Shown: positions 1 through 64,000 of the stretch, one piece after another
Layout of the letters: each line of letters opens with the position of its first letter
How positions within the stretch are numbered: the stretch's first letter is position 1
Origin: an uncultured Thermoplasmatales archaeon
GTDB taxonomy: Archaea; Thermoplasmatota; E2; DHVEG-1
DNA length: 64,000 nt
Reading direction: 5' to 3'
NCBI GenBank assembly: GCA_964612945.1
Contig: CAZTFR010000001.1
Span: 24,418-88,417, forward strand
Notes under the pieces: model-generated
Database searches by the model: none
What the model was told of the DNA's origin: nothing
Seen by the model: only the letters and a program-made list of their open reading frames with translations
Program-made: the position numbers and the translations under genes

Positions 1-115
1 AGAACGTAGATATATTTATATATCATGTTTTCAAATTAAAAAGTCCCTTTAAAAAAAAAGAATAAAAAAAGATTTAATAAAACAAGAAATCGACTGGTGT
101 TGCCAATTTTTTTTA

Positions 116-334
116 TTAAAATCTCTTTGGTCGATGATTCTGATAACACTCTCGACAATACACTGGGCGGGTGCCATCAGGTTTGAAAGGAACTTCTGTT
201 TCCTTTCCACAATCTGCACAGGTTACTTTGTGCATTTCCCGCGGAGACCGATCAGATCTTCCGCCTCTTCGTTCTTGATACATACCGTTTGTTTTCCTTT
301 TTTTTCTATGAAAATTACCAAACAACGTTGGCAA
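116..334 (-). CDS. small zinc-ribbon protein (CxxC...CxxC)
   Basis: 72-aa ORF with CADCGK...x17...CRECY, two CxxC pairs. Basic N-terminus. Flanked on both sides by the 14-mer ATATATTTATATAT. Confidence 0.4.
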   Translation of the reverse strand: MPTLFGNFHRKKRKTNGMYQERRGGRSDRSPREMHKVTCADCGKETEVPFKPDGTRPVYCRECYQNHRPKRF

Positions 335-483
335 TCTTTTTTTCCAGCTATCGATAGCTTCTATTTAAGCATTGTGTATTATTTCCTTGGAAATGCATAG
401 AGATCAATGATATAGATTTCCATATATTTATATATGGTGCCTACTTTATTCAAGTAACTAAGAAACTATAGAGGTAGTATTGT

Positions 484-984
484 ATGATGAAAAAAATGGT
501 CCTATCCCTTGCAATAGGTGTTCTTTTGATACTTCCAGCCACCACGATGGCATTACAGATGCCCGTGTTTAACAAAACCACCCGACACCACAGCCCGCTT
601 GTTGCGATCACGCCGTCGTCACACACAGCTGATCATCCCCCAAGCTGGGCAAACGGCAATTTCACTGGGGAATGGGGTATTGACATCTGGGGTCAGGTGC
701 AAATCCCAATTGGCTGGCTATTTGGGTACTATAAACGCAAACCTGATTTTGGATATTTCTACGCCGCGTTTAACACATGGAACGGTGAGGACAATGAAAC
801 CAGTTTTCTTCAAGGATTTTTCTTTGGACCATATATGCTTGGAACTCTTGGTCAGAATGAATCTGCAAACGAAACTGCTTTTGTGGGACTTGGAGGGTAC
901 AATAATACCAATTTCAGCTGGCGTGTGATGGGACTAGAAGGACCTACTTTTTTTATGAGCGGAGAATACACAAAATTTAGCTAA
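484..984 (+). CDS. secreted protein with signal peptide, N-x-S/T sequon-rich
   Basis: N-terminal MMKKMVLSLAIGVLLILPATTMA hydrophobic signal. Multiple N-x-S/T sequons (NKTT, NFTG, NETS, NESANETA, NNTNFS). T-run after the stop. Confidence 0.45.
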   Translation: MMKKMVLSLAIGVLLILPATTMALQMPVFNKTTRHHSPLVAITPSSHTADHPPSWANGNFTGEWGIDIWGQVQIPIGWLFGYYKRKPDFGYFYAAFNTWNGEDNETSFLQGFFFGPYMLGTLGQNESANETAFVGLGGYNNTNFSWRVMGLEGPTFFMSGEYTKFS

Positions 985-1075
985 CCCCATACAATCCTCT
1001 TTTTTTTTATGTACAGAACTATAAAACCTCGGGTTCTTATTACAAGTTTTACTATTTAGATATCGCTGTTATACT

Positions 1076-1819
1076 ATGAATCGAAAACGTGTGTTGAGAA
1101 TAGCTGTTACGGTTTTTGTTATTATCGCAGTTGGGATTGTCCTTTCTTTAGCGGTATCCAATGATTTGTTCTCCTCTGAATACTCCACCTATCCTGCAAA
1201 TGAACCATGGCCGCCGCACTCTCAGGATCTTATCGGGCTTACCAATGGAACCGCAGCTGCTCCCCATTACTGGCAAGGATGGAACCCAGGAGGCATCCAA
1301 ATCATAGGGCCACATACCAATGCCTACCAATTCACCTATACGCTCCCCCAGAAAACCCTCAAAAGGATCACCTCTTTTCATCTTCTCTGGTACAACACCT
1401 ACCAGCTATCACACACCCCTGAATGGATCAAAGAAAATACCTATTTGATTATCCAAAACATCACGTCTACCTATCAACCTACTACCGTGGAAAATATCAG
1501 AGAACTCCCTGGAGTCTACCCGTATAGAAACCAAGAGAGAGGTCAACATATCACCTGGGACAACCTCAACTACACCCTCACCAACGAAACAACACTCACC
1601 TTTACGATCTGGACCGATCCTGGCCCCTACCGCGGTCTCTGGACTCATTGTTTCACCCCCTATTTTCATAAAGATGTCCCTGATTTCAACGGTGACGGCA
1701 CCATAAAGGATATCATCGGATACACCGCAACGATCACTCCCTCAACCAATTTCTCTACTAAAGAAAACACCCCGGAAAACTATGAAGCAGTGCATTGGAT
1801 AACGTTTCAAAAAGGATGA
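1076..1819 (+). CDS. membrane-anchored extracellular protein, sequon-rich
   Basis: N-terminal TM helix (LRIAVTVFVIIAVGIVLSLAV). Several NxT/S sequons (NGTA, NITSTY, NYTLTNETT, NFST). Confidence 0.4.
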   Translation: MNRKRVLRIAVTVFVIIAVGIVLSLAVSNDLFSSEYSTYPANEPWPPHSQDLIGLTNGTAAAPHYWQGWNPGGIQIIGPHTNAYQFTYTLPQKTLKRITSFHLLWYNTYQLSHTPEWIKENTYLIIQNITSTYQPTTVENIRELPGVYPYRNQERGQHITWDNLNYTLTNETTLTFTIWTDPGPYRGLWTHCFTPYFHKDVPDFNGDGTIKDIIGYTATITPSTNFSTKENTPENYEAVHWITFQKG

Positions 1820-2018
1820 AAAACAGTTATAATCAATTTATAAAAGCAGAATCGAAATATATAAAAACAAAGGGGAAATATCCTACCATGCAAAAAGAAG
1901 TGAAAAAATAGTTTCCGGTATGTCTCGTTTTTTCGAACATTGTGAAACATCTTTTTCATTTATTTTTGTATTAATAAAAAGAACATAGACCTCTTAGTCT
2001 AAGGAGGAAGAAACTAGT

Positions 2019-2210
2019 ATGGAAGGAACCATCAAATGGTATAATGCACGAAAAGGCTTTGGTTTTATAGAACAAGAAGGCGGAAAGGACGTTTTTGTCC
2101 ATCGATCCGCAGTCCCTATGGGAACTTTTCTCAACGAAGGGGATAAAGTCTCTTATGAAGTTGAAGAGAGTGACAAAGGTCCAAAAGCAATCAATATAAA
2201 AAAATTATAA
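2019..2210 (+). CDS. csp: cold-shock protein (CspA family, S1-like CSD)
   Basis: 63 aa with the canonical RNP motifs [12 protein letters not shown] and [14 protein letters not shown] 8 nt upstream of the ATG. Confidence 0.85.
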
Positions 2211-2260
2211 CCAAGTAATTTCTACTTAGTACCTCGTACTTTGTCTATCACCAGATCGTA

Positions 2261-2935
2261 TCAGCTTGGCTGGGCGCTCTGGTCTATTATTCTTATTTTT
2301 TTTCGAATTAATACCAACAAAATAACTGCAAAGTTTACCCCTATGGCTACACCAAGAATTTGATGAATCGTTATTGCAGAATAGGCAAATAAGTTAAAAA
2401 GTGCATGGACTCCAATGGCAAGGGCAACATAGGGTAAAAAAGATGTCCACCCGGTTTTTTTCAAAAGCATTCTAGAATATCCATATCCCGTAAGTGCAGT
2501 TGCGGAGGCATGCAGAACCCCTGATCCGATGGTGCGAAGGTAAAACAAAGACACGAGAACAACCCATCCACCTCCCCAGAATTCAATTCCGTAGAGAAGA
2601 TTTTCTGTTGCAGCAAAACCAAATCCGATAACCGCCCCTAAGATGAATCCGTCTTCTATCTCATCAAGGTCAGAACGAATGAATCGTAATCCCCATGGTT
2701 TTACCACTTCCTCAACGACCGGTACAAGAAGAACAGAGAGGATAAAAAAATTAGACACATGAAATGATACAAGTCGTTCAATACCTAAGGAGACAAGAGC
2801 AGCAATACTTGCACCCCAGATAAACATGAGAAGAAGAGGTCGTATTTTTTCTCGATTAATTTTTTCCGCACGTTGCATCCATAGCATTAAAAAAATCATT
2901 GGAAGAAATGACATGGGTAACAACACTGCAAGCAT
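2261..2935 (-). CDS. PrsW-family intramembrane protease-like protein
   Basis: Polytopic membrane protein with EEVVK (EExxK), FAATEN (FxxxE) and HASATALTGYG (H-x7-G) motifs typical of PrsW/M82. Confidence 0.55.
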   Translation of the reverse strand: MLAVLLPMSFLPMIFLMLWMQRAEKINREKIRPLLLMFIWGASIAALVSLGIERLVSFHVSNFFILSVLLVPVVEEVVKPWGLRFIRSDLDEIEDGFILGAVIGFGFAATENLLYGIEFWGGGWVVLVSLFYLRTIGSGVLHASATALTGYGYSRMLLKKTGWTSFLPYVALAIGVHALFNLFAYSAITIHQILGVAIGVNFAVILLVLIRKKIRIIDQSAQPS

Positions 2936-2996
2936 ACAGAGTATGCTTTGGGTTACCGGCTATTTAAGTCGTGTGTAACAGCTCTTATCCAGAATA

Positions 2997-3560
2997 CTAC
3001 TCAGATCCATAATCTTCAATAATCCATTGAGCGGCATCGAGGAGATTTTTTGCAATATAGGTGGGTGTACTATTACTTGTTTCTAGCTCAGCTGCTCCCC
3101 GTTCGTTTTCCAATAAGATTGTTTTACATCCCACCGCTTCACCTGCTTGTACATCCATAATGCGATCACCAACCATATATGCTTTCTCTGCAGTAATATG
3201 ATGATCTGAGATGGCTTTTTTAAGAAGACCTGGTTGTGGTTTTCGACAACCACATCCCTCATCAGGATGGTGGGGGCAGAAATAGACTTGTTTCACCTTA
3301 CCTCCGGCTTCTTCCAGCTCGTGGATCATTTTTCGATGCATGTCCTCAAGCTCTTCAGGGGTGACCATTTTTCGGGCAATAACTGATTGATTCGTGATGA
3401 AAATAGTGGAAAAACCGTTTTTGGTAAGCAAACGGATTGCCTCTTTTGCATGTGGAAGAAAATGAAATTCTTCCCATGATTTAATATGATCTGGGCTGTC
3501 ACGGCTGACGGTTCCGTCACGGTCTAAAAAAACTACTTTTTCCATGGTTCTACTCTGCAT
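2997..3560 (-). CDS. gmhB: D,D-heptose 1,7-bisphosphate phosphatase (HAD-IIIA, GmhB-like)
   Basis: VFLDRDGTV HAD motif I. CPHHPDEGCGCRKPQPG zinc/His-phosphatase-like insert. GDRIMDVQAG motif. Confidence 0.7.
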   Translation of the reverse strand: MQSRTMEKVVFLDRDGTVSRDSPDHIKSWEEFHFLPHAKEAIRLLTKNGFSTIFITNQSVIARKMVTPEELEDMHRKMIHELEEAGGKVKQVYFCPHHPDEGCGCRKPQPGLLKKAISDHHITAEKAYMVGDRIMDVQAGEAVGCKTILLENERGAAELETSNSTPTYIAKNLLDAAQWIIEDYGSE

Positions 3561-4221
3561 CAGTCATTAAAAAGGCTACCATATGACCAAGAAGTGTATG
3601 CATGTCTTCACTGTGTTGCATGTTATCTATTTCAACAGTGATGCATTCATCGGCAACCTGTTTTAGTGCTCCCCCGTCAAATCCAGCAAAACCAATGGTG
3701 TAACACCCCAGCTCTTTTGCCTGTTGCATACCTTCGATAATGTTTTTTGAGTTTCCGCTTCCACTGATACCAAGAACGACATCGTTTTTGTCTGCAAGAA
3801 TGTAGAGTTGCTCTTTAAAGATCACACTGTAGTCGTCATCGTTACTATATGCAGTGATTGAGGCGATACTATCAGTGAGGGCGATGGCTTTCAGTTTTCT
3901 GAATTTTGAAAAATCGCAGATCAGATGGGAGGCAAGCGAACCGCTTCCACCATTTCCCATAAGAAATACTTTTTTTCCTTCTCTACGTGTTTTTTCAAGA
4001 ATCTGCAAGACACGTTGTATTTGATCCGTTTTCTTTTTCAGCTGTTCAATACATTGAATGGATTCATCAAGATACTGCTGAATCTGATTCGTCCTATCTG
4101 TATAGGTTGGACTAGTATCTGTTGATTTTTGTGTTGGTTGTTTTTTCTCCTCACTCTTTTGTATTATACCTTGTCTCATCCTTACCACCTTCTCATTTTT
4201 TTGTATGAGACTCGGTTCCAA
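3550..4221 (-). CDS. gmhA: phosphoheptose isomerase (SIS domain, GmhA-like)
   Basis: KVFLMGNGGSGSLASHL and LGISGSGNSKNII SIS motifs. The low-complexity N-terminal about 40 aa suggests the true start may be an internal Met. Overlaps the gmhB start (operonic). Confidence 0.7.
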   Translation of the reverse strand: MEPSLIQKNEKVVRMRQGIIQKSEEKKQPTQKSTDTSPTYTDRTNQIQQYLDESIQCIEQLKKKTDQIQRVLQILEKTRREGKKVFLMGNGGSGSLASHLICDFSKFRKLKAIALTDSIASITAYSNDDDYSVIFKEQLYILADKNDVVLGISGSGNSKNIIEGMQQAKELGCYTIGFAGFDGGALKQVADECITVEIDNMQHSEDMHTLLGHMVAFLMTDAE

Positions 4222-4346
4222 CAGGGGGAACCGATGAGGAAACTACTAGCAAGCCTACTTTTTTTTCAGCTCGTAATTTATTTTAAAGTTTATAGTTTGA
4301 TTGATTTATATATTTTTCCAAATTTCAATCTTTTTTTGATATGAAC

Positions 4347-5315
4347 TTATTCTTCCACATAAATGATACGACTGCCCTGAGGTTCAAGTCTAAAGGAGGT
4401 TTCTGTTAGATCATTGAGTGCCTTTCGAACCGGTTCTTGTTTTTGTTTTTCGATGTAGAGCAGTAAGAATCCGCCGCCACCAGCGCCTAATATTTTTCCA
4501 CCAAGCGCTCCTGCTTTTCGAGCTTTTTTATAGATAGTATCTATAGTTTTATTGGTAACCTTTCCTGTTTTCTTTTTGTATTCCCATGCAGTATGTAAAA
4601 GTTCTCCAAAACTGGAAAGATCATTGTTCCTGAGTGCTTCAGCCATCTCATGAGAGAGTTCTTTGAGTTTGTCGACTTGCCTGTATAGCACTTTCATGTT
4701 TTGTTTGCTTTCAGACAGAATCGTGCTTGCTTTACGGTTGACTCCTGTGTAGACGAGCAGGAGATTTGCGTTAAGTTGTTCGATGGTTTGTGTGTGGGCG
4801 ATGATGGGGTTGACAAAGACGGTTTCATCTGAGTTGAAACGGATAGTGTTGAGCCCCCCGTAGGCGCAGGCGTATTGATCTTGTTTACCGATGGGTTCGT
4901 GAAGGCGGCGTATTTCGATCTCGCAGGCTTCCTGGGCAAGTTTTTCTGCCCCCGCGTGTTCTCCTTTGTATGCGTGAAGCGCATTGAGAAGTCCGACGGT
5001 AAACGCGCTAGAGGATCCAAGACCGGTTCCAGAGGGAATATCGGCAATGGTGGTAATTTCTAGGCCACCATCAAGGTCGAGGAGCTGCAGTGCCTCGCGG
5101 ACGATAGGATGTTGAATTTCACCAACTTTTTCGACGATTTCAGTTTTTGAGTAGCTCACACGGATGTGGTTGTCGAATTTTTTGTTGACGGTGACATAAA
5201 TATATTTGTCAATGGAAGTGCTAATCACTGATCCGTAGGAGTGTTGATAGTAGTCTTGCAGATCAGAGACGCCTCCTGCAAAACTAATGCGAAAGGGTGT
5301 TTTTGAGATAATCAT
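4347..5315 (-). CDS. hddA: GHMP kinase, D-glycero-D-manno-heptose 7-phosphate kinase-like (HddA)
   Basis: MIISKTPFRISFAGGVSDL N-terminus. GHMP ATP-binding loop PSGTGLGSSSA. Confidence 0.7.
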   Translation of the reverse strand: MIISKTPFRISFAGGVSDLQDYYQHSYGSVISTSIDKYIYVTVNKKFDNHIRVSYSKTEIVEKVGEIQHPIVREALQLLDLDGGLEITTIADIPSGTGLGSSSAFTVGLLNALHAYKGEHAGAEKLAQEACEIEIRRLHEPIGKQDQYACAYGGLNTIRFNSDETVFVNPIIAHTQTIEQLNANLLLVYTGVNRKASTILSESKQNMKVLYRQVDKLKELSHEMAEALRNNDLSSFGELLHTAWEYKKKTGKVTNKTIDTIYKKARKAGALGGKILGAGGGGFLLLYIEKQKQEPVRKALNDLTETSFRLEPQGSRIIYVEE

Positions 5316-6250
5316 TGCTCATCCAACAAATAGCGGACGGTTCGTCGCACCGCATCTTCTAGTTTTACAGTGGTACGCCATCCCTGTTTTTTTGCTTTTT
5401 TATAGGAAAGAACCGTGATGGGAACGTCGCCTACCCAGCCGCGATCCCCCCCGGTAAATGTGTACTTCACATCAGATAGACCCATCTCATCGACAATAAT
5501 AGGGGCCAGATCTTTGACTTTAATTGATTCATCATTGGCAAGATTGTATGCTTCGACGACCACATTAAAATCCTGTTTTGGTATATTGATCAGCCCGGCA
5601 ACACAGTCGCTGACATCAAAATAGGATTTCGTCTGATTTCCATCTCCCAAAATTTCTAGCTCTCGTGGATTTTTTTGCAGTTTAGCGACAAAATCGGGAA
5701 TCACCCCATGAGTGCTCCGTCTACCAACAACATTTGCAAACCGAAACATCCAGGACTGAATACCATAGGTGTAACAATAGGAGCTGATAAATTTCTCAGC
5801 AGCAATCTTACTTGCCCCATAAAAGGAAATCGGGCGAATATCTGGGAGATCCTCTGGTGTGGGTATCACTTCAGTTTCTCCATAGAGTGCGGAACTGGAG
5901 GCAAACACCAATTTTTTTATATCATGAAGACGCATGAATTCAAGGACGGTATGCGTGCCAATCACGTTTTCTTCAAGATCCACACGGGTGTTATGGACAC
6001 CACTGCGAATGTCTGCGTTTGCGGCGAGATGAAATACCCAGTCAAATGATTCATCAGTAAAACTGGATAACTCTTTAATGTCTTTTTTTCGAAACTCAAA
6101 GTTGTCTTTTCCCTCATGGTGTTTAAGAAACTCGCTTTTACCCGTTCTAAGATTATCTATTGCGACAAGTTTCTCAGGATTTTCAGCCATCAATGTATCA
6201 ACCAGGTTACTTCCGATGAACCCGGCGCCACCGGTTATAAGATATTTCAT
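5312..6250 (-). CDS. NAD-dependent epimerase/dehydratase (extended SDR, GalE/WbpP-like)
   Basis: ITGGAGFIGSNLV Rossmann motif and YGASK catalytic YxxxK. Confidence 0.75.
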   Translation of the reverse strand: MKYLITGGAGFIGSNLVDTLMAENPEKLVAIDNLRTGKSEFLKHHEGKDNFEFRKKDIKELSSFTDESFDWVFHLAANADIRSGVHNTRVDLEENVIGTHTVLEFMRLHDIKKLVFASSSALYGETEVIPTPEDLPDIRPISFYGASKIAAEKFISSYCYTYGIQSWMFRFANVVGRRSTHGVIPDFVAKLQKNPRELEILGDGNQTKSYFDVSDCVAGLINIPKQDFNVVVEAYNLANDESIKVKDLAPIIVDEMGLSDVKYTFTGGDRGWVGDVPITVLSYKKAKKQGWRTTVKLEDAVRRTVRYLLDEQ

Positions 6251-6417
6251 CTATCATTCACCTTTTTTTCTAAACATACTTTTCTATGAGGCATACTATC
6301 TGCGTCTCAGAAGAAAACCCTCAGAAAAGACAGAGGTAGTGCCTCGAATGACCTGTCTTGCAGTGATAAAAAAGGATAACTTAAATCTTTCTACAGAAGA
6401 CACCATCTTTTAATGCT

Positions 6418-7245
6418 TTATCGTTCACTTGCTTGTGATTTTCGAAGTCGTTCTTTTGTCATGGTTTTTTTCCCAATAAGTTTACAGAAAAAATACCCAA
6501 AACTTGCAAAAAACAGACGGATCAACTTCCAGGCAGATTCTCCTCGTTTAACCTTTACCATGTCAATAGGATCATACGCGGACCAGAGTGTGCCATGTTT
6601 TAAAGTCAGCTCTTTTCGTCCGAATCCATACCAAAAGGATTGCTTGAAAAACCCCATAAGTGATTCACGAGCCCGATGATACACAATAGCTCGTTTGTTA
6701 TACACTAACCTGAACCCTTGATCGACAGCACGAAAGTTCAGATCAACCTCTTCGGCTTCCTTAAACCAGGGATCAAATCCTTCAAGTTGATCAAACACCT
6801 CCTTTTTATAGGCAAGATTTACACTGGGATAGGTTACATCCACCCCCTTATGAATGATGCCTACTCTACCGAGTGAGCCGAATCCTTTGAAGCCCAGACG
6901 GACCTCCCGACCTGCTACCACATCTGCGTTCCTCAAAGATTTTTGTATTTCTTCAATCCAAAATGCATTGGCAATAGCATCAGCATCAATAAAGGCGACC
7001 ACATCACCCGTGGCCTTTTTTGCACCAAAATTTCTCCCTGCCGCACGAGAACCAGGATCAGAGTAAAAGGAAATAAAATCATACAGCTTCTCATATTTTT
7101 TTACCAGTTCTGGTGTCTCATCGGTGCTCTCTGCATCCGTCACAATCACCTCATAGGGCTGCACGGTCTGCACAATCAGACTATCCAGCAAATCACAAAT
7201 ATAAAATGCTGAATTCCGTGTAATCACAATCACACTTGTTTTCAT
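6418..7245 (-). CDS. glycosyltransferase family 2
   Basis: SVIVITRNSA...VIVTDAESTDET...FIDAD (DxD) GT-A signature. Confidence 0.7.
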   Translation of the reverse strand: MKTSVIVITRNSAFYICDLLDSLIVQTVQPYEVIVTDAESTDETPELVKKYEKLYDFISFYSDPGSRAAGRNFGAKKATGDVVAFIDADAIANAFWIEEIQKSLRNADVVAGREVRLGFKGFGSLGRVGIIHKGVDVTYPSVNLAYKKEVFDQLEGFDPWFKEAEEVDLNFRAVDQGFRLVYNKRAIVYHRARESLMGFFKQSFWYGFGRKELTLKHGTLWSAYDPIDMVKVKRGESAWKLIRLFFASFGYFFCKLIGKKTMTKERLRKSQASER

Positions 7246-7410
7246 CTGTACCAGGCGACATACAATTCATCAATTATAACAATTTGCAGAAACAACCGCG
7301 TTTTCTTTTCCTCTTTTCATTTGAACAACATTTATAAAAAATTCCTTGTTACATTCCCCACCAGACGTCTTGTAAAACAAAATAAAACGGATGACTGAGG
7401 GATAAAAGGC

Positions 7411-8295
7411 ATGCGTGTTCTCATTATCGGTATCGACGCTCTCGAACATTTCCTCGTCGAAGAATGGAACCTCAAACATCTCAAACAAAAAGAATATGGC
7501 ACCGTGCGCGTACCACTAGCCAGAGGACTTTCGGAGCCATCGACAGAAATTGTGTGGCCCTGCTTTATCACCGGACAACCACCACGACAAATGGGATATG
7601 ATTCACCAATTCTCTACCGCCAACCCTACAAATGGCTTTTCGAACACTTCTACGCACCCTTTACCTCCTCTCACTCGGATATACACCCCGAAGACATCAT
7701 CGAAGAACGATCAACCACACGACGAATCCTTGATCAGTTTAGCAGCAGCATGATGAAAGCCGGTCTCTTTTATCATCCCACCAAAAAAGACATCACCGCA
7801 CCCACTCTATTTGACAACAACGCCATCAAATCAGCACACTTCCACATCCCTGTCTACGACAACGATGCCTTTCCCTTCGACCGCAAACTCATCTTTGACG
7901 TCCTCAACAAAACCTATCCTGCCTCACCGTTTCTCAAAACCTGCAAACAGGCCATACAGACCCGCTGTCAAGAACTAAACACCTATCTTACCAACAATAC
8001 CGATTGGCAACTGGTGATGATGTATTTTTTCACCCTCGACGCCGTCCAACATGCCTTCTACAACAAAAAACTCACCATCATGGACTTCTACCTCCTCTTC
8101 AATAACTACATCGGAACCCTCAAAAAAACACTACCCAAAAACACCCTACTCCTCATTATCTCTGATCATGGACAAAAAAAAGGCATTCACACCCTCCATG
8201 GATTCTACAGCAGCAACAAAAAACTAAAACTACACAACCCTGATATCACCACCTTCAAACCCCTCATCGAAAACCTTCTCGAGAAAAAACCATGA
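7411..8295 (+). CDS. alkaline-phosphatase-superfamily protein (type I phosphodiesterase/nucleotide pyrophosphatase-like)
   Basis: VLIIGIDAL N-terminus and C-terminal LLLIISDHGQKKG metal-site motif. Coding strand strikingly G-poor and C-rich. Confidence 0.4.
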   Translation: MRVLIIGIDALEHFLVEEWNLKHLKQKEYGTVRVPLARGLSEPSTEIVWPCFITGQPPRQMGYDSPILYRQPYKWLFEHFYAPFTSSHSDIHPEDIIEERSTTRRILDQFSSSMMKAGLFYHPTKKDITAPTLFDNNAIKSAHFHIPVYDNDAFPFDRKLIFDVLNKTYPASPFLKTCKQAIQTRCQELNTYLTNNTDWQLVMMYFFTLDAVQHAFYNKKLTIMDFYLLFNNYIGTLKKTLPKNTLLLIISDHGQKKGIHTLHGFYSSNKKLKLHNPDITTFKPLIENLLEKKP

Positions 8296-9455
8296 AACAC
8301 ATCGGCATCCTTGAATACACATATCATTCCATCTACTTTGCCACACTTGCAAAAATCACCAACACCCCTACAACCAAAGTCACCTTATGTACCACTGAAG
8401 AAATCTATCACCGTATCCTCCCGCATCTCCCTAATATCAACGACTACCACTGCATACTTAAAAACAAAACAGAAAGCATCAACAGCTTTCTCAAACGAGT
8501 GGAAACATACTGTAACAAACATATCGATCTTCTTTTTGTCAACACTATCCAGGAATCACTCAAAGATCTCCCCCATCATCTTGCCTTCAATCCTAACTGT
8601 AAAAAAATTCTTACTATCCACGATGTCAACACCTGGCTGAAACCCAAACCACAGTTTGATCTCATACGTCCCCTACGTACCTTAGACACCCTCATGAGTA
8701 CGCTACTCATTCAACACAACATCCTTCCAAAATACACAGCAATTAACGTCGTCTACCCTCCCCTAAAAGACTATGTAGAATGTAATACCACCTACGACAA
8801 ACCAATTTTCACCCTACCATTCATGCTGTATAATCCCGATAAAAAAACAAAACAAACAAAGCAAACCAAACAAATCCATTTTGTTGTCCCTGGAGAAATC
8901 ATCAACACGCGACGAGATCATCAAACCATTCTCACCGTCTTCACATCCCTCTTCAAAAAATATAAACAACGCATAAACCTCACCCTGCTTGGAAGACCAC
9001 GAGGAAACTATGGAGCAACAATACTCAATCACGCTGAAACCCTTAAAAAACAAGGATACAACATCACCTATTACAAAGAATTTGTCCCAGAAACCCTCTA
9101 CGACGAAACCCTCCAAAACGCAGATGTCATCATAGCACCTGTCAAACTACAAACCACAAGTTTGGGCACCATCAAAGAAATCTTCGGACAGACCAAAGCA
9201 TCAGGAGCACCGTACGAAGCAATTCAATACGCAAAACCACTTATTATCCCCAACGGATTCAACATGGTAAAAGAACTTACAAACTCAATCCTCCCCTATG
9301 CATCAGAAGAAGATTTACAACAACACCTCACCAAGCTTATCACAAATCCAAAAAAACTTGCGACCATTAAAAAAAACGCTCAAAAAAATGCAGCCATATT
9401 TTCCCTAAAAACTCAACAGAAATACTTCCAAGAACATATTTTAAATAAGATTTAA
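8292..9455 (+). CDS. GT-B fold glycosyltransferase-like (GT4-like C-terminal domain)
   Basis: C-terminal half has the E...ADVIIAPV...[10 protein letters not shown] pattern of GT1/GT4. Contains a [11 protein letters not shown] low-complexity repeat. G-poor coding strand. Confidence 0.4.
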
Positions 9456-9502
9456 CAATAACCAATATACTTCCCAAGAAAAAAGGTACTGGAGGAGGTA
9501 TC

Positions 9503-10543
9503 ATAAAAAAAGCATTAATCACCGGCATCACTGGTCAAGACGGCTCCTATCTTGCAGAATATCTGCTGCAAAAAGGATATGAAGTCCACGGCATCAAACG
9601 AAGGAGCAGCATCATAAAAACAGATCGCATCGACCATATCTATCAAGACCTTCACGAAGACGACCTTCGATTTATCCTTCACTATGGCGACATGACAGAT
9701 TCCAGTAATCTCAACCGAATCGTCGAACAAATAGACCCTGATGAAATCTACAATCTCGCCGCACAAAGCCATGTGAAAGTATCCTTTGATGTCCCCGAAT
9801 ACTCCGCAGAAGTAGATGCCATCGGCACCTTACGTCTTCTCGACGCAATAAAAGAGGGCGGCGTGAAATGCAGATTTTACCAAGCCTCCAGCAGCGAAAT
9901 GTACGGAAAAACCACCGAGTTTCCACAAAACGAACACACTCGATTCAACCCACAAAGCCCGTATGCCGCAGCAAAAGTGTTTGCCTATTGGGTAACCAAA
10001 AACTACCGTGAAGCATACCATATGTATACTGCAAACGGCATTCTTTTCAATCATGAATCACCACGACGAGGAGAAACCTTTGTAACCCGAAAAATAACCA
10101 GGGCCATCGCAAACATTTACCATAAAAAACAAAAACAACTATTTCTCGGCAATATTCATTCCAAACGAGATTGGGGGTATGCCCCGGAATATGTCGAAGC
10201 AATGTGGATGATGCTGCAACATCACACACCTGACGATTTTGTAATTGCGACAAACGAAGAACACAGCGTCAAAGAATTCTGTGAACATGCCTTCGATGAA
10301 ATCGGGATCACCATCGAATGGAAGGGAACTGGCGTAAAAGAAAAAGGAATCGACAAACGAACCAAAAAAACTCTTATCAAAATCGACCCATATTACTTCA
10401 GACCTACTGACGTTGAACGACTTCAAGGTGATTACTCCAAAGCAAAAAAACAACTTGGCTGGAAACCAAAAACCACCTTTAAACAACTCGTAAAACTGAT
10501 GGTACAAGCAGATTTGGAGCGTGTAGAACATGCAAACATTTGA
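9503..10543 (+). CDS. gmd: GDP-mannose 4,6-dehydratase; frame lacks ATG/GTG/TTG, probable ATA start
   Basis: N-terminus (I)[36 protein letters not shown] aligns with the Gmd N-terminus. Open frame 9449..10543 has no ATG/GTG/TTG before the Rossmann motif. GGAGGAGGT sits 7 nt upstream of ATA at 9503. Confidence 0.8.
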
Positions 10544-11501
10544 CATAAAAAACGATACCATACTTCTCACCGGTGGTAACGGCTTTCTGGGAAGTCACAC
10601 CGTCGAACGATTCCACCAAGACGGAGCAAAAAATATCGTCACTTTTTCAAGTAAAGACTATGATCTCCGAAAAGAAGAGCAGGTCAAACAGCTCTTCGAT
10701 GATCATCCAAAAATTGATATCGTAATCCACATAGCAGCAGATGTAGGAGGTATCAAATACAGTAGCACCTATCCCGGTCAACAATACTACAATAATATCA
10801 TGATGAACACCCTCATCCTTCATTATTCCTACCTCAACAAAGTAAAAAAAGTTGTAGGCATAGGAAGCGTCTGCGAATACCCAGAAATAACACCAGTACC
10901 CTTCAAAGAAGACGATGTGTGGAATGGCTACCCGGTACCCACCAATGATGCCTATGGACTTTCAAAACGCTCCCTTCTTGCTCAAAGCATTGCATATAAC
11001 AAACAATATGGATTCAACGCGATTCATCTCCTCCCAATCAATCTCTATGGTCCCCGGGATGATTTCAGCCTTGAAAACTCACATGTCATTCCTGCCCTTA
11101 TCATAAAGTTTGATGAAGCAACAAGAATGGGAAAACAATCCGTTGACGTATGGGGGAGCGGAGAAGCAAGCAGGGAATTTGTATATGCTGAGGATGCTGC
11201 TGATGCTATTGTTCTTGCCACTAAAAATTATAACAAAATAGATCCTGTAAATATTGGGACGGGCACAGAAATAAAGATTCAACACTTAGCAACTACCATT
11301 GCAAATCTGATGGGCTATAAAGGAGACATCGTCTTTGATAAAACACAACCCGAAGGACAACTTCGCCGCCAGTTAGATATCTCCAAAGCAAAAAAAGAAT
11401 TTGGGTTTACCGCCCAGACTTCACTTGAAAAAGGATTACAAAAAACAATTGAATGGTACCGTAAGAAACGATCTCAATTTGTTAACCAAATTCGTACTTA
11501 G
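10530..11501 (+). CDS. fcl: GDP-L-fucose synthase-like (GDP-4-keto-6-deoxy-mannose 3,5-epimerase/4-reductase)
   Basis: [13 protein letters not shown], YxxxK and the overall GMER-like pattern. Overlaps the gmd stop by 14 nt. Confidence 0.7.
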
Positions 11502-11583
11502 TGATTGTAACATATACCATATTTTATAAATTGTTTTGAAATAATTATTATACGGGAAATACCATGGGAGGCAGTGATTCAAA

Positions 11584-13248
11584 ATGAAATTAACAGAAAT
11601 GCATCACAGAACTCTTCTTTCAATTGGTAGAAAGATCCTTGACGGACTTCATATAAAAATACTTCTGTATAATTCATTGATTGCTATTGCTCAAGAACGA
11701 GCCCTATACAAAGTAGAAAAAATCAAATCAAATTCTTCCTCCCCCCGTCTCAATCCTGAGGGGAAAAAAATTATCGTCAATAGTGTCCATGGGACCTATC
11801 TCGAAGCTATTTATAAAGAGAGTGGAATGGCAAAAGCATTACAACTTCGAGGAAACAACGTAAAAATGCTTCTCTGCGGTCAAACATTGCAGGCATGTAC
11901 TGGTCTTTTTAATGAAACAGTGCCACCAAATAAAGGAATGTGTAGAAATTGTGTGTATTTCTCAAAAAAATTTTACACCATCGCCGAGTTACCCTTTGCA
12001 TATTATTCAGAATATATATCTACCGAGACTCTTCAAAAAATAAACGATATAGTAACCAATCTCACTGAAGAAGAAAGTCTTACGTATATCTATAAAGGAG
12101 TTCGTGTTGGCTTTCATACGCATAATTCACTATTGCGATTTTACAAAGGCAATGATCCCCAAGAAAGTAAATATGATTATACTTCTTTACTTCTAAAGCG
12201 TCTTACCAATGCAATGATTGCCACTGAAGTTGCTGCAAAAGTTGTTGAAAAGGAAAAACCAGATATTCTTCTCACATCCCATGGCTGTTATAGTTCCTGG
12301 GGGAGCTTTGCTGAATATTTTATGAATAAAGGAATTCGTACACGGGTATGGTATACAGGAATTAAGAAAAACTCGTTAATTTTTGATGTCAGTAGTCTCT
12401 CCGATCATTTTAAAATGTACTATGACCAACGCAAGAGAAAATCATTGTCAAAAAAAGAAGAAAAAGAACTGCAAACATTTCTTAAAAAAAGGAAAACAGG
12501 TGAACGAGGCGGAGGAGATACCTACTTCTTCGGATTTGAACAACCAAGCAGCAATCTTCAGCAACAATTTCACTTTAAAAAATATAATACGACCTACATG
12601 ATGTTTCCCAATATACCATGGGATGCTTCATTAGTAAATGCGAATCGAGCGTTTCAAGGAGTCTATGAATGGATTTCAGAGACCATCCAGCTGTTTATGA
12701 AGAAATCAGACCTGCAATTAATCATCAAAATACATCCTGCTGAGACAAAATATCATGATTCAAAGAAGACCGTTCTGGATTTTATACAAACGACATGCCC
12801 GCATCTTCCCCCTAATATTTCAATCATACCTCCACATACAAATCTTTCTGCCTACTCGCTTTTCCCCTATATCGATGTTGGATTGGTCTATAATGGGACT
12901 ATCGGCCTGGAATTATTGCTGCATGACATTCCGGTTATACTTGCAGGAAAGATACACTATTCAGACAGAGGACTCACCTATGATGTGACAAACAAAAAAG
13001 ACTATGCCACTTTTCTTTTCGATAAAAAGCTCTCAAGCTTATCAAAACAGAAAAAACAACTTCTTCATATCTATGCATATTTTCATTTTATCAAAAATTA
13101 CATACCCTACCCTATTCTTTACTTCAACAGTTTTCTCGATCATGGATGGAACATTACATCATTTGATGATCTTGCAAAAGGTAAAAATACATATATTGAT
13201 AAAATATGTGAATACATCTTGGAAAAAAATATTTATCAAGACTGGTAG
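11584..13248 (+). CDS. TagF/KpsC-like (Glyphos_transf/Capsule_synth-like) putative glycosyl- or nonulosonate transferase
   Basis: 554 aa with LIIKIHPAETKYHD (K-x-HP catalytic-His motif shared by TagF and KpsC/KpsS). Shares this motif with 21016.. and 29907.. paralogs. Confidence 0.4.
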   Translation: MKLTEMHHRTLLSIGRKILDGLHIKILLYNSLIAIAQERALYKVEKIKSNSSSPRLNPEGKKIIVNSVHGTYLEAIYKESGMAKALQLRGNNVKMLLCGQTLQACTGLFNETVPPNKGMCRNCVYFSKKFYTIAELPFAYYSEYISTETLQKINDIVTNLTEEESLTYIYKGVRVGFHTHNSLLRFYKGNDPQESKYDYTSLLLKRLTNAMIATEVAAKVVEKEKPDILLTSHGCYSSWGSFAEYFMNKGIRTRVWYTGIKKNSLIFDVSSLSDHFKMYYDQRKRKSLSKKEEKELQTFLKKRKTGERGGGDTYFFGFEQPSSNLQQQFHFKKYNTTYMMFPNIPWDASLVNANRAFQGVYEWISETIQLFMKKSDLQLIIKIHPAETKYHDSKKTVLDFIQTTCPHLPPNISIIPPHTNLSAYSLFPYIDVGLVYNGTIGLELLLHDIPVILAGKIHYSDRGLTYDVTNKKDYATFLFDKKLSSLSKQKKQLLHIYAYFHFIKNYIPYPILYFNSFLDHGWNITSFDDLAKGKNTYIDKICEYILEKNIYQDW

Positions 13249-13256
13249 CGTTAGAT

Positions 13257-14225
13257 ATGATGCAAACAAAGCCCCTGAATCTTCTTTTTTTTGGACTTGG
13301 CTCAATTGGGTTACGACATGCACAATTAATTCAAAATCATTTCAATCATCATCTCTTTGCATACCGAACTGGGAAAGGTGAAGAAAAAAAGCAGTTATCC
13401 CTCTCTGAGTTCACCGATCCGCAGGAAGCTTTTTCTGTTCATCCGGATATCGCCTTTATAACAAACCCAACCTATCTTCACGTGGATACGGCGATTTCCT
13501 GTGCAGAACATGATGTCTCTCTTTTTTTTGAAAAACCACTTTCCCACACTTTAGATAATCTTAATCTGCTGAAGACTCTTGTGAAAAACAAAAAGTTGTT
13601 TACCTATGTCGCCTATAATTTACGATTTCACCCTATTCTAATGAAACTAAGAGATCTTCTACAAGAAAAAGAGGTAGAATATTTTCGCGTATCATGTTGC
13701 TCGTATCTGCCGCATTGGCGCCCAAATCAAGACTATACAAAATCCTATAGCGCACAGAGTCTACTTGGAGGGGGAGCAATACTCGAACTCTCTCATGAAT
13801 TTGATTATATCTCTTGGATTTTTGGAAAAATCACCTCCCTTTCGGGATTCTGCGGCAAACAAAGTACGTTGAGTATTGATTGTGAGGATGTGGTTGACGC
13901 TCATATAACCTGTGAAAAAAATAGAGAGGGAAGTCTATATCTTAATCTATTCAGTTTTACAAATGAAAGGATGATACAAGTGTTTTGTTCTGATGTACAG
14001 TATGAAGCTGATTTAATAAAAAATACATTGACAACGGTATCCAATAAGGGAAAAAAACGGACCACAACCTTCAAGATAACTAGAAACGAACTGTATTTAA
14101 GACAGCTTCACTATGTTTTTAATCAATTTTTACAAAAGAGAAACGACACTATGAATGATATTGATGAGGCGAGTGCTCTTTTAAAAACTATCATAAAATT
14201 TAAGACAGAACAGTGTATCAAATAA
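13257..14225 (+). CDS. Gfo/Idh/MocA-family oxidoreductase
   Basis: LNLLFFGLGSIGLRH N-terminal Rossmann fold and the EKP motif (FFEKPLS). Confidence 0.6.
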   Translation: MMQTKPLNLLFFGLGSIGLRHAQLIQNHFNHHLFAYRTGKGEEKKQLSLSEFTDPQEAFSVHPDIAFITNPTYLHVDTAISCAEHDVSLFFEKPLSHTLDNLNLLKTLVKNKKLFTYVAYNLRFHPILMKLRDLLQEKEVEYFRVSCCSYLPHWRPNQDYTKSYSAQSLLGGGAILELSHEFDYISWIFGKITSLSGFCGKQSTLSIDCEDVVDAHITCEKNREGSLYLNLFSFTNERMIQVFCSDVQYEADLIKNTLTTVSNKGKKRTTTFKITRNELYLRQLHYVFNQFLQKRNDTMNDIDEASALLKTIIKFKTEQCIK

Positions 14226-14241
14226 AAAAAGGGGTTTTTCT

Positions 14242-14943
14242 ATGAATATACTGGGCACAATATGTGCACGGGGGGGTTCTAAAGGAGTCAAAAATAAAAA
14301 TATCCGTCTACTTAAGGGCAAACCACTGCTATCCTATACAATAGAGTATCTTAAGAAATGGGGAAAGGCATCGCATATAGTGTGTTCCACAGATTCACCA
14401 CAAATTGCAGAGATTGCGAAGGAATATGGTGCTGAAATACCCTGTTTACGACCACCGGAGCTGGCAACTGATACCGTCTCAAAACTTCTTGTCTTGCAGC
14501 ATTTAATTACCATTGCTCAAGAGCAAAAAAACATAACATATGATGTCGTCGTTGATATAGATCCAACGGCGCCGTTAAGAAAACAACACCACCTTGAGGA
14601 AGCGTTTCGTAAATTTCGAACAAGTGATGCTAATAATTTATATAGTGTATGCAAAGCTCGAAAAAACCCGTATTTCAACATGGTAGAAGTAGATACCAAA
14701 GGATACGCACATTTATCAAAAGAGAGCACAGTTGTCCGACGGCAGGATGCTCCCACGGTCTATGAGATGAATGCATCGATCTATATCTATGATGCTCGTT
14801 TCTTACTCTCTACTACAGCCCTTCATTCCGATAAAACAATCATTTATGAAATGCCTGCTATTTCATCCATAGATATTGATACAGAGCTGGATTTTTTCTT
14901 TATTGAATATTTATTAGAAAAAGAGGTGTTTACGTTTGACTAA
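14242..14943 (+). CDS. neuA: acylneuraminate cytidylyltransferase-like (CMP-nonulosonate synthetase)
   Basis: ILGTICARGGSKGVKNKNIRLLKGKPLLSYTI is the canonical CMP-NeuAc synthetase N-terminus. Confidence 0.75.
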   Translation: MNILGTICARGGSKGVKNKNIRLLKGKPLLSYTIEYLKKWGKASHIVCSTDSPQIAEIAKEYGAEIPCLRPPELATDTVSKLLVLQHLITIAQEQKNITYDVVVDIDPTAPLRKQHHLEEAFRKFRTSDANNLYSVCKARKNPYFNMVEVDTKGYAHLSKESTVVRRQDAPTVYEMNASIYIYDARFLLSTTALHSDKTIIYEMPAISSIDIDTELDFFFIEYLLEKEVFTFD

Positions 14944-15733
14944 GAAAATATTTCCCAACCGCTTTTTGTTAACTGATAAAATTGCACTAATCACTGGAGG
15001 TGCTGGACTTCTTGGCTCTGCTGCAGTTCAAGGCCTTGCAGAAGCACAGGCAACAGTGTACATTTTAGATACCGATAAGCATGCCAGTACGACAATTGTT
15101 GAAAAAGCTACAAACCAGGGACTCAACGTCAACTGGATGCCTTTTGATATCACCAGTACTGAATCGATCAAAAAGGGATTTAAGAAGATGTATGAAAAAG
15201 AAGATTCCATTGATATATTGGTGAATACTGCATACCCTCGAACTAAGGATTGGGGTGCTGCCTTTGAAGATATACGATATGATTCTTGGCGAAAAAATGT
15301 GGATATGCATATGAATGGATATGCTTTTTGTTGTCTTGAAGTTGCAAAATATATGAAACAACAAAAAACGGGCTGTCTCATCAATTTTGGATCTACCTAT
15401 GGGCTTGTTGGTCCTGATTTTTCGATTTATGAGGGAACGCAGATGACCATGCCGGCGGCATATGCTGCAATTAAAGGCGGTATTATAAATTTCACAAGAT
15501 ATCTTGCAACATATTTAGGGTCGGATGGCATTCGGGCTAATGTTATCTGTCCGGGTGGCATACGTGATAAACAACCTGCCGGTTTTATCAAAAAATATGA
15601 AGCGAAAACACCCCTTGGACGGATGGGTTCACCAGAGGATATTGCCGCCCCCGTTGTGTTTTTAGCATCAGATGCCGCATCGTATATTTCCGGTCATGTA
15701 TTAATGGTTGATGGCGGATGGACAGCATGGTAG
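14936..15733 (+). CDS. short-chain dehydrogenase/reductase (TTG start)
   Basis: IALITGGAGLLGSAA TGxxxGxG and YxxxK (YAAIKGG). Frame begins with TTG overlapping the upstream stop. Confidence 0.65.
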   Translation: MTKKIFPNRFLLTDKIALITGGAGLLGSAAVQGLAEAQATVYILDTDKHASTTIVEKATNQGLNVNWMPFDITSTESIKKGFKKMYEKEDSIDILVNTAYPRTKDWGAAFEDIRYDSWRKNVDMHMNGYAFCCLEVAKYMKQQKTGCLINFGSTYGLVGPDFSIYEGTQMTMPAAYAAIKGGIINFTRYLATYLGSDGIRANVICPGGIRDKQPAGFIKKYEAKTPLGRMGSPEDIAAPVVFLASDAASYISGHVLMVDGGWTAW

Positions 15734-16794
15734 AATCCTGTATTGATCCTATTACAATTGCAGATAAAAAGATTGGAACTAATCATCCTACTTTTATCAT
15801 AGCTGAGGCAGGAATTAATCATAATGGTGATATCACTCTTGCAAAGCAATTAATTGATGCTGCAGTAAAGATAAAAGCAGATGCAATTAAGTTTCAAACG
15901 TATCGGTCCAATGAGATTACCATTCCTTCTACGGAGGTTCCCGCATATATTAAAAATCAAAAAAGTGCCTCTCTAAAACAAATTGATCTGCTAAAAAAAT
16001 TTGAACTGAGTTATGAGGATTTTATCACCTTAAAAAGCTATTGTGACAAAAAGGATATTATTTTTTTATCAACTCCTCATGTGATGGATGCTGTTGATTT
16101 CCTCGATAGCATGATTTCTGCCTATAAGTTTGGCTCTGGTGATCTTACCAACCATCCCATGTTGGTCCATGCTGCTCGAAAACAAAAGCCTCTAATTCTT
16201 TCGACGGGTATGGCTACGCTTTCTGAGATTCAGGCGGCACTTTCCTCGATTCGTGTAACAGGTAATAATCAAATTGTACTTCTCCATTGTACCACACAAT
16301 ATCCCTGTCCACCGCAAGAGGTAAATCTTAAAGCTCTCCGTACTCTGCAAAAGCATGGGAACTGCTTAGTGGGATACTCAGATCATAGTCTGCATAGAAT
16401 GGTGCCTGTCGTTGCGGTGTCACTTGGTGCTGTCCTTATTGAAAAACATTTTACGCTTGATAGAACGTTTTTAGGTCCTGATCATCAAGCATCCTTTGAA
16501 CCTGCTGAATTTCAGCAAATGATACAAGATATCCGTGCTGTGGAGACCATTCTTGGTACGGATAGGAAAGAACCGACTTCTTCTGAAAAAAAAATTATGG
16601 CAGTTGTCCGAAAAAGTATTGTTGCAAAAAAAAACATAAGAAAAGGAACCATTCTTACAGAGGATGAATTGACCTTTAAACGACCCGGGATAGGAATCTC
16701 ACCAGCACAGATCTCTTCATTTATTGGAAAACGGGCAAAACAAGACATCCGTAAGAATGAGCTACTACAGTCTCATATGGTTGAAGAAGAATGA
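15718..16794 (+). CDS. neuB: N-acetylneuraminate synthase family (NeuB/LegI-like) with C-terminal SAF domain
   Basis: IIAEAGINHNGDITLAKQLIDAA and FQTY motifs. About 60 aa C-terminal SAF/antifreeze-like extension. Confidence 0.85.
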   Translation: MDSMVESCIDPITIADKKIGTNHPTFIIAEAGINHNGDITLAKQLIDAAVKIKADAIKFQTYRSNEITIPSTEVPAYIKNQKSASLKQIDLLKKFELSYEDFITLKSYCDKKDIIFLSTPHVMDAVDFLDSMISAYKFGSGDLTNHPMLVHAARKQKPLILSTGMATLSEIQAALSSIRVTGNNQIVLLHCTTQYPCPPQEVNLKALRTLQKHGNCLVGYSDHSLHRMVPVVAVSLGAVLIEKHFTLDRTFLGPDHQASFEPAEFQQMIQDIRAVETILGTDRKEPTSSEKKIMAVVRKSIVAKKNIRKGTILTEDELTFKRPGIGISPAQISSFIGKRAKQDIRKNELLQSHMVEEE

Positions 16795-17936
16795 GAACAA
16801 TAGCCGTAGTTACGGGAAGCCGATCAGAATATGGATATTTACGTCCTTTAATGAAAACAATAGAACAAGACTCTCAACTGACGCTACATCCCATCATAAC
16901 AGGAATGCATTTTCTTCCACCATTTCACAAAACACAAAAAGCAATCAAAAATGATTTTCCAGAGGCTATATCTATTCCTATGCCTTTGCAAGGTGATAAT
17001 CTATATGATATGGCACAATACCTTTCACAAGGAATTGATAATTTTGCAGCGTATCTCCATCAGTCTCCCCCTGACATTCTTGTCGTTTTAGGTGACCGCT
17101 TAGAGGCACTTGCTGCAGTGCTACCTGCCGCCCTTCTCAATATTCCCATCGCCCATATTAATGGAGGAGATGTTTCTGGAACTACTATTGATGAATCCAT
17201 TCGTCATGCCCTCACTAAATTTGCTCATATACATTTTGCTCATACGAAACAGAATGCAAAGAGAATCGAAAAGATGGGTGAAGAAAAAAACCGGATATTT
17301 GTCACCGGAGCACTCACCATTGATAACATACGACAAACAACCTTTCAGTCAAAAAAAACATTATTCAAACGATTTCATCTCGATCCCCAAAAAACAACTC
17401 TTTTAGTTGTTCATCACCCAATCACCACACTTGAAGATAAAGGCTACCAACAACTGACAGAGCTCATGGAGGTTATCACCACTCTAAAATATCAAACCAT
17501 ACTGCTCTATCCAAACTGCGATGCAGGGGGACAAAAATTCGTCAAACTTATTGATACCCTCAGCAGTCATCCCTTCATTTATTCATTAAATGCACTGCCC
17601 AATAACGAGTATCTAAATCTTTTAAAACATGTAGATATCATGCTAGGTAATTCAAGTAGCGGAATTATTGAGGCCCCCTATTTTCAAACCCCTGTTATAA
17701 ATATTGGATCACGACAACAAGGAAGAGCACGATCAGTAAATATTGTTGATGTCAAACCAGAAAAAGAAGAAATTCTCAAAGCAGTTCACTATGTCTTAAC
17801 AGATAAGGCCTTTCAAAAAAAGCTGAAGAGCTGTGAAAACATATTCGGAGATGGGCATGCCGCTCAAAAAATAGTAACTGTTTTAAAAACAATCAAACTC
17901 ACCCCGTCACTTATTCAAAAACAAATAACATACTAA
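16791..17936 (+). CDS. neuC: UDP-N-acetylglucosamine 2-epimerase (hydrolysing), NeuC/LegG-like
   Basis: IAVVTGSRSEYGYLRPLM N-terminus and HINGGDVSGT motif. ATGA overlap with neuB. Confidence 0.8.
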   Translation: MRTIAVVTGSRSEYGYLRPLMKTIEQDSQLTLHPIITGMHFLPPFHKTQKAIKNDFPEAISIPMPLQGDNLYDMAQYLSQGIDNFAAYLHQSPPDILVVLGDRLEALAAVLPAALLNIPIAHINGGDVSGTTIDESIRHALTKFAHIHFAHTKQNAKRIEKMGEEKNRIFVTGALTIDNIRQTTFQSKKTLFKRFHLDPQKTTLLVVHHPITTLEDKGYQQLTELMEVITTLKYQTILLYPNCDAGGQKFVKLIDTLSSHPFIYSLNALPNNEYLNLLKHVDIMLGNSSSGIIEAPYFQTPVINIGSRQQGRARSVNIVDVKPEKEEILKAVHYVLTDKAFQKKLKSCENIFGDGHAAQKIVTVLKTIKLTPSLIQKQITY

Positions 17937-17949
17937 GAGGGACAAAACT

Positions 17950-18357
17950 ATGAAGGAAAAACGATTTCATCACTGGCAAATGCCTGAAATTACAGAAAGG
18001 ACACTTCACCCGAAATACCATTTCCTCGTCCATCATGTACACAAGTTATCACTTGGTGAACAAACAGACATTGGAGCATTTACCTATATGAATGCAAAAT
18101 ATGGTATAAGCATTGAAAAAAATGTGCAAATCGGATCTCACTGTTCTTTATATTCAATTTCCACTATTGACAATAAAAAGGGCCCAATCACTATAAGAGA
18201 AAATGCCCGAATTGGAACGCATTCTACGATAATGCCGGGTGTTACAATTGGGAAAAACGCGATCGTTGGCGCCTACAGTTTTGTGACACAAGATATTCCT
18301 GACAATGTTGTTGCTCATGGAATACCTACAAAAATCATTAGGAGGAGAAAAGAATGA
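17950..18357 (+). CDS. left-handed beta-helix (hexapeptide) acetyltransferase, LegH/PglD-like
   Basis: Hexapeptide repeats (IGSHCSLYSIS, IGTHSTIMPGVTIGKNAIVGAYSFV). Confidence 0.7.
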   Translation: MKEKRFHHWQMPEITERTLHPKYHFLVHHVHKLSLGEQTDIGAFTYMNAKYGISIEKNVQIGSHCSLYSISTIDNKKGPITIRENARIGTHSTIMPGVTIGKNAIVGAYSFVTQDIPDNVVAHGIPTKIIRRRKE

Positions 18358-19511
18358 AATGGAAAATACCCCTTTTCAAATCCTATTGGGAAGAAGATGA
18401 CATCGAAGCTGTTGCAGCCGTGATTCGACGGGGCACCTATTGGGCAACAGGACCTGAGATAGAACAATTTGAAAAAGAAATCGCTGAATACATAGGAAGA
18501 GATTATTGTGTTAGCTTTAACTCAGGCACATCGGCACTGCATGCGATGCTTCTTGCATATGGCATAACATCGCGTGAAGTCATCGTTCCAACATTCACTT
18601 TTATTGCTACAGCAAATACCGTTCTTCTCGCTGGTGGACGACCCGTGTTTGCTGAATCAGAACCCCACTCTTTTGGTCTGGATGCCAACGATGTGAAAAA
18701 CAAGATTACAAAAAAAACAAAAGCTATAATGCCCATGTCTTTTGGAGGGCTTGTCTGCAAGGATATGAAAGCATTACAAGATCTTTGTGAAGATCATCAT
18801 CTTCTGCTTTTAGAGGATTCTGCACAATCTCTTGGATCATCACTAGAAAATCAACTTCTTGGTACCTTTGGAGAGGCCGCGATGTTTAGTTTCTGTCAAA
18901 ACAAAGTGATTACCACTGGGGAGGGGGGAGTGATTGTCACAGATTCTCAAAAAATTGCCGAAAAATTAAAACTCATCCGTTCCCATGGGCGGGTAGAAAC
19001 AACCCTTCAGGATTATTTTTCAACCACTAAAGATATGGATTATATACAACTTGGATATAACTATCGTATGCCCTCGATGATTGCGGCACTCGGATGCTCT
19101 CAGTTACAAAAAATTGAAAAAACAATTGCTATGAGACAGCAAAATGCATACTATTACACAAAAAATCTATCAGGACTTCCTAAGGTTATGCCACCATCTC
19201 CTCATACGAATCAGCGCCATGTCTATCAGATGTATACAATAAAATTTGATGATACACGATCACGCAATGCAGTACAAAATTCCCTTACCAAACACGGCAT
19301 TATGAGCAAAGTATATTTTGAACCCATTCATCTGAAAACGTACTATCGTAAAACATTTGGATACAAATCTGGTGATCTCCCACAGACTGAAGATTTGTCA
19401 AAACATGTTTTAACCCTGCCCATGTATCCAAATCTTAAAAAAGAAGAAATAGATAAAATAGTTCACTGCATACAGGTACCTCTTGGGGAGAATGCGAATG
19501 GAAATTCATGA
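18354..19511 (+). CDS. DegT/DnrJ/EryC1/StrS-family sugar aminotransferase (LegC/PglE-like)
   Basis: WATGPEIEQFEKE and the PLP-Lys region FSFCQNKVITTGEGG. Confidence 0.8.
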   Translation: MKWKIPLFKSYWEEDDIEAVAAVIRRGTYWATGPEIEQFEKEIAEYIGRDYCVSFNSGTSALHAMLLAYGITSREVIVPTFTFIATANTVLLAGGRPVFAESEPHSFGLDANDVKNKITKKTKAIMPMSFGGLVCKDMKALQDLCEDHHLLLLEDSAQSLGSSLENQLLGTFGEAAMFSFCQNKVITTGEGGVIVTDSQKIAEKLKLIRSHGRVETTLQDYFSTTKDMDYIQLGYNYRMPSMIAALGCSQLQKIEKTIAMRQQNAYYYTKNLSGLPKVMPPSPHTNQRHVYQMYTIKFDDTRSRNAVQNSLTKHGIMSKVYFEPIHLKTYYRKTFGYKSGDLPQTEDLSKHVLTLPMYPNLKKEEIDKIVHCIQVPLGENANGNS

Positions 19512-20943
19512 TATTCTTGTCAAAGAAAATAAAACACTTAAAGAAGCGATGAAAACCATCGATAAATATGGGTTGCGTATTGCCTTTGTTGTTGATTCTC
19601 ATACCAATCAGTTTTTGGGGACGATTACAGATGGTGATATCCGTCGAGCTATCCTCAAAGGTGCAAATCTACAGGATCAAACTAGAAAATATATGAACCC
19701 TGATCCACTCACCGTTCGTCAAGATTGGAATGAAAATAATATTCAATCACTTCTTCAAAGTAAACAGTATAAAAAACGTATACCTGAACATGGGATGCTC
19801 TGCATACCTGTTCTTGATGAGAAAGAACGTGTTGCAGACGTAATTTTTGCTTCTGAGGATACCTTTGAAAGTGATCTTCACCCACGTATTGAGCTGAAAA
19901 ATAATATCAAAAAAGTAAAACCCGTCAATAAAGTTCTAGTTGTAGGTGGGGCAGGCTTTCTTGGATCTGTCCTAAGTAAAAAACTTCTCGAACGTGGTTA
20001 TGCAGTGCGGGTCCTTGATAACCTAACCTATGGTATCCATGGGCTGCGTTATATTTCAAATCACCCAAAATTTGAATTTATTAAAGGTGATGTTCGGGAT
20101 ATTCAAACCGTTGTTGAAGCGGTTAAAGGTGTTGATGCCGTCATTCATCTTGCCGCTATCGTGGGAGATCCTGCATCTGCGCTGGATCCGGAGGAAACCA
20201 TTGAAATTGATTATATGGCAACACGGATGCTTGCAGATATCTGTCGGTATAGCCAGATTAATAGGTTTCTATTTGCTTCCACCTGTAGCGTGTATGGGGC
20301 AAGTGTTAATCCGGAGACACAAATCGATGAGGAATCAACATTGAATCCGGTTTCATTATATGCAGAAATGAAACTACGTTCAGAGCAAGGAATTCTTGAA
20401 CTCATGGATGAAAACTTTTCACCGACTATCCTTCGAATGGCAACGTTGCACGGTCTTTCCCCCCGAATGCGATTCGACTTAGTCGTAAACACATTATCGA
20501 TCAAAGCGTTAAAAGAGCAGTGCTTTACTATTTTTGGTGGCAATCAATGGCGACCTAATCTTCACGTAAAGGATGCCGCTGAAGCATACATTTGCTGTCT
20601 GGAGGCACCATTAAACGAAATACGGGGAGAAATATTCAATATCGGGTCAAATGATGAAAATTATCGTATCATCGAACTTGGTGAACGGATCAACCAGTTA
20701 ATTCCCACAGCAAAAATGGACGTAAATAAAAAAAAGGTGGATCCAAGAAATTATAACGTGCTTTTTGATAAAATAAAGACCATTGGCTTTCACCCTCAAT
20801 ATACCATTGACGATGGCATCCAAGAGATCATTGACTCATCAAAACAAGGAGAATTTGATGATTATACGCATCCAAAATACAGCAACTATGAGTTTCTTCA
20901 ACGAGTAACAAGTGGCGAGCATCCATTATTAATCGAAATGTAA
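19483..20943 (+). CDS. CBS-pair domain fused to NAD-dependent sugar 4,6-dehydratase/epimerase (LegB/PglF-like)
   Basis: About 130 aa N-terminal CBS pair (ILVKENKTLKEAMKTIDKYGLRIAFVVD...GTITDGDIRRAIL). Then VLVVGGAGFLGS Rossmann fold and YAEMK (YxxxK). Confidence 0.7.
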   Translation: MGRMRMEIHDILVKENKTLKEAMKTIDKYGLRIAFVVDSHTNQFLGTITDGDIRRAILKGANLQDQTRKYMNPDPLTVRQDWNENNIQSLLQSKQYKKRIPEHGMLCIPVLDEKERVADVIFASEDTFESDLHPRIELKNNIKKVKPVNKVLVVGGAGFLGSVLSKKLLERGYAVRVLDNLTYGIHGLRYISNHPKFEFIKGDVRDIQTVVEAVKGVDAVIHLAAIVGDPASALDPEETIEIDYMATRMLADICRYSQINRFLFASTCSVYGASVNPETQIDEESTLNPVSLYAEMKLRSEQGILELMDENFSPTILRMATLHGLSPRMRFDLVVNTLSIKALKEQCFTIFGGNQWRPNLHVKDAAEAYICCLEAPLNEIRGEIFNIGSNDENYRIIELGERINQLIPTAKMDVNKKKVDPRNYNVLFDKIKTIGFHPQYTIDDGIQEIIDSSKQGEFDDYTHPKYSNYEFLQRVTSGEHPLLIEM

Positions 20944-21015
20944 CCGGCAAAGCCTCTTCTCTTATCTTTCAAACTTACTATTTCATAAATTTATTTTCAT
21001 AAGCATTATATAAGA

Positions 21016-22506
21016 ATGATTGATTACCAGATAGCAACCTTTATCTGTTCTTGGGGAGACATAATGACGGATGAGAAACATATATTATTTATCACTCATT
21101 CAAACAATGATTTAGATCATTTTCTCCCTCTCTTTGTTGCATTTAAAAAAGATCCCACTCTGCACGTTACTGCCCTTGCTTTTTACAACAAAGAAGAATT
21201 ATTGAAAAATAAACTTCATAACTACATTATCAAAGAAAATAAGATACTACTTGATTCCTACACAGATTTATTTCACTTTAAATTTCTTTCAGATTTTTTC
21301 AATAAAGTCTATAATTGTACATCAAGAAAAGCGAAAATGATTCAGTACACAGGTAATCTGCATCAGATAACAAAAAAACGTATCAGACTTTTTTTTAAAA
21401 GTCCACGAGAATCTTTTATGCGCATGCTTCACTATCTATCAAAAAAATATATCGTTTTTTACACTCTTTTTTTTATGAACAATACGAGAATCGCGAAGTA
21501 TTTTAGAGATAAGAACTTTGATCTTGCAATTATCGACTTGCGGACTGCAGATGTTGAAGATCTGAATCTTGAACCACTTGTTAAAATGAAAAAGATTATG
21601 CAAGCGAAGACGAAAACTGATGATGATGTGATGTTTCGTTTTCTCTCTGTTGCTCGGGACCAGCAGATTCCAATTCTTGCGATACCCCATGGCCCAAATT
21701 ATGCAATCGAAGATCCTATACAACTTGTTGCCACAGGCTTTAAAAACCCCTTTCGGGCAGAGTATACGATTCATTGTAATCCTACGGGTGTACAAAAAGA
21801 TACGCTTATTTTGGGTTTAAAAAAGGATTTTCTTTTTGGAGATCCACGGTATGATCCTGAGTGGGTTGAGTACATTGAATCAGTGGCACTCAAGATTTAT
21901 GGAAAAGAGGTAAAAAAACCAAAGAATAAAACAATTGTTCTCTACATTGGAGCCTATATTTCACGGCATTCCTTTCGTATTTCACCTGAGTTTCATCTGC
22001 AACTGCATAAGGATATCCTCTCTTTGGTGAATTATTTCCCCGATATTGAGATTTGGATGAAGCCGCATCCCCGTCTTGTCTTTAAAGTGCCTATCGAGGA
22101 GTATGTTGACAAAGACCGGCAACAAAATATTCGATTCTTTGGCAATGAGACAGATACCACGATTTTGATGGCTCAGGCAGATATTGTGATATCACCAGAA
22201 TCATCGACTCTTACTATCCCTATTCTTCAAAAAAAACCAGTAATCTATTATCATCGGTGGAAAGAGAAAACAGGAAAAGCCAGTATTACTACCATCTTTG
22301 ATCAATGCCCTTTTCTTCTAAAGGCAGCTACTCATGAGGAGCTAAAACAACGGCTTACAGTAGCATTGACGGAAGGTAAATACAAAATACAAGATGACGA
22401 TATTACCTTATTTTACAATAAAATGTTTTCCACGACATCTCCTTATGAAAATATGACAAATAAATATATAAAAGTAATAAATACCATACTCAACGAAGAG
22501 ACGTAA
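21016..22506 (+). CDS. TagF/KpsC-like putative transferase (paralog 2)
   Basis: IEIWMKPHPRLVF (K-x-HP-R) motif and ADIVISPESSTL. Confidence 0.4.
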   Translation: MIDYQIATFICSWGDIMTDEKHILFITHSNNDLDHFLPLFVAFKKDPTLHVTALAFYNKEELLKNKLHNYIIKENKILLDSYTDLFHFKFLSDFFNKVYNCTSRKAKMIQYTGNLHQITKKRIRLFFKSPRESFMRMLHYLSKKYIVFYTLFFMNNTRIAKYFRDKNFDLAIIDLRTADVEDLNLEPLVKMKKIMQAKTKTDDDVMFRFLSVARDQQIPILAIPHGPNYAIEDPIQLVATGFKNPFRAEYTIHCNPTGVQKDTLILGLKKDFLFGDPRYDPEWVEYIESVALKIYGKEVKKPKNKTIVLYIGAYISRHSFRISPEFHLQLHKDILSLVNYFPDIEIWMKPHPRLVFKVPIEEYVDKDRQQNIRFFGNETDTTILMAQADIVISPESSTLTIPILQKKPVIYYHRWKEKTGKASITTIFDQCPFLLKAATHEELKQRLTVALTEGKYKIQDDDITLFYNKMFSTTSPYENMTNKYIKVINTILNEET

Positions 22507-22514
22507 GTGGCACT

Positions 22515-23552
22515 ATGGCTGAAGAAATTAAAGTGGGAATTATCGGTTTTGGAAAAATGGGGAAGATTAGAAAAGATCTTATCGATAATTCTTCCTCGTT
22601 ACAACTTCAGGCGGTCTGTGATCCTCATCCGGAAACTAACGAGAATTCTCTTGACTGTCCTTTTTTTTCAGACTATCATGAGCTTTTAGAAAGAGATATT
22701 GATGCTGTGTTTATTGCCACACCAAACAAGTATACTCCCAACATTGTGATTGATTCTTTAAAGAAAAAGAAACATGTCTTTTGTGAGAAACCACCGGGTA
22801 GATCCATTGATGATGTAAAACGAATTATTGCGGTAGAACAAAGCGTTCCTGACAGGAAATTAAAGTTTGGGTTTAATCATCGATATCATGATAGTATTAT
22901 GGAAGCAGATGCGATAGTGAGAAGCGGACGATTGGGAAAGATACTATGGATTCGTGGTATCTATGGTAAGAGTGGGGGTGTTGGATTTGAACAACAATGG
23001 CGGAGTAATCCCACGATTGCAGGGGGCGGTATTCTCTTAGATCAAGGTATTCATATGATTGATCTTTGCCGCATGTTTTGTGGAGATTTTGATGAGGTAA
23101 AAAGTCTTGTTACGAATTCTCATTGGAATCTTGATGTAGAAAACGATGCTTTTGCCCTTCTGCGAAATAAAAAGAACCAGATTGCTATGATTCATTCATC
23201 TTCAACCCAATGGAAACATAAGTTTTCCCTTGAGATATCTCTTGATGAGGGCTACATTAACCTCTATGGTATTCTTTCCTCTACTCGTAGCTATGGGCAA
23301 GGTGAACAGCTGGTGTATGCCAAAAAACAATTTGAAGATGAGAGTTTTGCTATTGGTAACCCTCAGGAAAATGTCACCTATTTCAGCCATGATCGTTCAT
23401 GGGAGCGAGAAGTTGAGGATTTTGTCCGATGTATAAAAGAAGACCGTGCCGTTCAGACGGGCTCCTCACATGATGCACTCAAGGCGATGGAGCTTGTAAA
23501 TCAGATCTATAATGCTGATCAAAAGTGGAAAAAAGTGAAGGCTATATCATGA
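22515..23552 (+). CDS. Gfo/Idh/MocA-family oxidoreductase
   Basis: IKVGIIGFGKMGKIR Rossmann fold and the FCEKPPG motif. Confidence 0.7.
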   Translation: MAEEIKVGIIGFGKMGKIRKDLIDNSSSLQLQAVCDPHPETNENSLDCPFFSDYHELLERDIDAVFIATPNKYTPNIVIDSLKKKKHVFCEKPPGRSIDDVKRIIAVEQSVPDRKLKFGFNHRYHDSIMEADAIVRSGRLGKILWIRGIYGKSGGVGFEQQWRSNPTIAGGGILLDQGIHMIDLCRMFCGDFDEVKSLVTNSHWNLDVENDAFALLRNKKNQIAMIHSSSTQWKHKFSLEISLDEGYINLYGILSSTRSYGQGEQLVYAKKQFEDESFAIGNPQENVTYFSHDRSWEREVEDFVRCIKEDRAVQTGSSHDALKAMELVNQIYNADQKWKKVKAIS

Positions 23553-24580
23553 AACATGTTGTTGTGGTAAATAACATAAAACAGGCAGATATTAAACCCT
23601 ATAAATTATTCAATGATTTTCTTGCTGTTACAGAAAAGGAAGTCAAGCGAATTCTCATAGATAATCAACATCTCGTCGATGTAGTATGTCCTGCATGTCA
23701 GAGTGAGAAACGTGGTTTTGCGTTTGAAAAATTTGGGTTAACCTATCATGAATGTAGGCATTGTGGGACCTTGTACGTCTCACCGCGCCCTCCTGAAAAG
23801 GTAATCAATACGTTTTTCAAAGAATCACGCTCCATGGATTTCTGGAATGATACTATTGTAAAAAAAACAATACATGCGCGGGTTACCCATCTTGTACGAC
23901 CAGAGGTCTTATGGGTTGCCAATACAACTGAAAAATTTTTTACAAAACCAGCGACCTTTGTGGATATCAAGACAAGACATGCTGAGTTTCTTGAAGAAAT
24001 CCGGTCACTGAACCTCTTTGATCGTTATGTTGTAATAGATCCAGATAGAACAGTTCACCAGACGATTAACCAGAATACAGATTTTAATGTACTACCTGAC
24101 TCATTTTGGGAGATTCCTCCAAATACCGTTAAAGCACAAGCTATCACGAGTTTCTATGTGCTTGATCGCCTTTTTCAGCCAGAGCAGTTTCTAAAAAAGA
24201 TACAACCGATGCTTGCCGATAAGGGCTTGTTGTTCCTTGTTAGTTCTTCAAGTAGTGGTTTAGATCTTCGAGAGCTCTGGGATCGGGCGAAAACCATATT
24301 TCCACCAGAAAATATGAACATTTTTTCTGTGGAGGGAATAAAGACATTATTGGAAAACAATGGGTTTGAACTTCTTGAGTTAAGCACACCGGGTCAGTTG
24401 GATGTGGAATATATTAAGACCGCAATGAAAAACGAGTCAGATCTTCCCATCTCCCGGTTTATAGCTTATATGATCAAAAATCGTGATGAAGCCACTTTTC
24501 GCGCATTCCAAAATTTCCTACAGGAATATCAATTAAGTTCACATCTCCGCATTGTTGCGAGGAAGAAAAAGAATGAGTAA
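23525..24580 (+). CDS. NDP-sugar C-methyltransferase-like (zinc-ribbon N-domain plus class I SAM methyltransferase)
   Basis: CPACQS...x14...CRHCGTLYVSPRP zinc-binding N-domain. Architecture matches TylCIII/NovU-type sugar C-methyltransferases. Confidence 0.45.
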   Translation: MEKSEGYIMKHVVVVNNIKQADIKPYKLFNDFLAVTEKEVKRILIDNQHLVDVVCPACQSEKRGFAFEKFGLTYHECRHCGTLYVSPRPPEKVINTFFKESRSMDFWNDTIVKKTIHARVTHLVRPEVLWVANTTEKFFTKPATFVDIKTRHAEFLEEIRSLNLFDRYVVIDPDRTVHQTINQNTDFNVLPDSFWEIPPNTVKAQAITSFYVLDRLFQPEQFLKKIQPMLADKGLLFLVSSSSSGLDLRELWDRAKTIFPPENMNIFSVEGIKTLLENNGFELLELSTPGQLDVEYIKTAMKNESDLPISRFIAYMIKNRDEATFRAFQNFLQEYQLSSHLRIVARKKKNE

Positions 24581-25520
24581 AAAAATCCTAATATCTCCCA
24601 GTTCTTTTGGTACTTGTGGAAGTCAACCACTTGATCAGTTGAAAACCGCGGGATATCAAGCTCTTTTGAATACATTCAAAAGACGACTAACCGCTGATGA
24701 AGTACTTGAGTTGGGAGCCGGGTGTATCGGCATCATTGCAGGTGTAGAACCATTAAATGAAACCGTTATTGAAGGTCTTCCTCAGTTACAATGCATCAGT
24801 CGGTGTGGTGTAGGGATGGATAATATCGATCTTGAGAAGGCCCATGAGCATGGTGTTGTAGTCTGCAATACACCATATGGTCCTACCCGGGCGGTTGCTG
24901 AATTAACAGTCGGCCTCATTTTTGATGTGTTGCGTGGAATTTCCCGTAGAGACAGAAAAATTCGGCAGGGCCAATGGGATAAAAAGATGGGTTTTCTTCT
25001 TCAGGGAAAACAGGTAGGAATTATAGGGCTGGGGCGCATCGGAAGACTCGTGGGAGAGTTACTCTTGTGCCTCGGAGCTTGTGTTTATGGCTATGACATC
25101 AACCCTGATACTAGTTGGTTAAAAAAGCATAAAGTCCCTCTTATTCCCATGGAACAGCTTTTAAGAGAAAGCGATATCATCTGTGTACATACTTTCTATA
25201 CAAAAGGATCAGAATATTTACTTGGAAAAAAACAGCTTTCTATGATGAAAAAAGAGGCGATCCTTATCAATATGTCGCGCGGTGGTGTCGTCGATGAACA
25301 GGCATTATTTCAAAGATTACAATCCAATAAACTTTCAGGTGCGGCACTTGATGTCTTCGAACAAGAACCCTACAATGGTCCCCTAACAACACTTGATTCT
25401 GTTGTGATAACACCGCACATTGGATCCTATGCACGTGAGGCTCGGCTTCAAATGGAGCTTCAAGCCGTTCAGAATCTCGTGCATACACTTGAGAAAAAAT
25501 CCTCAGAAAATAAAAGATAA
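24552..25520 (+). CDS. D-isomer-specific 2-hydroxyacid dehydrogenase (SerA/PGDH-like)
   Basis: VGIIGLGRIGRLVGELL NAD-binding motif and the catalytic R/E/H region (ITPHIGSYAREAR). Confidence 0.7.
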   Translation: MLRGRKRMSKKILISPSSFGTCGSQPLDQLKTAGYQALLNTFKRRLTADEVLELGAGCIGIIAGVEPLNETVIEGLPQLQCISRCGVGMDNIDLEKAHEHGVVVCNTPYGPTRAVAELTVGLIFDVLRGISRRDRKIRQGQWDKKMGFLLQGKQVGIIGLGRIGRLVGELLLCLGACVYGYDINPDTSWLKKHKVPLIPMEQLLRESDIICVHTFYTKGSEYLLGKKQLSMMKKEAILINMSRGGVVDEQALFQRLQSNKLSGAALDVFEQEPYNGPLTTLDSVVITPHIGSYAREARLQMELQAVQNLVHTLEKKSSENKR

Positions 25521-25605
25521 AAATAAATGAATAATAGTATTATACATGAGTTGAATACGGAGTATTGCTCTATCAGTAGTGAGTAGAGGCGGAGGCAACA
25601 CTGGA

Positions 25606-26352
25606 ATGAATTTGGATTTTCATAAGAAAATTGTTTTGATCACAGGTGCCACACGAGGAATTGGAAAACAACTCGCACATGATTTTGAATCATCAGGAGC
25701 TCAGCTTATTCTAACTGGGACAAACAAAAAACAAATTCAAAAACTCAACACTAAACATAAGAATGATTCGAATAGAAGCTATGTGTGTGTTGATTTTCTT
25801 GACAGCGATTCTCGAGATACGTTCTTATCCTATATTAAAGCACAAAAAAAAATCGATGTCTGTGTAAACAATGCAGGAATCAACAGAGTAAATCCTATTT
25901 GGAATGCCAAAGCGAAAGATTGGGATGATATTGTTCAAGTAAATCTAACCATGCCCTATTTGATTTCTCGTGAGGTATCAATACTTATGAAGAAACAGAG
26001 ATATGGTCGCATAGTAAATATTGCTTCAATTTTTGGGGTGATAAGCCGGCAGCAGCGTTCGGTGTATACCTCTACGAAATCAGGATTACTTGGTATGACG
26101 ATGTCTATGGCACTTGATCTTGCCCCCTATAATGTTTTGGTGAATGCGGTTTCCCCCGGGTTTGTGCTAACGGATTTAACAAAAAAGATCCTTTCTAAGG
26201 CTGAAATGAGAGAGTTAGAAGATGAAATTCCTATGAGACGGATGGCTCAACCCCGTGATATTTCATCTGCTGTACTTTTCCTTGCAAGCGAGGTAAATTC
26301 GTATATTACCGGTAAAAATCTCATAGTTGACGGAGGATATGTTGATGTCTGA
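25606..26352 (+). CDS. short-chain dehydrogenase/reductase
   Basis: KIVLITGATRGIGKQLA and YTSTK (YxxxK). GGAGG about 10 nt upstream of the ATG at 25606. The ORF track starts earlier at 25579. Confidence 0.7.
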   Translation: MNLDFHKKIVLITGATRGIGKQLAHDFESSGAQLILTGTNKKQIQKLNTKHKNDSNRSYVCVDFLDSDSRDTFLSYIKAQKKIDVCVNNAGINRVNPIWNAKAKDWDDIVQVNLTMPYLISREVSILMKKQRYGRIVNIASIFGVISRQQRSVYTSTKSGLLGMTMSMALDLAPYNVLVNAVSPGFVLTDLTKKILSKAEMRELEDEIPMRRMAQPRDISSAVLFLASEVNSYITGKNLIVDGGYVDV

Positions 26353-27418
26353 AACGCTTTCGGTGAAATCAAATATTCGTGATTATTCGGTGTATTTTTC
26401 CACGAATTTCTCAGAAATCTTTTCTTCACTATCATTGCAGAAATCATTTTTTATTATCGATAAAAATGTGTTTTCTTTATATCGCAATCAACTTTCAGAA
26501 GTGATAGACACCGGGCGATTTGTTGCTGTTGAAGCTGTTGAACAGAACAAATCCCTTGAATATGTGAAACAATTAACTCGGCAGTTGTTGAGCAAAAATA
26601 TCAGAAAAAATCATACTTTAGTTGCCATTGGTGGTGGGATCATTCAGGATATCACTGGTTTTCTGGCAACTGTTTTGTTTCGTGGTGTTGAATGGGTTTT
26701 TTATCCCACCACATTACTTGCACAAAGTGATAGCTGTATTGGTAGTAAAACATCAATTAATGTTGATGAGTTCAAAAATCAGCTGGGCACGTTTTATCCA
26801 CCGGTGCGTATCATCCTGGATGTCGGTTTTTTACAAACCTTAAAACCTGCTGATATTACCTCAGGGCTTGGGGAGATTATTAAGGTTCATTTATTGGATG
26901 GCCCGCAGAGTCTTGCGTATATTTCTTCTCATTATTCACGTAAGGTTACAGATGTGTCGTTGTTTATGGATTTTATTCGACGGAGTCTTGCCATCAAAAA
27001 GAAGATTATTGAGCAAGATGAATATGATAGAGATTATCGAAATATTTTAAATTATGGTCATACATTTGGTCATGCAATCGAGTCAGTAACAGACTATGGA
27101 ATCTGTCATGGTCAGGCAGTAACCGTGGGGATGGATATGGCAAACTTTATTTCGATGGAGCAAGGATTTCTTGATGAATCGTGGTATACAAAGATGAAAG
27201 TCCCTCTTGTAAAGAATTATCCCGTGTATGATCTGACAGTAGAACAGCAACATCAGTTGATTTCAGCGTTGAAACGTGATAAAAAAAATATTGATGGTCA
27301 ACTTGTTGCCATTCTCACCGAAGGTCCGGGTAAGATGAAAAAAATTAAGATACCTTTTGATCAAACATTACGCGAGGTTCTTACCAAGTTTCAATCTCGT
27401 GTTGTGATGAATGTGTAA
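26327..27418 (+). CDS. 3-dehydroquinate synthase-like sugar-phosphate cyclase family protein
   Basis: LVAIGGGIIQDITGFLATVLFRGVEWVFYPTTLLAQSDSCIGSKTSIN matches the DHQS nucleotide/metal-binding core. YGHTFGHAIE His pair. Confidence 0.65.
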   Translation: MTEDMLMSETLSVKSNIRDYSVYFSTNFSEIFSSLSLQKSFFIIDKNVFSLYRNQLSEVIDTGRFVAVEAVEQNKSLEYVKQLTRQLLSKNIRKNHTLVAIGGGIIQDITGFLATVLFRGVEWVFYPTTLLAQSDSCIGSKTSINVDEFKNQLGTFYPPVRIILDVGFLQTLKPADITSGLGEIIKVHLLDGPQSLAYISSHYSRKVTDVSLFMDFIRRSLAIKKKIIEQDEYDRDYRNILNYGHTFGHAIESVTDYGICHGQAVTVGMDMANFISMEQGFLDESWYTKMKVPLVKNYPVYDLTVEQQHQLISALKRDKKNIDGQLVAILTEGPGKMKKIKIPFDQTLREVLTKFQSRVVMNV

Positions 27419-27438
27419 ACTTGTGAACAAAGGAAGGA

Positions 27439-28611
27439 TTGAGATCTATGGTACGTATCGTTGCGATGATTCCTGCCCGCTTGGAGAGTAAACGAATAAA
27501 AAATAAAAATTTACGTCTCCTCGATGGAAAGCCGTTGGTATGTCATGTCGCAGAAAAATGTAAGCAGGCTAAGGTGTTTGATGAGATTTATATCAACTCT
27601 GAGGCAGATGTGATTCAGAGCATTGCTGATGAGTATGGTGTAAAATTTTACAAGCGAGCGATGCATCTTGCTAGTGATGATGCCACAAATGACATGTTTG
27701 CCTTTGATTTTATAAAACATGTTGGATGTGACATTTTAATTCAGGTCAATCCGACGTCACCATTGATTTCTGTGGATGATATTCGACATTTTGTGACTAT
27801 GATGGTTGATGGAAACTATGATACATTGCATTCTGTAAAGGAAGAACAAATTGAAGCGGTGTATAATGGCACTCCGTTAAATTTTGATCCTAAAAAACCC
27901 ATGCCCCGATCTCAAGATCTGAAATCAGTGTTAGTGTTTTCCTCAGGTATCATGGGCTGGAAGGCAGACAATTATTATCATAACATGGACAAATATAACT
28001 GTGCTACCTATGGCGGTGATGGAAACATCGGATACTTTATTCTCAAAGGATTTTCCACTATTGATATCGATAATGAGGAGGATTTTCTGCTCGCTGAGGT
28101 AGTGGTGCAGTTTCAGAAAAAAGGGCGTCATCAGAAGGTAGCGTATTATAATCCAGATGATAGACAGAGGGTTCATGTTGAATCTGATGTTCCCAGCATT
28201 TTGAAAAAAGATGGTGTGAATACAAATGATTTATTTGATGCAAACCAGGAAATCGTCAATATCCCTGAAATTATACGGACCTTTCAGCAGAATCAATCGT
28301 GGAGTAAACGAATCATCAATACGGAAAATAATAGTGCAACCTTGATTTCTCAGATGCCTGGAGAAGGAAATAGACGACATTATCATGCAGATTGGAATGA
28401 ATGGTGGTATATTATTGATGGAACCTGGGAATGGGAAATTGAAGGAAAAATAAGACGTGTATCAAAAGGAGATGTTGTCTTTATTAAGAAGGGAAAAACA
28501 CATAAAGTAACTGCGGTAGGGGATGGTCCTGCGGTTCGGTTAGCAATAAGTAGAGAGGATGTTGATCATATCTATCCAGAAGAAAAAATAAATAAGACCC
28601 TACTCAAATAA
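27439..28611 (+). CDS. cytidylyltransferase (CMP-NeuAc synthetase-like N-domain) fused to C-terminal cupin
   Basis: N-terminus IVAMIPARLESKRIKNKNLRLLDGKPLV. C-terminal RRHYHADWNEWWYIIDGTWEWEI...GDVVFIKKGKTHKV cupin barrel. Confidence 0.65.
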   Translation: MRSMVRIVAMIPARLESKRIKNKNLRLLDGKPLVCHVAEKCKQAKVFDEIYINSEADVIQSIADEYGVKFYKRAMHLASDDATNDMFAFDFIKHVGCDILIQVNPTSPLISVDDIRHFVTMMVDGNYDTLHSVKEEQIEAVYNGTPLNFDPKKPMPRSQDLKSVLVFSSGIMGWKADNYYHNMDKYNCATYGGDGNIGYFILKGFSTIDIDNEEDFLLAEVVVQFQKKGRHQKVAYYNPDDRQRVHVESDVPSILKKDGVNTNDLFDANQEIVNIPEIIRTFQQNQSWSKRIINTENNSATLISQMPGEGNRRHYHADWNEWWYIIDGTWEWEIEGKIRRVSKGDVVFIKKGKTHKVTAVGDGPAVRLAISREDVDHIYPEEKINKTLLK

Positions 28612-28631
28612 CGGATACTTGTGTGTAATCA

Positions 28632-29894
28632 TTGGAGGAGTATATTTTGCATCGAAGTAGTATCTTTAATATTAGAATAGATTTCGAAAAAAGCCATGAT
28701 TCTTATCTGTATGATAAAAATCGGAAGAGATATTTCCTTGATTTCTTTGGACAATACTCTGCGCTTCCGTTAGGCTATAATCATAGAATATTTCAGGAAG
28801 AACACTTTCAAAAAACAATACAAAAAATCATTGGTGTAAAGGTAACCAATTGTGAAATCATCTCTGATGAGGCACGTGAGCTACTACAAAAATTTTCGAA
28901 TCATAAGGATATGAAAAACTATGAATATTTTCATTTTTCATGTACGGGTGCGCTTGCTGTTGAAGCAGCTTTAAAAACTGCTATGGATCAAAAGCATTCT
29001 TCTGATCCAAAAGTGATTAGTCTACGTGAGAGTTTTCATGGCATTAATGGCTATGGAGGTTTTGTGACCGATCGGTTCTACCCGGTGAGCAAACGGCTTG
29101 ACGGATTTCCAACGCTGAAATGGTATCAGATTCATAATCCTAAAGTACTGTACTCAAACAATACAATTGATACCGCTGCAACAGAGAAAGGTTTTTCAAC
29201 ATTCAAAAGAGAGCTTGACGAGGTCATAAAAAAGGAGGGAGGCGAAAAAATAGCAGCATTACTAATTGAACCAATACAGGCGACCTATGGCGATAATTAT
29301 TTCCCTGAGGACTTCTTTGTTTATGTCCGAGAGTTCTGTGATGAGCATCACATTGCATTAGTATTTGATGAAATTCAAACGGGGTTTGGTACAACTGGGA
29401 AAATGTGGTATTTTCAACATCTACCGGTAGAGCCTGATATTGTTGCCTTTGGTAAAAAAGCGCAAGTATCAGGTATTATGGCAAAAAAAGAGTTCGATAC
29501 GATTTTTGAACGCCCTATACGTCTCGAAGTCACATTTGATGGGGATCTCATCGACATGGTGCGTTGTACTACCATTCTTGACGCCTATAAGAAATTTCAT
29601 CTATTAGAAAACGCTCAACAGCGGGGACAGCAGCTTCTGAAAAGATTACAAGCAATTGACAGTATACAAAACGTTCGCGGGCTTGGTCATCTTCTCTGCT
29701 TTGATTTCTCTTCATCAAAAGAGCAGGATGCATTTGCACAGACGGCCTTTCACAATGGCTTGCTTTTCAACAAAACACGGGATGTCTCAATTCGTTTACG
29801 ACCAAATCTGAATCTCTCTTCAGAAGAAGTAGATGAAGGACTTCAAATTATTACCCGCTCATGTGCAAAACCACTTGTAACCTCTACTTCATAA
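28632..29894 (+). CDS. class-III PLP aminotransferase
   Basis: FDEIQTGFGTTGKMW and AFGKK (Schiff-base Lys). The frame begins with TTG. GGAGGAG plus an 8-nt spacer precedes a second in-frame TTG at 28650. Confidence 0.7.
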   Translation: MEEYILHRSSIFNIRIDFEKSHDSYLYDKNRKRYFLDFFGQYSALPLGYNHRIFQEEHFQKTIQKIIGVKVTNCEIISDEARELLQKFSNHKDMKNYEYFHFSCTGALAVEAALKTAMDQKHSSDPKVISLRESFHGINGYGGFVTDRFYPVSKRLDGFPTLKWYQIHNPKVLYSNNTIDTAATEKGFSTFKRELDEVIKKEGGEKIAALLIEPIQATYGDNYFPEDFFVYVREFCDEHHIALVFDEIQTGFGTTGKMWYFQHLPVEPDIVAFGKKAQVSGIMAKKEFDTIFERPIRLEVTFDGDLIDMVRCTTILDAYKKFHLLENAQQRGQQLLKRLQAIDSIQNVRGLGHLLCFDFSSSKEQDAFAQTAFHNGLLFNKTRDVSIRLRPNLNLSSEEVDEGLQIITRSCAKPLVTSTS

Positions 29895-29906
29895 GACAGG
29901 ATTCTC

Positions 29907-30998
29907 ATGATGCAGCAATCAAAAAAATATGTCTTTTTTGTCATCACTTTCGGCAGTATTTATGATCGGGTGCTTCCCTTAATTGAGGAAAAAAAAGAGA
30001 AGGGGGAAATTATTGTTGTTGCAACGACTGATCAGATTGAAGCGTTCTTTCGAAAATATACTGATTTTACAGTCATTCGAACCAAAGTTCATCCGGATCT
30101 TATCACGAGAAATACGAAATATCTCCTTCTTATTAATAGTATTAAAAGTAAAATTGAATACCGCCGTCTTTTCAAACATATTCAGGGTGCTGATGTCTAT
30201 TTTTGTAATGTTGGGTATGCCATGGTTATTTATAGTTACATAAAGAAATTGGGAAAAAACAATAGAGTTTTTTACTATGGAGATACACCTATTTCGCAAG
30301 ATCCCGCAATTAATAAATCTCTTCTTCAGTACACTGTAGAAAAAAGTGTCCGCACATTTCTTATGAGACAAGCTACAAAATGGCTTCTGGGGATACCAAC
30401 AATTGTGCGAACGAACATGAATATTCCCTTTTGGGTGTTGGACGAATCTTTTTTTGATACGGTTTTTGTAATTGATAAGTATGTTGGTGATAAATCATCA
30501 TTAAATAAATACGTTGGTAAAATTAAGGAACTTCAGGGGAAAAAGATTTTAGTGGCAACGGAGGATGCAGTCGCCTGTGGCAACATTGATGAGCCGAATT
30601 TTACAGAGTATATGAATCGTTTAAAGGATATACTTGATATGATTGCTCCGGGGCAGTATGCCCTTAAGCCGCATCCTCGTTTGGATAAATTATTTGGCGA
30701 TATGAAAAAAGTGGATGCGGTAATTCCACCTTATATTCCCTTTGAATTTGTCTTGAATCATAAATGGGAGAGTATTATTGGAATTAATTCATTAGCGCTT
30801 ATTCATTCTTCTTTGATGACTGATGCTCCTGTGTTTTCGATTATTGATGCAGTTAATTTCAAAGATAAAAAGGTTCAACAAATGTTTCGATCCTGGCTTT
30901 CGAAGGAATCAAAAGATGCCATTCGTTTTCCGTCTAGTCTTGATGAGTTAAAAGAGTCGTTACTTGAAATTTCGAAGAAAAAGGAGCAAGTACTATGA
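29907..30998 (+). CDS. TagF/KpsC-like putative transferase (paralog 3)
   Basis: ALKPHPRLDKLF (K-PHP-R) motif and the C-terminal GT-B-like half. Confidence 0.4.
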   Translation: MMQQSKKYVFFVITFGSIYDRVLPLIEEKKEKGEIIVVATTDQIEAFFRKYTDFTVIRTKVHPDLITRNTKYLLLINSIKSKIEYRRLFKHIQGADVYFCNVGYAMVIYSYIKKLGKNNRVFYYGDTPISQDPAINKSLLQYTVEKSVRTFLMRQATKWLLGIPTIVRTNMNIPFWVLDESFFDTVFVIDKYVGDKSSLNKYVGKIKELQGKKILVATEDAVACGNIDEPNFTEYMNRLKDILDMIAPGQYALKPHPRLDKLFGDMKKVDAVIPPYIPFEFVLNHKWESIIGINSLALIHSSLMTDAPVFSIIDAVNFKDKKVQQMFRSWLSKESKDAIRFPSSLDELKESLLEISKKKEQVL

Positions 30999-31035
30999 AG
31001 AAACGGTATTGTTTATCAGTTGAGGATGTACGCAT

Positions 31036-32487
31036 ATGAGCAAAATGGGAAAAGTGCTATTTATTGTGCATGATGTCTATCAGGATGATAACGAGTTTCC
31101 CTTGGGTGTTGGGTATCTTGCAGCAGTGCTTCGTCAACAGGGTGCTGATGTGACGGTCTGTTGCCAGGACATCTACCATTATCGCAATGAAGAATTAGCT
31201 GAAAAATATCTAAAAAATCAGACGTGGGATGTAATTGGAATTGGGTTTCTTGCCGCTCGTTTTAAGGAAACGATTATTGATCTTTGTAAGACGGTTAATC
31301 AGCATAAAAAGAATGCAAAATTAGTATTGGGCGGTCATGGCCCATCTCCGATCCCTGAGTTTGTGCTACAGACGACACAGGCAGATGTTGTAATACTTGG
31401 TGAGGCTGAGGAGACCATTGGAGATCTTCTTCAAGCCGTGGTGAACGGTGAATCCTATCAAGATATCAAGGGTATTGCGTATCGGGATGGTGATCAGATC
31501 GTTGTGAATGATCGCAGAAAGCCTGTTCGTCATCTCGATGAGCTTCCTTTTCCTGCATGGGATCTTTTTCCCATGGATATTTACACATCAAACATGCAAT
31601 ATATGGGGCAGGATCCTAATGAAAAAGCTATTCAATTAATTACGAGTCGTGGATGTGTGAATAAATGCACCTTTTGCTATCGGTTAGAACCCGGTATTCG
31701 CTTTCGTAGTTTGGATAATGTTGTACAGGAAATGAAAGCCCTGTATGATACCTATGGTGTCACCTATTTTGTCATTCAAGATGAACTCTTTGTTGCATCA
31801 GTGAAACGCTTTGAGAAATTCATTGATACTCTCGAAAACTATGGGCTGCTTCATAAGATTAAATACAATATTAGCGTGGGAATTCGTGCAGATGTTGCAA
31901 CAGAGGAGATGGCTGAGCTTTTAAAAGAAACCGGGTGTGTCTATGTCAATATTGGGTTTGAATCGGTCTCCCAACAATGTCTTGATGACTATCGAAAAAA
32001 TACAACCGTCGAACAAAACTATGCAACTGCTGAGTTGATGAGAAAATATGAGATCTCCATGGGGATCAATTTCATCTGGGGAATCTGGAGTGACAGCGAG
32101 CAAACACTGAAAGATAATGTCGCTTTTATTAAAAAATATAACCGCTACGATGAATTACGAACGATTCGACCGGTCACTCCATATCCTGGTAGTGAACTCT
32201 ATTATCAAGCAATTGATCATGGTCTCCTAAAGGGTCCTTCAGATTTTTTTAACAAGTTTCGTAATTCTGACTTGCTCACGGTAAATTTCACGAAGTATTC
32301 TGAAAAAGAGTTTTACACCCTATTGTTTCAGGCTAACAAGGAGCTTATCTTAGATCATTATCGGCACACCGGCGATAGAAAGGCCGCAGAAAAAATGATA
32401 GCTGATTTCCGCAATCTCTATTTCAAAGGCTATGTTCAATTCCGGGGCGCCCGACATTTCGAGAAAAACCCTATAAGCAGTCACTAG
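31036..32487 (+). CDS. B12-binding-domain radical SAM enzyme (class B radical SAM methyltransferase-like)
   Basis: N-terminal cobalamin-binding-like domain (VLFIVHDVY...GVGYLAAVLRQQG). CxxxCxxC-type cluster region SRGCVNKCTFCYR. Confidence 0.7.
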   Translation: MSKMGKVLFIVHDVYQDDNEFPLGVGYLAAVLRQQGADVTVCCQDIYHYRNEELAEKYLKNQTWDVIGIGFLAARFKETIIDLCKTVNQHKKNAKLVLGGHGPSPIPEFVLQTTQADVVILGEAEETIGDLLQAVVNGESYQDIKGIAYRDGDQIVVNDRRKPVRHLDELPFPAWDLFPMDIYTSNMQYMGQDPNEKAIQLITSRGCVNKCTFCYRLEPGIRFRSLDNVVQEMKALYDTYGVTYFVIQDELFVASVKRFEKFIDTLENYGLLHKIKYNISVGIRADVATEEMAELLKETGCVYVNIGFESVSQQCLDDYRKNTTVEQNYATAELMRKYEISMGINFIWGIWSDSEQTLKDNVAFIKKYNRYDELRTIRPVTPYPGSELYYQAIDHGLLKGPSDFFNKFRNSDLLTVNFTKYSEKEFYTLLFQANKELILDHYRHTGDRKAAEKMIADFRNLYFKGYVQFRGARHFEKNPISSH

Positions 32488-32657
32488 ATACATATCGGTA
32501 CACTCGTAAAAATCGATCTGAAAGATATCCTTCTTTAGCAGTGGTTGATATAATAATGAAAAGATTAAAAAGAGGATTCTTTATTTTCTGAATACCCGTG
32601 TTCTCCAAATTGAGAGGGGGAGTTGGGAAAAAAAAGAAAATATGAGGGAAGAAAAAA

Positions 32658-33524
32658 ATGTATGATTCAACCTACACAGATGTACCATTTATTATTGCAG
32701 AAATTGGCATTAATCATAATGGATCACTTGAGATTGCAAAGCAACTGATAGACATGGCAGCAGACTGCGGATGTAATGCGGTGAAGTTCCAAAAACGAGC
32801 CATAGATGTCGTCTACACAGAAGATTATTTGGCATCACCGCGAAAGAGTCCGTGGGGGGCTACACAACGAGAACAAAAAAAAGGTCTTGAGTTTGAACAA
32901 CAAGAATACAATAAAATCGAACGTTATTGTCGACAGAAAAATATCGAATGGTTTGCCTCGGCATGGGATGAACAAAGTCAACAGTTTCTGCGGCAGTATA
33001 AACTCAACTACAATAAAATTGCATCAACCATGCTTACCAACATTCCCTTTCTGGAATTGGTTGCACAAGAAAAGAAACACACCTTCATCTCAACTGGTAT
33101 GAGTACCTATAAAGAAATTGACAAGGCTGTTCAGATTTTCAACGATTACGATTGTCCCTTTACTCTGATGCATTGTGTTTCCACCTATCCCAGTGAAGAT
33201 GAGGAATGCAATATCTTAATGGTACAAACATTACAAGAGCGATACAATTGCGATGTTGGATACAGTGGTCATGAGCGGGGAGTTACTCCCTCTATTCTTG
33301 CGGTAGCATTTGGTGCCCGCGTTATCGAACGACATATCACTCTTGATCGAACAATGTATGGAAGTGATCAAGCAGCCTCCCTTGAAAAACGAGGGCTTGA
33401 AATACTGGTGCGAGACTCCCGATCCGTGCAGGAAATACTCGGTGATGGAGAAAAATATTTTACGGATAAAGAAAAACCGATTGCCAAAAAACTCCGGTAT
33501 TTTGAGGTCAACCATTATGAATGA
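32658..33524 (+). CDS. NeuB-family synthase (SpsE-like, no SAF domain)
   Basis: FIIAEIGINHNGSLEIAKQLIDMAA and FQKR motifs. 288 aa without the C-terminal SAF domain. Confidence 0.7.
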   Translation: MYDSTYTDVPFIIAEIGINHNGSLEIAKQLIDMAADCGCNAVKFQKRAIDVVYTEDYLASPRKSPWGATQREQKKGLEFEQQEYNKIERYCRQKNIEWFASAWDEQSQQFLRQYKLNYNKIASTMLTNIPFLELVAQEKKHTFISTGMSTYKEIDKAVQIFNDYDCPFTLMHCVSTYPSEDEECNILMVQTLQERYNCDVGYSGHERGVTPSILAVAFGARVIERHITLDRTMYGSDQAASLEKRGLEILVRDSRSVQEILGDGEKYFTDKEKPIAKKLRYFEVNHYE

Positions 33525-34764
33525 ACCTATGTTGCAGCATCCTTCGCAGAATCCGTATGGGAAATGGATCGGAAATGAGCTTCGGTATGTCACTGAGGTT
33601 CTTGACTCTGAAAATAAGGAAAATAAAAAAAATCCATGGGTAAATCGTTTTGAAACAGCCTTTGCCAAACGCTTTGGTATGAACTACGGTATAGCCCATA
33701 ATTCAGGGACATCAACGCTTCATTCTTGTCTTGCGGCAGCAGGTGTTCACGCCGGTGATGAAGTGATTTGCCCTGCGTATACTGTGATTATGAATGCGTT
33801 TGCTATCCTTCATCAGAACGCAGTCCCCGTGTTTGCCGACTCTGATCCTGAGACATTTAACATTGATCCCAGTGATGTAAAACGGAAAATTACCGATAAA
33901 ACCAAAGCCATAATTGCGGTCCATATGCATGGTCTTCCTGCAGATATGGGTCCTCTCATGAAACTTGCACGACAGCATAATCTTGTCGTCATTGAGGATA
34001 GCGCGCAATGTGTGCTTGGATGGTACAAAAATCGTCTGGCAGGAACCATTGGTGATATGGCAAGTTTTAGTTTTGAAACGAAAAAACATCTCTCCACCTT
34101 TGAAGGTGGGATGGTGCTGACAAATAATAAGACCTATGCAGAAACAATCAGAAAAGTCGGTGGATTGGGATATAAAACACTCTCTGCTGATCAGGCACTA
34201 CGAACCGTGTTACCAACTGATTTTCAAGACCCCCATTATAAACGTCATGATATCCTTGGCTGGAATTATCGAATGACAGAGCTTACCGCAGCGGTAGGGC
34301 TTGCTCAACTTGAACGAGTTGATGAAATTGTGGAAAGACGGCAGCAGGTTGCCGCACTTTTTGATCAGGCAGTGGAGGATTGTGAGTGGATGATCCCGCA
34401 AAAAATACCTTCTCATATGACACATACGTATTGGACGTATGCAGTGCGCTATCTGGGTGATCAGTACACGAATGTGTCCTGGAAAGAGTTTTACCATCGG
34501 TATCTTAAAAATGGAGGGGATGGCTTTTATGGGGCTCTGTCGCTTCAGTATCAGGAACCGGTGATGAAAGAGAAACAATGGCTGGGAACCTACCTTCCTG
34601 ATTGTGATGTCTATACTGGTCAATTTGAGTATCATGATGGCCTATGTCCTGTCGCTGAAGAGATCCAACCCACAGTTATGCAGTTTAAGACAAACTATCG
34701 TAACCTAAATATTGCACGGAAAAAAACTGACATCCTGCGACAGACGATTAAAGAAATGAGTTAA
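33517..34764 (+). CDS. DegT-family sugar aminotransferase (SpsC-like)
   Basis: Start taken at ATG 33517 in an ATGAATGA overlap with the upstream stop. The ORF-track start 33310 would overlap the preceding gene by 200 nt. PLP region FSFETKKHLSTFEGG. Confidence 0.75.
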   Translation: MNEPMLQHPSQNPYGKWIGNELRYVTEVLDSENKENKKNPWVNRFETAFAKRFGMNYGIAHNSGTSTLHSCLAAAGVHAGDEVICPAYTVIMNAFAILHQNAVPVFADSDPETFNIDPSDVKRKITDKTKAIIAVHMHGLPADMGPLMKLARQHNLVVIEDSAQCVLGWYKNRLAGTIGDMASFSFETKKHLSTFEGGMVLTNNKTYAETIRKVGGLGYKTLSADQALRTVLPTDFQDPHYKRHDILGWNYRMTELTAAVGLAQLERVDEIVERRQQVAALFDQAVEDCEWMIPQKIPSHMTHTYWTYAVRYLGDQYTNVSWKEFYHRYLKNGGDGFYGALSLQYQEPVMKEKQWLGTYLPDCDVYTGQFEYHDGLCPVAEEIQPTVMQFKTNYRNLNIARKKTDILRQTIKEMS

Positions 34765-34781
34765 CAAAGGAGAGTTTAGCT

Positions 34782-35507
34782 TTGGATGAATATGGATTTA
34801 TTACGGTACGAACCACGTCTTCTCGTTTAAAAGAAAAATGTCTGCTTCCCTTTGGAGAACAAACGGTGATTGAACATGTTATTGATCGTGCGCTGCATTT
34901 CAATTTTATCCCAGTGATCTGCACGACGACGAACGCTACTGATAACATACTGGAAACCATCGCAAACAAACATAATGTTTGTTGTTTTCGTGGAAGTGAA
35001 AAAGACAAACTGAAGCGTTGGCTTGATTGCTGCAACCATTTTTCTATTGACTCATTTGTTAGTATTGATGCCGATGATCCCTTCTTTGATGAGGAGTCTG
35101 ATCATCACTGTATGAAACTGCTTCATGAGCAGCAATTGGATGCGGTTTATCCTCCAGAAAATATCTATGTTGGAAGCGTTGGATATGCACTTACACGAGA
35201 TATCATCAACCGAGCATGCAAACTAAAATCAAGTGATGATACAGAGATGATGTGGTATTATTTAGAAAAAGTCCCCGATCTTAAAAAAACTGTGCTGCCC
35301 GTTTTTGACGTTGAAGAAACAAAAATCAGATTGACACTTGACTATGAGGAAGATTATTGGATGCTAGTCAGCGTTCTTCGAATGCTCGATTCCTATCCAA
35401 CACGTCGCGACATTGAACAATTATTTATCAGAAATCCTGACCTGCATAAAATCAACTGGTTCCGAAACCAGCAATGGAAACAAGGCCAACTTGAGAAAAA
35501 AATTTAA
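34782..35507 (+). CDS. CTP-transferase-3 family cytidylyltransferase (SpsF-like)
   Basis: FITVRTTSSRLKEKCLLPFGEQTVIEHVI N-terminus typical of the acylneuraminate cytidylyltransferase superfamily. Confidence 0.6.
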   Translation: MDEYGFITVRTTSSRLKEKCLLPFGEQTVIEHVIDRALHFNFIPVICTTTNATDNILETIANKHNVCCFRGSEKDKLKRWLDCCNHFSIDSFVSIDADDPFFDEESDHHCMKLLHEQQLDAVYPPENIYVGSVGYALTRDIINRACKLKSSDDTEMMWYYLEKVPDLKKTVLPVFDVEETKIRLTLDYEEDYWMLVSVLRMLDSYPTRRDIEQLFIRNPDLHKINWFRNQQWKQGQLEKKI

Positions 35508-35526
35508 CCCTGAGGTAGGCAGAGAC

Positions 35527-36363
35527 ATGGAAAAAAAAACGATATCTCGGCTTTTTGGTCTTGACGGCAAGGTTGCTGTGATCACTGGTGGTGCAGGCAT
35601 GCTTGGGGAGATGCATGCGGAAATTATTGCAGAAGCCGGCGGTATACCGGTGTTGGTAGACATTCAAATAGAGCAAGCAGAACAAAAAGCAAAGCGGATA
35701 CAAAAAAAGTTTGCTGTTCCCACGTTAGCGGTGAAAACTGATATCACGAAGCAAGAGGAGGTAAGACGTCTTCTGAAAACAGTGCTGCAGCGATATGGTC
35801 GCGTTGATATTCTTATCAATAATGCGGCACGTAATCCAAGAGTTGGTCAGTCAGAAGGCGTTGAGTTATCACGATTGGAACATTTTTCCCTGCAACAGTG
35901 GCATGCGGATCTGGCTGTGGGACTGACCGGTGCTTTTCTCTGTAGTAAGGTGATTGGTGAGGAGATGGCAAAGCGCCATGCAGGTGTTATAATCAATATT
36001 TCCTCAGATTTGGGAGTGATCGCCCCAGATCAGCGTTTGTATAAAAAACCTAATTGTTCTGAGGAGAAACAACCGGTAAAACCGGTGACGTATTCGGTGG
36101 TGAAATCTGGATTACATGGGTTAACCAGGTATCTGTCCACCTATTGGGCTGAAAAAAATATTCGAGTCAATTCACTCTCTCCAGGAGGAGTATATGAAAA
36201 TCAACCAGATAGTTTTGTACAAAAAGTATCTCATTTGATTCCTCTGGGGAGAATGGCAAAAAAAGATGAATATAAAGGTGCTATTTTGTTTCTTTGCTCT
36301 GATGCGTCTTCCTATATGACTGGCGCAAATCTTATTGTCGATGGAGGAAGAACTGTCTGGTAG
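35527..36363 (+). CDS. short-chain dehydrogenase/reductase
   Basis: KVAVITGGAGMLGEMHA and YSVVKSG (YxxxK). Start taken at Met 35527 to avoid overlapping the upstream gene. Confidence 0.7.
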   Translation: MEKKTISRLFGLDGKVAVITGGAGMLGEMHAEIIAEAGGIPVLVDIQIEQAEQKAKRIQKKFAVPTLAVKTDITKQEEVRRLLKTVLQRYGRVDILINNAARNPRVGQSEGVELSRLEHFSLQQWHADLAVGLTGAFLCSKVIGEEMAKRHAGVIINISSDLGVIAPDQRLYKKPNCSEEKQPVKPVTYSVVKSGLHGLTRYLSTYWAEKNIRVNSLSPGGVYENQPDSFVQKVSHLIPLGRMAKKDEYKGAILFLCSDASSYMTGANLIVDGGRTVW

Positions 36364-36380
36364 TTTTGTGAGGTGTAACG

Positions 36381-36677
36381 ATGAGTGTGTATTGTTTTGA
36401 TATTGATGGAACAATTTGTTCAAAAGAATCTCCGGAAAATTATGGGAAAGCAAAGCCGTTTAAGCAAATCATAAACCGAATTAATAAATTGTATGTGGAA
36501 GGCCATACTATTTATTTTTTTACCTCTCGGCATATGCTGAAAGAACCGGTTACAAAGGAATGGTTTGCTCGGCATGACGTGCGCTATCATCAGATCTTTT
36601 TTGGAAAACCTTTGGCTCAGGTATATGTTGATGATTTAGCGCTTAATCCTGATGAGTTTTTGAAAAATGAAAAATAA
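36381..36677 (+). CDS. small HAD-superfamily phosphatase-like protein
   Basis: CFDIDGTIC (DxDGT motif I) in a 98-aa protein. Confidence 0.4.
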   Translation: MSVYCFDIDGTICSKESPENYGKAKPFKQIINRINKLYVEGHTIYFFTSRHMLKEPVTKEWFARHDVRYHQIFFGKPLAQVYVDDLALNPDEFLKNEK

Positions 36678-36683
36678 TTTTTT

Positions 36684-38207
36684 TTATTTTTGTTTTATTT
36701 CCCCTGAAATATAGTGATACATTTTTTTGATATTGAAGGTATCAAGTAAGAAGAGTATATCTTTTTTGGTGAATTCTCTACAAATGAAGAGTATTCCAAG
36801 ATATATGCCAAGGCCAAGGAGGCTGATAGCAAGGAGGCTATACCAGCGGTTGATGACTAGTATTCCTGATTCGAAACTGATCCAGTAGAGAATGATGCTC
36901 ATTATGCTGCTTGCGAATAGGTGAAGGATGAGGCGGTAGTTGAATCGTACTTGTAATATCTTATATACGGTGTATCTGCAGTAGAGATATCCAAGGGTGT
37001 ACGAAATCACGGTTGCTATCGCGGCGCCGGTCGGGCCGAGGCCAAAGAGGGTAAGTCCGAGGCTTTGTATGTCTTTTGGGATGAGAAGAATATTTAATAA
37101 TACATTTGTTGTGACCATGAGAAGTATTCTGTTTCTTTCAAGTTTTGGTTTATCCATTCCTAAGAGTTGCGAGTGATAGGGTATGGAGAGTGCGTAGAGG
37201 AGTGCATATATGGGGAGGATGCGGAAGATGGGAATGGCGGGGATGAATTCTTTGGAAAGGAGGATGGTGATTGCTGGTGATGCAAGGACGATTATCCCTG
37301 CAACCATGGGGAAGGTGAGCATGCTGACGTATCGTTCGGATTGATGAAGGATTTGTTTGATTGCTTTTTTGTCGTTTTTTTTGTGCAGTGCAGAAATGGT
37401 TGGGAAGAGTAATCCTCCGATGCTGCTTCCCGCCATGACGATGAATCCGGTGATGCGAAATGTTGCAAAGTAATAACCTACATCGTTTGCGTTGTAGAAC
37501 ATCTGAATAAGGACTTTGTCGATATGTGTCATGATGAGGGCGGAGCTGCTGACAATGAGGAGGGGCCATGCGAAGGTGAGATATTTTTTGAAGCTTTCTT
37601 TTGTTGGTTTTTTGAGAGGGTATCCTTTGAAAAATACAAGACTGCTGAGAAAGAGGAAGAAATGACCAAAGACGTATGCGAAAGCAAGTTCGATGGCGCC
37701 AAATCCTGAGATCGCCACGTAGATGATTGCACCGGTCCGGGCGATGGTTCCAATGAGTCGGGGGAGGTATGTTTTTGCAATTTTTGTTTGTGCGGTAAAG
37801 GTTATTTGAAAGATGGTCGCTGTTTTTTCTAATATAAAATAAAGCAGGATAATGTAGATTGCGGCTTCATGTATTGGTGTTTCAAATCCTCTTCCGATGA
37901 TGAATAGCCAGAAGAAGACGGTACCAATAGTCAGAGCGGTCATTATTGAAAGAAGTATTAGCTTTACCGAAAGAAAGGTTCCAATGCAGGTTCCAAGATC
38001 TTCTCCTCCAGAAACTCGTTTTATGTGTGCTTCGTTGAACCCGAGGCTTGAAACCATGGTGAATAAACCGACATATCCGATGGCAAACCCGATTATCCCA
38101 TAGTCGTATGGTCCGAGATATCGCGCGATGAAAAATAATGAGACATAGGCTAATATGGCATCGAGAATATCGGTTGTCATGATAAGAAGTGTTTTTCTTG
38201 CGATCAT
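36684..38207 (-). CDS. wzx: Wzx-like polysaccharide flippase (MOP superfamily)
   Basis: 507 aa with about 12-14 predicted TM helices and a polysaccharide-biosynthesis-protein topology. Convergent with the cluster end. Confidence 0.65.
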   Translation of the reverse strand: MIARKTLLIMTTDILDAILAYVSLFFIARYLGPYDYGIIGFAIGYVGLFTMVSSLGFNEAHIKRVSGGEDLGTCIGTFLSVKLILLSIMTALTIGTVFFWLFIIGRGFETPIHEAAIYIILLYFILEKTATIFQITFTAQTKIAKTYLPRLIGTIARTGAIIYVAISGFGAIELAFAYVFGHFFLFLSSLVFFKGYPLKKPTKESFKKYLTFAWPLLIVSSSALIMTHIDKVLIQMFYNANDVGYYFATFRITGFIVMAGSSIGGLLFPTISALHKKNDKKAIKQILHQSERYVSMLTFPMVAGIIVLASPAITILLSKEFIPAIPIFRILPIYALLYALSIPYHSQLLGMDKPKLERNRILLMVTTNVLLNILLIPKDIQSLGLTLFGLGPTGAAIATVISYTLGYLYCRYTVYKILQVRFNYRLILHLFASSIMSIILYWISFESGILVINRWYSLLAISLLGLGIYLGILFICREFTKKDILFLLDTFNIKKMYHYISGEIKQK

Positions 38208-38294
38208 CGATGTTTTCGTCTGGCGAATCGATGCTGAGATATATTAACTCGATGGAAAAAATTGGAGAGGTAGAATCTGTTGTATACCTTTTTT

Positions 38295-38702
38295 TCAACC
38301 GATGACTTGTACGACTTGTTTGTTGACGATTAGAAATTCTACAAGTTCCTCGGTATTTTGTAATTCTTTCAGGAGATTATACTCGATGATGTGTTCATAT
38401 TTTGTGAGCACGCGGCTGCCGCTTGGTGACCAGCTACCGATTTCGATGTGATGAGCGTCAAAGCTTTTGACGCCTCCAAGTATGGTGTAGGATTCTGTGA
38501 TAATGCGGAAGTTGCATTGGGAGCATTCGATAACAGTTTTGTAGGGTGTATATGGTGAGTCTTTATCGGTGATGGGTTCGATTTGGACCATAGCGAGAGG
38601 TGCGTGGCATTGTGGGCATACCATGTTTTTTGAGGCAGATTGTGACCAGATACTTTCTAGTATTTTCATGTTTTTTTGAAAATTTGTCTCACCAGGATTC
38701 AT
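38295..38702 (-). CDS. zinc-ribbon protein (CPQC...CSQC)
   Basis: 135 aa with CPQCHAP...x25...CSQCNF. Confidence 0.35.
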   Translation of the reverse strand: MNPGETNFQKNMKILESIWSQSASKNMVCPQCHAPLAMVQIEPITDKDSPYTPYKTVIECSQCNFRIITESYTILGGVKSFDAHHIEIGSWSPSGSRVLTKYEHIIEYNLLKELQNTEELVEFLIVNKQVVQVIG

Positions 38703-38819
38703 TCCTATACTTATCGTTGCTTCTTATTTATATAGTTTTGTATGACTTGCGGTGTTTTTTTTTTTTTTATTTTCCGCATCTCTTATTAGTGTGTTTTTTT
38801 ATTTTGATGTTGGGTTGTT

Positions 38820-39608
38820 ATGAAGAAGATTGTAACGTTTTTATCGGATTTTGGTTCGTCTGGTGGATATGTTTCGCAGATGAAGGCAGTGGTGCTGAGT
38901 TTGTGTGATGCCTGTCTGGTGGATGTGTCGCATGATATTGCTCCGCAGAATGTGCGTGAGTGTGCGTTTGTGTTGCGGAGTGTGGTTCCGTTTTTTCCGG
39001 TTGGTTCGGTGCATGTATGTGTGGTTGATCCTGGCGTGGGGACCGATCGTCGTGGGATTTTGGTTGCATCAAAAAAGCATGTTTTTGTTGGTCCGGATAA
39101 TGGGTTGTTGATTCCGGCGGCTCGTTTGTTTGGTGATTTTAAGGTTTTTTTGATCGAAAATGAGGAGTTTATGGTTCGGCCTGTTTCTGATACGTTTCAT
39201 GGTCGTGATGTGTTTGCATCGGTTGCAGGTCATGTGGTTAATGGGGTGTCTTTTGAGCGTTTTGGTCGTCGTGTTTCTGATTTTGTGGATATGGATTTTG
39301 GTCCTTCTGATTTGATTGAGGGGGGTGTTGTTGGTGAGGTGTTGTTTGGTGACCGATTTGGAAATGTGGTGACTAATATTTCTAGTTCTATGTTTTTTGA
39401 GCGTTTTTCTTTTGGTGAGAATTGTACTTTGAGAATTGGGAAAAAGAGACGTAAGGTAGTGTGCGCGCGTTCGTTTGGTCATGTTTCTTCTGGTGAGTTG
39501 TTGGTGTATGTGGGGAGTAGTGATTTTGTTGAGGTTGGTGTTAATAGAGGGAGTGCGTTTGAGGTGTTGGGTGTGTCTGTGGGTGATGTAGTGTCGTTGG
39601 TGGGTTAA
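38820..39608 (+). CDS. SAM hydroxide adenosyltransferase (DUF62, fluorinase/chlorinase-like SAM hydrolase family)
   Basis: FLSDFGSSGGYVSQMKAVV, DVSHDIAPQNV and VDPGVGTDRRGI hallmark motifs. Coding strand is extremely G+T-rich (73% in a counted 60-nt sample). Confidence 0.8.
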   Translation: MKKIVTFLSDFGSSGGYVSQMKAVVLSLCDACLVDVSHDIAPQNVRECAFVLRSVVPFFPVGSVHVCVVDPGVGTDRRGILVASKKHVFVGPDNGLLIPAARLFGDFKVFLIENEEFMVRPVSDTFHGRDVFASVAGHVVNGVSFERFGRRVSDFVDMDFGPSDLIEGGVVGEVLFGDRFGNVVTNISSSMFFERFSFGENCTLRIGKKRRKVVCARSFGHVSSGELLVYVGSSDFVEVGVNRGSAFEVLGVSVGDVVSLVG

Positions 39609-39826
39609 AATTTTATGAGTGCGTCAAGGAGTCCGTGTGCGTAGTTGATGCATCCGAAGGCGGTGTAGTGGTCTTTTTTTTGCAGGTAATATTGTGCGTC
39701 TTGGTAGTATTGGGTGGCTAGTTGTATGATGTTTTGTTGTTGGGTTGTGTAGGTGTGTTCTTTTGTTGTTTTTAGGTTTTCTTCGAACATTTCTATGTCT
39801 TTTTGGGTGCGTGTTTTTTGGTCCAT
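39605..39826 (-). CDS. hypothetical small helical protein
   Basis: 73-aa ORF (…QYYQDAQYYLQKKDHYTAFGCINYAHGLLDALIKF). Lies in an A/C-rich antisense strand where stop codons are depleted, so it may be spurious. Confidence 0.2.
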   Translation of the reverse strand: MDQKTRTQKDIEMFEENLKTTKEHTYTTQQQNIIQLATQYYQDAQYYLQKKDHYTAFGCINYAHGLLDALIKF

Positions 39827-39995
39827 ACTGGTTGTTCTCGGGTGTGTTTACCGTTTGTGTTTTGATAAGGTTTTTGTTTTTTTTTTGTCGTTTCTGAGGC
39901 GATGTAATGTTTTGTCGTTTTGGTGGCGACATAATGGAAAAGTATTTATAGTTTTTAAATTAACTTTTTTATATATAATATAGCGTTATATATGT

Positions 39996-40391
39996 TTGAT
40001 GGGTATGCGCCGCTTCCGAATTGATAAAGGCACTGAGCATGCGATTTATGATATGTTTAAGTCGCGAGCGGAAGCGCGGATTTATTTGTTTTTGTTACGG
40101 AAGAATGGCGCGCGTAGTGATCAAATAGTAAAGGGCACCCATCTGCATCCGAGTACGGTGCGTGAGTTGTTGGTACGTATGTATCAGCGGCGGGTGATTT
40201 CTCGCAAAAAGCTTCGCAATGATTCTATTGGGAAGAATCCGTATGTGTATCATGTAATCTCTCCCGTAGTATTGCTGCAGAAGTATGCAAGGGAGTTGGA
40301 GGCCCGTTTGAATAAGCTTGCGAATTTATCAGGTGGAGAGAGCAAACATGTGGTGAAAATCAAGATCAGCGGGGGTGATGATAACGCATGA
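39996..40391 (+). CDS. winged-helix transcriptional regulator (TrmB/MarR-like)
   Basis: 131 aa with ARIYLFLLRKNGARSDQIVKGTHLHPSTVRELLVRMYQRRVI wHTH. ATGA overlap with the downstream exporter. Confidence 0.5.
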   Translation: MMGMRRFRIDKGTEHAIYDMFKSRAEARIYLFLLRKNGARSDQIVKGTHLHPSTVRELLVRMYQRRVISRKKLRNDSIGKNPYVYHVISPVVLLQKYARELEARLNKLANLSGGESKHVVKIKISGGDDNA

Positions 40392-42625
40392 TGAGTAAAA
40401 AAATTGCCACGGTGTTGGTGCGTCATCCCAAAATGGTATTGATTGTGTTTACGTTGCTGACGTTGCTGGTTGGTTCTCAGGCTCTGAATGTGTATATGAT
40501 TTCAGATTTATCTGGGTATCTACCAGCGGATCATCCCTCGCTTCAGTTGTGGGATCAGATCAATGAAGAGTTTCAGATTGGGTCAACGATTATGATTTTT
40601 GTTGAGGCAGATGATATTCGTGATCCCTACGTGCTTATTGAGATGGATCGGGTCAGCTCAAAGGTGAATCAGTATGATTTGGATCATGGTGATCTTGATG
40701 GTGTTGTGTCGATTCGAAGTATTGCCAATCTAATAAAAAAGGAAAATGCAAAACCAAAGCTTCCCGGTGGTCTGGGTGGCTCTGGTAAATTTGAGATGCC
40801 AACAGATTCTAGCTTGATTTCTACGTATATGGCTCGCTCGCTAGTCCAGCAAACAGAGGGGTTATTGTTTATCGACAATTTTGAGGTTGCCGTTGTTATC
40901 ATTCAGTTGTCTGATGATGCTGATTATTCAGAGGTATTAAGCCGGGTCGAAGCAGCAATTGATCGCGAGGCTCGATATTCTGATATGATGGTGACAGGTC
41001 TTGCGGCGATGCAGCGTGCGATTCAAGAAGAGAGCATGCAGAGTTTGTTGATTGTCTTTCCGATTGCGATTGCGTTGATTTCTGGGGTGATTTTTTTCTT
41101 CCAACGTACGTTAAAAGGAATTATCATTGTGTTTTTACCGCTGACGTATGCGCTGACGTTGACCTTTGGGGTGATCGCGGTGGTGAATCCAGCGTTGACG
41201 TTGCTTTCAATTGCAGTTGTTGCATTATTGATTGGGCTAGGGGTGGATTATTCGATTCATATTTTGAACCGGTTTGCAGAGGAGAGTACGGTTGATGATA
41301 AGGTTAACCGGGTTTCAAAAACGTTAAAATTGACCGGGAAAGCTGTGTTGCTTTCCTCAATTACTACTATTATTGGTTTTGGTTCGTTGTTGGTCTCAAG
41401 TATGCCACCGATCATTACGTTTGGGTTTGCCTGCGTGATTGGTATCATGTTTTGTTTTATCTCTGCAACAATTGTGGTGCCTTGTTTAGCATTGGTGTTA
41501 AAGTATGAAAAGAATGGTCATACCTATGAGTGGAAACGGGTGTCAAGAATTTCGATTACAAATAAGAAACGATTTGCGTTGCTTGCAGTGTTTTTAGCTG
41601 TGATGTCGCTTGTAGTGCTCCCCCAGATCAAGACTGATGTCAGTTATCTTGAGTTGGCACCGGAGGGTATTCCTGAGGTAGAAAAATATGTGGAGTATGC
41701 TGAGATTTTTGGCGGTGGAACCAATGTCAATTTGATGTTGGTGGAAACTAATTATCAAGGTTTAACCTATCCAGAAACCATTGAAGCAATATATAAGATG
41801 GAAGCGCGGATGCGTGCCGCAGGTGCTACTGTTACCTCTGTTGCAGATGCCCTGTATGATGTCAATGAGGTTTTGAATCGAAATCAGATTATTGAAAAGA
41901 TTGCTGATATTGGTGATGCCGAAGAAATAATTTTCAATTCCATTGCTCGTGAGGGATTGGTAAATGAGGACTATTCGAAAACGGTGTTAATCATCACCTT
42001 TCCGGTAGGTTTGAGTGCAGCCCAGTTAGGGGTCCTTGTCGATGAGATGAATACGATTGCATCAGAAACCTATATTCCACATGGAGGACGAATTTCTCGA
42101 TTGACAGGGCAGGACGCAATCAACGTGGAGATTAATCAATTGTTAACGGATGAGCAGACCCGTTCGATGATTATCGCGTTGCTTTTGGTGTTGTCTATTT
42201 TAATTCTCATTTTTAATTCCAGTCTGTGGGGCTTTCTCACTATGATTCCAGTGATCTTTGTGTTAATTTGGGAGCCTGGATTTCTCGTCATCACCGATAT
42301 ACCTCTGTCTGTTCTCACCATATCTATTGCATCAATTATGATTGGTATTGGTATTGATTATGGTATTCATATCACTCAGCGTGTTCGTGAGGAAATGGAG
42401 TTAGGGCTCTCGAAGATGAAGGCAACAGAGCGGGCAATCGAAAAAACAGGATTTTCACTGGTGGAGGCTTCTGCAACAACCATTGCAGGGCTCTGTTCTG
42501 TATATTTTGTTGATATTCCGGCCTTGCAACAGTTTGGTACCATTGTAATTATTATGACCGCATCATCGCTTGCAGCTGCGATATTTGTGCTGCCTATCTT
42601 TTATAGTCCGCGGTTTGTCAAATAA
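40388..42625 (+). CDS. MMPL/RND-superfamily membrane exporter
   Basis: 745 aa with two 6-TM bundles each followed by a large loop. GLGVDYSIH and GIGIDYGIH duplicated MMPL motifs. Confidence 0.75.
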   Translation: MMSKKIATVLVRHPKMVLIVFTLLTLLVGSQALNVYMISDLSGYLPADHPSLQLWDQINEEFQIGSTIMIFVEADDIRDPYVLIEMDRVSSKVNQYDLDHGDLDGVVSIRSIANLIKKENAKPKLPGGLGGSGKFEMPTDSSLISTYMARSLVQQTEGLLFIDNFEVAVVIIQLSDDADYSEVLSRVEAAIDREARYSDMMVTGLAAMQRAIQEESMQSLLIVFPIAIALISGVIFFFQRTLKGIIIVFLPLTYALTLTFGVIAVVNPALTLLSIAVVALLIGLGVDYSIHILNRFAEESTVDDKVNRVSKTLKLTGKAVLLSSITTIIGFGSLLVSSMPPIITFGFACVIGIMFCFISATIVVPCLALVLKYEKNGHTYEWKRVSRISITNKKRFALLAVFLAVMSLVVLPQIKTDVSYLELAPEGIPEVEKYVEYAEIFGGGTNVNLMLVETNYQGLTYPETIEAIYKMEARMRAAGATVTSVADALYDVNEVLNRNQIIEKIADIGDAEEIIFNSIAREGLVNEDYSKTVLIITFPVGLSAAQLGVLVDEMNTIASETYIPHGGRISRLTGQDAINVEINQLLTDEQTRSMIIALLLVLSILILIFNSSLWGFLTMIPVIFVLIWEPGFLVITDIPLSVLTISIASIMIGIGIDYGIHITQRVREEMELGLSKMKATERAIEKTGFSLVEASATTIAGLCSVYFVDIPALQQFGTIVIIMTASSLAAAIFVLPIFYSPRFVK

Positions 42626-42891
42626 GATGCTTCATGTTTTTCTCGTAGGAAATAGAATCTTGTGGAAAAAGGGAACATCAAAGCAAATATTCCCAAAAAT
42701 AATGATAATACCAAGCAGTAACTCAAAGGTATAGGATGCATTGTTGTATAAGTAGCCCGAGATATACCAGTTACTGATAAAAAAAACCCCTGATACCACT
42801 GGAAGACTAATGAGTAGGGGCGTTATGAGCAGTTCGATGCGTATTCTTTTTTTTGTTTGTGTGGAGGTCATCGTATCGTCTTCCTCTTGTT

Positions 42892-43554
42892 TTAGAGTGG
42901 TTGGATGAGGGGAGATGGAAGAATGTTTACCCCGGTGAGTAATACTGCTTGCCAGAAGAGAACGAGCAGTATTGCAGGGAAGAGTTGAATGAGCATATCA
43001 TCATCAATGAAGCGAAATTTTTTCACTTCGCCAAGCAGAGCACCTGTTGCCCCAAGCAGAGTAATGGTTGCAAGAATCAGTGGTGGTTCGGTGCTCCAGG
43101 TGATAGCAAAAAAGAAGCAGCAGAGAAGAAAACCCATCAGTAGGGCAAGAAACTGCGTGGTATGCTGTCTGAGTTCTCCCATAAGCGGATCGGCAAAGCA
43201 AGCGCAGAGAATGCATGGTATAGCAATAGGTTGGGGAAAGAAGAACAACAGTATGATCATTCCTGTACCAAAGTAGATGTAGCTTGCAGGCTGCCGGTGT
43301 TCATAGCATCTCAGACCGAAGAAATGGATGCTGTCTATTTTTTTGGTAATGCGAAGATATTCAAGGAGAAGCACGAGCAGAAAGAAAGCGGCGGGAATAC
43401 TAATTCGAAGAGTGGCATCCGGCAGTTTATAATAAATGAGAAACGAGGCAGCAAAACTATGAAAGATACGTCGAAACCAGACTGCATCGATAGTAAGATG
43501 CTGAGATGGTGCAAATGCAGTGATCATAGTAGTATAAGCAAACAGAGTAACCAT
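42892..43554 (-). CDS. polytopic membrane protein, possibly CTP-dependent polyprenol/dolichol kinase-like (weak)
   Basis: 220 aa with 6-7 TM helices. CFADPLMGELRQ loosely resembles the CdsA/dolichol-kinase GDxxAxxxG region. Confidence 0.25.
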   Translation of the reverse strand: MVTLFAYTTMITAFAPSQHLTIDAVWFRRIFHSFAASFLIYYKLPDATLRISIPAAFFLLVLLLEYLRITKKIDSIHFFGLRCYEHRQPASYIYFGTGMIILLFFFPQPIAIPCILCACFADPLMGELRQHTTQFLALLMGFLLCCFFFAITWSTEPPLILATITLLGATGALLGEVKKFRFIDDDMLIQLFPAILLVLFWQAVLLTGVNILPSPLIQPL

Positions 43555-43614
43555 GTTTAAAAGATTTGCATATTTTTCAGGCTGGTTAAACTCTTGTAGT
43601 AGAGGTATGATGTC

Positions 43615-44055
43615 GTGTTTGTGCCCGATGAGGATCTTGCCGAGCAGGTAAAGGAGTTAAACAGCCGTATTATGGAGTTGGAACGGATGCTTTCGGCAAT
43701 GATAGGTCCGTTTCAAAAGGTGCAGAATGTAACAGGAAATTATTTCCGATTAATTCAGCTGTTACTGGAGCATGGCGGCCTTACCCCTGATGTGCTAACA
43801 CCTGATGTAAAAGATCCTATTGCACGAGATATCGTCCGGGTACTGATGGATCGCACTGATCAAAACATTTCAGAAATCACCGAGTTGGTGCGGAGTCGTC
43901 GGGGAACAGCGTCTCGTCGGATTATCCGAAAAAAGCTTGGTACGTTGGAAGAAAAAAAATTAGTTGAAAAAAAACAAAAAGCATCACGGTATGTATATCG
44001 ATTATCTGAAGAAATGTTAAAGAAATGGTCCAAATTACTTGGGTTGAAGATATAA
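43615..44055 (+). CDS. winged-helix transcriptional regulator-like protein
   Basis: IARDIVRVLMDRTDQNISEITELVRSRRGTASRRIIRKKLGTLEEKKLVEKK helix-turn-helix-wing pattern. Confidence 0.45.
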   Translation: MFVPDEDLAEQVKELNSRIMELERMLSAMIGPFQKVQNVTGNYFRLIQLLLEHGGLTPDVLTPDVKDPIARDIVRVLMDRTDQNISEITELVRSRRGTASRRIIRKKLGTLEEKKLVEKKQKASRYVYRLSEEMLKKWSKLLGLKI

Positions 44056-44088
44056 AGATGATAAAAAAAAGCTGGAGGTTGAAATAAG

Positions 44089-44361
44089 ATGAATAAACAT
44101 GAAGAAATGCCCGATCCGGAGAAAATTAAGGAGATCTTAAATGTGGTATCTGAAAAAATACCGGGGTTGTTAAAACAACTTAGTGAAGTCATTTATGGTG
44201 CGGAGCAATCCAAACAGTATGGACTTGCGGTGGCCACGTTTTACAAAGAGCTGAAGGCTGCAGGGATGACAGATGCACAGGCCTTTGAGTTAACCCGGCA
44301 GTATCTATCTACGTTAAATGTCGGACAGATGGTGAAAGGATTTCGGCATGAGAAAGAGTAA
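44089..44361 (+). CDS. small helical protein, paralog A of a tandem pair
   Basis: 90 aa. Shares the pattern IPGLL..LS.......K........F...L.A.G..D..A.ELT..YL with the next ORF. Confidence 0.4.
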   Translation: MNKHEEMPDPEKIKEILNVVSEKIPGLLKQLSEVIYGAEQSKQYGLAVATFYKELKAAGMTDAQAFELTRQYLSTLNVGQMVKGFRHEKE

Positions 44362-44375
44362 GCTGGGGCTGATGT

Positions 44376-44633
44376 GTGGTGAGTGTCTCCTCTGATTCCG
44401 ATTCCTCCTCGCAGGGTTTTCAAATGATGAAGGTGCTCCTGCCTCATCTTCCTGGTCTTTTACTTCGGATGAGTGGAACCTTGTTACGGTTTAAGCGAGA
44501 TGCAAAAAAGGCAGGGCGTCTTTTTCAGCAAACATTGAGAGCGGAAGGTTTGGATGAAAAAACTGCAGAGGAGTTAACTTCGGTGTATCTTGAAAATAGC
44601 AATATTTTTCGATTTTTTGAATTTTTCAAATAA
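44376..44633 (+). CDS. small helical protein, paralog B of a tandem pair
   Basis: 85 aa. LPGLLLRMS...AEGLDEKTAEELTSVYL aligns with paralog A. Confidence 0.4.
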   Translation: MVSVSSDSDSSSQGFQMMKVLLPHLPGLLLRMSGTLLRFKRDAKKAGRLFQQTLRAEGLDEKTAEELTSVYLENSNIFRFFEFFK

Positions 44634-44649
44634 AAAAATGGTAGGCGTG

Positions 44650-45351
44650 TTAGATTACTTTCTCCTGGAGGGTAACAATTCCCTGTTTACTTCCAACAAT
44701 GACTTCATCAACAAGATCGATAAAGAGTCCGTTTTCTACAACGCCCGGGATGAGGTTGAGTGTTTGTTCGAGGATGTCAGGTTCTTTGATTTTTCCAAAG
44801 TCACAGTCGAGTATGTAGTTTGCATTATCGGTAATGTAGACTTCTCCTACGATTTTTCGCAGTTCAGCAGTGCACCCGAGTTCTTCAATTGATTTTTTTG
44901 TGGCCGGCCAGGCATATTTGACGACTTCTACAGGTATTGGTGTATCAATGCCGAGTGCTTTTACTACTTTGGATTCATCGGCGATGATGATTACTTTTTC
45001 AGAGTGATACGCAACGATTTTTTCTCGTGTCAGTGCACCTCCTCCCCCTTTAATGACATTAAGATAGGAGTCCACTTCATCAGCGCCGTCGATTGTGACA
45101 TCAATTTCGGTGAACTCATTGAACTCGGTGAGTGGTATATTGTATTTTTTGGCTACTTTTTTTGTTTTCACTGAGGTAGGCACTCCTTCGATTTTCAGCC
45201 CGTCTTTGACCAGTTCTCCGAGTTTTTTGAGCATAAATTGAGCAGTTGATCCGGTACCAAGACCGATGGTCATATTGTCTTCAATAAATTCTAGTGCTTT
45301 TTCTGCGGCTTGTTTTTTCATATCATCTTGATCCACGAGGTCACCGTACAC
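44650..45351 (-). CDS. rpiA: ribose-5-phosphate isomerase A
   Basis: IGLGTGSTAQF, DGADEVD, KGGGGALTREK and PGVVENGLF motifs. Confidence 0.85.
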   Translation of the reverse strand: MYGDLVDQDDMKKQAAEKALEFIEDNMTIGLGTGSTAQFMLKKLGELVKDGLKIEGVPTSVKTKKVAKKYNIPLTEFNEFTEIDVTIDGADEVDSYLNVIKGGGGALTREKIVAYHSEKVIIIADESKVVKALGIDTPIPVEVVKYAWPATKKSIEELGCTAELRKIVGEVYITDNANYILDCDFGKIKEPDILEQTLNLIPGVVENGLFIDLVDEVIVGSKQGIVTLQEKVI

Positions 45352-45416
45352 AGGTATACAAAATCCTATACAAAAACCTTATACTTGGGAGGGACTTTAC
45401 AGGGGGCTTGAGAGTT

Positions 45417-46082
45417 ATGCTTGCCGAATGCAATGAACATGGATATTTCAGAGGTGATGTCTGTCCTATTTGTGGGCAGAAAGGAAAATTCTTGATGAAT
45501 GATCGAGAGCTTGACTCGCTTGGTCGTATTATGGCGGGTGTGCTGCGGCATTTCCCAGAAAAATTGGGTGTCATGATTGATGGTCATGGCTGGGTAGATA
45601 TCTCTGAGTTTGTGGAAAAAATCGGGGGGAGTCGATCTGGTTTTAATTGGCTGCGTGATCATCACGTTGAGGCTATTGCGCTGTCTGATCCAAAGGGGCG
45701 ATATCAGATTGATGGGGGTATGATTCGGGCGACCTATGGTCATACCATTGATATTAATCTTGATGACTTGCCGGACGCAGAGCTTGATGAATATTTTTAT
45801 CCGGTGACTGAGGAAGAAATTGATATTATTTTAGAAAATGGGTTGAATCCGATTGATCGGAAGCATGTGCATTTGAGTGGTAATATTGAAAAAGCCTTGG
45901 AGGCAGGTCATGTCCGCACCGAGGATCCGTTGATTCTGCGTATTGATGGTAAAAAAGCAATACAGGATGGTGTGCAGATATATGAAGCGGGTAGAGCGGT
46001 GTATATCACAGACCGTGTGGATGCGAAGTATCTTTCCAAAGTTGATGAAAAAGAGGTAAAAAAGGCCTTGGAAAAAGATTAA
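45417..46082 (+). CDS. kptA: RNA 2'-phosphotransferase (KptA/Tpt1) with N-terminal CxxC zinc-ribbon
   Basis: LSDPKGRYQIDGGMIRATYGHTIDI and RKHVHLSGN catalytic R/H motifs. N-terminal CNEHG...CPICG. Start taken at Met 45417 to avoid overlap with rpiA. Confidence 0.75.
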   Translation: MLAECNEHGYFRGDVCPICGQKGKFLMNDRELDSLGRIMAGVLRHFPEKLGVMIDGHGWVDISEFVEKIGGSRSGFNWLRDHHVEAIALSDPKGRYQIDGGMIRATYGHTIDINLDDLPDAELDEYFYPVTEEEIDIILENGLNPIDRKHVHLSGNIEKALEAGHVRTEDPLILRIDGKKAIQDGVQIYEAGRAVYITDRVDAKYLSKVDEKEVKKALEKD

Positions 46083-46137
46083 TACTCTCTTTTTTTTCCC
46101 ATTGCTCACAGTGCATTTGAGAGGTTGTCTTTTTATG

Positions 46138-46211
46138 GGCTTGTAGCTCAGCTAGGTAGAGCAATCGGCTCTTAACCGATTGGCCTGGGGTTCGAATCCC
46201 CACAAGCCCGC
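46138..46211 (+). tRNA. tRNA-Lys (anticodon CUU)
   Basis: Hand-folded cloverleaf. Acceptor GGGCTTG/CAAGCCC. D-arm GCTC-AGCTAGGTA-GAGC. Anticodon stem ATCGG/CCGAT with loop CTCTTAA. T-arm TGGGG-TTCGAAT-CCCCA. Discriminator G. No encoded CCA. Confidence 0.85.
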
Positions 46212-46256
46212 TGTATTTATTCAAGGATTTTTAAACTCTCATAAAAAATTATGGAT

Positions 46257-46982
46257 TTATTGGTTTTTCAATTCTCTTGTTTTTTGTGCTGAATATACCA
46301 AAATGAATAATAAAAACATATCTGCAACTAACAAAAAAATGTAGAAGGGGATACTAACAAAGTACCAAACTACCATAGATCCGAAGATAATGATAAATCC
46401 ACCAATTCCAGCTATTAATATAGTTGAAAGCCAGAGATATTGTATTTTTTCTTGGGTACTTATCATGTCCATATTATCCTGAAGTTTTTTGCGCATAGTT
46501 AAGAAATCTAAAATAGGAAACCAAATTAATCCCAAATAATAGATGCCGAAAGTATTTATTACTACTAGAAATAATAGGAAAAGAAAGAAAAGCAGATCTG
46601 TAATAGTTATTTTTTCATACGTTAAATACGAGATAATAAAAAAAGATAAAAAGACAGAGCAAATTATAATAAAAACTCCGGTATGGACTTTTTTCCATTT
46701 CAATGATCTTCGTTTTCTCTTTTGAGTTTCTCCTTTGTCTATGTAGGAGATAGCTTCATGCCATGCTTCATCTTCTGTTTTCTCAGGTAGTTTTCTTTTA
46801 TTTTTCAATTCTTTGTAAAATTGGTCGTATGCCAATTCAGAATCAAATTCAAGTGGTGTACCCTTCCAACCGCAGTTTTTGCAGGTCATTTTGAAAGATT
46901 CAACCGGAGGTAAGCTTTCTCGTATGTAACTTTGTTCAATTTCAGTACCTCCACACACAGGACATGCTTTTATTACAATCAT
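46257..46982 (-). CDS. membrane protein with N-terminal zinc-ribbon
   Basis: CPVCGG...CKNCGW zinc-ribbon followed by 4-5 TM helices. Confidence 0.4.
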   Translation of the reverse strand: MIVIKACPVCGGTEIEQSYIRESLPPVESFKMTCKNCGWKGTPLEFDSELAYDQFYKELKNKRKLPEKTEDEAWHEAISYIDKGETQKRKRRSLKWKKVHTGVFIIICSVFLSFFIISYLTYEKITITDLLFFLFLLFLVVINTFGIYYLGLIWFPILDFLTMRKKLQDNMDMISTQEKIQYLWLSTILIAGIGGFIIIFGSMVVWYFVSIPFYIFLLVADMFLLFILVYSAQKTRELKNQ

Positions 46983-47099
46983 TTTGCGTCCCGTTGATGA
47001 GATATTATGTAAGTTATTAATATCTATCGAAAAACCTCTTGGTGAGTAGCCTTTTTATAAGTATTAAGTGATTTCAATTATTGTACCATAGCACAGACT

Positions 47100-47444
47100 T
47101 TGTGTTTTTTGGTGGTGAACGTTATTCGCAAGAAATGCCCCGAATGTGGTGGTAAAGCAGTGCGCTTGTATCAAAATAAGACAGTGGATGGCAAACGTAA
47201 ATGGGTGCCAATTGCGTGGACGTGTACTAAGTGTAGCTATACGTATACTGTTGCCGGTGATACCCTGTTATATCCCGTAGGTGGTGAGCAATATAAAGAG
47301 GAATACGGTGGTCACTGTCCGAAATGTGATCTTAGACTTATCAGAGTGTTTCGTCATAAAAACCCGGTGCATGGCAAGCAGGAATGGATTTCATCTGCGT
47401 ATTATTGTAGTCGCTGTAAGTATGTGTGGTTGGATAAAAAGTAG
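47100..47444 (+). CDS. tandem double zinc-ribbon protein
   Basis: Two internally repeated modules. CPECGGKAVRLYQNKTVDGKRKWVPIAWTCTKCSYTY and CPKCDLRLIRVFRHKNPVHGKQEWISSAYYCSRCKYVW. Confidence 0.4.
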   Translation: MCFLVVNVIRKKCPECGGKAVRLYQNKTVDGKRKWVPIAWTCTKCSYTYTVAGDTLLYPVGGEQYKEEYGGHCPKCDLRLIRVFRHKNPVHGKQEWISSAYYCSRCKYVWLDKK

Positions 47445-47468
47445 TTTGATCTTTTGTTCTTGTTGATA

Positions 47469-47504
47469 CCCTAAAACATTTAAATAGAACTATCTGTTTT
47501 AGGG
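47469..47504. promoter_or_regulatory. perfect 10-bp inverted repeat enclosing a TATA-like element upstream of L41e
   Basis: CCCTAAAACA-TTTAAATAGAACTATC-TGTTTTAGGG. The loop contains TTTAAATA about 45 nt upstream of the L41e ATG. GAGG lies 8 nt before the ATG. Confidence 0.35.
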
Positions 47505-47528
47505 CACGATATATTCAGAGGATACTAG

Positions 47529-47627
47529 AATGAAACGTAGTTCACGAGTATGGAAAAAACGCGGCCGTATGCGCTGGAAATGGCGAAAGAAACGAATGCG
47601 ACGAGAAAAACGCAGTCGGCGGAAGTA
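47529..47627 (+). CDS. rpl41e: ribosomal protein L41e (32 aa, highly basic), absent from the ORF track
   Basis: Translates to MKRSSRVWKKRGRMRWKWRKKRMRREKRSRRK. Matches the L41e K/R-rich consensus (…KWRKKRMRRLKRKRR…). Archaea/eukaryote-specific protein. Confidence 0.75.
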
Positions 47628-47653
47628 AGTAATCTGAGTATATCTTTGATACT

Positions 47654-47793
47654 CTGGGAGCATGGTGTAACCCGGCATCATTGTGGGCTCCAGTTAGGAA
47701 TGATTACAACAGGGTCATCTGATTTGGTGATGAGTAACTGGAGCGATGACCTAAGAAGAGACCCGCCGATCTGGGTTCAAATCCCAGTGCTCC
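47654..47793 (+). tRNA. intron-containing tRNA, most consistent with tRNA-Gln (CUG) carrying two introns
   Basis: Canonical acceptor GGGAGCA/TGCTCCC plus A. T-arm CTGGG-TTCAAAT-CCCAG. Candidate anticodon stem GGGTC/GACCC with loop AT-CUG-A interrupted by a 36-nt insert at 37/38. A second insert of about 31 nt lies between the D-arm and the anticodon stem. Exons total 73 nt. Confidence 0.55.
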
Positions 47794-47824
47794 CATACCG
47801 AATTGATTAAATACTACCTTTGAG

Positions 47825-48061
47825 GTGCATGAACATATGGCGATGGAAAATCCCTTTCAAACAGCAACGCTTTCCTGGAAACTCATCTTATCTGTTATTG
47901 TCATTATTATTGGTGTTGGTTATTGGCTCTATTGGGGGCTTACCTACAACGTATGGATGGATATCGGCATCTACTCTGTTACTATCTTTTTTGTCCTTTC
48001 TGGTATTTGCGGTCTCCTTCTGTTTTTATTAGGATCAAACACGCAATCACAAGACATATAA
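47825..48061 (+). CDS. small 2-TM membrane protein
   Basis: 78 aa with two hydrophobic helices. An overlapping alternative frame 47820..48032 makes the exact frame uncertain. Confidence 0.25.
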   Translation: MHEHMAMENPFQTATLSWKLILSVIVIIIGVGYWLYWGLTYNVWMDIGIYSVTIFFVLSGICGLLLFLLGSNTQSQDI

Positions 48062-48102
48062 CATCTCCCCCTAAAAACAACCAAAAGATTTAAATAGTAT
48101 AT

Positions 48103-48312
48103 ATGATAATGGTGAAGCGGATGGAACAAGACGACCTGTTAAAAAAATATTCTGGTGAATGGATCGTACTCTTTAATGACGAAATCGTAGATCACAGTTA
48201 CAATCTTGAGGATATGCTTAAAGTAGTTGATGAAAAATATTCTTCGGATAAGCGACCGGAAGACCAGATAAAAATATCAAAAGTCTTATCTGGGAACATT
48301 CATTTACACTGA
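48103..48312 (+). CDS. small protein (DUF5678-like) coupled to the retropepsin gene
   Basis: 69 aa (GEWIVLFNDEIVDHSYNLEDMLKVVDEKY). Its stop abuts the GTG start of the next gene. Confidence 0.4.
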   Translation: MIMVKRMEQDDLLKKYSGEWIVLFNDEIVDHSYNLEDMLKVVDEKYSSDKRPEDQIKISKVLSGNIHLH

Positions 48313-48711
48313 GTGCAGATGACAAAACAATCCTATACTTTCGAATATAATGATTATCCGTTAATCCCCATCAAGTTCACTTTTAATGGTCGAGAGACAC
48401 CAATGATTGATGCCTTACTTGACAGCGGTGGCGATTTTATTGTGATCCCTCAAGCAATCGCCGTCTATCTGGGATTAAAACTCGAACAAGCAGGTTGCGT
48501 AGATACTGCGGCAGGGGAAACAAATCTCTGCAGGGCACTTGTTGATCTCACCTTTTATGATAAACATCAAAAGTTCACCTATTCTAATCTTGAAATCCAT
48601 GTCTCTGATAGAAATGATATCCCTGTGCTTCTGGGGAGAAAACCAATTTTTGAGGATTATGAGATAACCTTTAAAAAACATAGCAATCAGCTTATTCTAA
48701 CCCCTGTGTAA
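48313..48711 (+). CDS. retropepsin-like aspartic peptidase (clan AA)
   Basis: ALLDSGGDFIVIP carries the D-S/T-G-A active-site signature. 132 aa, consistent with a homodimeric single-lobe pepsin. Frame starts at GTG immediately after the upstream TGA. Confidence 0.6.
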   Translation: MQMTKQSYTFEYNDYPLIPIKFTFNGRETPMIDALLDSGGDFIVIPQAIAVYLGLKLEQAGCVDTAAGETNLCRALVDLTFYDKHQKFTYSNLEIHVSDRNDIPVLLGRKPIFEDYEITFKKHSNQLILTPV

Positions 48712-48814
48712 ATGACTTTTTTCCACCGCTTCTGTTTCTTGGGGAGTTATAGGGAGAAAATTAGGAGAAGGTTTAAATGTCGGAATATCTATTCCCCTCT
48801 GGAGGTGTGAGATT

Positions 48815-49000
48815 TTGGCCTACACACATGATGGATGGACCCTGTATAAGAGAGATGTAACTTTGAAAGGCGGGCGCCAGCAGACGATTTATTTCTTTAG
48901 TAAGCGAACTCCTAAGAGTGGTACTCCTACCGATATGCCACCAGGATATGCCGTCGGAGTTAACAAACGAACGGGTCTACCGTATCTGAAGAAAAAATAA
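48815..49000 (+). CDS. small conserved-looking hypothetical protein (TTG start)
   Basis: 61 aa. GGAGGTG 7 nt upstream of the TTG start. Basic C-terminus. Confidence 0.3.
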   Translation: MAYTHDGWTLYKRDVTLKGGRQQTIYFFSKRTPKSGTPTDMPPGYAVGVNKRTGLPYLKKK

Positions 49001-49071
49001 GATAAAGCTTATTTTTCTCTTCTTTTTTTCGTATTACGTTGAGAAACAAACATAAGCTTTTTAATAGCTGG

Positions 49072-50250
49072 TTAGGTGATTTTTTTTTGAAAGATTCGAT
49101 AGGTATTTTTGTGTTTTGCTCCTGTTTTTTCAATCATGCGCAGTGATGCACTATTTTTTTCATCAATAGGTCCACAGATTACTGCGGTATACTTTCGTTT
49201 TTTCATTTCTTGTATGATATGATAGGTTAGACGACTCCCAAGTCCTTGTGATCGCGCGTCTTTTTTGATGCCTGCGTAATTCATTCTACCTTTTGTTATG
49301 GCCCGTTGGTTGAGAAAGAAGTGTAGGATTTGCCGGGGTCCAATTTTTCCTTTCATTTGTTGAAAGAGTTGGTTATATTCTGGTGTTGACCAATGAAATG
49401 CTATAGGGTTTCCTTTTTTTTCTGCGACAAGAAACAGATCGGTGTCGATAAACCAGCGTGCTTGTTTTATACCAAAGCGATTTCGTACTTCTTCATCTGA
49501 TGCGGGGACGTATCCCCAATGGGGTGAGAATATTTCTTTTAGTAAGGGTATCCACCATGAGAGTTCTTTATTGGTGTGCCATCGGTTGAATGGTCGAATG
49601 GCTATATTGTTCTGTATTTTGGTGTCTTCTTCTTTTTGTATATCCTTTGGCAGGGGCGATGTTAGATCGAGGTGATACAGATAGAAATCACGGATTTTTT
49701 TCATGCCGTAGTGTTCTGCGAAGAGTGGATAGTATGGCGGGTTATGCAGGCAGAGTAATGGTTGGAGGTTGTCAAATCCTTTGATGAGAAATCCAATACC
49801 ATTGTCGAATCGACCATTTATGGGTCCGATCATCAGGGTGCATTGTTGTTGTTTGAGCCAGTTTTCGGCGGTGTGAAAGAGGGCGGTGGCAACTTCTGGG
49901 TCGTTGATACTTTCAAAGAATCCAAAAAATCCTGTCCGATCTGCTTCTGGGATGGTAAATACATCGTCAACGATTGCGGCGATACGGCCTACGATTGTGT
50001 TGTTTTTCTGTGCAAGATAGAGACGAGCTGAAGCATGTTGCCAGAAGGGGTTTTTGCTTTGAAAAAAAGATTTGTATTCCATCCAGAAGGGAGTTACAAA
50101 GTTTCTATCTTTTTTATAGATTTGTTGTGTGCCGTAGTAAAATGATTTGAACTGAGAATGGGTGTGTACGGGGATGATATTCGTTCCGTTGATGTGGTAT
50201 GTTTGTTCCCAGGGTTTTTTTTGGAAGATGTATCGTGGTTTGAGTGGCAT
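49072..50250 (-). CDS. GNAT-fold acyltransferase-like protein
   Basis: C-terminal RMNYAGIKKDARSQGLGSRLTYHIIQ resembles the GNAT motif A (Q/R-x-x-G-x-G/A). 392 aa, larger than a simple GNAT, possibly a duplicated FemAB-like fold. Confidence 0.4.
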   Translation of the reverse strand: MPLKPRYIFQKKPWEQTYHINGTNIIPVHTHSQFKSFYYGTQQIYKKDRNFVTPFWMEYKSFFQSKNPFWQHASARLYLAQKNNTIVGRIAAIVDDVFTIPEADRTGFFGFFESINDPEVATALFHTAENWLKQQQCTLMIGPINGRFDNGIGFLIKGFDNLQPLLCLHNPPYYPLFAEHYGMKKIRDFYLYHLDLTSPLPKDIQKEEDTKIQNNIAIRPFNRWHTNKELSWWIPLLKEIFSPHWGYVPASDEEVRNRFGIKQARWFIDTDLFLVAEKKGNPIAFHWSTPEYNQLFQQMKGKIGPRQILHFFLNQRAITKGRMNYAGIKKDARSQGLGSRLTYHIIQEMKKRKYTAVICGPIDEKNSASLRMIEKTGAKHKNTYRIFQKKIT

Positions 50251-50434
50251 GTTTGTTCGTTGGAGGATGAAAACTGATGGGTGCTCTTAAGCATCACCTC
50301 CAAGATGCGAGTGCGAATGTTTATATAACAATTGTTTCTTATTATATTGTACTCTAGTTTGTGGGGGCTTTCAGGTAATTTATACTATTTGGATTCACCA
50401 ACGCCATATTGCACTGCTGTTCGTTCTGCTTTTT

Positions 50435-52279
50435 TTGCTACCCTCTGGTTTTTTTCCCATCGGTAGTTCCGTGCCAGATAAGAGTGAACCATGTTATGGG
50501 TTTGTAATTCCTCTTCCTGCAGGGGAGTTTATCGCCGACGAAACGTTAAGGAATAGTCGGATGCGTGAATTAGTAAATGATCTTCTTCGGGATAATGTGT
50601 CTGTCTTTTGGCTTGATCAGAATCTCTCTGTTCTGACCCAGGGGTTATATGATGCTTCTTTGCCGTGTACGCGGAGGTTTAAGCGCGGTGCAGTTGTAGT
50701 TCCATTTTCAGGGGAGAATCTGTCTGATTCGATGGTTATTTCGGTAGTCTATGATTATAATATGACCTCTGAGATATCGGATTCTTCGTATCAGGTGCCA
50801 GTATTTTGTTTACGCGAGCCGGTATGCATGAAGGCGATGAAGCTTGTTGAACCTCGTATAGCTCAGTATTTTGGTGCTTCAACCCGGTATGGACTTCCCG
50901 TGTATCTCTGGGTTGCAGAAGCTGGTGGTTTTTTTAGTTTTGAGTTTCTCCTTGATCACGAGACACCGTCGGACCTTGATATTGAGTCATATAACGTGTT
51001 TATGTGGCCGTATCGTCCGCATCTTAGCTCTAATGTTGAAACTGTTCGCAGTCTTACAAATACACGAATCTGTAATGCGGTTCGGTCTTTTGTGTCCTCA
51101 GGTGGCGGATATATTGGATCATGTTATGGTGCTGCTGCTGCTTCTGCAGGTTTTCTCCGTCCGGTTCCTATATTTTCTCTTCGACATTTCTATCTTCCAC
51201 GTCTTTATCGCCGTCATCCCTTTGTAAGTTTTTCTCTGAGTGATACCGTGATGAGTCAGTCGTATCTTGTTTTACAAAATGCCTATGTGTCTCATTCAGA
51301 AGTTGCGGAGAGCGCTCATCCTCTTGTTGCAGGTATTAATAGAACGGTCACAGAGTTTTTTACCGGTCCCTGGTTTGTCTGGCTGGGCGATGCTACTCAG
51401 ACGCATGCGGTGTTTTCTGAATTTGAGTTCAATCAGTCCATTAGTCCACCGCTTGCCGCCTTTCGGAAAATACAGGGGACTCCTTCGTGGGTGTCCTCAC
51501 AGTTTGGTGATGGTCGGGTGGTCTTATTCAGTAGTCATCCAGAGTTTGTAAATAATATCAGTTTTCTGTTAGAGAGATATAACTGGCAGGGTGATCCTTT
51601 TAGTGGTCGGCGGGTTGTGCATAATGCGTTATGGTATGTTACTGGGCAGCAGGCAGCAGATTGTAAGGCAGTTATCAGCCAGCCTATTGCCTTTGTTTCC
51701 TCTGTTTGTATGAAAACAAGAAACCTTGATATTTCTTACTCACAGGATGATATTTTTGAAAAGATTCATCGTCAAATCATCGAGATGAATCACAATATTT
51801 CACAGATGTATAATCAATCCCGCCGGTTGCTACAACTCTATATTACAAGATTTGACAATACTGTTTTTGCATCAAAAGCAGGTATTCATTCGTACATTGG
51901 AAACCTCTGTAAAGATTATGTTCGCTGGAATAATAAAACGCAGCAGACCTTACAAGTGCTTAACAGTATCTTGCAGAACACTGATGGCTATGAGAATCGG
52001 ATGGGAGAACTTGATACCTTACTTCATGATTTACAGACATATATTTTCGACGCGGGGTGTGTTATTCAAGACGTTTTTGAGAGAGGTAATAGACTTGAGA
52101 AGAGATTTGGTAGTAGTCAGTTTCTATTCTCATCGCTGTATCTGTTTTCACAATCTCGGACTCTGTTACGGACTTTTCACATTGTTTTAAAATATCTTCC
52201 GCAGATGTACTTTTCATCAGAAAAATTCATGCGAACCATTTGGCATTCGTATGAAGCATCTATGGGAATAGCATCGTAA
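50435..52279 (+). CDS. hypothetical protein with class-I glutamine-amidotransferase-like (BPL_N-like) N-domain
   Basis: SGGGYIGSCYGAAAASAGF and VVLFSSHPE resemble the BPL_N/GATase1-like fold. C-terminal about 200 aa helical. Frame begins with TTG, so the true start is uncertain. Pyrimidine (T)-rich coding strand. Confidence 0.35.
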   Translation: MLPSGFFPIGSSVPDKSEPCYGFVIPLPAGEFIADETLRNSRMRELVNDLLRDNVSVFWLDQNLSVLTQGLYDASLPCTRRFKRGAVVVPFSGENLSDSMVISVVYDYNMTSEISDSSYQVPVFCLREPVCMKAMKLVEPRIAQYFGASTRYGLPVYLWVAEAGGFFSFEFLLDHETPSDLDIESYNVFMWPYRPHLSSNVETVRSLTNTRICNAVRSFVSSGGGYIGSCYGAAAASAGFLRPVPIFSLRHFYLPRLYRRHPFVSFSLSDTVMSQSYLVLQNAYVSHSEVAESAHPLVAGINRTVTEFFTGPWFVWLGDATQTHAVFSEFEFNQSISPPLAAFRKIQGTPSWVSSQFGDGRVVLFSSHPEFVNNISFLLERYNWQGDPFSGRRVVHNALWYVTGQQAADCKAVISQPIAFVSSVCMKTRNLDISYSQDDIFEKIHRQIIEMNHNISQMYNQSRRLLQLYITRFDNTVFASKAGIHSYIGNLCKDYVRWNNKTQQTLQVLNSILQNTDGYENRMGELDTLLHDLQTYIFDAGCVIQDVFERGNRLEKRFGSSQFLFSSLYLFSQSRTLLRTFHIVLKYLPQMYFSSEKFMRTIWHSYEASMGIAS

Positions 52280-53222
52280 CGATGTTTGCTGTCCAATTGT
52301 CCTTTCTCTCTTTGCAGGGGGAAGAAGTGATTCTTTTACCATGGTGTATAATCAATATAACTGTCCCCGCATTTGGTACAGACCATGCGGATATATTGAC
52401 CATCGAATCCCACTACAACATAGAGATGGTTACACGGTGGTTGCATCTCCATGGATTCACCCAAAGTATTTTATCACTCATTATTTATATATGTTTCCCC
52501 CATAGTAACGAATAAGAACACGCGTAACATATCAGTGAATTCAGAGTGTCAAATCGCTCTCTAAAAGAAATATCTTCCCGGAGGATGCTGACTGTTAGAA
52601 AAGACAACAGAGCGTCTCTTTGTTCACTATCTGTCTAGATTTTTTTTTTCCCAGGGGGAGGGCTGGTAAAATCTCATGTGTTTTAGGTTAATCCACGTAC
52701 TGAAAAAATTGGACGTGATTTTTCAGCGGCATCATATTCATCTGTTGCCTTTTCTTCACACTTCGGATCAGCTTTTTCCACAAGTTGTGGATGCTCATAC
52801 TTTTGAGTTAATGTTCTCATTCGATGACTAATATAGGAGATATTCAGGATGAACTGAATGTCTTCTATCTCGTCCATATCCGCAGATACACCACCTATAA
52901 CTATTTGATCTTTCATCATACTTAACATGTGTTAACCGATATTTATATTAGTTTCGTTTGTACCAAAAAATAATCCGCACAGACGGAAACTATATTAAGG
53001 GGTTTATACAATTGGGATTTTGTGGGGTCTAGGTAAAAACATACGTTTTTCACTATACTAATTTCATTTCAATCTTTCCTCCCGAAATGAACGCTAGGCC
53101 CCATTCCTTCTGACCCATTGTTTTTTTGTCTACACAATTCTTAAAAAAGTATAGCAACATAACCCCTGTGAAATTTTTTTCAAAAGCCGTTCAGGGGACA
53201 CGGTATCGCAGGACAAAGGACA

Positions 53223-53987
53223 ATGAAAACAAAAATTGCTGAGACTCCAACAGCCGTCAAATCACTCAATTTTATTCAGACCTTTCATCAGAAAAAACCA
53301 GAGAAAACCTCACTTATCGTCATTGGAGATTGCATGGTTGATTATCGGGGGCGAGCACAATCGTTTCTTGATTGGGGGGAACGTATATTGCTTATCAAAC
53401 AAGATGAAACCGTTCTTGTTCACCGACCAACTATGCGTGAACCGGTCAACTGGCAGCCCGCAGGATCGACAACCTCGTGGAAGGTTGAAAACAACCGTTT
53501 GGTCCTTCGCTGTCGCCATTCCCAGCCACCGGAAAAAATGAAAGTCGTTTTCCGATCGCAAATCGCATTGCTGGTCACGTCTCTTTGTGATCAAGCACAG
53601 CTTGCAATCGCAGGCATGGAAGTTGATGTGGTCAATCAGATTATTTGTGATCCAAAGGTTATCGAGGAGGGCCTACGGATTAACAAACGGGAAAAACAGG
53701 TAAAATCAGGTATGATCGATCTGTATGGATATGACAAAAATCATACCCCTGTGGTCATAGAGGTAAAACGCAGCCTTGCCACCATTAGTGCGGTACATCA
53801 ACTTCGCATGTATGTCAATGACATCAAAAACGATGTCAAAGAAGCAGAAGTGCGAGGGATTCTTTGTGCACCCAAAGTTCCAGATATGGTCAAACATTTA
53901 CTTTCCGACTATGGTCTTGAATGGCAAGAAGTTGAACGACAGGTTATTCTCCCGGATGATTTTCAAAAAACCCTACAAGATTTTTAA
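53223..53987 (+). CDS. nucS: endonuclease NucS/EndoMS (mismatch-specific RecB-like nuclease)
   Basis: VDYRGRAQS and REPVNWQPAGS N-domain. C-terminal IDLYGYDKNHTPVVIEVKR PD-(D/E)xK core. Confidence 0.85.
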   Translation: MKTKIAETPTAVKSLNFIQTFHQKKPEKTSLIVIGDCMVDYRGRAQSFLDWGERILLIKQDETVLVHRPTMREPVNWQPAGSTTSWKVENNRLVLRCRHSQPPEKMKVVFRSQIALLVTSLCDQAQLAIAGMEVDVVNQIICDPKVIEEGLRINKREKQVKSGMIDLYGYDKNHTPVVIEVKRSLATISAVHQLRMYVNDIKNDVKEAEVRGILCAPKVPDMVKHLLSDYGLEWQEVERQVILPDDFQKTLQDF

Positions 53988-55526
53988 CCGTGCTTCAATA
54001 AATGAGAAGAGTTGTTGGAGAACGTGAAAGATGCGACTGTGTTGCTGTGGTATCACTGAGTGATGCGGCATGCTTACCGAACGAGTACTCCATTCACTTT
54101 CAAATTGAGAGCTGTCTCTTGCTTTCACCCGTATAGTAAAGGATCCTTCTTCATCCCAGGTATGGGTAAAGAGTACTTCTTCTCCTGAATCATATTCTCC
54201 CTGCCAGTCCAAAAAGGTATTGTCCCCCCAATCAATATAATAGGAGAGCTGATCCTCATCGGGATCTATTGATGATATCGTAAACTGATAGGGTGTATTA
54301 ACCTCTCCTTCAACCGGTCCTTTTATTTGTGGAGAACTCGGAGCAGCTCCTTGATTGAACTGGTCGATGACAACCTTGGTAGGGCCATATCCTACAGGGT
54401 ATTCTCGTCTATCTTCAAATTCGGCTTTATCTGTTGCATAGAGAACAGATACGGATTTATTCACCCCAAAATTTGCCACTACTAAATCTGCAAATTTATC
54501 ACCATTCAAATACTCTGTAGTAACCCCCCAAGGATTGTTGCCTACAGGGTATGATAGATGATTCTTAAAGCTTCCATCTCCAACTCCTTTATAAATACAA
54601 ATTTTGTTGTGGTAGCTATCGGTAAACGCAATATCTCGAATTGTATCCTGATCAAAGTCTTCTACACAAAAACACTTCGGAACTCCCGTTAGGTCTGTAA
54701 TAATAGGGTCAGAAAATACAAACTGTCCATCTCCCAGATACACGGTTAGGGGTCCATCAAAATATTTATTGAGTACAGCAATATCTTGATACTCATCATT
54801 ATTGTAATCCTGTATTTCGATGTGTTCTGGATATAATCCCTCACTCGGTAACTGAGCGACTTGTGTAAAATTCCCTGTTCCATCTCCTTTAAAAACGATA
54901 ATTTCTGCCACATCATAATCAGTTACTACAAGATCGAGACAGTCGTCATTATTTAGATCACCACTTGTAAGTGCATAAGGACAATCCCCTGCTGAAATAT
55001 TATAATAGTAAGAAAATGTACCGGTTCCATCTCCTAAAAAGATACGGATCTGTTCCTCATAACAAAGGGTGGTAAGTAAATCAAGGTATCCATCTTGGTT
55101 GACATCAAAAGTTATTATTTCTTGGGGATAACGTCCGCCAGTAAATGTTTGATGTTTGGTAAATGCACCCTGACCATCACCAAGAAGAATTGTGATCAAA
55201 CCATCTACAATATCACAAACAGCAATATCGTTTTTTAAATCTGCATTGAAATCACCAGCGCAGATACCCAGTGCTAAACCTTCTGTGGTATAATTCACAA
55301 CTCTATGAAATCCATCATTTTGATCATTCAGAAGGATTCCCACACTTTCCCAGTTCGTGTTGAGAACAGCAATATCAACATAATTATCTTTTGGAAGATG
55401 TGTTGAAGAAGGTAATTGGTAGTCCTGTTGATCTGTGTCTGAAAATGCACATTGTGACAGACCCTGCACGCTCAAGCTTATCGTTAATAAGAATATGATA
55501 CAGAGAGGATAGGTTTGTTTATTCAT
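53973..55526 (-). CDS. secreted FG-GAP/VCBS-repeat beta-propeller protein
   Basis: Signal peptide MNKQTYPLCIIFLLTISLSVQG. Repeated DxNxDGxxD-type motifs (DFNADLKNDIAV, DVNQDGYLDLL, DLNNDDCLDLVV, DYNNDEYQDIAV). Start taken at internal Met 55526. Confidence 0.6.
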   Translation of the reverse strand: MNKQTYPLCIIFLLTISLSVQGLSQCAFSDTDQQDYQLPSSTHLPKDNYVDIAVLNTNWESVGILLNDQNDGFHRVVNYTTEGLALGICAGDFNADLKNDIAVCDIVDGLITILLGDGQGAFTKHQTFTGGRYPQEIITFDVNQDGYLDLLTTLCYEEQIRIFLGDGTGTFSYYYNISAGDCPYALTSGDLNNDDCLDLVVTDYDVAEIIVFKGDGTGNFTQVAQLPSEGLYPEHIEIQDYNNDEYQDIAVLNKYFDGPLTVYLGDGQFVFSDPIITDLTGVPKCFCVEDFDQDTIRDIAFTDSYHNKICIYKGVGDGSFKNHLSYPVGNNPWGVTTEYLNGDKFADLVVANFGVNKSVSVLYATDKAEFEDRREYPVGYGPTKVVIDQFNQGAAPSSPQIKGPVEGEVNTPYQFTISSIDPDEDQLSYYIDWGDNTFLDWQGEYDSGEEVLFTHTWDEEGSFTIRVKARDSSQFESEWSTRSVSMPHHSVIPQQHSRIFHVLQQLFSFIEARLKIL

Positions 55527-55625
55527 TCTCGTATGCCCCTGTCTATTAATAGTATCTATTCTAATATATAAACATTTACGTAAAAATATATAAAAATCAA
55601 ATACTATGTATAGCACTACATCATT

Positions 55626-56716
55626 TTACGATACCGCTGCAAGATCAATCGCATTATACGCACAGACCTCATGACAACAATAACACCTGATACATTTCGA
55701 ATAATCAACTGTTGAAATATCCTTCAGTTCAATTGCATCACATGGACAAATCTTCACACATTCTCCGCATCGCACGCATTTCTCCGTTGGCAGAGGACTT
55801 CGACTCGTTTGTTTTTTTCCAGTTAATAAATATCCTGCTGTAGAAGGTAACTTGAAACCCTCAAAGCTGACTTCTTGCGGAAAAAGTAAGGGATACTCAA
55901 TTTGTTGGGGCCAGAGTTTTCGAAGCTTAGCCTGTTTGAGCGTGGGTACGCCCATCGGCTCAATTCCAAGTATCTGACATACCGCGCGATAAAGGGCGAC
56001 GGGATTTTCGGATGCCAACAACACACCGATATCGGCGGGATCACTCCCCTGATGGTCCATTTCCCGGCATACCAACAATACCATCCATAATCACCAGATC
56101 AGGAAGTATTATCTCAAGGATATCCAAGAGCATATCTGCAAACGCACTCCGGCGGATATAAGTGGAGTGATACCAAACCTTGGTAAGACCAGAGACACCA
56201 CCATACATAATCTTTGTGGCAAGCGTCATCATCAGTGAATGCGTCTTCAGCTTTGGAAGTGCAATAATGACATCTGCATCTAAGATAAAGCGACCAATCG
56301 GTGCTTTTTTTAGCTTTTTTCCCTCTGGGAGCGGCATGGTTTTTGAGCGCGTATCATAATTCAGCTTAATACCCAACTCATCTGAAAGCGTTTTCAAACC
56401 AGATTTTTTATACGTTTTCTGCAGACGACGTTTCGTAAACGGACCTGATGGGGAATCACCGATCACCGGTACAACCACCCACCTGGAGAACCGATTTGGC
56501 AACAGCACCCGCCACTGCAGGATGCGTTACCATCTGTTTCTCCGGCTCTATGGCATTTAACAAATTCGTTTTTAATACAACATGATCGCCAGACTTAACA
56601 AAATGATCCATTCCTTCTAATAGATCTAAAAGTGAGGTGAGAGCAATATCTTCATATGATGATCTTTGGATACAAACCGTTGCGGTTGATGAAAAATCTG
56701 CTGAAGGCATATACAA
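55626..56716 (-). pseudogene. DUF362 domain protein fused to 2x[4Fe-4S] ferredoxin, interrupted by two frameshifts
   Basis: Three successive overlapping minus-strand ORFs (56456..56716, 56041..56508, 55626..56084) read as N-terminal, middle and C-terminal parts of one DUF362+ferredoxin protein (VVLKTNLL...THPAVAGAV / VIGDSPSGP...DGIVGMPGNGPSG / DPADIGVLLASENPVAL...CVRCGECVKICPCDAIE). Confidence 0.55.
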
Positions 56717-56783
56717 AAAGGGATTCCAACGTCCTTAATAAATGGGAAGGATCCAATATTATTATAGTAGAAAGATGGTATAT

Positions 56784-57479
56784 TTATTCTGTTATGTGAT
56801 ACCTCGATTTTAGTTTTCGTGCCCAGTATATGAATGGTGTATCAAACCCAGCTACAATCACCTTAAGGAGAAGTGAAGTGAGAAAAATCTGCAAGATGAT
56901 TCCCCAAGAAAAAACACCAACAAAAGCAATAAGGGTAAAAATTGTGTTATCTATCAATTGACTGGAGAGGGTAGAAAGATTATTTCTCACCCACAGATTT
57001 TGAGATTTTTGTTTTTCCTTCAGTTTTGAAAAGATCCATACATCATGATGTTGTGAAATCAAGTACGCAATCAAACTTGCAACCGTAATACGTGGGAGAA
57101 ACTCAAAAATCGCAGCAAGATGAGAACTCAAAAAATCAGATTCATCTGGGACAAACTGAAGTGTTATCTGCATCACAACCGTAGTTGCAATAAGAACAAA
57201 AAACCCAATCCATACTGCATTTTGCGCATCCTTTTTTGAATGATTTTCATTCAGGATATCTGTCACTAGAAAAAGCGAGGAATAAATCACATTTCCAAGT
57301 GCAGTAACAAGTCCAAATATCTCAATGGTTTTCATCACTTGTATGTTTGCAAGGATCACCGCGGTGGCAGTCCAAATATACAGGCCGGTTTTTCCAAAGA
57401 GACGATAGGCGATAATCACAATTAGAAAGCCACTGATAAGCAGACCAAACCATAAGAGTTCATTGATCATTTCCGCCAC
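56784..57479 (-). CDS. yhhQ: queuosine-precursor transporter (YhhQ/DUF165 family)
   Basis: 231 aa, 6 TM helices. LFLVTDILNE and VRNNLSTLSSQLIDNTIFTLIAF match YhhQ family signatures. Confidence 0.65.
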   Translation of the reverse strand: MAEMINELLWFGLLISGFLIVIIAYRLFGKTGLYIWTATAVILANIQVMKTIEIFGLVTALGNVIYSSLFLVTDILNENHSKKDAQNAVWIGFFVLIATTVVMQITLQFVPDESDFLSSHLAAIFEFLPRITVASLIAYLISQHHDVWIFSKLKEKQKSQNLWVRNNLSTLSSQLIDNTIFTLIAFVGVFSWGIILQIFLTSLLLKVIVAGFDTPFIYWARKLKSRYHITE

Positions 57480-57517
57480 GAAAATATTTAACTCACTATT
57501 ATTGTTTCGATTCCTGT

Positions 57518-58705
57518 ATGGGATATCTTGATTTCCAAATTACCACGCACGATGGCACCGCGCGAACTGGCCTTCTCACTGTGAAACATGGACAGATTCA
57601 TACTCCCGAACTGATGCCTGTTGCAACCAAAGCAACGGTCAAGGCACTTACTCCTGATGAGCTTCACCAGCTGGGCACCCAAGTACTTATCTGTAACACG
57701 TATCATCTCATGCTGCAGCCCTCTGCAGACATCATCGAGCAATGCGGCGGGCTTCATACCTTTATGAATTGGAACAAACCCCTTATTACTGATAGCGGTG
57801 GATTTCAAGCATTTTCCCTGGGTCTCGGAAAAGAACATGCTGTAGGAAAGCTTTTTTTTCCTGGGGAAAAACACTCGAGTGGAAAACCAAAAGGAAAATC
57901 AATTGCAAAGGTAACTGATAAAGGGATTTCTTTTCGATCAATATATGATAACTCTACTCAATTCTTAACTCCGGAGAAATCTATTAGGATTCAGGAACAG
58001 TTGGGCGCAGATATCATCCTTGCTTTAGATGAATGTACTTCGCCACTCTCTGGGAAAGTATATACTGCAGAAAGTATGAGGCGAACGCATCGATGGGCCG
58101 AGCAATGTAAAAAGATTCATACGACTAATCAGGCACTGGTGGGTATTGTTCAGGGTGGTCACTGGCAGGATCTTCGGATAAAAAGCGCCCGTTTTCTTGC
58201 ATCACTTGATTTTGATGGATATGCAATTGGTGGATCACTAGGAAAATCAAAACAAGATATGCACCATGTGCTGGAATGGGTCATCCCACATCTCCCCTCT
58301 CAAAAACCACGTCATCTACTTGGAATTGGGGTGGTTGAGGATATCTTTGAATCTGTCGAGAGAGGTATCGATTTATTTGATTGTGTTGCTCCAACACGAA
58401 TGGCTCGGAGCGGTTTTTGCTATCTTCGACCCCCTATTGGCACAAAGAAAAACAAATACCGATATAAACTGAAGAACGCTCGATTTAAAACAGATTCGCA
58501 GCCGATTGATCCTCATTGCAACTGCAGTGTCTGCAAAAACTATTCTCGGTCCTATCTCTATCACCTTTTAAAAACAGAGGAACTTATTGTATACACGCTA
58601 CTTAGTTATCATAATCTTTTTTTTATGCTTGAACTGATGAGAGAGATACGAAACGCTATTGCATCTGAACGTTTTCAAGAATTAAAAAGTGAGTGGATAG
58701 GTTGA
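57518..58705 (+). CDS. tgt: tRNA-guanine transglycosylase, bacterial/eukaryotic QTGT-type (queuine tRNA-ribosyltransferase)
   Basis: DGTARTG...HGQIHTPELMPVATKATVK and LICNTYHLMLQP N-terminus. Zinc site CNCSVC...H in DPHCNCSVCKNYSRSYLYHL. 395 aa with no PUA domain. Confidence 0.8.
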   Translation: MGYLDFQITTHDGTARTGLLTVKHGQIHTPELMPVATKATVKALTPDELHQLGTQVLICNTYHLMLQPSADIIEQCGGLHTFMNWNKPLITDSGGFQAFSLGLGKEHAVGKLFFPGEKHSSGKPKGKSIAKVTDKGISFRSIYDNSTQFLTPEKSIRIQEQLGADIILALDECTSPLSGKVYTAESMRRTHRWAEQCKKIHTTNQALVGIVQGGHWQDLRIKSARFLASLDFDGYAIGGSLGKSKQDMHHVLEWVIPHLPSQKPRHLLGIGVVEDIFESVERGIDLFDCVAPTRMARSGFCYLRPPIGTKKNKYRYKLKNARFKTDSQPIDPHCNCSVCKNYSRSYLYHLLKTEELIVYTLLSYHNLFFMLELMREIRNAIASERFQELKSEWIG

Positions 58706-58713
58706 ATTTTTTA

Positions 58714-59079
58714 TTATTGTTTTTTCAGATTCATCTGTGACAGCTTTGAGACAAACTCTATTGAGGTATCAAAAATTTCTTGATCGTTTTGATAGTCCTC
58801 TGAGTTTCCTCTGTTAATTTGAATCCATTCTCTCATCTTTCTTCTCCCCAGTGGTTGAAAATGAACAATGTCCTTTCGTTTGAGAAGTTTATTTGCTACT
58901 GATTCAGGTACTTTCACTCCAACTGCATCTTCAAAGACACAGGCAAATAGTTTTCCTCCTACATAATAGGCGGGATATCCAAACATTTTCCCAGGGTTTA
59001 CTACCGGTATTTTTAAAAGAAGCGTGTCAAGAACCTGTTTATGATGTTCATTGTATTTTGTTTTGCCTATAAAAATCAC
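58714..59079 (-). CDS. TfoX-N/MmcQ-YjbR-like small protein
   Basis: MFGYPAYYVGGKLFACVFEDAVGVKV resembles the TfoX N-terminal / YjbR family core. Confidence 0.3.
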   Translation of the reverse strand: MIFIGKTKYNEHHKQVLDTLLLKIPVVNPGKMFGYPAYYVGGKLFACVFEDAVGVKVPESVANKLLKRKDIVHFQPLGRRKMREWIQINRGNSEDYQNDQEIFDTSIEFVSKLSQMNLKKQ

Positions 59080-59302
59080 CTTGAGTAAATCGAATTGTAA
59101 GGGAATAGATAATTTTTTGTAGGTGAGCCATTCTGAATTATCGTTGAGTGAGTGTTTCTTAAGCTTTTTTTCTCACTAGTTGTTTGAATGTCTTTGTTAT
59201 TTTTCTCTTTGAATAAATTCTATATTATGTGTGATATAAAATTTTATATACTATACCTCTGTTAATACGATCAAGGGGATACAAAGAGGAGGATGATAAA
59301 AT

Positions 59303-60103
59303 ATGAATAAAAATATAAAAATTACAATAGGCATTATATTTACCGTCTTATTACTACTGTCCCCCTGCCTGCTTGCTTCTTCAAAACCTGCTGGGCAACA
59401 TCCATTTGATGTTCAACTGCAAACACAAACTAATTCTATAAAACAAAACCATAGACGACAAATACAAAATACTTTTAGTTTTCCAAACAATCTTGAAAAA
59501 GGAGACCTTCTCTTCTATGATCTTCGCCCTTTTATTTCTCTTTTTGAACCGACCAATCCAGGATTCGCCGATGATCATGTTATTATGTATACCGGGAGAA
59601 ATAGCATAGGTAGACATATCTTCATTGAAGCAACTGATTATACTTCAATTGATTTAGACCTCGCTATTAATGGTGTTCAAAAAACACCTTGGATTATTAT
59701 CTATTGTATTGCTAATCCAAGAACCTTAACGATTGCAAAAGTGCATGCTGATCAAAATCAAAAACAGCAAGCCATTAACTTTACGTTAAGTAACTTAGGG
59801 GAACATTATCAGTGGGCTTGGCCAAATAATTGGCGCTACGAAAGCTGGCATGCCAACCCAGACATAACCAATACGAGTAATCCTTTTTACGATAAATACT
59901 ATTACCCAGATGACCCCTGTGTAGATCAATGGACCTGTTCAGAGCTTGTTTGGGCAGCATATCTACATCAAGGAATACAAATAGACAGTACACCCATTAC
60001 TGATCCTGATCCTGATTTTAACAACGAAAGCTTTTTCTATGTGGGAACAACAGATATTCTAAACTCTACAAATGTTACTACTTGCAAACCAGTATGGTAC
60101 TAG
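59303..60103 (+). CDS. secreted protein with permuted papain-like (His...Cys) features
   Basis: Signal peptide. GDLLFYD, HVIMYTG, then a C-terminal TCSELVWAAY candidate nucleophile Cys. The order suggests a YiiX/LRAT-type permuted NlpC/P60 fold. NxS/T sequons. Confidence 0.3.
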   Translation: MNKNIKITIGIIFTVLLLLSPCLLASSKPAGQHPFDVQLQTQTNSIKQNHRRQIQNTFSFPNNLEKGDLLFYDLRPFISLFEPTNPGFADDHVIMYTGRNSIGRHIFIEATDYTSIDLDLAINGVQKTPWIIIYCIANPRTLTIAKVHADQNQKQQAINFTLSNLGEHYQWAWPNNWRYESWHANPDITNTSNPFYDKYYYPDDPCVDQWTCSELVWAAYLHQGIQIDSTPITDPDPDFNNESFFYVGTTDILNSTNVTTCKPVWY

Positions 60104-60375
60104 TTTTTCAATCAGTTTTTTTAAACTAACAATTCAGTAGAAAGAAGAGAACCAATCTATGGATACGGTGAAGGCAGGTCTTCGTATTGTCAATGTGCAT
60201 TATCTTTTTTTTAGTACTTAACAGTACACTCTTCTTATTTCGATGATTGTATCTTGGAATATTTTTTCAAACTATGAAGATTCTTTTTGGATTTGGTATT
60301 TATAAAATATAAAGCTTTTTTTTTAGAAATATTTATATATTACAATATATAATAATATGCTGGGGTAATAAAAGT

Positions 60376-63300
60376 ATGACAACGAAAATGATTGAATTCT
60401 CTCTTTGTATGCTGTTGATTATCGGATCACTCAATCCTGTAATCGCAAATGAAGAAATAGAAGAATTAGAAGAAGATATCTATGTAGTTACGTCCACCTC
60501 GGCTTTTACACAACCAATAGTTAATGATATCCAATTGGATGGAAACAAGTATCATCAGATACAATTAAACGGCCTTTCCAATGGTGGAAGTCCAGGTGAA
60601 CCATTGTTGCCTATGAAAGCCGTAAGACTATTACTACCACCTAAAACTACAGTTGAAACTATTCAAATCCATTCTTCATCTCCTGAAATAATATCACTTG
60701 CTCATCAAATTGAACCGGCAGGAGAACCTGTCCCCTTATCACAAATGAAATCAGCAAGTCCTCCTCAACCTGATCCACTAGTGTATAATTCTTCAGATCC
60801 TTTCCCAGGTGAGCTCTTTAAGAAGGGTGGTACGTATTATTTTAGAGGATATTCTGTGTTAGTAATTACTCTTTTTCCGGTTCAGTTTCTCCCGACAAAA
60901 AATAAAATTCGATATTACAGTGAAATAACAGTTTCAGTAGACCTGCAGAGCAATGAAAAAAGAAAAAGTCCTCTTTATCGAGGATTAGAAACTGATAAAA
61001 CTGATATTTTAAATAAAATTGATAATCCCGAGGTTATTCACTCTTATGATTCAGAGAATAGTATCTCTATTGCCTCTTATGATCTACTGATTATTACTGA
61101 CGATCAATTCAAGGAGGCCTTTGCTCCTTTAAAACATGCCCATGAGTTTCTAGGGAATCCAACAATTATACAAACCCTTACAGACATTGGAAGTGATAAT
61201 CCAGAGGATATCAGAGATTTTATCCGAGATGCTTACTTGAACTGGGGGATTCAATATGTACTTATAGGCGGCGATAGTCATATTGTTCCCACGGCCAAAT
61301 TAACAAGTTATCAAACATTAATACCCTCTGATCTCTATTATGCCTGTCTTGATGGAACCTTCAATTATGATAACGATGAATACTGGGGAGAACCGACAGA
61401 TGGGGAGAGTGGTGGTGATGTTGACCTTATTGCAGAAGTCTATGTCGGCCGTGCCTGTGTTGATGATTGCGTAGATGTAAAGACCTTTGTTAACAAGACA
61501 ATAGCATATATGACAAAAAATTCCTCTCTAGAATATTATGATAACGTGTTATTAGTGGGAGAAAATCTTGGTTTTGGAGGAATAGCCGAATGGGGCGGCA
61601 ATTATATGGATGAGCTCATTGATGGATCAAAAACCCATGGATATGAAACCGTTGGAATACCCTCAGACAAGTACAATATTGATACATTATATGACAAGGA
61701 TTGGCCGACTCAAAATTGGCCACAAGAAGAAATCATCAAAAAGATAAATAGAGGAACACAATTGATCAATCATCTTGGTCATTCCGGTTATAATTATAAT
61801 ATGAACGTAGGAAATCGTGATGTTATTCTCTCCCTTACAAATAATGAAACCTGTTTTATTTACTCACAGGGATGTGAAGCGGGGGATTTTGATTACCCTT
61901 ATGCAGATTGTATAGCTGAATATTTCACTGTAAAAACTAAACATGGCGCATTTGCAGGAATTTGGAATTCAGAAGATGGGTTTGGCAAAAGTGGGAGCAC
62001 AGATGGTCCATCGCAACGGTTTCACAGAGAATTCTTAGATGCGATCTTTGGGGAAAACATCACAATACTGGGAAAAGCAAATCAAGATTCTAAAGAGGAC
62101 AATCTCTATCGAATCAACGAAACGGTCATGCGGTGGTGTTACTATGAGTTAAATTATTTTGGTGATCCCTTACTCCATTTTGATTTGCCAGATCATAATG
62201 TTGGTGTTGGGAGGATATTTGCTCCAACTCATTTACAATCTCCACGAACAATATCTCTCAATGCCGCTGTTTTCAACAAGGGAAGACATGATGAAGCCAA
62301 TATATCAGTAACTATCCAAATTAATGGAGTTGGCGTTCATTCAGAAATGATTCCGCATCTTCAACGCGCTAGCCAACAATATATCAATTATTCTTGGACG
62401 CCACAAGAAATAGGTTTGTATAATATAACCGTTCAGGTATCAATTCCAGGATATAAAGACGATATACCCTCTGATGATACAAGAACTATCACTATCGCAA
62501 TAGGTGTTCAGAATCTCAATACAACAGAGTGCTTTGCTACAATTCAAGAGGCAATTGATGATTCAGATACGTTAGATGGTCATTGTATCTTTGCTCCATC
62601 TGGCATTTATACGGAGAATATTGTAGTAACAAAAGGTATTTTCTTGCTAGGTGAAGATAAACAAACCACGATACTCCAGAGTACTACATATCATAATACT
62701 GTTGTATCAGTTGAACAAACTGTTGGATTTAGAATTTCAAACTTTCTCATACAAAACGGAAAAACTGGTATCTCTCTTAAGTTTTGTTTTAATAGTGTCG
62801 TCGATGGTAATCGTATTAAAAATAATTTTAAAACTGGCATTGTTTTTCGTTCGTCTGCGAATGGATTCATCAGAGAAAATGAAATCGCTGATAATAGTTT
62901 AGGAGTTCATCTAGCCGGCTGTTCAAATAATATCTCTATTCTTTTCAATTCCATTCATGACAATACTGAAATAAACATTGAAAATCTACCAAATCTCACT
63001 GAAGGATCGATCATCATAAAGACTCCAGAGGAAAAAGGTGGAATTTTTCTTGAAAACACTGACCAATCTGTACTAAAAAATAACACTATTTCTTATAATT
63101 TCATAGGGATTCGCATTCTTGGGGATAGTAAGGGAAATTGCATTATTCACAATATGTTCATAAATAATACAGAGAATTGTTATGATGAAGGACTGCATAA
63201 TCAATGGGATGATGGTTTTCCACTCGGTGGCAATTATTGGTCGATGTATACTGGAGATGATCACTATCGCGGACCAGATCAAGATCGAATTTATCCTGAT

Positions 63301-64000
63301 GGAATAGGTGATAAACCATACCTTATCCCTGGTGGTATGAGTGCCGATCGATATCCTAAACTCTATCCATTTAATGTATCCATCGTCAACACCGACACTG
63401 GCGAAGTTTTTCCGACTATTCAACAAGCGGTAGATAGTAGTAATACCATAGATGGACATCACATTCTTGTATTAAGTGATACATGGTATGAAAATATTGA
63501 AATCCAAAAAAGTATCATCCTTCTTGGTCTTGACCGAAATTATACAACTCTTCAAGATGGAAATGAAAAGAAGTATGATACGATACTCACCCTCCTTGCA
63601 GATAATGTAACTGTTCATGGTTTTACTTTTCAAATCAATAAGTTATACGATAATACGGGGATTAAGGTTTTTTCCTCGGGAAATAACATCTGGGGCAATA
63701 TTTTTTTGAATATAAATAGACCTATTATTCTAGAAAAATCGTCACATAATATGATTTATGATAACACATTTCAATCTGGATATATTAATCTACTTCTTAG
63801 TAATTTTAACACAATTAAGAACAATCGTCTGACAAGCACTGATAAATCCTTTACCGGAATTCGGATACACTCGTCTAATGAAAATACCTTTCTTTATAAC
63901 ACCATTGAAAATCGTAGTGCAGGTATTTTCATAGACTATTCTTACAATAATACAATTTGTTATAACCAAATAGAAAATAATGAATTTGGAATTTTTATAG
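60376..64000 (+). CDS. giant secreted adhesin-like protein: peptidase C25 (gingipain-like) domain plus parallel beta-helix repeats. 5' partial, continues beyond the window
   Basis: Signal peptide MTTKMIEFSLCMLLIIGSLNPVIA. C25-like catalytic region with NHLGHSGYNYN (His) and YSQGCEAGDF (Cys). Repeated PbH1-like units (NNTISYNFIGIRILGDS, NCIIHNMFINNTENC...). Frame open from 60376 to the window end. Many sequons. Confidence 0.7.
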   Translation, partial: MTTKMIEFSLCMLLIIGSLNPVIANEEIEELEEDIYVVTSTSAFTQPIVNDIQLDGNKYHQIQLNGLSNGGSPGEPLLPMKAVRLLLPPKTTVETIQIHSSSPEIISLAHQIEPAGEPVPLSQMKSASPPQPDPLVYNSSDPFPGELFKKGGTYYFRGYSVLVITLFPVQFLPTKNKIRYYSEITVSVDLQSNEKRKSPLYRGLETDKTDILNKIDNPEVIHSYDSENSISIASYDLLIITDDQFKEAFAPLKHAHEFLGNPTIIQTLTDIGSDNPEDIRDFIRDAYLNWGIQYVLIGGDSHIVPTAKLTSYQTLIPSDLYYACLDGTFNYDNDEYWGEPTDGESGGDVDLIAEVYVGRACVDDCVDVKTFVNKTIAYMTKNSSLEYYDNVLLVGENLGFGGIAEWGGNYMDELIDGSKTHGYETVGIPSDKYNIDTLYDKDWPTQNWPQEEIIKKINRGTQLINHLGHSGYNYNMNVGNRDVILSLTNNETCFIYSQGCEAGDFDYPYADCIAEYFTVKTKHGAFAGIWNSEDGFGKSGSTDGPSQRFHREFLDAIFGENITILGKANQDSKEDNLYRINETVMRWCYYELNYFGDPLLHFDLPDHNVGVGRIFAPTHLQSPRTISLNAAVFNKGRHDEANISVTIQINGVGVHSEMIPHLQRASQQYINYSWTPQEIGLYNITVQVSIPGYKDDIPSDDTRTITIAIGVQNLNTTECFATIQEAIDDSDTLDGHCIFAPSGIYTENIVVTKGIFLLGEDKQTTILQSTTYHNTVVSVEQTVGFRISNFLIQNGKTGISLKFCFNSVVDGNRIKNNFKTGIVFRSSANGFIRENEIADNSLGVHLAGCSNNISILFNSIHDNTEINIENLPNLTEGSIIIKTPEEKGGIFLENTDQSVLKNNTISYNFIGIRILGDSKGNCIIHNMFINNTENCYDEGLHNQWDDGFPLGGNYWSMYTGDDHYRGPDQDRIYPDGIGDKPYLIPGGMSADRYPKLYPFNVSIVNTDTGEVFPTIQQAVDSSNTIDGHHILVLSDTWYENIEIQKSIILLGLDRNYTTLQDGNEKKYDTILTLLADNVTVHGFTFQINKLYDNTGIKVFSSGNNIWGNIFLNINRPIILEKSSHNMIYDNTFQSGYINLLLSNFNTIKNNRLTSTDKSFTGIRIHSSNENTFLYNTIENRSAGIFIDYSYNNTICYNQIENNEFGIFI

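What the first reader, a model, noticed from the sequence alone, without database searches (positions are those of the whole stretch)
38700..39995. About 1.3 kb G+T-rich, A-poor compositional island containing the DUF62 SAM hydroxide adenosyltransferase gene
A 60-nt sample (38941-39000) has A 8%, C 18%, G 37%, T 37%. Neighbouring genes are A-rich and purine-loaded on the coding strand. The skew continues through the intergenic stretch 39827-39995, which contains the near-repeat TTTTGTCGTTT twice, and stops abruptly at the regulator gene at 39996. The encoded protein is clearly a real DUF62 family member but is extremely Val/Gly/Phe/Ser-rich. This suggests recent horizontal acquisition from a compositionally different donor or a localised mutational regime. 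The A/C-rich antisense strand is nearly stop-free, so ORF finders produce long spurious antisense ORFs here.
Basis: seen in the sequence. Interest (0 to 1): 0.5.

Follow-up and report, generated by a model that had tools for sequence, protein, structure and literature searches.

The report
Strand-skewed native gene pair, not imported
A 1.3 kb stretch of an uncultured Thermoplasmatota archaeon's chromosome has one DNA strand made almost entirely of G and T; it is not foreign DNA but two long-resident, back-to-back genes reshaped by a one-strand-specific mutation pressure whose physical cause is unknown.

Summary
Positions 38700-39995 are A 15.5%, C 10%, G 30%, T 44% on the + strand. G+T is 0.74, against 0.50 ± 0.05 for other windows of the same length.

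The island is a tail-to-tail pair plus both flanking promoter regions: a DUF62/SAM-hydrolase gene (+) and a DUF357 gene (-). At four-fold degenerate sites the + strand is 89-91% G+T in both genes despite their opposite orientation. This is therefore a DNA-strand effect, not codon preference.

Horizontal acquisition is refuted. The order p135-DUF62-DUF357(-TrmB-MMPL) is conserved in eight related Thermoplasmatota loci, G+C content is ordinary, and the best hits are the syntenic orthologues.

The island is the apex of a wider same-sign domain (about 36.7-42 kb, weaker to 52 kb). The closest clade shows a milder version (GT3 0.66-0.82). Polarised substitutions on this lineage run A,C→G,T eight times more often than the reverse. 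They produce mirror-image amino-acid shifts (Tyr→Phe in DUF62, Phe→Tyr in DUF357) and faster protein evolution.

A mirror-image A+C-rich domain of native genes lies at 7.4-11.5 kb.

The best reading is a localised strand-asymmetric mutation pressure. Its physical cause (single-strand exposure during replication or transcription) is inferred, not shown.

The parts
38295..38702 (-). Small conserved protein 'p135' of unknown function. It forms the left shoulder of the island, and its 5' half (38480-38702) already lies inside the segmented G+T-rich block.
   Evidence: ORF. Orthologues are 61-64% identical at the same position in L004-L007 and are also present in L001, L002, L009 and L090. Plus-strand GT3 is .73. 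The segmentation boundary is at 38480.
38703..38819 (.). Divergent intergenic (promoter) region between p135 and DUF62. It is extremely T-rich on the + strand, with a T14 run at 38755-38768.
   Evidence: Composition is A .13, C .11, G .16, T .60. T runs are listed. The alignment to relatives is poor apart from the TATA-like ATATA.
38820..39608 (+). DUF62 / SAM hydroxide adenosyltransferase (S-adenosylmethionine hydrolase) gene, 262 aa, intact and full length. It forms the core of the island.
   Evidence: PF01887 at 5.7e-51 plus PF20257 at 3.9e-23. Full-length match to PDB 2zbu at 1e-49 and to PH0463 2wr8 at 5e-40. Third positions are A .08, C .02, G .36, T .54. Four-fold sites are G+T .89 with GC skew .90. 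Residues encoded by G/T-only first-and-second positions (FLVGCW) make up .48, against .33-.39 in orthologues.
39605..39826 (-). DUF357 gene, 73 aa, convergent with DUF62 and overlapping it by 4 nt. Its coding strand is A+C-rich, so the + strand here is as G+T-rich as in DUF62.
   Evidence: PF04010 at 7.6e-19. Coding third positions are A .49, C .43, G .04, T .04, giving plus-strand GT3 .92. Four-fold sites are G+T .91. The same tail-to-tail overlap occurs in L004-L007.
39827..39995 (.). Divergent intergenic region between DUF357 and the TrmB-like regulator. It holds two tandem 27-nt units (39883-39936), each a palindrome of the form TTTTGTCG-N9-CGACAnAA. These are probable operator sites. A TATA-like AAGTATTTATAG follows at about 39940-39951.
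   Evidence: Tandem Repeats Finder result. Regex positions 39886 and 39913. The region aligns at 82% mean column identity with four relatives, with the palindromes nearly invariant (alignment A1). Composition is A .21, C .08, G .22, T .50.
39996..40391 (+). TrmB/TFIIE-alpha-like winged-helix regulator. It marks the right edge of the bulk-composition island, but it is still skewed at synonymous sites.
   Evidence: Pfam PF02002 and PF01978. GT3 is .71 here against .32-.48 in orthologues. Lineage-specific A,C→G,T changes outnumber the reverse 2.8 to 1.
36684..42625 (.). The wider domain of same-sign synonymous-site skew, of which the island is the apex. It runs flippase(-), p135(-), DUF62(+), DUF357(-), TrmB(+), MMPL(+). 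A weaker continuation reaches about 52.3 kb.
   Evidence: The sliding third-position profile shows a plateau of .7-.8, a step to .85-1.0 over 38870-39821, and a decay to .55-.7 by 42 kb. In 36.68-52.3 kb, + genes (n=12) average plus-strand GT3 .65 and - genes (n=8) average .66.
39069..39482 (-). Longest antisense ORF (137 aa) inside the DUF62 gene. It is spurious and exists only because stop codons are rare on the T-poor - strand. The ORFs at 38818-39072(-) and 39624-39932(-) are spurious for the same reason.
   Evidence: No Pfam match. The antisense frames carry 2-7 stops per about 262 codons, against 11-30 in the sense off-frames.
7411..11501 (+). Mirror-image domain of four + strand sugar-pathway genes: a phosphodiesterase-like gene, a GT1 glycosyltransferase, GDP-mannose 4,6-dehydratase and an epimerase. 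Here the + strand is A+C-rich.
   Evidence: Four-fold sites are G+T .19-.33 with GC skew -.62 to -.79. GT1-GMD-epimerase are syntenic and 56-82% identical in L089-L091, where the skew is mild or absent.

Best explanation
The island is a native, vertically inherited, convergent and overlapping gene pair (DUF62 → ← DUF357) together with its two flanking promoter regions. It sits at the apex of a multi-kilobase chromosomal domain in which one DNA strand (the window's + strand) has been driven towards G and T.

The driver is a strand-asymmetric directional mutation pressure: A and C are lost, G and T are gained. A weak form of the skew was already present at this locus in the common ancestor with the nearest sampled clade, and it was strongly amplified in this lineage.

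The pressure acts on the DNA strand and not on the coding strand. It therefore gives DUF62 G/T-ending codons and a Val/Gly/Phe-rich protein, and it gives the oppositely oriented DUF357 A/C-ending codons and a Gln/Thr/Tyr-richer protein. Both proteins remain under purifying selection and keep near-normal family scores.

Shown here: nativeness, strand specificity, direction, lineage specificity and local rate acceleration.

Inferred only: the physical cause. The substitution asymmetries are A→G over T→C, C→T over G→A, A→T over T→A and G→T over C→A. These are what base damage (deamination, depurination, oxidation) to a preferentially single-stranded + strand would give. My best guess is that the + strand is exposed as lagging-strand template by rightward replication forks across the domain. 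The DUF62-DUF357 unit would then go further for one of two reasons. Either rightward DUF62 transcription and read-through adds non-template-strand exposure, or this pair is under the weakest codon and amino-acid constraint.
For: 1. The genes are native.
- The order p135-DUF62-DUF357-TrmB-MMPL is identical in L004-L007.
- The same genes occur in the same order in L001, and p135-DUF62-DUF357 in L002, L009 and L090.
- The top protein hits are those orthologues.
- The DUF357-TrmB intergenic operator region is 82% conserved.

2. The effect is on the DNA strand.
- Plus-strand G+T at four-fold sites is .89 in DUF62(+) and .91 in DUF357(-).
- Both intergenic regions are skewed the same way.
- Across the window, intergenic G+T tracks the GT3 of the flanking genes: r = .80, p = 1e-7, or r = .59 without the island's own spacers.
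- In 36.7-52.3 kb, + and - genes have the same mean plus-strand GT3.65 and .66.

3. The island is locally extreme.
- Island against its four neighbours at four-fold sites: 144/17 against 459/229, Fisher p = 1.2e-9.
- The step in the third-position profile falls exactly over the two genes.
- Among 87 DUF62 homologues GT3 is .50 ± .08, and this gene is .90, a z of 4.7.

4. There is an ancestral weak version.
- In L004-L007 GT3 is .66-.74 for DUF62 and .69-.82 for DUF357, dropping to .32-.48 at TrmB.
- The more distant L001 (DUF62 GT3 .50) and L090 (.58 and .52 for the two genes) are unskewed.

5. Substitutions on this lineage are directional.
- With L004 = L005 = L001 taken as the ancestral state, A,C→G,T against G,T→A,C per available site is .351 against .045 in DUF62 (7.8-fold, p = 1e-17).
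- The same ratio is 7.7-fold in DUF357, 2.8-fold in TrmB and 2.3-fold in MMPL.
- The L005 control lineage shows no such bias.
- A second polarisation with L090 as outgroup gives 5.7-fold, p = 3.5e-14. In it, every one of the six complementary substitution pairs is asymmetric in the direction that enriches the + strand in G/T.

6. Amino-acid changes mirror each other. Tyr→Phe in DUF62 and Phe→Tyr in DUF357 are the same + strand A→T change.

7. Protein evolution is locally faster.
- Tajima relative-rate test with L001 as outgroup: DUF62 48 against 19 unique changes (p = 4e-4), DUF357 10 against 2 (p = .02), p135 17 against 5 (p = .01).
- TrmB (16 against 11) and MMPL (70 against 56) are not significant.

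8. Both genes are still functional members of their families. Pfam scores are 172.6 + 82 bits against 177-188 + 77-93 in orthologues, and DUF357 scores 67.9 against 64-68. DUF62 matches PDB structures over its full length.
Against: - The physical cause is not demonstrated.
- A pure replication explanation fits poorly with a native domain of opposite sign only 25 kb away (7.4-11.5 kb) and with near-neutral stretches between and beyond. Only 64 kb is visible, and no origin or Orc1/Cdc6 gene was seen among the genes annotated.
- A pure transcription explanation fails. The leftward genes DUF357, p135 and flippase are skewed in the same + strand direction as rightward DUF62. No G-cluster or G-quadruplex (R-loop-initiating) signal is enriched.
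- T→G is among the commonest changes and is not a classical single-strand damage signature.
- Part of the 'locality' in bulk composition may reflect weaker protein constraint on DUF62, which is the least conserved protein among the relatives too, and not a locally higher mutation bias.
- Polarisation rests on parsimony with few, fairly distant relatives (47-74% amino-acid identity).
- Quartet support for the placement of this lineage's DUF62 and DUF357 is ambiguous.
Confidence: 0.72

Rival explanations
1. Allelic replacement. The p135(5')-DUF62-DUF357 segment was swapped by homologous recombination for the orthologous segment of an unsampled, more strongly skewed relative. Synteny is kept, but composition and divergence jump locally.
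For: - Faster divergence is confined to p135, DUF62 and DUF357, while TrmB and MMPL are clock-like.
- The third-position profile has step-like edges at the gene boundaries.
- DUF62 of this lineage is hardly closer to its sister clade (.52-.57) than to L001, L002 or L009 (.50-.52), although MMPL shows .69 against .55.
- Quartets are ambiguous. For DUF62, 10-13 sites group W with L005 and 7-10 group W with L090. For DUF357, 3-4 sites put W outside.
- The neighbourhood is recombinogenic: the flippase to the left is of the L090 type (62% identity) and not the L005 type (37%).
Against: - For p135 and DUF357 the outgroup-unique counts (22 and 8) far exceed the L005-unique counts (5 and 2). This is expected if W and L005 are sisters and W simply ran faster.
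- The flanks outside the putative tract (flippase, TrmB, MMPL) carry the same-sign skew and the same directional substitution bias at 2-3 fold, so the process operates in this genome anyway.
- The donor would still need the same strand-specific regime at the same locus, so this moves the question without answering it.
Confidence: 0.1
2. Gene-specific codon usage. DUF357, p135 and flippase use A/C-ending (translationally preferred) codons, and DUF62 happens to use G/T-ending codons. Their opposite orientations merely make the + strand look uniformly G+T-rich.
For: - Most strongly skewed genes in the window have A+C-rich coding strands whichever DNA strand they lie on: 7411-11501 (+), 4347-5315 (-), flippase, p135, DUF357, RpiA and GNAT (-).
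- In the relatives most genes are A3-rich on the coding strand and DUF62 is the T3-rich exception.
Against: - Non-coding spacers carry the same skew, and it correlates with the flanking genes.
- First and second codon positions and amino-acid composition shifted in complementary ways in the two genes.
- Tyr→Phe and Phe→Tyr are mirror changes.
- The + genes in the domain (TrmB, MMPL, Tpt1, 50435) are shifted the same way on the + strand, that is, the opposite way on their coding strands.
- This reading needs a coincidence that recurs in five genomes.
Confidence: 0.07
3. Horizontal insertion of a foreign DUF62 cassette from a compositionally different donor.
For: The composition is extreme, and the protein is only 47-57% identical to any other sequence in the database.
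Against: - Synteny is conserved in eight related loci.
- The best hits are the syntenic orthologues.
- G+C is .41 against a window mean of .40.
- No repeats or paralogues were found in the window, and no flanking tRNA: the only one, tRNA-Lys, is 6 kb away.
- The flanking regulatory region with its operator palindromes is conserved with relatives.
Confidence: 0.03
4. Targeted enzymatic hypermutation. A diversity-generating retroelement or a DNA deaminase would act on this locus.
For: Loss of adenine to all three other bases is prominent in DUF62 (A→G 28, A→T 25, A→C 7). This superficially recalls adenine-directed retroelement mutagenesis.
Against: - There is no template repeat or second copy anywhere in the window.
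- The affected span is 1.3 kb or more and continues through spacers and neighbouring genes.
- The changes are fixed, mostly conservative and compatible with full family scores.
- Third positions are the most affected, as expected for long-term mutation bias filtered by selection.
Confidence: 0.03
5. Assembly or sequencing artefact, for example damaged or deaminated template DNA or a chimeric contig.
For: Only one contig in the protein database carries this exact protein.
Against: - Both reading frames are intact with full-length family matches.
- The changes respect codon structure and conserved motifs.
- The operator and promoter elements are conserved.
- A milder version exists in four independently assembled relatives.
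Confidence: 0.02

Closest known systems
Replication-associated strand compositional asymmetry (G>C and T>A on the leading strand; violation of Chargaff's second parity rule). Reviewed in PMC3269012 and PMC3269016.
   Same: One DNA strand is enriched in G and T irrespective of gene orientation. The effect is visible at synonymous sites and in spacers and leaks into amino-acid composition. The substitution asymmetries (C→T over G→A, A→G over T→C) are those attributed to deamination of the strand that is more often single-stranded.
   Different: The scale is kilobases, not replichores. A native domain of opposite sign lies 25 kb away and near-neutral stretches lie between. No origin or terminus is identifiable in the window.
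Whole-genome G/C strand disparity in some uncultured lineages, for example the Microgenomates Ch65 genome (PMC7143001).
   Same: Both are uncultured, metagenome-derived organisms with an unusually strong disparity between the two strands that gene distribution does not explain. In both cases it is shared, to differing degrees, by related lineages.
   Different: There the disparity is chromosome-wide, concerns G against C only (29.8% C against 15.0% G), and has no A/T component. Here it is a patchwork of domains of both signs, and the apex has an equally strong T over A skew.
Transcription-associated mutagenesis and R-loop-linked GC skew (PMC3787257, PMC6411842, PMC2866735).
   Same: Both are local, strand-asymmetric and mutation-rate-raising. 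For DUF62 the G/T-rich strand is the non-template strand. The bulk island runs from the DUF62 promoter region to the last T-runs (39674-39886) before the next promoter.
   Different: DUF357, p135 and flippase are transcribed the other way, yet they are skewed in the same DNA-strand direction. No G clusters or G-quadruplex motifs are enriched. There are no expression data.
Local parity-rule deviations in archaeal chromosomes attributed to gene-orientation bias (bioRxiv 10.1101/2023.11.15.567178).
   Same: Both concern local deviations from the second parity rule in an archaeal chromosome.
   Different: That work attributes local deviations to biased gene orientation and not to mutation. Here the deviation is the same in oppositely oriented genes and in spacers, so orientation cannot be the cause at this locus.

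Membership tests
SAM hydroxide adenosyltransferase / DUF62 (PF01887 + PF20257) | Both the N-terminal and the C-terminal domains are present at full length and above the curated cut-offs. | tested here: met
   172.6 bits (cut-off 26.3, profile positions 1-145 of 145) and 82 bits (cut-off 25.5, positions 1-83 of 84). Orthologues score 177-188 and 77-93 bits.
SAM hydroxide adenosyltransferase / DUF62 (PF01887 + PF20257) | Conserved motifs are retained (DPGVGT..R, GPDNGLL, TFHGRD, D.FGN) and the sequence resembles solved members. | tested here: met
   Columns invariant with six relatives include D70 P71 G72 V73 G74 T75 R77, G91-L97, T125-D130 and F180 G181. Full-length matches to 2zbu (1e-49) and to PH0463 2wr8/1wu8 (about 1e-40).
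SAM hydroxide adenosyltransferase / DUF62 (PF01887 + PF20257) | Enzymatic hydrolysis of S-adenosylmethionine to adenosine and methionine. | not testable with these tools
   The activity is known for PH0463-type proteins from the literature (my own knowledge).
DUF357 (PF04010) | Domain match above the curated cut-off. | tested here: met
   67.9 bits against a cut-off of 29.4, E = 7.6e-19. Orthologues score 64-68 bits.
Horizontally acquired genomic island | Absent from the equivalent position in related genomes. | tested here: not met
   The same gene order is present in L004-L007, L001, L002, L009 and L090.
Horizontally acquired genomic island | Atypical G+C content, flanking repeats or a flanking tRNA, and best hits in a foreign lineage. 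No search for mobility genes was run on the island itself; its only ORFs beyond DUF62 and DUF357 are the three antisense ORFs with no Pfam match. | tested here: not met
   G+C is .41 against .40. Only the operator tandem repeat is present. The single tRNA is 6 kb away. Best hits are the syntenic Thermoplasmatota orthologues.
Replication-associated strand asymmetry | The same DNA strand is enriched in G and T regardless of gene orientation, including non-coding DNA. | tested here: met
   four-fold G+T .89 and .91 in opposite genes; + and - genes average .65 and .66; spacer correlation r = .80.
Replication-associated strand asymmetry | Replichore-scale extent, with the sign switching only at an origin or terminus. 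| tested here: inconclusive
   Within 64 kb there are domains of both signs and neutral stretches. No origin markers were seen among the genes annotated. The whole genome was not available.
Transcription-associated or R-loop-linked strand asymmetry | The skew sign follows the direction of transcription, with a G/T-rich non-template strand. | tested here: not met
   This holds for DUF62, TrmB and MMPL but is reversed for DUF357, p135 and flippase. It could be rescued only by unverified read-through from DUF62.
Transcription-associated or R-loop-linked strand asymmetry | G-cluster initiation zones or G-quadruplex-prone sequence on the non-template strand. | tested here: not met
   There is no R-loop-initiation-type G cluster in the island. 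The G4Hunter maximum is 1.48, and only 13 of the 145 windows above 1.2 fall in the island.
Diversity-generating retroelement target | A nearby template repeat differing mainly at adenines, plus a reverse transcriptase. | tested here: not met
   There is no similar sequence elsewhere in the window (best blastn E = .07 over 19 nt) and no paralogue.

The most novel reading that the evidence does not exclude
Some uncultured archaea carry kilobase-scale chromosomal domains in which one strand undergoes a persistent, locus-anchored, mitochondrion-like single-strand damage regime. Possible causes are a long-lived R-loop or D-loop, a fixed fork-pausing or recombination-dependent replication-initiation site, or a strand-specific repair gap. 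The regime would be heritable at the same syntenic position across a clade, of either sign at different loci, and strong enough to remodel protein composition and speed protein evolution several-fold. The DUF62-DUF357 pair would be its clearest footprint. The 7.4-11.5 kb domain, and the similar mosaic in the unrelated MAG locus L003, would be further examples.
Probability: 0.15. Interest if true: 0.7.

Novelty: new variant of a known kind. Interest (0 to 1): 0.42.

Why it matters
If the reading is right, three things follow.

1. Extreme local composition in a metagenome-assembled archaeal genome can mark the oldest resident genes and not imports. The 'normal-looking' 25 kb glycan cluster to the left is the more variable part between relatives. 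Composition-based island and horizontal-transfer detectors would therefore call this locus wrongly.

2. Strand-specific mutation pressure can be strongly heterogeneous along an archaeal chromosome at the kilobase scale. It can also be independent of gene orientation. This bears on the current debate over whether archaeal skews are mutational or simply reflect gene orientation.

3. It gives a clean natural example of mutation pressure rewriting two proteins in complementary directions (Tyr→Phe in one, Phe→Tyr in the other) while both stay functional.

Practically, the T-poor antisense strand generates long false ORFs, and the G-poor mirror domain appears to have cost a gene its canonical start codon. 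Both are annotation hazards.

Tried and rejected
- **Exact-sequence lookup.** Looking up the DUF62 protein and its database twin P0001 to fetch the rest of the 109.7 kb source contig found nothing on record. Genome-wide skew could not be computed.
- **Species-representative genomes.** The scan returned only three loci at or below 50% identity. The organism's own genome is not retrievable there.
- **Structured RNA.** Rfam and ARAGORN found only tRNA-Lys at 46137-46211. No structured RNA explains the island.
- **Template repeat or paralogue (retroelement idea).** None was found.
- **R-loop or G-quadruplex motifs.** They are not enriched.
- **Substitution spectra among the four close relatives.** Counting singleton changes gave mixed signals: A→G exceeded T→C, but G→A exceeded C→T in DUF62+DUF357. 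I do not rely on this. The remaining C sites are constrained, and singleton changes on the L004 branch cannot be polarised.
- **Quartet analysis.** Testing vertical descent against allelic import gave too few informative sites to decide.
- **Strand-symmetrised oligonucleotide signature test for foreignness.** I considered it and did not run it. Strong skew distorts such signatures whatever the origin, and the synteny evidence is far more direct.
- **Literature searches.** Searches for kilobase-scale skew islands in archaea or Thermoplasmatota found nothing specific.


Full report
**1. What is there**

The window is chromosomal DNA of an uncultured Thermoplasmatota archaeon.
- Homologues of the DUF62 protein in the same search carry source names such as Thermoplasmatota/Thermoplasmatales archaeon; the window's own protein has no source name.
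- Housekeeping genes are present: RpiA, Tpt1, TGT, NucS and tRNA-Lys.
- A large surface-glycan gene cluster fills about 1-37 kb.

The flagged span 38700-39995 contains five features.
- A 117-nt divergent spacer.
- An intact DUF62/SAM-hydroxide-adenosyltransferase gene at 38820-39608 (+), matching PF01887 at 5.7e-51 and PF20257 at 3.9e-23.
- A DUF357 gene at 39605-39826 (-), matching PF04010 at 7.6e-19. It converges on DUF62 and overlaps it by 4 nt.
- A 169-nt divergent spacer.
- The start of a TrmB/TFIIE-alpha-like regulator at 39996.

**2.

- The 1296-nt span is A .155, C .102, G .304, T .439, so G+T is .743. All non-overlapping windows of equal size give .499 ± .054 with a maximum of .622.
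- Likelihood segmentation isolates 38480-39926 as the most G+T-rich segment of the window, at .74.
- The antisense frames are nearly stop-free, and their ORFs have no family match.

**3. It is a property of the DNA strand, not of the coding strand**

- Third positions of DUF62 are A .08, C .02, G .36, T .54.
- Third positions of DUF357, read on its own coding strand, are A .49, C .43, G .04, T .04. On the + strand both genes are therefore 90-92% G+T.
- At four-fold degenerate sites the figures are .89 and .91. GC skew is .90 and .82, and T-over-A skew is .70 and .83.
- The two spacers are T .60 / A .13 and T .50 / A .21.
- Across the window, spacer G+T correlates with the plus-strand GT3 of the flanking genes: r = .80, or r = .59 without the island's own spacers.
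- In 36.7-52.3 kb the twelve + genes and the eight - genes have the same mean plus-strand GT3.65 and .66.

**4. The island is the apex of a wider domain**

The sliding third-position profile has four phases:
- a plateau of .7-.8 across the flippase and p135 genes (36.7-38.7 kb);
- a step to .85-1.00 exactly over DUF62 and DUF357 (38870-39821);
- a return to about .75 in the regulator;
- a decay to .55-.7 by 42 kb.

The step is significant at four-fold sites: 144/17 against 459/229 for the four neighbours, p = 1.2e-9.

The island stands out in raw sequence partly because the pressure has also penetrated first and second codon positions there. G+T at those positions is .71 and .62 in DUF62, against about .48 and .45 elsewhere.

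**5. It is not imported**

- Four relatives (L004-L007) have exactly the order p135(-), DUF62(+), DUF357(-), TrmB(+), MMPL(+), including the 4-nt tail overlap.
- L001 has the same genes in order with insertions. L002, L009 and L090 have p135-DUF62-DUF357.
- The best protein hits are those orthologues, at 52-57% identity.
- The DUF357-TrmB spacer aligns at 82% column identity with the relatives. It contains two tandem palindromes, TTTTGTCG-N9-CGACAAAA, just upstream of a TATA-like element.
- In this genome the first palindrome's right arm reads CGATG instead of CGACA. That is a + strand C→T plus an A→G change.
- G+C content is unremarkable, and there is no repeat or second copy.

**6. Comparison with orthologues**

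- Among 87 DUF62 homologues fetched with their DNA, coding-strand GT3 is .50 ± .08. This gene is .90.
- The four syntenic relatives are the next most skewed group.66-.74 for DUF62 and .69-.82 plus-strand for DUF357. Their skew falls to .32-.48 at TrmB, at the same spacer where the island ends here.
- More distant syntenic genomes are unskewed: L001 .50, L090 .58 and .52.
- The locus therefore had a mild same-sign skew in the common ancestor with L004-L007, and this lineage amplified it.
- Relative to L005, plus-strand G at third positions rose by .16-.27 in every gene from flippase to MMPL regardless of orientation, while C stayed low.

**7. Direction and rate of change**

I took sites where L004, L005 and the outgroup L001 agree as ancestral. 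Changes on this lineage, oriented to the + strand, are as follows.

| Gene | A,C→G,T per site | G,T→A,C per site | Ratio | p |
|---|---|---|---|---|
| DUF62 | .351 | .045 | 7.8 | 1e-17 |
| DUF357 | .182 | .024 | 7.7 | .0016 |
| TrmB | .298 | .106 | 2.8 | 5.5e-4 |
| MMPL | .185 | .082 | 2.3 | 1.1e-7 |
| p135 | .145 | .087 | 1.7 | n.s. |

- The L005 lineage shows no such bias.
- A second polarisation with L090 as outgroup, pooled over p135, DUF62 and DUF357, gives 5.7-fold, p = 3.5e-14.
- In that test every complementary pair is asymmetric towards + strand G/T. The per-site rates are A→G .153 against T→C .035; C→T .093 against G→A .013; A→T .124 against T→A .029; C→G .056 against G→C .007; G→T .080 against C→A .019; and T→G .100 against A→C .048.
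- The amino-acid consequences mirror each other. DUF62 gains Val, Phe and Arg at the expense of Ile, Tyr, Lys and Thr. Residues from G/T-only codons rise to .48 from .33-.39.
- DUF357 gains Gln, Tyr and Thr at the expense of Glu, Phe, Lys and Ile.
- Tyr→Phe in one gene and Phe→Tyr in the other are the same + strand A→T event.
- Tajima relative-rate tests with L001 as outgroup show this lineage's DUF62, DUF357 and p135 evolving 2.5-5 times faster than L005's: 48 against 19, 10 against 2, and 17 against 5. TrmB and MMPL are clock-like.
- Both proteins nevertheless keep essentially normal family scores and full-length similarity to solved structures.

**8. A mirror image in the same window**

- Genes at 7411-11501 (+) are a phosphodiesterase-like gene, a GT1 glycosyltransferase, GDP-mannose dehydratase and an epimerase.
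- Their four-fold G+T is .19-.33, and GC skew is -.62 to -.79.
- They too are native. GT1-GMD-epimerase and the five genes to their left are syntenic and 54-82% identical in L089, L090 and L091. There the skew is mild (GC skew -.18 to -.47) or absent.
- This lineage has therefore amplified strand skew in at least two native domains of opposite sign. The intervening 25 kb glycan cluster differs in content between relatives and is near-neutral.
- The unrelated MAG locus L003 (labelled Methanosarcinales) shows a similar mosaic. Its DUF62 gene (GT3 .81-.83) lies in a G+T-rich domain spanning genes of both orientations. Its appearance among the hits is probably helped by convergent amino-acid composition.

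**9. Mechanism**

Shown here: the skew is native, strand-specific, directional, lineage-amplified and locally rate-accelerating.

Inferred: the cause.
- The asymmetry pattern is deamination-type A→G and C→T, plus depurination/oxidation-type A→T and G→T, all on the + strand.
- From established knowledge of replication- and transcription-associated asymmetries (PMC3269012, PMC3269016, PMC10030826), this is what is expected if the + strand is more often single-stranded.
- Rightward replication would do this over a domain, by exposing the + strand as lagging-strand template. Rightward transcription of DUF62, reading through the terminator-less tail overlap to the T-runs at 39674-39886, could add to it locally.

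Neither explanation fits fully.
- Replication alone does not explain opposite-sign and neutral domains within 30 kb.
- Transcription alone is contradicted by the leftward genes sharing the + strand skew.
- No R-loop-type G clusters are enriched.
- T→G is unexplained.
- Weaker constraint on DUF62 may exaggerate the apparent locality.

Rivals are ranked in the Rival explanations section. The only one I cannot push below about 10% is allelic replacement from an unsampled, more skewed relative. That rival would still require the same regime in the donor.

**10. Verdict**

- The horizontal-transfer reading is rejected.
- The 'localised mutational regime' reading is supported and sharpened. The island is the apex of a kilobase-scale, orientation-independent, strand-asymmetric mutation domain on native genes.
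- This is a variant of a known kind of phenomenon, strand compositional asymmetry. It is unusual in its small scale, its amplitude, its conservation at a syntenic locus, and its coexistence with an opposite-sign domain.
- Interest is moderate. It would rise if whole-genome and population data showed a locus-anchored process.

Noticed in passing
window 7411-11501: A mirror-image compositional domain: four + strand sugar-pathway genes whose + strand is A+C-rich. Four-fold G+T is .19-.33 and GC skew is -.62 to -.79. GT1, GMD and the epimerase are syntenic in relatives L089-L091, where the skew is mild or absent.
   Followed up: partly
window 9446-9712: The GDP-mannose 4,6-dehydratase reading frame has no ATG, GTG or TTG upstream of its Rossmann motif. 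From the in-frame stop at 9446-9448 it reads ..[23 protein letters not shown] (9500) and ATA (9503) follow a GGAGGAGG at 9491-9498. Homologues are 341-346 aa, but the database copy of this gene is called from the internal ATG at 9692 (283 aa). This may be a non-canonical ATA/ATC start, or a lost ATG, in the G-depleted strand.
   Followed up: partly
window 39883-39951: Two tandem 27-nt units, each a palindrome of the form TTTTGTCG-N9-CGACAnAA, followed by a TATA-like AAGTATTTATAG. They are nearly invariant in four relatives. They are a probable operator pair for the adjacent TrmB-like regulator, or for the divergent DUF357 promoter.
   Followed up: partly
L003 7284-14001 (CAZCCY010000008.1, MAG labelled Methanosarcinales): A different archaeal MAG also shows a mosaic of strongly strand-skewed domains, with windows from A .10 to A .43. 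Its DUF62 gene has GT3 .81-.83 and sits in a G+T-rich domain spanning genes of both orientations.
   Followed up: partly
window 11584-36677 compared with L090 9466-12694 and L091 10033-17026: The glycan-biosynthesis cluster between the epimerase and the flippase is hypervariable among relatives: about 25 kb and 24 genes here, against 4 genes in L090. It is compositionally near-neutral, so it is probably the most recently exchanged part of the window. The flippase at 36684-38207 is of the L090 type (62% identity) and not the L005 type (37%).
   Followed up: partly
window 60104-62650: A 2.5 kb stretch with no ORF of 70 aa or more on either strand, no Rfam match and ordinary composition. It may be decayed genes or non-coding DNA.
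   Followed up: no
window 53223-53987: A NucS/EndoMS mismatch endonuclease gene (PF01939 + PF21003) is present. The lineage therefore has the non-canonical archaeal mismatch repair enzyme, which is relevant background for any mutation-bias hypothesis.
   Followed up: no
L004 1-3159, L005 1-1491: In the relatives the syntenic block is preceded by a family B DNA polymerase gene. In L004 it carries intein and LAGLIDADG hits. Its third-position skew (.43-.49) differs from that of the adjacent leftward gene array (.54-.70).
   Followed up: no

Follow-up and report, generated by a model that had tools for sequence, protein, structure and literature searches.

Which function might two small, mutually related proteins have when their genes directly follow that of a winged-helix protein in an uncultured Thermoplasmatales archaeon, and when neither of them can be placed in a known family? 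The question is raised by a three-gene locus within a 64,000-nucleotide stretch of archaeal DNA, hereafter the window, and an earlier reading made from the sequence alone (the sequence-only reading) had offered two answers for the small proteins, a structural pair or an uncharacterised regulatory module. We here call the winged-helix gene and its product R and the two small ones A and B. R-A-B is an uncharacterised, widely conserved module with a protein family that is missing from current family databases, and it is of a known kind in that a transcription factor comes with dedicated small partner proteins, while its counterpart in bacterial ECF sigma operons was unexpected.

Organization of the locus

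The three genes lie on the plus strand between two minus-strand genes, and the features referred to below are as follows (wHTH, winged helix-turn-helix).

42892-43554, minus strand: membrane-protein gene flanking R-A-B, divergent
43550-43614, plus strand: putative R-A-B promoter region, with TATA-like TTTAAAAG at 43556-43563 and a degenerate box copy GTTAAACTCTTGTAG at 43585-43599
43615-44055, plus strand: R, 146 aa, GTG start, wHTH DNA-binding protein
44074-44079, plus strand: Shine-Dalgarno-like GGAGGT, 9 nt 5' of the ATG of A, a direct sequence reading
44089-44361, plus strand: A, 90 aa, ATG start, soluble acidic four-helix protein
44376-44633, plus strand: B, 85 aa, GTG start, basic paralog of A
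44650-45351, minus strand: rpiA flanking R-A-B, convergent

The co-directional reading frames of 90 and 85 codons that the sequence-only reading had given for A and B were recovered with the same coordinates and lengths, although the gap between them is 14 nt and not 15 nt as stated there; R and A are separated by 33 nt. Alignment with homologs places the start of B at GTG 44376 rather than at the internal ATG 44424. No RNA genes were found in the R-A-B region by Rfam and tRNA scans, and the sole RNA gene that Rfam and ARAGORN detect in the 64-kb window is a tRNA-Lys (CTT) at 46137-46211. The genes that flank the trio in the window are housekeeping genes, namely rpiA, an RNA 2'-phosphotransferase gene and an MMPL transporter gene. 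An origin of R-A-B in defence, TA or phage systems was considered and rejected, the PADLOC and PHROGs searches being negative; in PADLOC R showed merely generic wHTH similarity to Csa3 (E 6e-6) and A and B were matchless.

Some observations on the surroundings may be recorded here. The mechanical reading frame of the RNA 2'-phosphotransferase KptA/Tpt1 (45294-46082) starts at GTG 45294 and thereby overlaps the 5' end of rpiA on the opposite strand, but as the family match sets in at residue 42 only and a relative's called gene is 220 aa long, the true start is probably the ATG near 45414 (MLAECNEHGY...). At 39996-42625 lie a TrmB/TFIIE-alpha-like wHTH gene (131 aa) and a gene for a 745-aa MMPL/RND-type transporter, whose start the former overlaps by 4 nt. 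This pair is also kept in the relatives L001 and L009 and has the appearance of another regulator-plus-cargo unit, separate from R-A-B and located shortly before it. The 114-aa reading frame at 47100-47444 encodes two internal CxxC...CxxC zinc-ribbon repeats (KCPECGG...CTKCSY and HCPKCDL...CSRCKY) and has homologs in a few of the related loci, e.g. L031:4240-4551. Finally, about 25 co-directional plus-strand reading frames of at least 250 aa, many of them with overlaps of a few bases, occupy positions 7411-36363 and may constitute a large biosynthetic cluster, for instance for a surface glycan; GC and AT skew show strong excursions at 8-10 kb and, slightly beyond this run, at 38-40 kb.

A and B form a paralogous family

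That A and B are paralogs had been proposed from common motifs, and these are indeed present (IPGLLKQLS and FYKELKAAGMTDAQAFELTRQYL of A correspond to LPGLLLRMS and FQQTLRAEGLDEKTAEELTSVYL of B). A direct BLASTP comparison of the two proteins is marginal, with 12/36 identities at E 3e-4 in the C-terminal part only. Members of both families were taken from 86 related loci, and when the profiles of 79 A-type and 79 B-type sequences were compared with hhalign, they aligned with a probability of 96.9% and an E-value of 1.3e-10 over 75 columns, i.e. nearly the full length. Furthermore, an HMM built from four B sequences matches every A protein at 1e-5 to 1e-9, the A and B HMMs match each other reciprocally, and a single BLAST cluster contains both proteins. 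Judged by these profile alignments, cross-matches and the joint cluster, A and B are true, old paralogs. The doubt whether such small reading frames are real genes is answered by 522 database homologs of A and 470 of R, and by the presence of a B-type reading frame after A in nearly all of the related loci, a word-based search with B itself returning 2 matches only. In syntenic relatives identity to the window protein is 64-79% for A, 58-64% for R and 36-55% for B, the comparison genes of the same relatives having 61-72% (RpiA) and 77-82% (RNA 2'-phosphotransferase); B evolves much faster than A.

The description of A and B as small helical proteins held up as well, and the structure predictions, which covered monomers, concern the individual chains. 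A, with the family consensus MPDPEKIKEILDVVSEKIPGLLKELS...LYG...AK...A.FYKELK.AGMTDEQAFELTRQYMSTLNLG, is amphipathic and acidic with a median net charge of -3, and B is basic with a median net charge of +7. In B the hydrophobic segment MMKVLLPHLPGLLLRMSGTLLRF replaces the amphipathic N-terminal helix-Pro-helix of A, and it is followed by a K/R cluster and then by the common helix-G-hydrophobic-helix hairpin. The conserved core of the family, [FY]..L...G[MLI][TSPD]...A..[LM]T..Y, is such a helix-Gly-hydrophobic-cap-helix hairpin. On the simple hydropathy scale by which alone the segment was judged (KD19), the maximum for the window's B is 1.02, and the median is 1.42 among the B proteins of Thermoplasmatota (16/79 above 1.6) and 2.13 among bacterial B proteins (32/42 above 1.6), in which the segment is followed by RRRR. 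The N-terminus of B would accordingly appear to be a true membrane anchor in the bacterial members and borderline in the window, and anchoring of the window's B is uncertain, since its hydrophobic segment is weak.

Neither protein has a significant match among Pfam, NCBIfam, PADLOC and PHROGs models or PDB sequences, which agrees with the failure of the sequence-only reading to assign a family. No PspA/IM30 domain (PF04012) or ESCRT-III-like fold was found in A or B, there is no homology to described anti-sigma or anti-anti-sigma domains, and none of the best 150 family representatives is fused to a DNA-binding or anti-sigma domain. The core hairpin does resemble those of HeH/SAP/UBA-like proteins and designed 'G-M-P-x-E' helix-loop-helix units, and it weakly matches 8gaa, a designed helical repeat protein (E 0.33), and the N-terminus of LH1-beta (E 0.02), but these matches are short and insignificant, generic helix-capping sequence accounts for them best, and no DNA-, RNA- or ubiquitin-binding function can be transferred to A or B. 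Two candidate identities of A were discarded: the likeness to light-harvesting LH1 beta chains (E 0.02-0.05 via GLTDEQAQELHSVYMSGL) comprises a helix-cap motif of about 30 residues in an unrelated membrane peptide and was taken as chance, and the notion of a phasin or lipid-droplet protein stems from a weak match to rubber elongation factor (E 0.13) that is unsupported in relatives. No literature on the family was found among the searchable papers, and reports outside these may exist. An archaeal dark matter review does not list the R-A-B trio. From the Phr neighbourhood of P. furiosus, PF1787 is an acyl-CoA synthetase, no mention of PF1788 or PF1789 was found in the literature, and the P. furiosus heat-shock study does not discuss such genes. 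A and B would represent a new protein family, which comprises several hundred clusters at 50% identity.

Some bacterial A homologs (P0307, P0310, P0366, P0382, P0344, P0361 and P0375; L087 and L092) are extended at the N-terminus by an E/R-rich coiled coil (ERERLERE...), and in some of them this extension also includes 2-3 additional units of the C-terminal hairpin, the hairpin being repeated three times in certain bacterial members; it therefore behaves as an independent repeat module. The 1903-aa protein P0275, a giant secreted repeat protein with 17 copies of a unit of about 100 aa, matches the A profile at E 3e-20 solely via NNNPEKVKEIIEQVAK, which resembles the N-terminal PEKIKEIL helix of A; this match is probably spurious and repeat-amplified, and we do not regard P0275 as a member of the family.

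R is a winged-helix protein devoid of a recognisable sensor

The gene upstream of A and B, described earlier as winged-helix regulator-like, does encode a winged-helix DNA-binding protein, and a long helix is its only other feature. This helix spans residues 5-52 at the N-terminus and is followed by an invariant HGG(L/I)(T/S)P turn and by the C-terminal wHTH (residues 68-141) with the invariant recognition-helix motif RGTASRRI; no ligand-binding or sensor domain is recognisable in R. The best family match is the ArsR/SmtB model NF033788 (24.3 bits, E 2e-5), which falls short of the cutoff of 55, there is no match to Pfam HTH_5 or HTH_20, and Penicillinase_R (PF03965; BlaI/MecI/CopY) scores 17.2 bits (E 0.0067), below the gathering score of 22.6. 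Searched against the PDB, the R profile finds BlaI (1p6r) at E 0.38, and no solved structure matches R over its full length (TM at most 0.48). In relation to the ArsR/SmtB, MarR, Fur-DBD, BlaI/MecI and Phr repressors, R has the wHTH fold that characterizes ArsR/SmtB proteins, but all of its family scores lie below the cutoffs, a single long N-terminal helix replaces the dimerisation and sensor modules, and conserved metal or redox ligands are missing. A candidate third copy of the A/B hairpin in the N-terminal half of R (...NYFRLIQLLLEHGGLTPD...) was rejected, as hhalign of the N-terminal part, the C-terminal part and full-length R against the A and B profiles gave at most 1.2%.

Fur, Nur, CzrA, SmtB and ArsR are among the structural neighbours of R, and together with the NF033788 match they raise the idea that R-A-B is a metal-homeostasis module, in which R would be a metalloregulator of the ArsR/SmtB or Fur type and A, together with B, would act as a small His-rich metal binder or buffer. 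Many A homologs do have His-rich N- or C-terminal tails such as HHKHEHYED, GHGHEH and HGHHGYDHHD. We nonetheless consider this very unlikely, since the NF033788 score is far under its cutoff, since the likeness of R to metalloregulators is limited to the generic wHTH, and since no Cys or His is found among the listed invariant and nearly invariant columns of R in the 120-sequence alignment A3; the metal-sensing site of ArsR/SmtB proteins (Cys/His/Asp, in alpha3N or alpha5) was accordingly not found. In addition, the His tails of A shift in position, acidic or Gly-rich tails often take their place, and the A protein of the window has two histidines only, H4 and H87.

Promoters and R-less copies of A-B

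About 70 of the related loci have a CAAAAGTTCTTTTTA consensus box (BRE/TATA-like) some 22-30 nt 5' of the conserved GTG with which R homologs almost always start (L001-L084, e.g. L047, L051 and L059), and this spacing suggests that the transcript of R is leaderless and translated from the GTG. The copy of the box in the window is degenerate and matches at 7/15 positions, and the promoter given for the window is therefore putative and poorly defined. No conserved palindromic operator was found 5' of R by k-mer enrichment, the BRE/TATA-like box alone being recovered.

Four MAGs that carry the full or partial trio elsewhere have a second copy of A-B that lacks R. Upstream of A these copies have the strong and highly conserved palindrome GTGACCA-N5/6-TGGTCAC, a TATA-like box, a third TGACCA half-site and GGAGG, followed by the start codon of A, and the palindrome region is located as follows.

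L033:3880-3898: GTGACCA palindrome region, 5' of A in an R-less A-B copy
L050:3879-3897: the same
L064:3847-3865: the same
L067:3905-3923: the same

The GTGACC palindrome is restricted to the R-less copies and is missing from all R-linked promoters as well as from the window. The possession of a palindrome and a TATA box of their own would imply that expression of A-B is itself a controlled output.

Conservation of the trio in archaea

By the names of its closest database homologs the window belongs to uncultured Thermoplasmatota that are related to the 'MBG-D' single-cell genomes SCGC AB-540-F20 and AB-539-C06. The 86 related loci comprise those of 80 species-representative genomes with an A homolog, all of them Thermoplasmatota by record title, and six metagenome loci. 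The complete trio is present in 73 of the 86, most of the exceptions being contig ends, and besides these three no gene family is common to more than 13 of the loci. The flanks vary by lineage and consist of rpiA and kptA, as in the window, of folate genes, or of secE-nusG-L11. Since the trio is constant while its flanks differ between lineages, R-A-B is an autonomous cassette. The order R-A-B was furthermore confirmed by HMM in a Thermococci (Palaeococcus-like) locus, in L174 and in three further archaeal metagenome loci, the latter carrying archaeal markers such as TopoVI or PolB. In these further trios R scores at E 1e-18 to 1e-46 and B at 1e-8 to 1e-15, and in L088, L090 and L096 the end of A overlaps the start of B by 1-4 nt. 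The three-gene arrangement, whose occurrence in other genomes the sequence-only reading had suggested checking, is thus found well beyond the window.

In the Thermococci/Palaeococcus-like metagenome contig L088 the trio (3537-5515) lies directly 5' of, and co-directional with, an ortholog of Phr (PDB 2p4w, E 1e-75), the regulator of the heat-shock response in Pyrococcus, with a gap of 29 nt after B. This arrangement was seen in one lineage only, and it hints at a stress theme under either of the two main readings discussed below.

A-B in bacterial ECF sigma operons

In all three bacterial loci that were reached through single A homologs, ECF sigma and zf-HC2 anti-sigma genes directly precede A, with an overlap of 8-14 nt between the anti-sigma gene and A. 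When metagenome contigs were scanned with a 7-sequence alignment of the bacterial A subfamily, 80 loci were retrieved, and among the 52 whose upstream sequence extends over about 1.1 kb or more, 49 show the ECF sigma and zf-HC2 anti-sigma genes immediately 5' of A. A B-like reading frame follows immediately 3' of A in at least 42 of the 73 bacterial loci having at least 320 nt downstream; its layout is an N-terminal transmembrane helix, RRRR and the family hairpin F..RL.R.GL....A..L...Y, and 34 of these frames are also matched by the archaeal A/B HMMs. Given that the neighbour is R in archaea and an ECF sigma factor with its zf-HC2 anti-sigma factor in bacteria, the A-B pair is the core that is conserved in both domains, where it adjoins unrelated transcription factors.

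In the bacterial ECF sigma/zf-HC2 (class I) anti-sigma modules the homologs of A and B are accordingly the third and fourth genes of the operon, and the logic common to these modules and to R-A-B is that a transcription factor is encoded together with small partners, one of which would be membrane-anchored. The two differ in that the window is archaeal, has no sigma or anti-sigma gene beside A-B, and has an unrelated wHTH gene in that position. The anti-sigma factors of the bacterial operons, of about 125 aa, are unusual as well: anti-sigma factors usually have a transmembrane or sensor part, whereas those linked to A-B are devoid of either, a transmembrane segment being rare among them (1/65 above KD19 1.6).

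The bacterial context also bears on the proposal that R is a structural DNA-binding protein, acting in the nucleoid, in segregation or as a membrane-DNA tether, with A-B as its structural adaptors. R does have a coiled-coil-like helix in addition to its wHTH, its homologs go by the name 'DivIVA' in some sources, one of its Foldseek neighbours is the plasmid centromere-binding protein 4rs8, and an operator 5' of R was not found. However, the factors in the bacterial counterpart are bona fide gene-specific ECF sigma and anti-sigma factors, no ParA- or SMC-type partner is linked to the trio, and the name 'DivIVA' is most likely due to nothing more than coiled-coil composition, all of which makes a structural role of this kind most improbable.

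Possible functions of the A-B pair

Since the bacterial A-B pair follows genes for an ECF sigma factor and its anti-sigma factor, the evidence leans towards transcription-factor control, and of the two answers offered at the outset the regulatory module is thereby favoured, although an effector pair would also fit. In our preferred reading, to which we assign a probability of roughly 0.4, A and B act as protein partners of the neighbouring transcription factor and control it, R-A-B then being a self-contained transcription-control cassette. A and B would form a heteromeric complex at the membrane or its periphery, and this complex would bind R in archaea, probably via the long N-terminal helix of R, and the sensor-less anti-sigma factor in bacteria. 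On a membrane, envelope or proteotoxic signal it would hold or release the factor, and R, once switched, would control its own operon and possibly other genes.

Several features are consistent with control by partner proteins, notably that A-B is linked to unrelated types of transcription factor in two domains, that the genes abut or overlap, that A (-3) and B (+7) are oppositely charged, and that bacterial B has an apparent membrane anchor. In addition, R and the bacterial anti-sigma factors are without a sensor and must therefore receive their input from elsewhere, possibly from A-B. It should also be mentioned that gene overlap is common in compact operons irrespective of function, that the window's B is weakly hydrophobic, that fusions of A or B to DNA-binding or anti-sigma domains are absent among the best 150 representatives, and that the search 5' of R yielded no operator for this protein, all of which speak against partner control. 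So do the R-less A-B copies, which with their own operator and TATA box resemble the output of a regulator.

Indeed these copies, whose palindrome promoter suggests an output controlled by another factor, are an argument for regarding A-B as a regulated stress effector pair, in which B at the membrane would bring in soluble A for the protection or remodelling of the membrane or the proteome and in which R or the ECF sigma factor merely induces both. Such a role is furthermore in agreement with the conservation of A, which equals that of housekeeping enzymes such as RpiA, with the Palaeococcus-like trio lying 29 nt upstream of Phr in the same direction, and with the fact that ECF sigma operons often include stress effectors. 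A similar architecture is known from LiaI-LiaH and PspB/C-PspA, where a membrane-anchored small protein and a soluble helical partner are co-expressed under a dedicated envelope-stress regulator; this is however a likeness by analogy, as there is no similarity in sequence or fold and as A and B are mutual paralogs, which the Lia and Psp partners are not. A and B likewise lack similarity to PspA, LiaH or other known stress effectors. Moreover, an effector role leaves the signal input unexplained, since R and the anti-sigma factors have no sensor domains, and the tight linkage to transcription factors in both domains is equally expected for co-regulators as for cargo. We regard the effector pair as possible, at odds below even, and slightly prefer the reading in which A and B are partners of the transcription factor.

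Carried one step further, partner control would make A-B an ancient signal-transducing module of Archaea and Bacteria, in which a soluble protein and its membrane-anchored paralog control unrelated transcription factors by sequestration and release. In this general form we consider the proposal rather unlikely, but if true it would describe a class of transcription-factor control that had gone unrecognised, and archaea would have their first counterpart of an anti-sigma-type circuit to share actual components with a bacterial one.

Archaeal transcription factors have mostly been studied as stand-alone, ligand-sensing repressors, and to our knowledge hardly any archaeal circuit has been described in which a factor is governed by small partner proteins in the manner of bacterial anti-sigma factors. 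R-A-B and its bacterial counterpart provide a concrete and testable candidate for a partner-controlled circuit in archaea, and the bacterial pair may be an input device for one group of ECF sigma factors. For the uncultured sediment Thermoplasmatota, the trio would offer a first functional handle on their conserved 'dark matter' genes.

Follow-up and report, generated by a model that had tools for sequence, protein, structure and literature searches.

A conserved gene pair encoding a DUF5678 protein and a predicted single-lobe retropepsin-like aspartic peptidase in uncultured Thermoplasmatota

Free-standing retropepsin-like peptidases are widespread in prokaryotes, but characterised examples are few (APRc, RimB, RloA); a literature search found none from an archaeon. 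APRc (RC1339) of the bacterium Rickettsia conorii (PDB 5c9b, 5c9d, 5c9f) is a single-lobe clan AA protease that is reportedly membrane-associated, autoprocesses its N-terminal extension and acts on surface proteins. The retroviral proteases (HTLV-1, HIV-1, RSV, EIAV, FIV) have the same type of fold, with a D-S/T-G motif, a Gly-rich flap and a hydrophobic-hydrophobic-Gly-Arg motif. They are excised from a polyprotein and are preceded by a short transframe/p6* peptide, whose C-terminus restrains the protease until it is removed. In eukaryotes, the RVP domain of Ddi1 is a cellular homodimeric retropepsin fold that works with accessory targeting domains (UBL/UBA) carried in the same chain. In Pseudomonas, RimB and RloA share operons with partner proteins, one of them an ATP-grasp ligase and the other a transglutaminase-like membrane protein; they act on poly-glutamate tails, and RimB is reported to bind and regulate its operon partner RimK (PMC11957051). 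PDC-M systems, which are candidates for phage defence, are two-gene cassettes that lie inside BREX, DISARM and type I RM loci (bioRxiv 10.1101/2024.01.29.577857). A CRISPR survey also describes a ~100-aa protein with a retropepsin domain near type III systems in Sulfolobales, which need not belong to the family described here.

Here we describe a gene pair from an uncultured Thermoplasmatales archaeon which resembles several of these systems in part. The window (the whole stretch of DNA analysed, 64,000 nt) contains the following features at and around the pair:

47100..47444, + strand: double zinc-ribbon protein with four CxxC pairs, syntenic in closer relatives
47837..48061, + strand: small membrane protein of two helices, preceded by a TATA-like box of its own; syntenic in closer relatives
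48089..48096, + strand: TATA-like box TTTAAATA, ~30 nt upstream of the DUF5678 ATG
48121..48312, + strand: DUF5678 gene, 63 aa, ATG at 48121, stop TGA at 48310-48312
48274..48291, + strand: conserved motif ATATCAAAAGT(A/C)TTATCT in the DUF5678 3' end, codons I-S-K-V-L-S
48319..48711, + strand: gene for a predicted single-lobe, clan AA aspartic peptidase of retropepsin-like type (130 aa, ATG at 48319)
48421..48432, + strand: catalytic Asp-Ser-Gly signature, codons D35-S36-G37-G38, within LLDSGGDFIVIP
48628..48639, + strand: hydrophobic-hydrophobic-Gly(-Arg) motif, codons L104-L105-G106-R107, invariant in the alignment
48815..49000, + strand: 61-aa very basic protein (pI 10.2), TTG start, syntenic in closer relatives

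Judged by its sequence and its predicted structure, the downstream protein is a single-lobe retropepsin-like aspartic peptidase with intact catalytic motifs, as the first-pass annotation had proposed from the letters alone. Its Pfam matches are limited to two families: PF13650 (Asp_protease_2) at 30.6 bits against a cut-off of 24.3, where residues 21-109 cover profile positions 2-88 of 90, and PF13975 at 25.9 bits, just under the cut-off of 28.2. The earlier annotation had suggested searching with both of these profiles and with DUF5678; PF13650 and, in the upstream protein, PF18929 are above their cut-offs. The NCBIfam model TIGR03698 (clan_AA_DTGF) scores 18.0 bits (E 0.0027), far under its curated cut-off of 57.35, and on sequence grounds the peptidase is a relative of that subfamily and not a member of it.

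The D-S-G-G active-site motif, which had also been pointed out earlier, is present, is invariant in 26/26 aligned homologues and is at least 98% conserved in 91 sequences derived from loci. A profile of the peptidase aligns with the active-site region of HTLV-1 protease, DSGG lying opposite DTGA, but the similarity to retroviral proteases in sequence is marginal (E 0.01), and the window pair has no retroelement context. The LLGR motif has its counterpart in IIGR(N) of HIV-1 protease, a member of family A2. Together with Asp35, Ser36, Gly37 and the flap glycines, LLGR is invariant or nearly so across the 91 locus-derived sequences.

Structure prediction agrees with this assignment. The AF2 model (pLDDT 84.2) has a single-lobe beta-barrel fold with a flap hairpin, and a Foldseek search of the PDB gave 29 matches at E <= 1e-3, lobes of plasmepsin II among them. 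The top match is APRc (5c9f; E 5e-7, TM 0.69, 21% identity over 131 columns), followed by the HTLV-1, EIAV, RSV and FIV proteases and the RVP domain of Ddi1 (E ~7e-4). While APRc is thus the best structural match and likewise prokaryotic, the window protein is archaeal, appears to be a bare 130-aa cytoplasmic domain (inspection by eye revealed no evident signal peptide or transmembrane segment) and has a separate DUF5678 gene upstream.

One could instead suppose that the protein is no peptidase but a catalytically silent binding scaffold which has retained the fold. The fourth residue of its motif is Gly where most retropepsins have Ala, which would suit a scaffold, as would the low TIGR03698 score (18 against 57.35 bits). 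However, related subfamilies carry DSGA and DSGS motifs, and the near-invariance of the catalytic, flap and LLGR residues is what purifying selection on catalysis would be expected to give. We therefore consider a scaffold to be highly improbable.

Both open reading frames are on the + strand at the positions first given for them (48103..48312, 69 aa; 48313..48711, 132 aa with a GTG start), and both are genuine genes, neither having arisen by chance: databases hold 183 homologues of the DUF5678 protein and 638 of the peptidase. Their starts, however, differ from these mechanical boundaries. In all aligned homologues the peptidase begins with the Met that matches ATG 48319 (MTKQSY..., 130 aa), and homologues of the DUF5678 protein begin at ATG 48121 (MEQDD..., 63 aa); ATG 48103 sits between the conserved TATA-like box and this real start. 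Because homologues place the starts at 48121 and 48319, the DUF5678 stop and the peptidase start do not abut but are separated by six bases. The first-pass annotation had read a TGA directly abutting a GTG as the strongest form of translational coupling, a claim which depends on a mechanical GTG that homologues do not use.

Coupling is also weakened by what is seen elsewhere and by the possibility that the peptidase has its own promoter. The genes lie -8 to 11 nt apart in 65 of the 91 loci; the spacer measures 50-151 nt in 21 others and 457-985 nt in the last 5. About a quarter of species have at least 50 nt, as do 26 of the 80 unique loci, and an extra gene sits between the two in five loci. 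A stoichiometry set by coupling would therefore not be universal.

The pairing itself is highly constant. Starting from the peptidase, a DUF5678 gene is found directly upstream on the same strand in 78/80 species-level genome loci of Thermoplasmatota and directly upstream in 12/12 metagenome loci. Starting from DUF5678, a related peptidase lies downstream in 72/80 metagenome loci, and five of the eight exceptions have <=228 nt of sequence left before the contig ends. Order (DUF5678 first) and strand are the same in 91/91 loci. Since the same tiny gene almost always precedes the peptidase, the two very probably work together, and the earlier idea of a fixed partner is borne out in both directions. 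We hold the identity of both proteins and their conserved linkage with high confidence, and a direct physical partnership to be probable.

Could the adjacency merely be inherited gene order in one archaeal lineage, with the two proteins functioning independently? All close relatives do come from one phylum, and the closer ones (relatives include the MAGs SM1-50 and SG8-52-3) also conserve unrelated neighbours in a larger cluster of Zn-ribbon gene, tRNA, membrane protein, pair and 61-aa gene, each of these neighbours having its own promoter-like signal. The Zn-ribbon gene is upstream in ~30 loci (median identity 70%), the membrane protein has a median identity of 47%, and the 61-aa protein, whose gene has upstream of it a TATA-like box of its own and a GGAGGTG site resembling a Shine-Dalgarno sequence, reaches a median of 80% in 42 loci; this last protein has no match in Pfam, NCBIfam, PADLOC or PHROGs. 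But distant relatives have lost the Zn-ribbon gene and still keep the pair, and at 57-63% identity the pair is retained alone, its order and strand invariant, after the remaining synteny has gone. It also recurs in a divergent DUF5678 subfamily, which is paired with a DSGGDS-type peptidase, and on a 57% GC contig (L093), from an unrelated organism and with a different retropepsin subfamily, where three tandem DUF5678 genes precede a DSGA peptidase with a TAATG overlap. The gene-neighbourhood comparison that had been proposed earlier thus favours a functional link, and its absence is very unlikely.

The partnership has exceptions and variants. In a further locus (L098), TAG abuts the ATG of a peptidase of the DSGS type, and a single MAG holds two pairs (L041 and L055). 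Some DUF5678 genes lack a peptidase (L094-L097, L105, L106). Conversely, L031 and L032 have an apparently intact peptidase, motifs included, without an intact adjacent DUF5678 gene, L032 keeping only a C-terminal remnant; an obligatory inhibitor is therefore either not strictly required or encoded elsewhere. No fusion of the two proteins was found among 25 family clusters taken from 1.84 billion representatives, where longer matches were tandem repeats or chimeric gene calls. In an inter-protein MI-APC analysis of 137 unique pairs (Neff ~60), the top signals were clade-defining substitutions, e.g., DUF L29/peptidase A46.

The upstream protein was guessed to be a DUF5678 member, and it is: it scores 32.0 bits against PF18929 (cut-off 23.2), a domain present in all its listed homologues. 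It is an acidic (pI 4.8), cytoplasmic protein of 63 aa, predicted to fold as alpha-beta-beta-alpha-beta with a flexible C-terminal tail. Many of its polar residues are invariant (E13, N19, D24, H25, S26, N28, E30 and K54). The tail is of low confidence in the model and differs in sequence by subfamily (HLH, RLRDF, PP..L.L). The model has no significant structural neighbour, and its fold is neither beta-grasp nor UBA; Ddi1, by comparison, carries its UBL/UBA domains in the peptidase chain itself. A profile match of 32 residues to the phosphoribosyltransferase 7kl6 (E 3.6e-4) was set aside as a shared strand-loop-helix pattern and not homology, because the DUF5678 model predicts a beta-hairpin at that position. 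In the literature, DUF5678 is mentioned in an unrelated plant context and PF13650 only in eukaryotic transposon contexts. Searches on archaeal retropepsin-like proteins, on retropepsins with antitoxins and on archaeal aspartyl proteases found nothing on this pair, and the pairing appears to be undescribed.

The best explanation overall, to which we give a probability of roughly 0.4, is a dedicated peptidase together with a partner that binds or gates it, and the mechanism that we infer is as follows. The peptidase would be free-standing and cytoplasmic and, by analogy with family A2, would form a homodimer in which Asp35 of each chain contributes to the catalytic dyad, with the Gly-rich beta-hairpin VDTAGGET as flap and with an LLGR motif. 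The DUF5678 protein would be its dedicated binding partner, with a TATA-type promoter ~30 nt ahead of the ATG of its gene. The peptidase would be expressed from the same transcript by re-initiation across a 4-8 nt spacer and/or from a promoter-like element in the DUF5678 3' end. In the mechanism that we favour, DUF5678 would then dock on the peptidase and gate its active site, much as a prosegment or an inhibitor would if provided in trans, with the flexible, conserved, hydrophobic-ended C-terminal tail as the candidate cleft-binding element, so that the endopeptidase would stay silent in the cell until the partner is displaced or degraded. That DUF5678 is specifically an inhibitor or gate is possible, but we would not call it likely.

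If gating is correct, the pair would offer a simple system in which to study how dimeric aspartic proteases are regulated. The fullest version of this reading is a lineage-wide, housekeeping-type regulated intracellular protease system of Thermoplasmatota, in which a separate prosegment-like protein gates a free-standing homodimeric retropepsin and a cis-motif uncouples their expression; we regard this whole combination as a long shot. It would amount to a counterpart in cells, made of two polypeptides, of retroviral p6*/PR, and to the first retropepsin of an archaeon for which a regulatory partner is defined. It would differ from the retroviral arrangement in that the upstream element is a separate folded protein with its own gene.

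DUF5678 could alternatively, as the first-pass annotation suggested, be the substrate of the peptidase (e.g., its tail is cleaved and an active fragment released) or an adaptor that recruits clients, as ClpS and the accessory domains of Ddi1 do. A conserved scissile motif of two hydrophobic residues is not apparent in the tail, though, and similarity of DUF5678 to ClpS is below any significance threshold, which leaves the substrate and adaptor roles somewhat unlikely. RimB and RloA offer another precedent for a prokaryotic retropepsin-like peptidase encoded with a partner protein. Their ATP-grasp partner has no equivalent here: annotated relatives have no such gene called within 5 kb of the pair, and none of five scanned window proteins around the pair has an ATP-grasp match.

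Either way, the pairing gives DUF5678, a family without a solved structural relative, its first functional context. This archaeal retropepsin subfamily keeps one constant partner across 80 or more species, and the pairing is also seen in unrelated lineages, which gives a testable handle on how cellular retropepsins are controlled. The hosts are uncultured Thermoplasmatota of sediments, where a conserved intracellular protease system would be of ecological interest.

Architecture alone would also suit a toxin-antitoxin-like or phage-defence cassette, in which the peptidase is a toxic effector, DUF5678 its antitoxin, and the pair kin to PDC-M08/PDC-M52. As in type II toxin-antitoxin systems, two small co-directional genes have the putative neutraliser first, an effector of ~130 aa second, short or overlapping spacing and an upstream promoter of their own. 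PDC-M08 and PDC-M52 likewise consist of a small A gene and, after it, a B gene whose product of ~120-140 aa resembles retropepsins, and in PADLOC the window peptidase weakly matches PDC-M52B (E 1e-5) and PDC-M08B (4e-3). The peptidase of the 57% GC contig also matches PDC-M08B (2e-3), the DUF5678 protein of L098 matches PDC-M08A (0.019), and the tandem DUF5678 copies and the MAG with two pairs are further features that such a cassette might show.

Yet the similarity of the window peptidase is weak (E 1e-5 to 4e-3), and the window DUF5678 protein has no PADLOC model match and no match to an A profile at E <= 1. Pfam, NCBIfam and structural searches found no DNA-binding domain (RHH, HTH, AbrB, Phd) in it, and both proteins of the pair are acidic. 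The peptidase keeps its motifs in the two species where DUF5678 is lost or truncated, tolerating the loss of its partner. The pair is single-copy in the window and lies in synteny among tRNA and housekeeping genes (tRNA-Lys, intron-containing tRNA-Trp, RpiA, Tpt1 and small conserved proteins), outside any defence island and not in a BREX, DISARM or type I RM locus; its neighbours in relatives include TGT, SAM synthetase and methyltransferases.

Mobility and a patchy, multi-copy distribution, which are typical of type II systems, are not seen either. The pair is spread over 80 or more species of a single lineage, and no relatives of it were found in a viral contig collection, in PHROGs or among 72,556 plasmids. 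Its conservation is housekeeping-like: identities at the same locus are 64-70% for the peptidase and 60-75% for DUF5678, against 65-68% for RpiA and 68-79% for Tpt1, so the pair evolves about as slowly as these two genes. It does not look like a typical toxin-antitoxin system, and we judge a toxin-antitoxin or defence role to be unlikely. Within the explanation of a peptidase with a binding or gating partner, we read the pair as a two-gene module of uncultured Thermoplasmatota that is carried on the chromosome and inherited vertically. Even a negative outcome for that explanation would guard against misannotation of the pair as a toxin-antitoxin or defence cassette.

Scans for sigma-70 promoters and intrinsic terminators gave background-level counts; both signals are bacterial, and the host is an archaeon. 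In the 60 nt that precede the peptidase ATG, RNAalifold found no conserved RNA structure. Nearly all related loci have, relative to the DUF5678 ATG, TATATA or TAAATA at about -30 and GGTAAG or GGTAAT at about -14, and several other window genes are preceded by a TATA box of like geometry. From this we infer that the TATA-like box is the promoter of a near-leaderless DUF5678(-peptidase) transcript.

A second element may lie within the DUF5678 gene itself, where the ATATCAAAAGTATTATC motif is 28-45 nt upstream of peptidase ATG 48319. Its synonymous sites are frozen: the frequencies of the top codon for I, S, K and V are 0.86, 0.93, 0.86 and 0.80, whereas in the rest of the two genes four- to six-codon residues mostly reach 0.3-0.6. 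The motif is a candidate cis-element of the peptidase gene, perhaps an internal promoter, and if this is true it would let the cell uncouple expression of the peptidase from that of its partner. In loci with spacers of 50-151 nt, where it can no longer be translated, a remnant of the motif still stands immediately ahead of the peptidase, its distance from the ATG fixed at about 40 nt, and CAAAAGT is found at -38 to -43 in 65 of the 80 unique upstream sequences.

Each of the two consecutive ORFs at 48103-48711 (+ strand) matches a Pfam family above its cut-off: the upstream ORF is DUF5678 (PF18929, 32.0 bits vs 23.2) and the downstream ORF is Asp_protease_2 (PF13650, 30.6 bits vs 24.3), so the HMM check proposed in the first-pass annotation is positive for both. 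The D-S-G-G active-site motif it had reported is also present, in LLDSGGDFIVIP (DSGG at nt 48421-48432). The downstream ORF falls slightly under the cut-off for gag-asp_proteas (25.9 bits vs 28.2) and has only weak NCBIfam matches (clan AA TIGR03698, 18 bits; TIGR02281, 14.7 bits; cut-offs near 57). Generic database names already exist: 'DUF5678 domain-containing protein' and 'retropepsin-like aspartic protease'.

The gene boundaries needed correction, giving these features:

48089-48096, + strand: TATA-like box TTTAAATA, ~30 nt upstream of ATG 48121
48121-48312, + strand: DUF5678 gene
48319-48711, + strand: retropepsin-like peptidase gene

The 69-aa and 132-aa ORFs first described were mechanical, and homologues start at ATG 48121 and ATG 48319. 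All 26 aligned peptidase homologues begin with a Met matching ATG 48319 (M-x-x-x-x-F-x-F-E-Y), an alignment of 28 DUF5678 homologues has its conserved start at ATG 48121 (MEQDD), and exact database copies are 130 aa (peptidase) and 63 aa (DUF5678). Instead of a TGA abutting a GTG, the junction is therefore TGA (48310-48312), six bases, then ATG (48319). Upstream of DUF5678, TATATA or TAAATA at ~-30 and GGTAAG at ~-14 occur in nearly all related loci, so ATG 48103 falls between the recurrent box and the real start. Ahead of the peptidase ATG, the related loci compared share no conserved Shine-Dalgarno-like sequence.

Using HMMs built for five neighbouring genes and run against every fetched locus, we found DUF5678 directly upstream of the peptidase on the same strand in 78/80 genome loci and 12/12 metagenome loci, which bears out the expected co-conservation of the two genes. 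One exception (relative locus L031) is without DUF5678 and instead has two ORFs upstream that look, by eye, AbrB-like and metallopeptidase-like; in the other (L032), DUF5678 is reduced to a C-terminal remnant, ...LILSKVLSGIVHLR, just upstream of the peptidase. Peptidase motifs are intact in both. L032 (truncated DUF5678 at 3837-3992) also carries a 561-aa ORF of unknown type (5148-6830) ~450 nt downstream of the 61-aa gene, an arrangement that may reflect rearrangement or insertion.

Closer relatives (~65% identity or more) keep a larger cluster (double zinc-ribbon protein, intron-containing tRNA, small membrane protein, DUF5678, peptidase and 61-aa basic protein), beyond which the flanks vary from locus to locus. 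More distant relatives keep only DUF5678 and the peptidase, making the pair the conserved core. The neighbouring features in the window are:

44650-45351, - strand: RpiA-like mechanical ORF, divergent from the next
45294-46082, + strand: Tpt1/KptA-like (RNA 2'-phosphotransferase) mechanical ORF
46137-46211: tRNA-Lys(CTT), after the Tpt1/KptA-like ORF
47100-47444, + strand: double zinc-ribbon protein, four CxxC pairs in two similar halves
47656-47795, + strand: intron-containing tRNA (Rfam tRNA 38.9 bits, full model over 140 nt; missed by ARAGORN)
47837-48061, + strand: small two-helix membrane protein
48815-49000, + strand: 61-aa very basic protein (pI 10.2; ...GWTLYKRDVTLKGGRQQTIYFFSKR...NKRTGLPYLKKK), TTG start

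The reciprocal test, which started from a divergent DUF5678 subfamily in 80 metagenome loci, found a related peptidase downstream in 72. Of the eight exceptions, five have no more than 228 nt of sequence past the DUF5678 stop, one has an inserted third gene and then ends, and two have an unrelated ORF next. The pairing recurs in more distant forms: locus L098 has a 56-aa DUF5678 and a DSGS-type peptidase with TAG abutting ATG, and L093 (2260-3692, on a contig of 57% GC that belongs to an unrelated organism) has three tandem DUF5678 paralogues (92, 112 and 91 aa) followed by one peptidase gene, an Asp_protease_2 of the DSGA type, with a TAATG overlap. The L093 cluster adjoins HIT, radical-SAM and PEP carboxylase genes. 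Some further DUF5678 genes stand alone, without a peptidase partner.

Across the 91 loci with both genes, the spacer is -8 to 11 nt in 65 (mode 4-8), 50-151 nt in 21 and 457-985 nt in five. The five widest spacers hold another gene, a Cys-motif coiled-coil ORF in four and a membrane protein in one. In one subclade (L069 2780-3142, L082 3500-3922, L090 3515-3895 and L171 970-1317), the gene inserted between DUF5678 and the peptidase encodes a coiled-coil-like product of ~120-140 aa with a conserved CKQCKEPCGRSNAEI(F/Y)(N/K)C motif, and the C-termini of both partners are extended in a distinctive way (..TPRETLMDK and ..SSYPPGF).

Where the spacer is 50-151 nt (21 loci), DUF5678 is intact and ends in a new C-terminus, and a degenerate copy of its old 3' end, interrupted by stop codons (..KISKVLS*DIHLH..), survives immediately ahead of the peptidase ATG. 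The motif ATATCAAAAGTATTATC (window copy 48274-48291, one substitution) is nearly invariant in coding and non-coding versions alike, with CAAAAGT at -38 to -43 from the peptidase ATG in 65/80 unique sequences. Where the motif is coding, its synonymous sites barely vary: the commonest codon reaches 0.86 for Ile, 0.93 for Ser, 0.86 for Lys and 0.80 for Val, compared with mostly 0.3-0.6 for four-to-six-codon residues elsewhere in both genes. RNAalifold found no conserved RNA structure upstream of the peptidase ATG. The distance from the motif's A/T-rich core to the peptidase ATG equals that between the TATA box and the DUF5678 ATG, and TATA-like boxes lie at similar distances at other genes in the window. 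We infer that the motif is an internal promoter giving a near-leaderless peptidase mRNA, though it may instead be a regulator binding site or re-initiation element. In any of these cases, stop-start coupling alone does not explain peptidase expression. The earlier claim of the strongest form of translational coupling is not supported.

D35, S36, G37, G38, D39, F40, the flap V61-D-T-A-x-G66 and L104-L-G-R107 are invariant in a 26-sequence peptidase alignment, and the same positions (D35-F40, V61-G66, L104-R107) are conserved across 91 locus-derived sequences. The peptidase family profile matches HTLV-1 protease around its active site (E 0.01). The AlphaFold model (pLDDT 84.2) is all-beta with one short helix, and its best structural match is Rickettsia APRc (5c9f, E 5e-7, TM 0.69), followed by the HTLV-1, EIAV, RSV and FIV proteases and the Ddi1 RVP domain. 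Inspected by eye, the peptidase (pI 5.05) has neither a signal peptide nor a membrane segment. It is a single-lobe cytoplasmic peptidase of clan AA, and its catalytic machinery is under purifying selection; from its family, it would be expected to form homodimers and to be proteolytically active.

For so small a protein, DUF5678 has unusually many invariant polar residues (E13, N19, D24, H25, S26, N28, E30 and K54), a pattern that fits a specific binding surface. After the third strand, its subfamilies carry 5-10 variable residues, mostly hydrophobic-ended (HLH, RLRDF, IRTW, NLKLL, SNML), and this C-terminal tail is a candidate cleft-binding element. From 1.84 billion representatives, the DUF5678 profile retrieved only 25 clusters (46-254 aa), with no DUF5678-peptidase fusion among them. 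The evidence best supports a dedicated two-protein system, in which DUF5678 would bind and control the peptidase. Tentatively (probability at best 0.3), DUF5678 may be a gate or inhibitor supplied in trans, because its gene always precedes that of the peptidase, a cytoplasmic endopeptidase would need to be held in check, and the flexible tail suits an extended-strand binding cleft. The comparative data fit a role as substrate or adaptor equally well.

At 48166-48261 (DUF5678 residues 16-47), the family profile matches the PRPP-binding-loop region of PDB 7kl6, a 159-aa phosphoribosyltransferase (E 3.6e-4; LLFNDEIVDHSxNLEDVLKxADEKYPxEKF vs ILVVDEIVDSGNSLEAVLKVLQDKHPDKKF). The AF2 model gives a beta-hairpin there rather than a PRPP loop, so the resemblance is probably a shared strand-loop-helix pattern.

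The pair's architecture would also suit a toxin-antitoxin or defence cassette, and PADLOC reports weak similarity to PDC-M52B and PDC-M08B, from candidate cassettes defined by embedding in BREX, DISARM or RM loci (bioRxiv 10.1101/2024.01.29.577857). Several observations contradict this: the pair is chromosomal, syntenic and single-copy in the window, has no detected DNA-binding antitoxin domain, and has no relatives in a viral contig collection or a plasmid collection (72,556 plasmids), and in two species the peptidase persists in the absence of its partner. Where a locus also has the housekeeping genes that neighbour the pair in the window, identity to the window is 64-70% for the peptidase and 60-75% for DUF5678, with 65-68% for RpiA and 68-79% for Tpt1. 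By this yardstick the pair evolves slowly and vertically, unlike the usual mobile toxin-antitoxin or defence gene. The database has 638 peptidase and 183 DUF5678 homologues; among the best 120 of each, identity is 64-84% and named organisms are mostly Thermoplasmatota MAGs. One genome per GTDB species was scanned, which confirmed 92 relatives; the 80 retained (57-71% identity) are all from uncultured Thermoplasmatota, including SM1-50 and SG8-52-3.

Our literature search found no paper describing the pairing or any archaeal member. APRc, a characterised prokaryotic retropepsin-like protein, reportedly differs from the pair in localisation, partners and operon context. RimB and RloA, also characterised, differ in the same three respects (PMC11957051). 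The pair thus joins an enzyme of a known class to a fixed partner not described before, and it contains an unusual embedded cis-element; its proposed function is putative, and the system is now well defined and open to direct test.

Among the neighbours, the 61-aa gene has a TATA-like box of its own and a Shine-Dalgarno-like GGAGGTG; no other gene of the local cluster is as well conserved (median 80% identity, 42 loci), and the 61-aa product has no match in Pfam, NCBIfam, PADLOC or PHROGs. The zinc-ribbon and membrane protein genes are syntenic with the pair in ~30-38 related loci and lost in more distant relatives. The anticodon loop of the intron-containing tRNA reads CU-CCA, making it tRNA-Trp, and the overlapping mechanical ORF 47550-47810 is spurious. 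The ~70-nt intron of this tRNA has sub-threshold C/D-box sRNA matches (sR3, 25.6 bits), recognisable C, D', C' and D boxes, and a guide, CUGGAGC, complementary to the same tRNA's anticodon loop GCUCCAG; we take it to be the classic euryarchaeal pre-tRNA-Trp intron guiding 2'-O-methylation. The 5' ends of the RpiA-like and Tpt1/KptA-like ORFs overlap by 58 nt, so their real starts probably lie further in.
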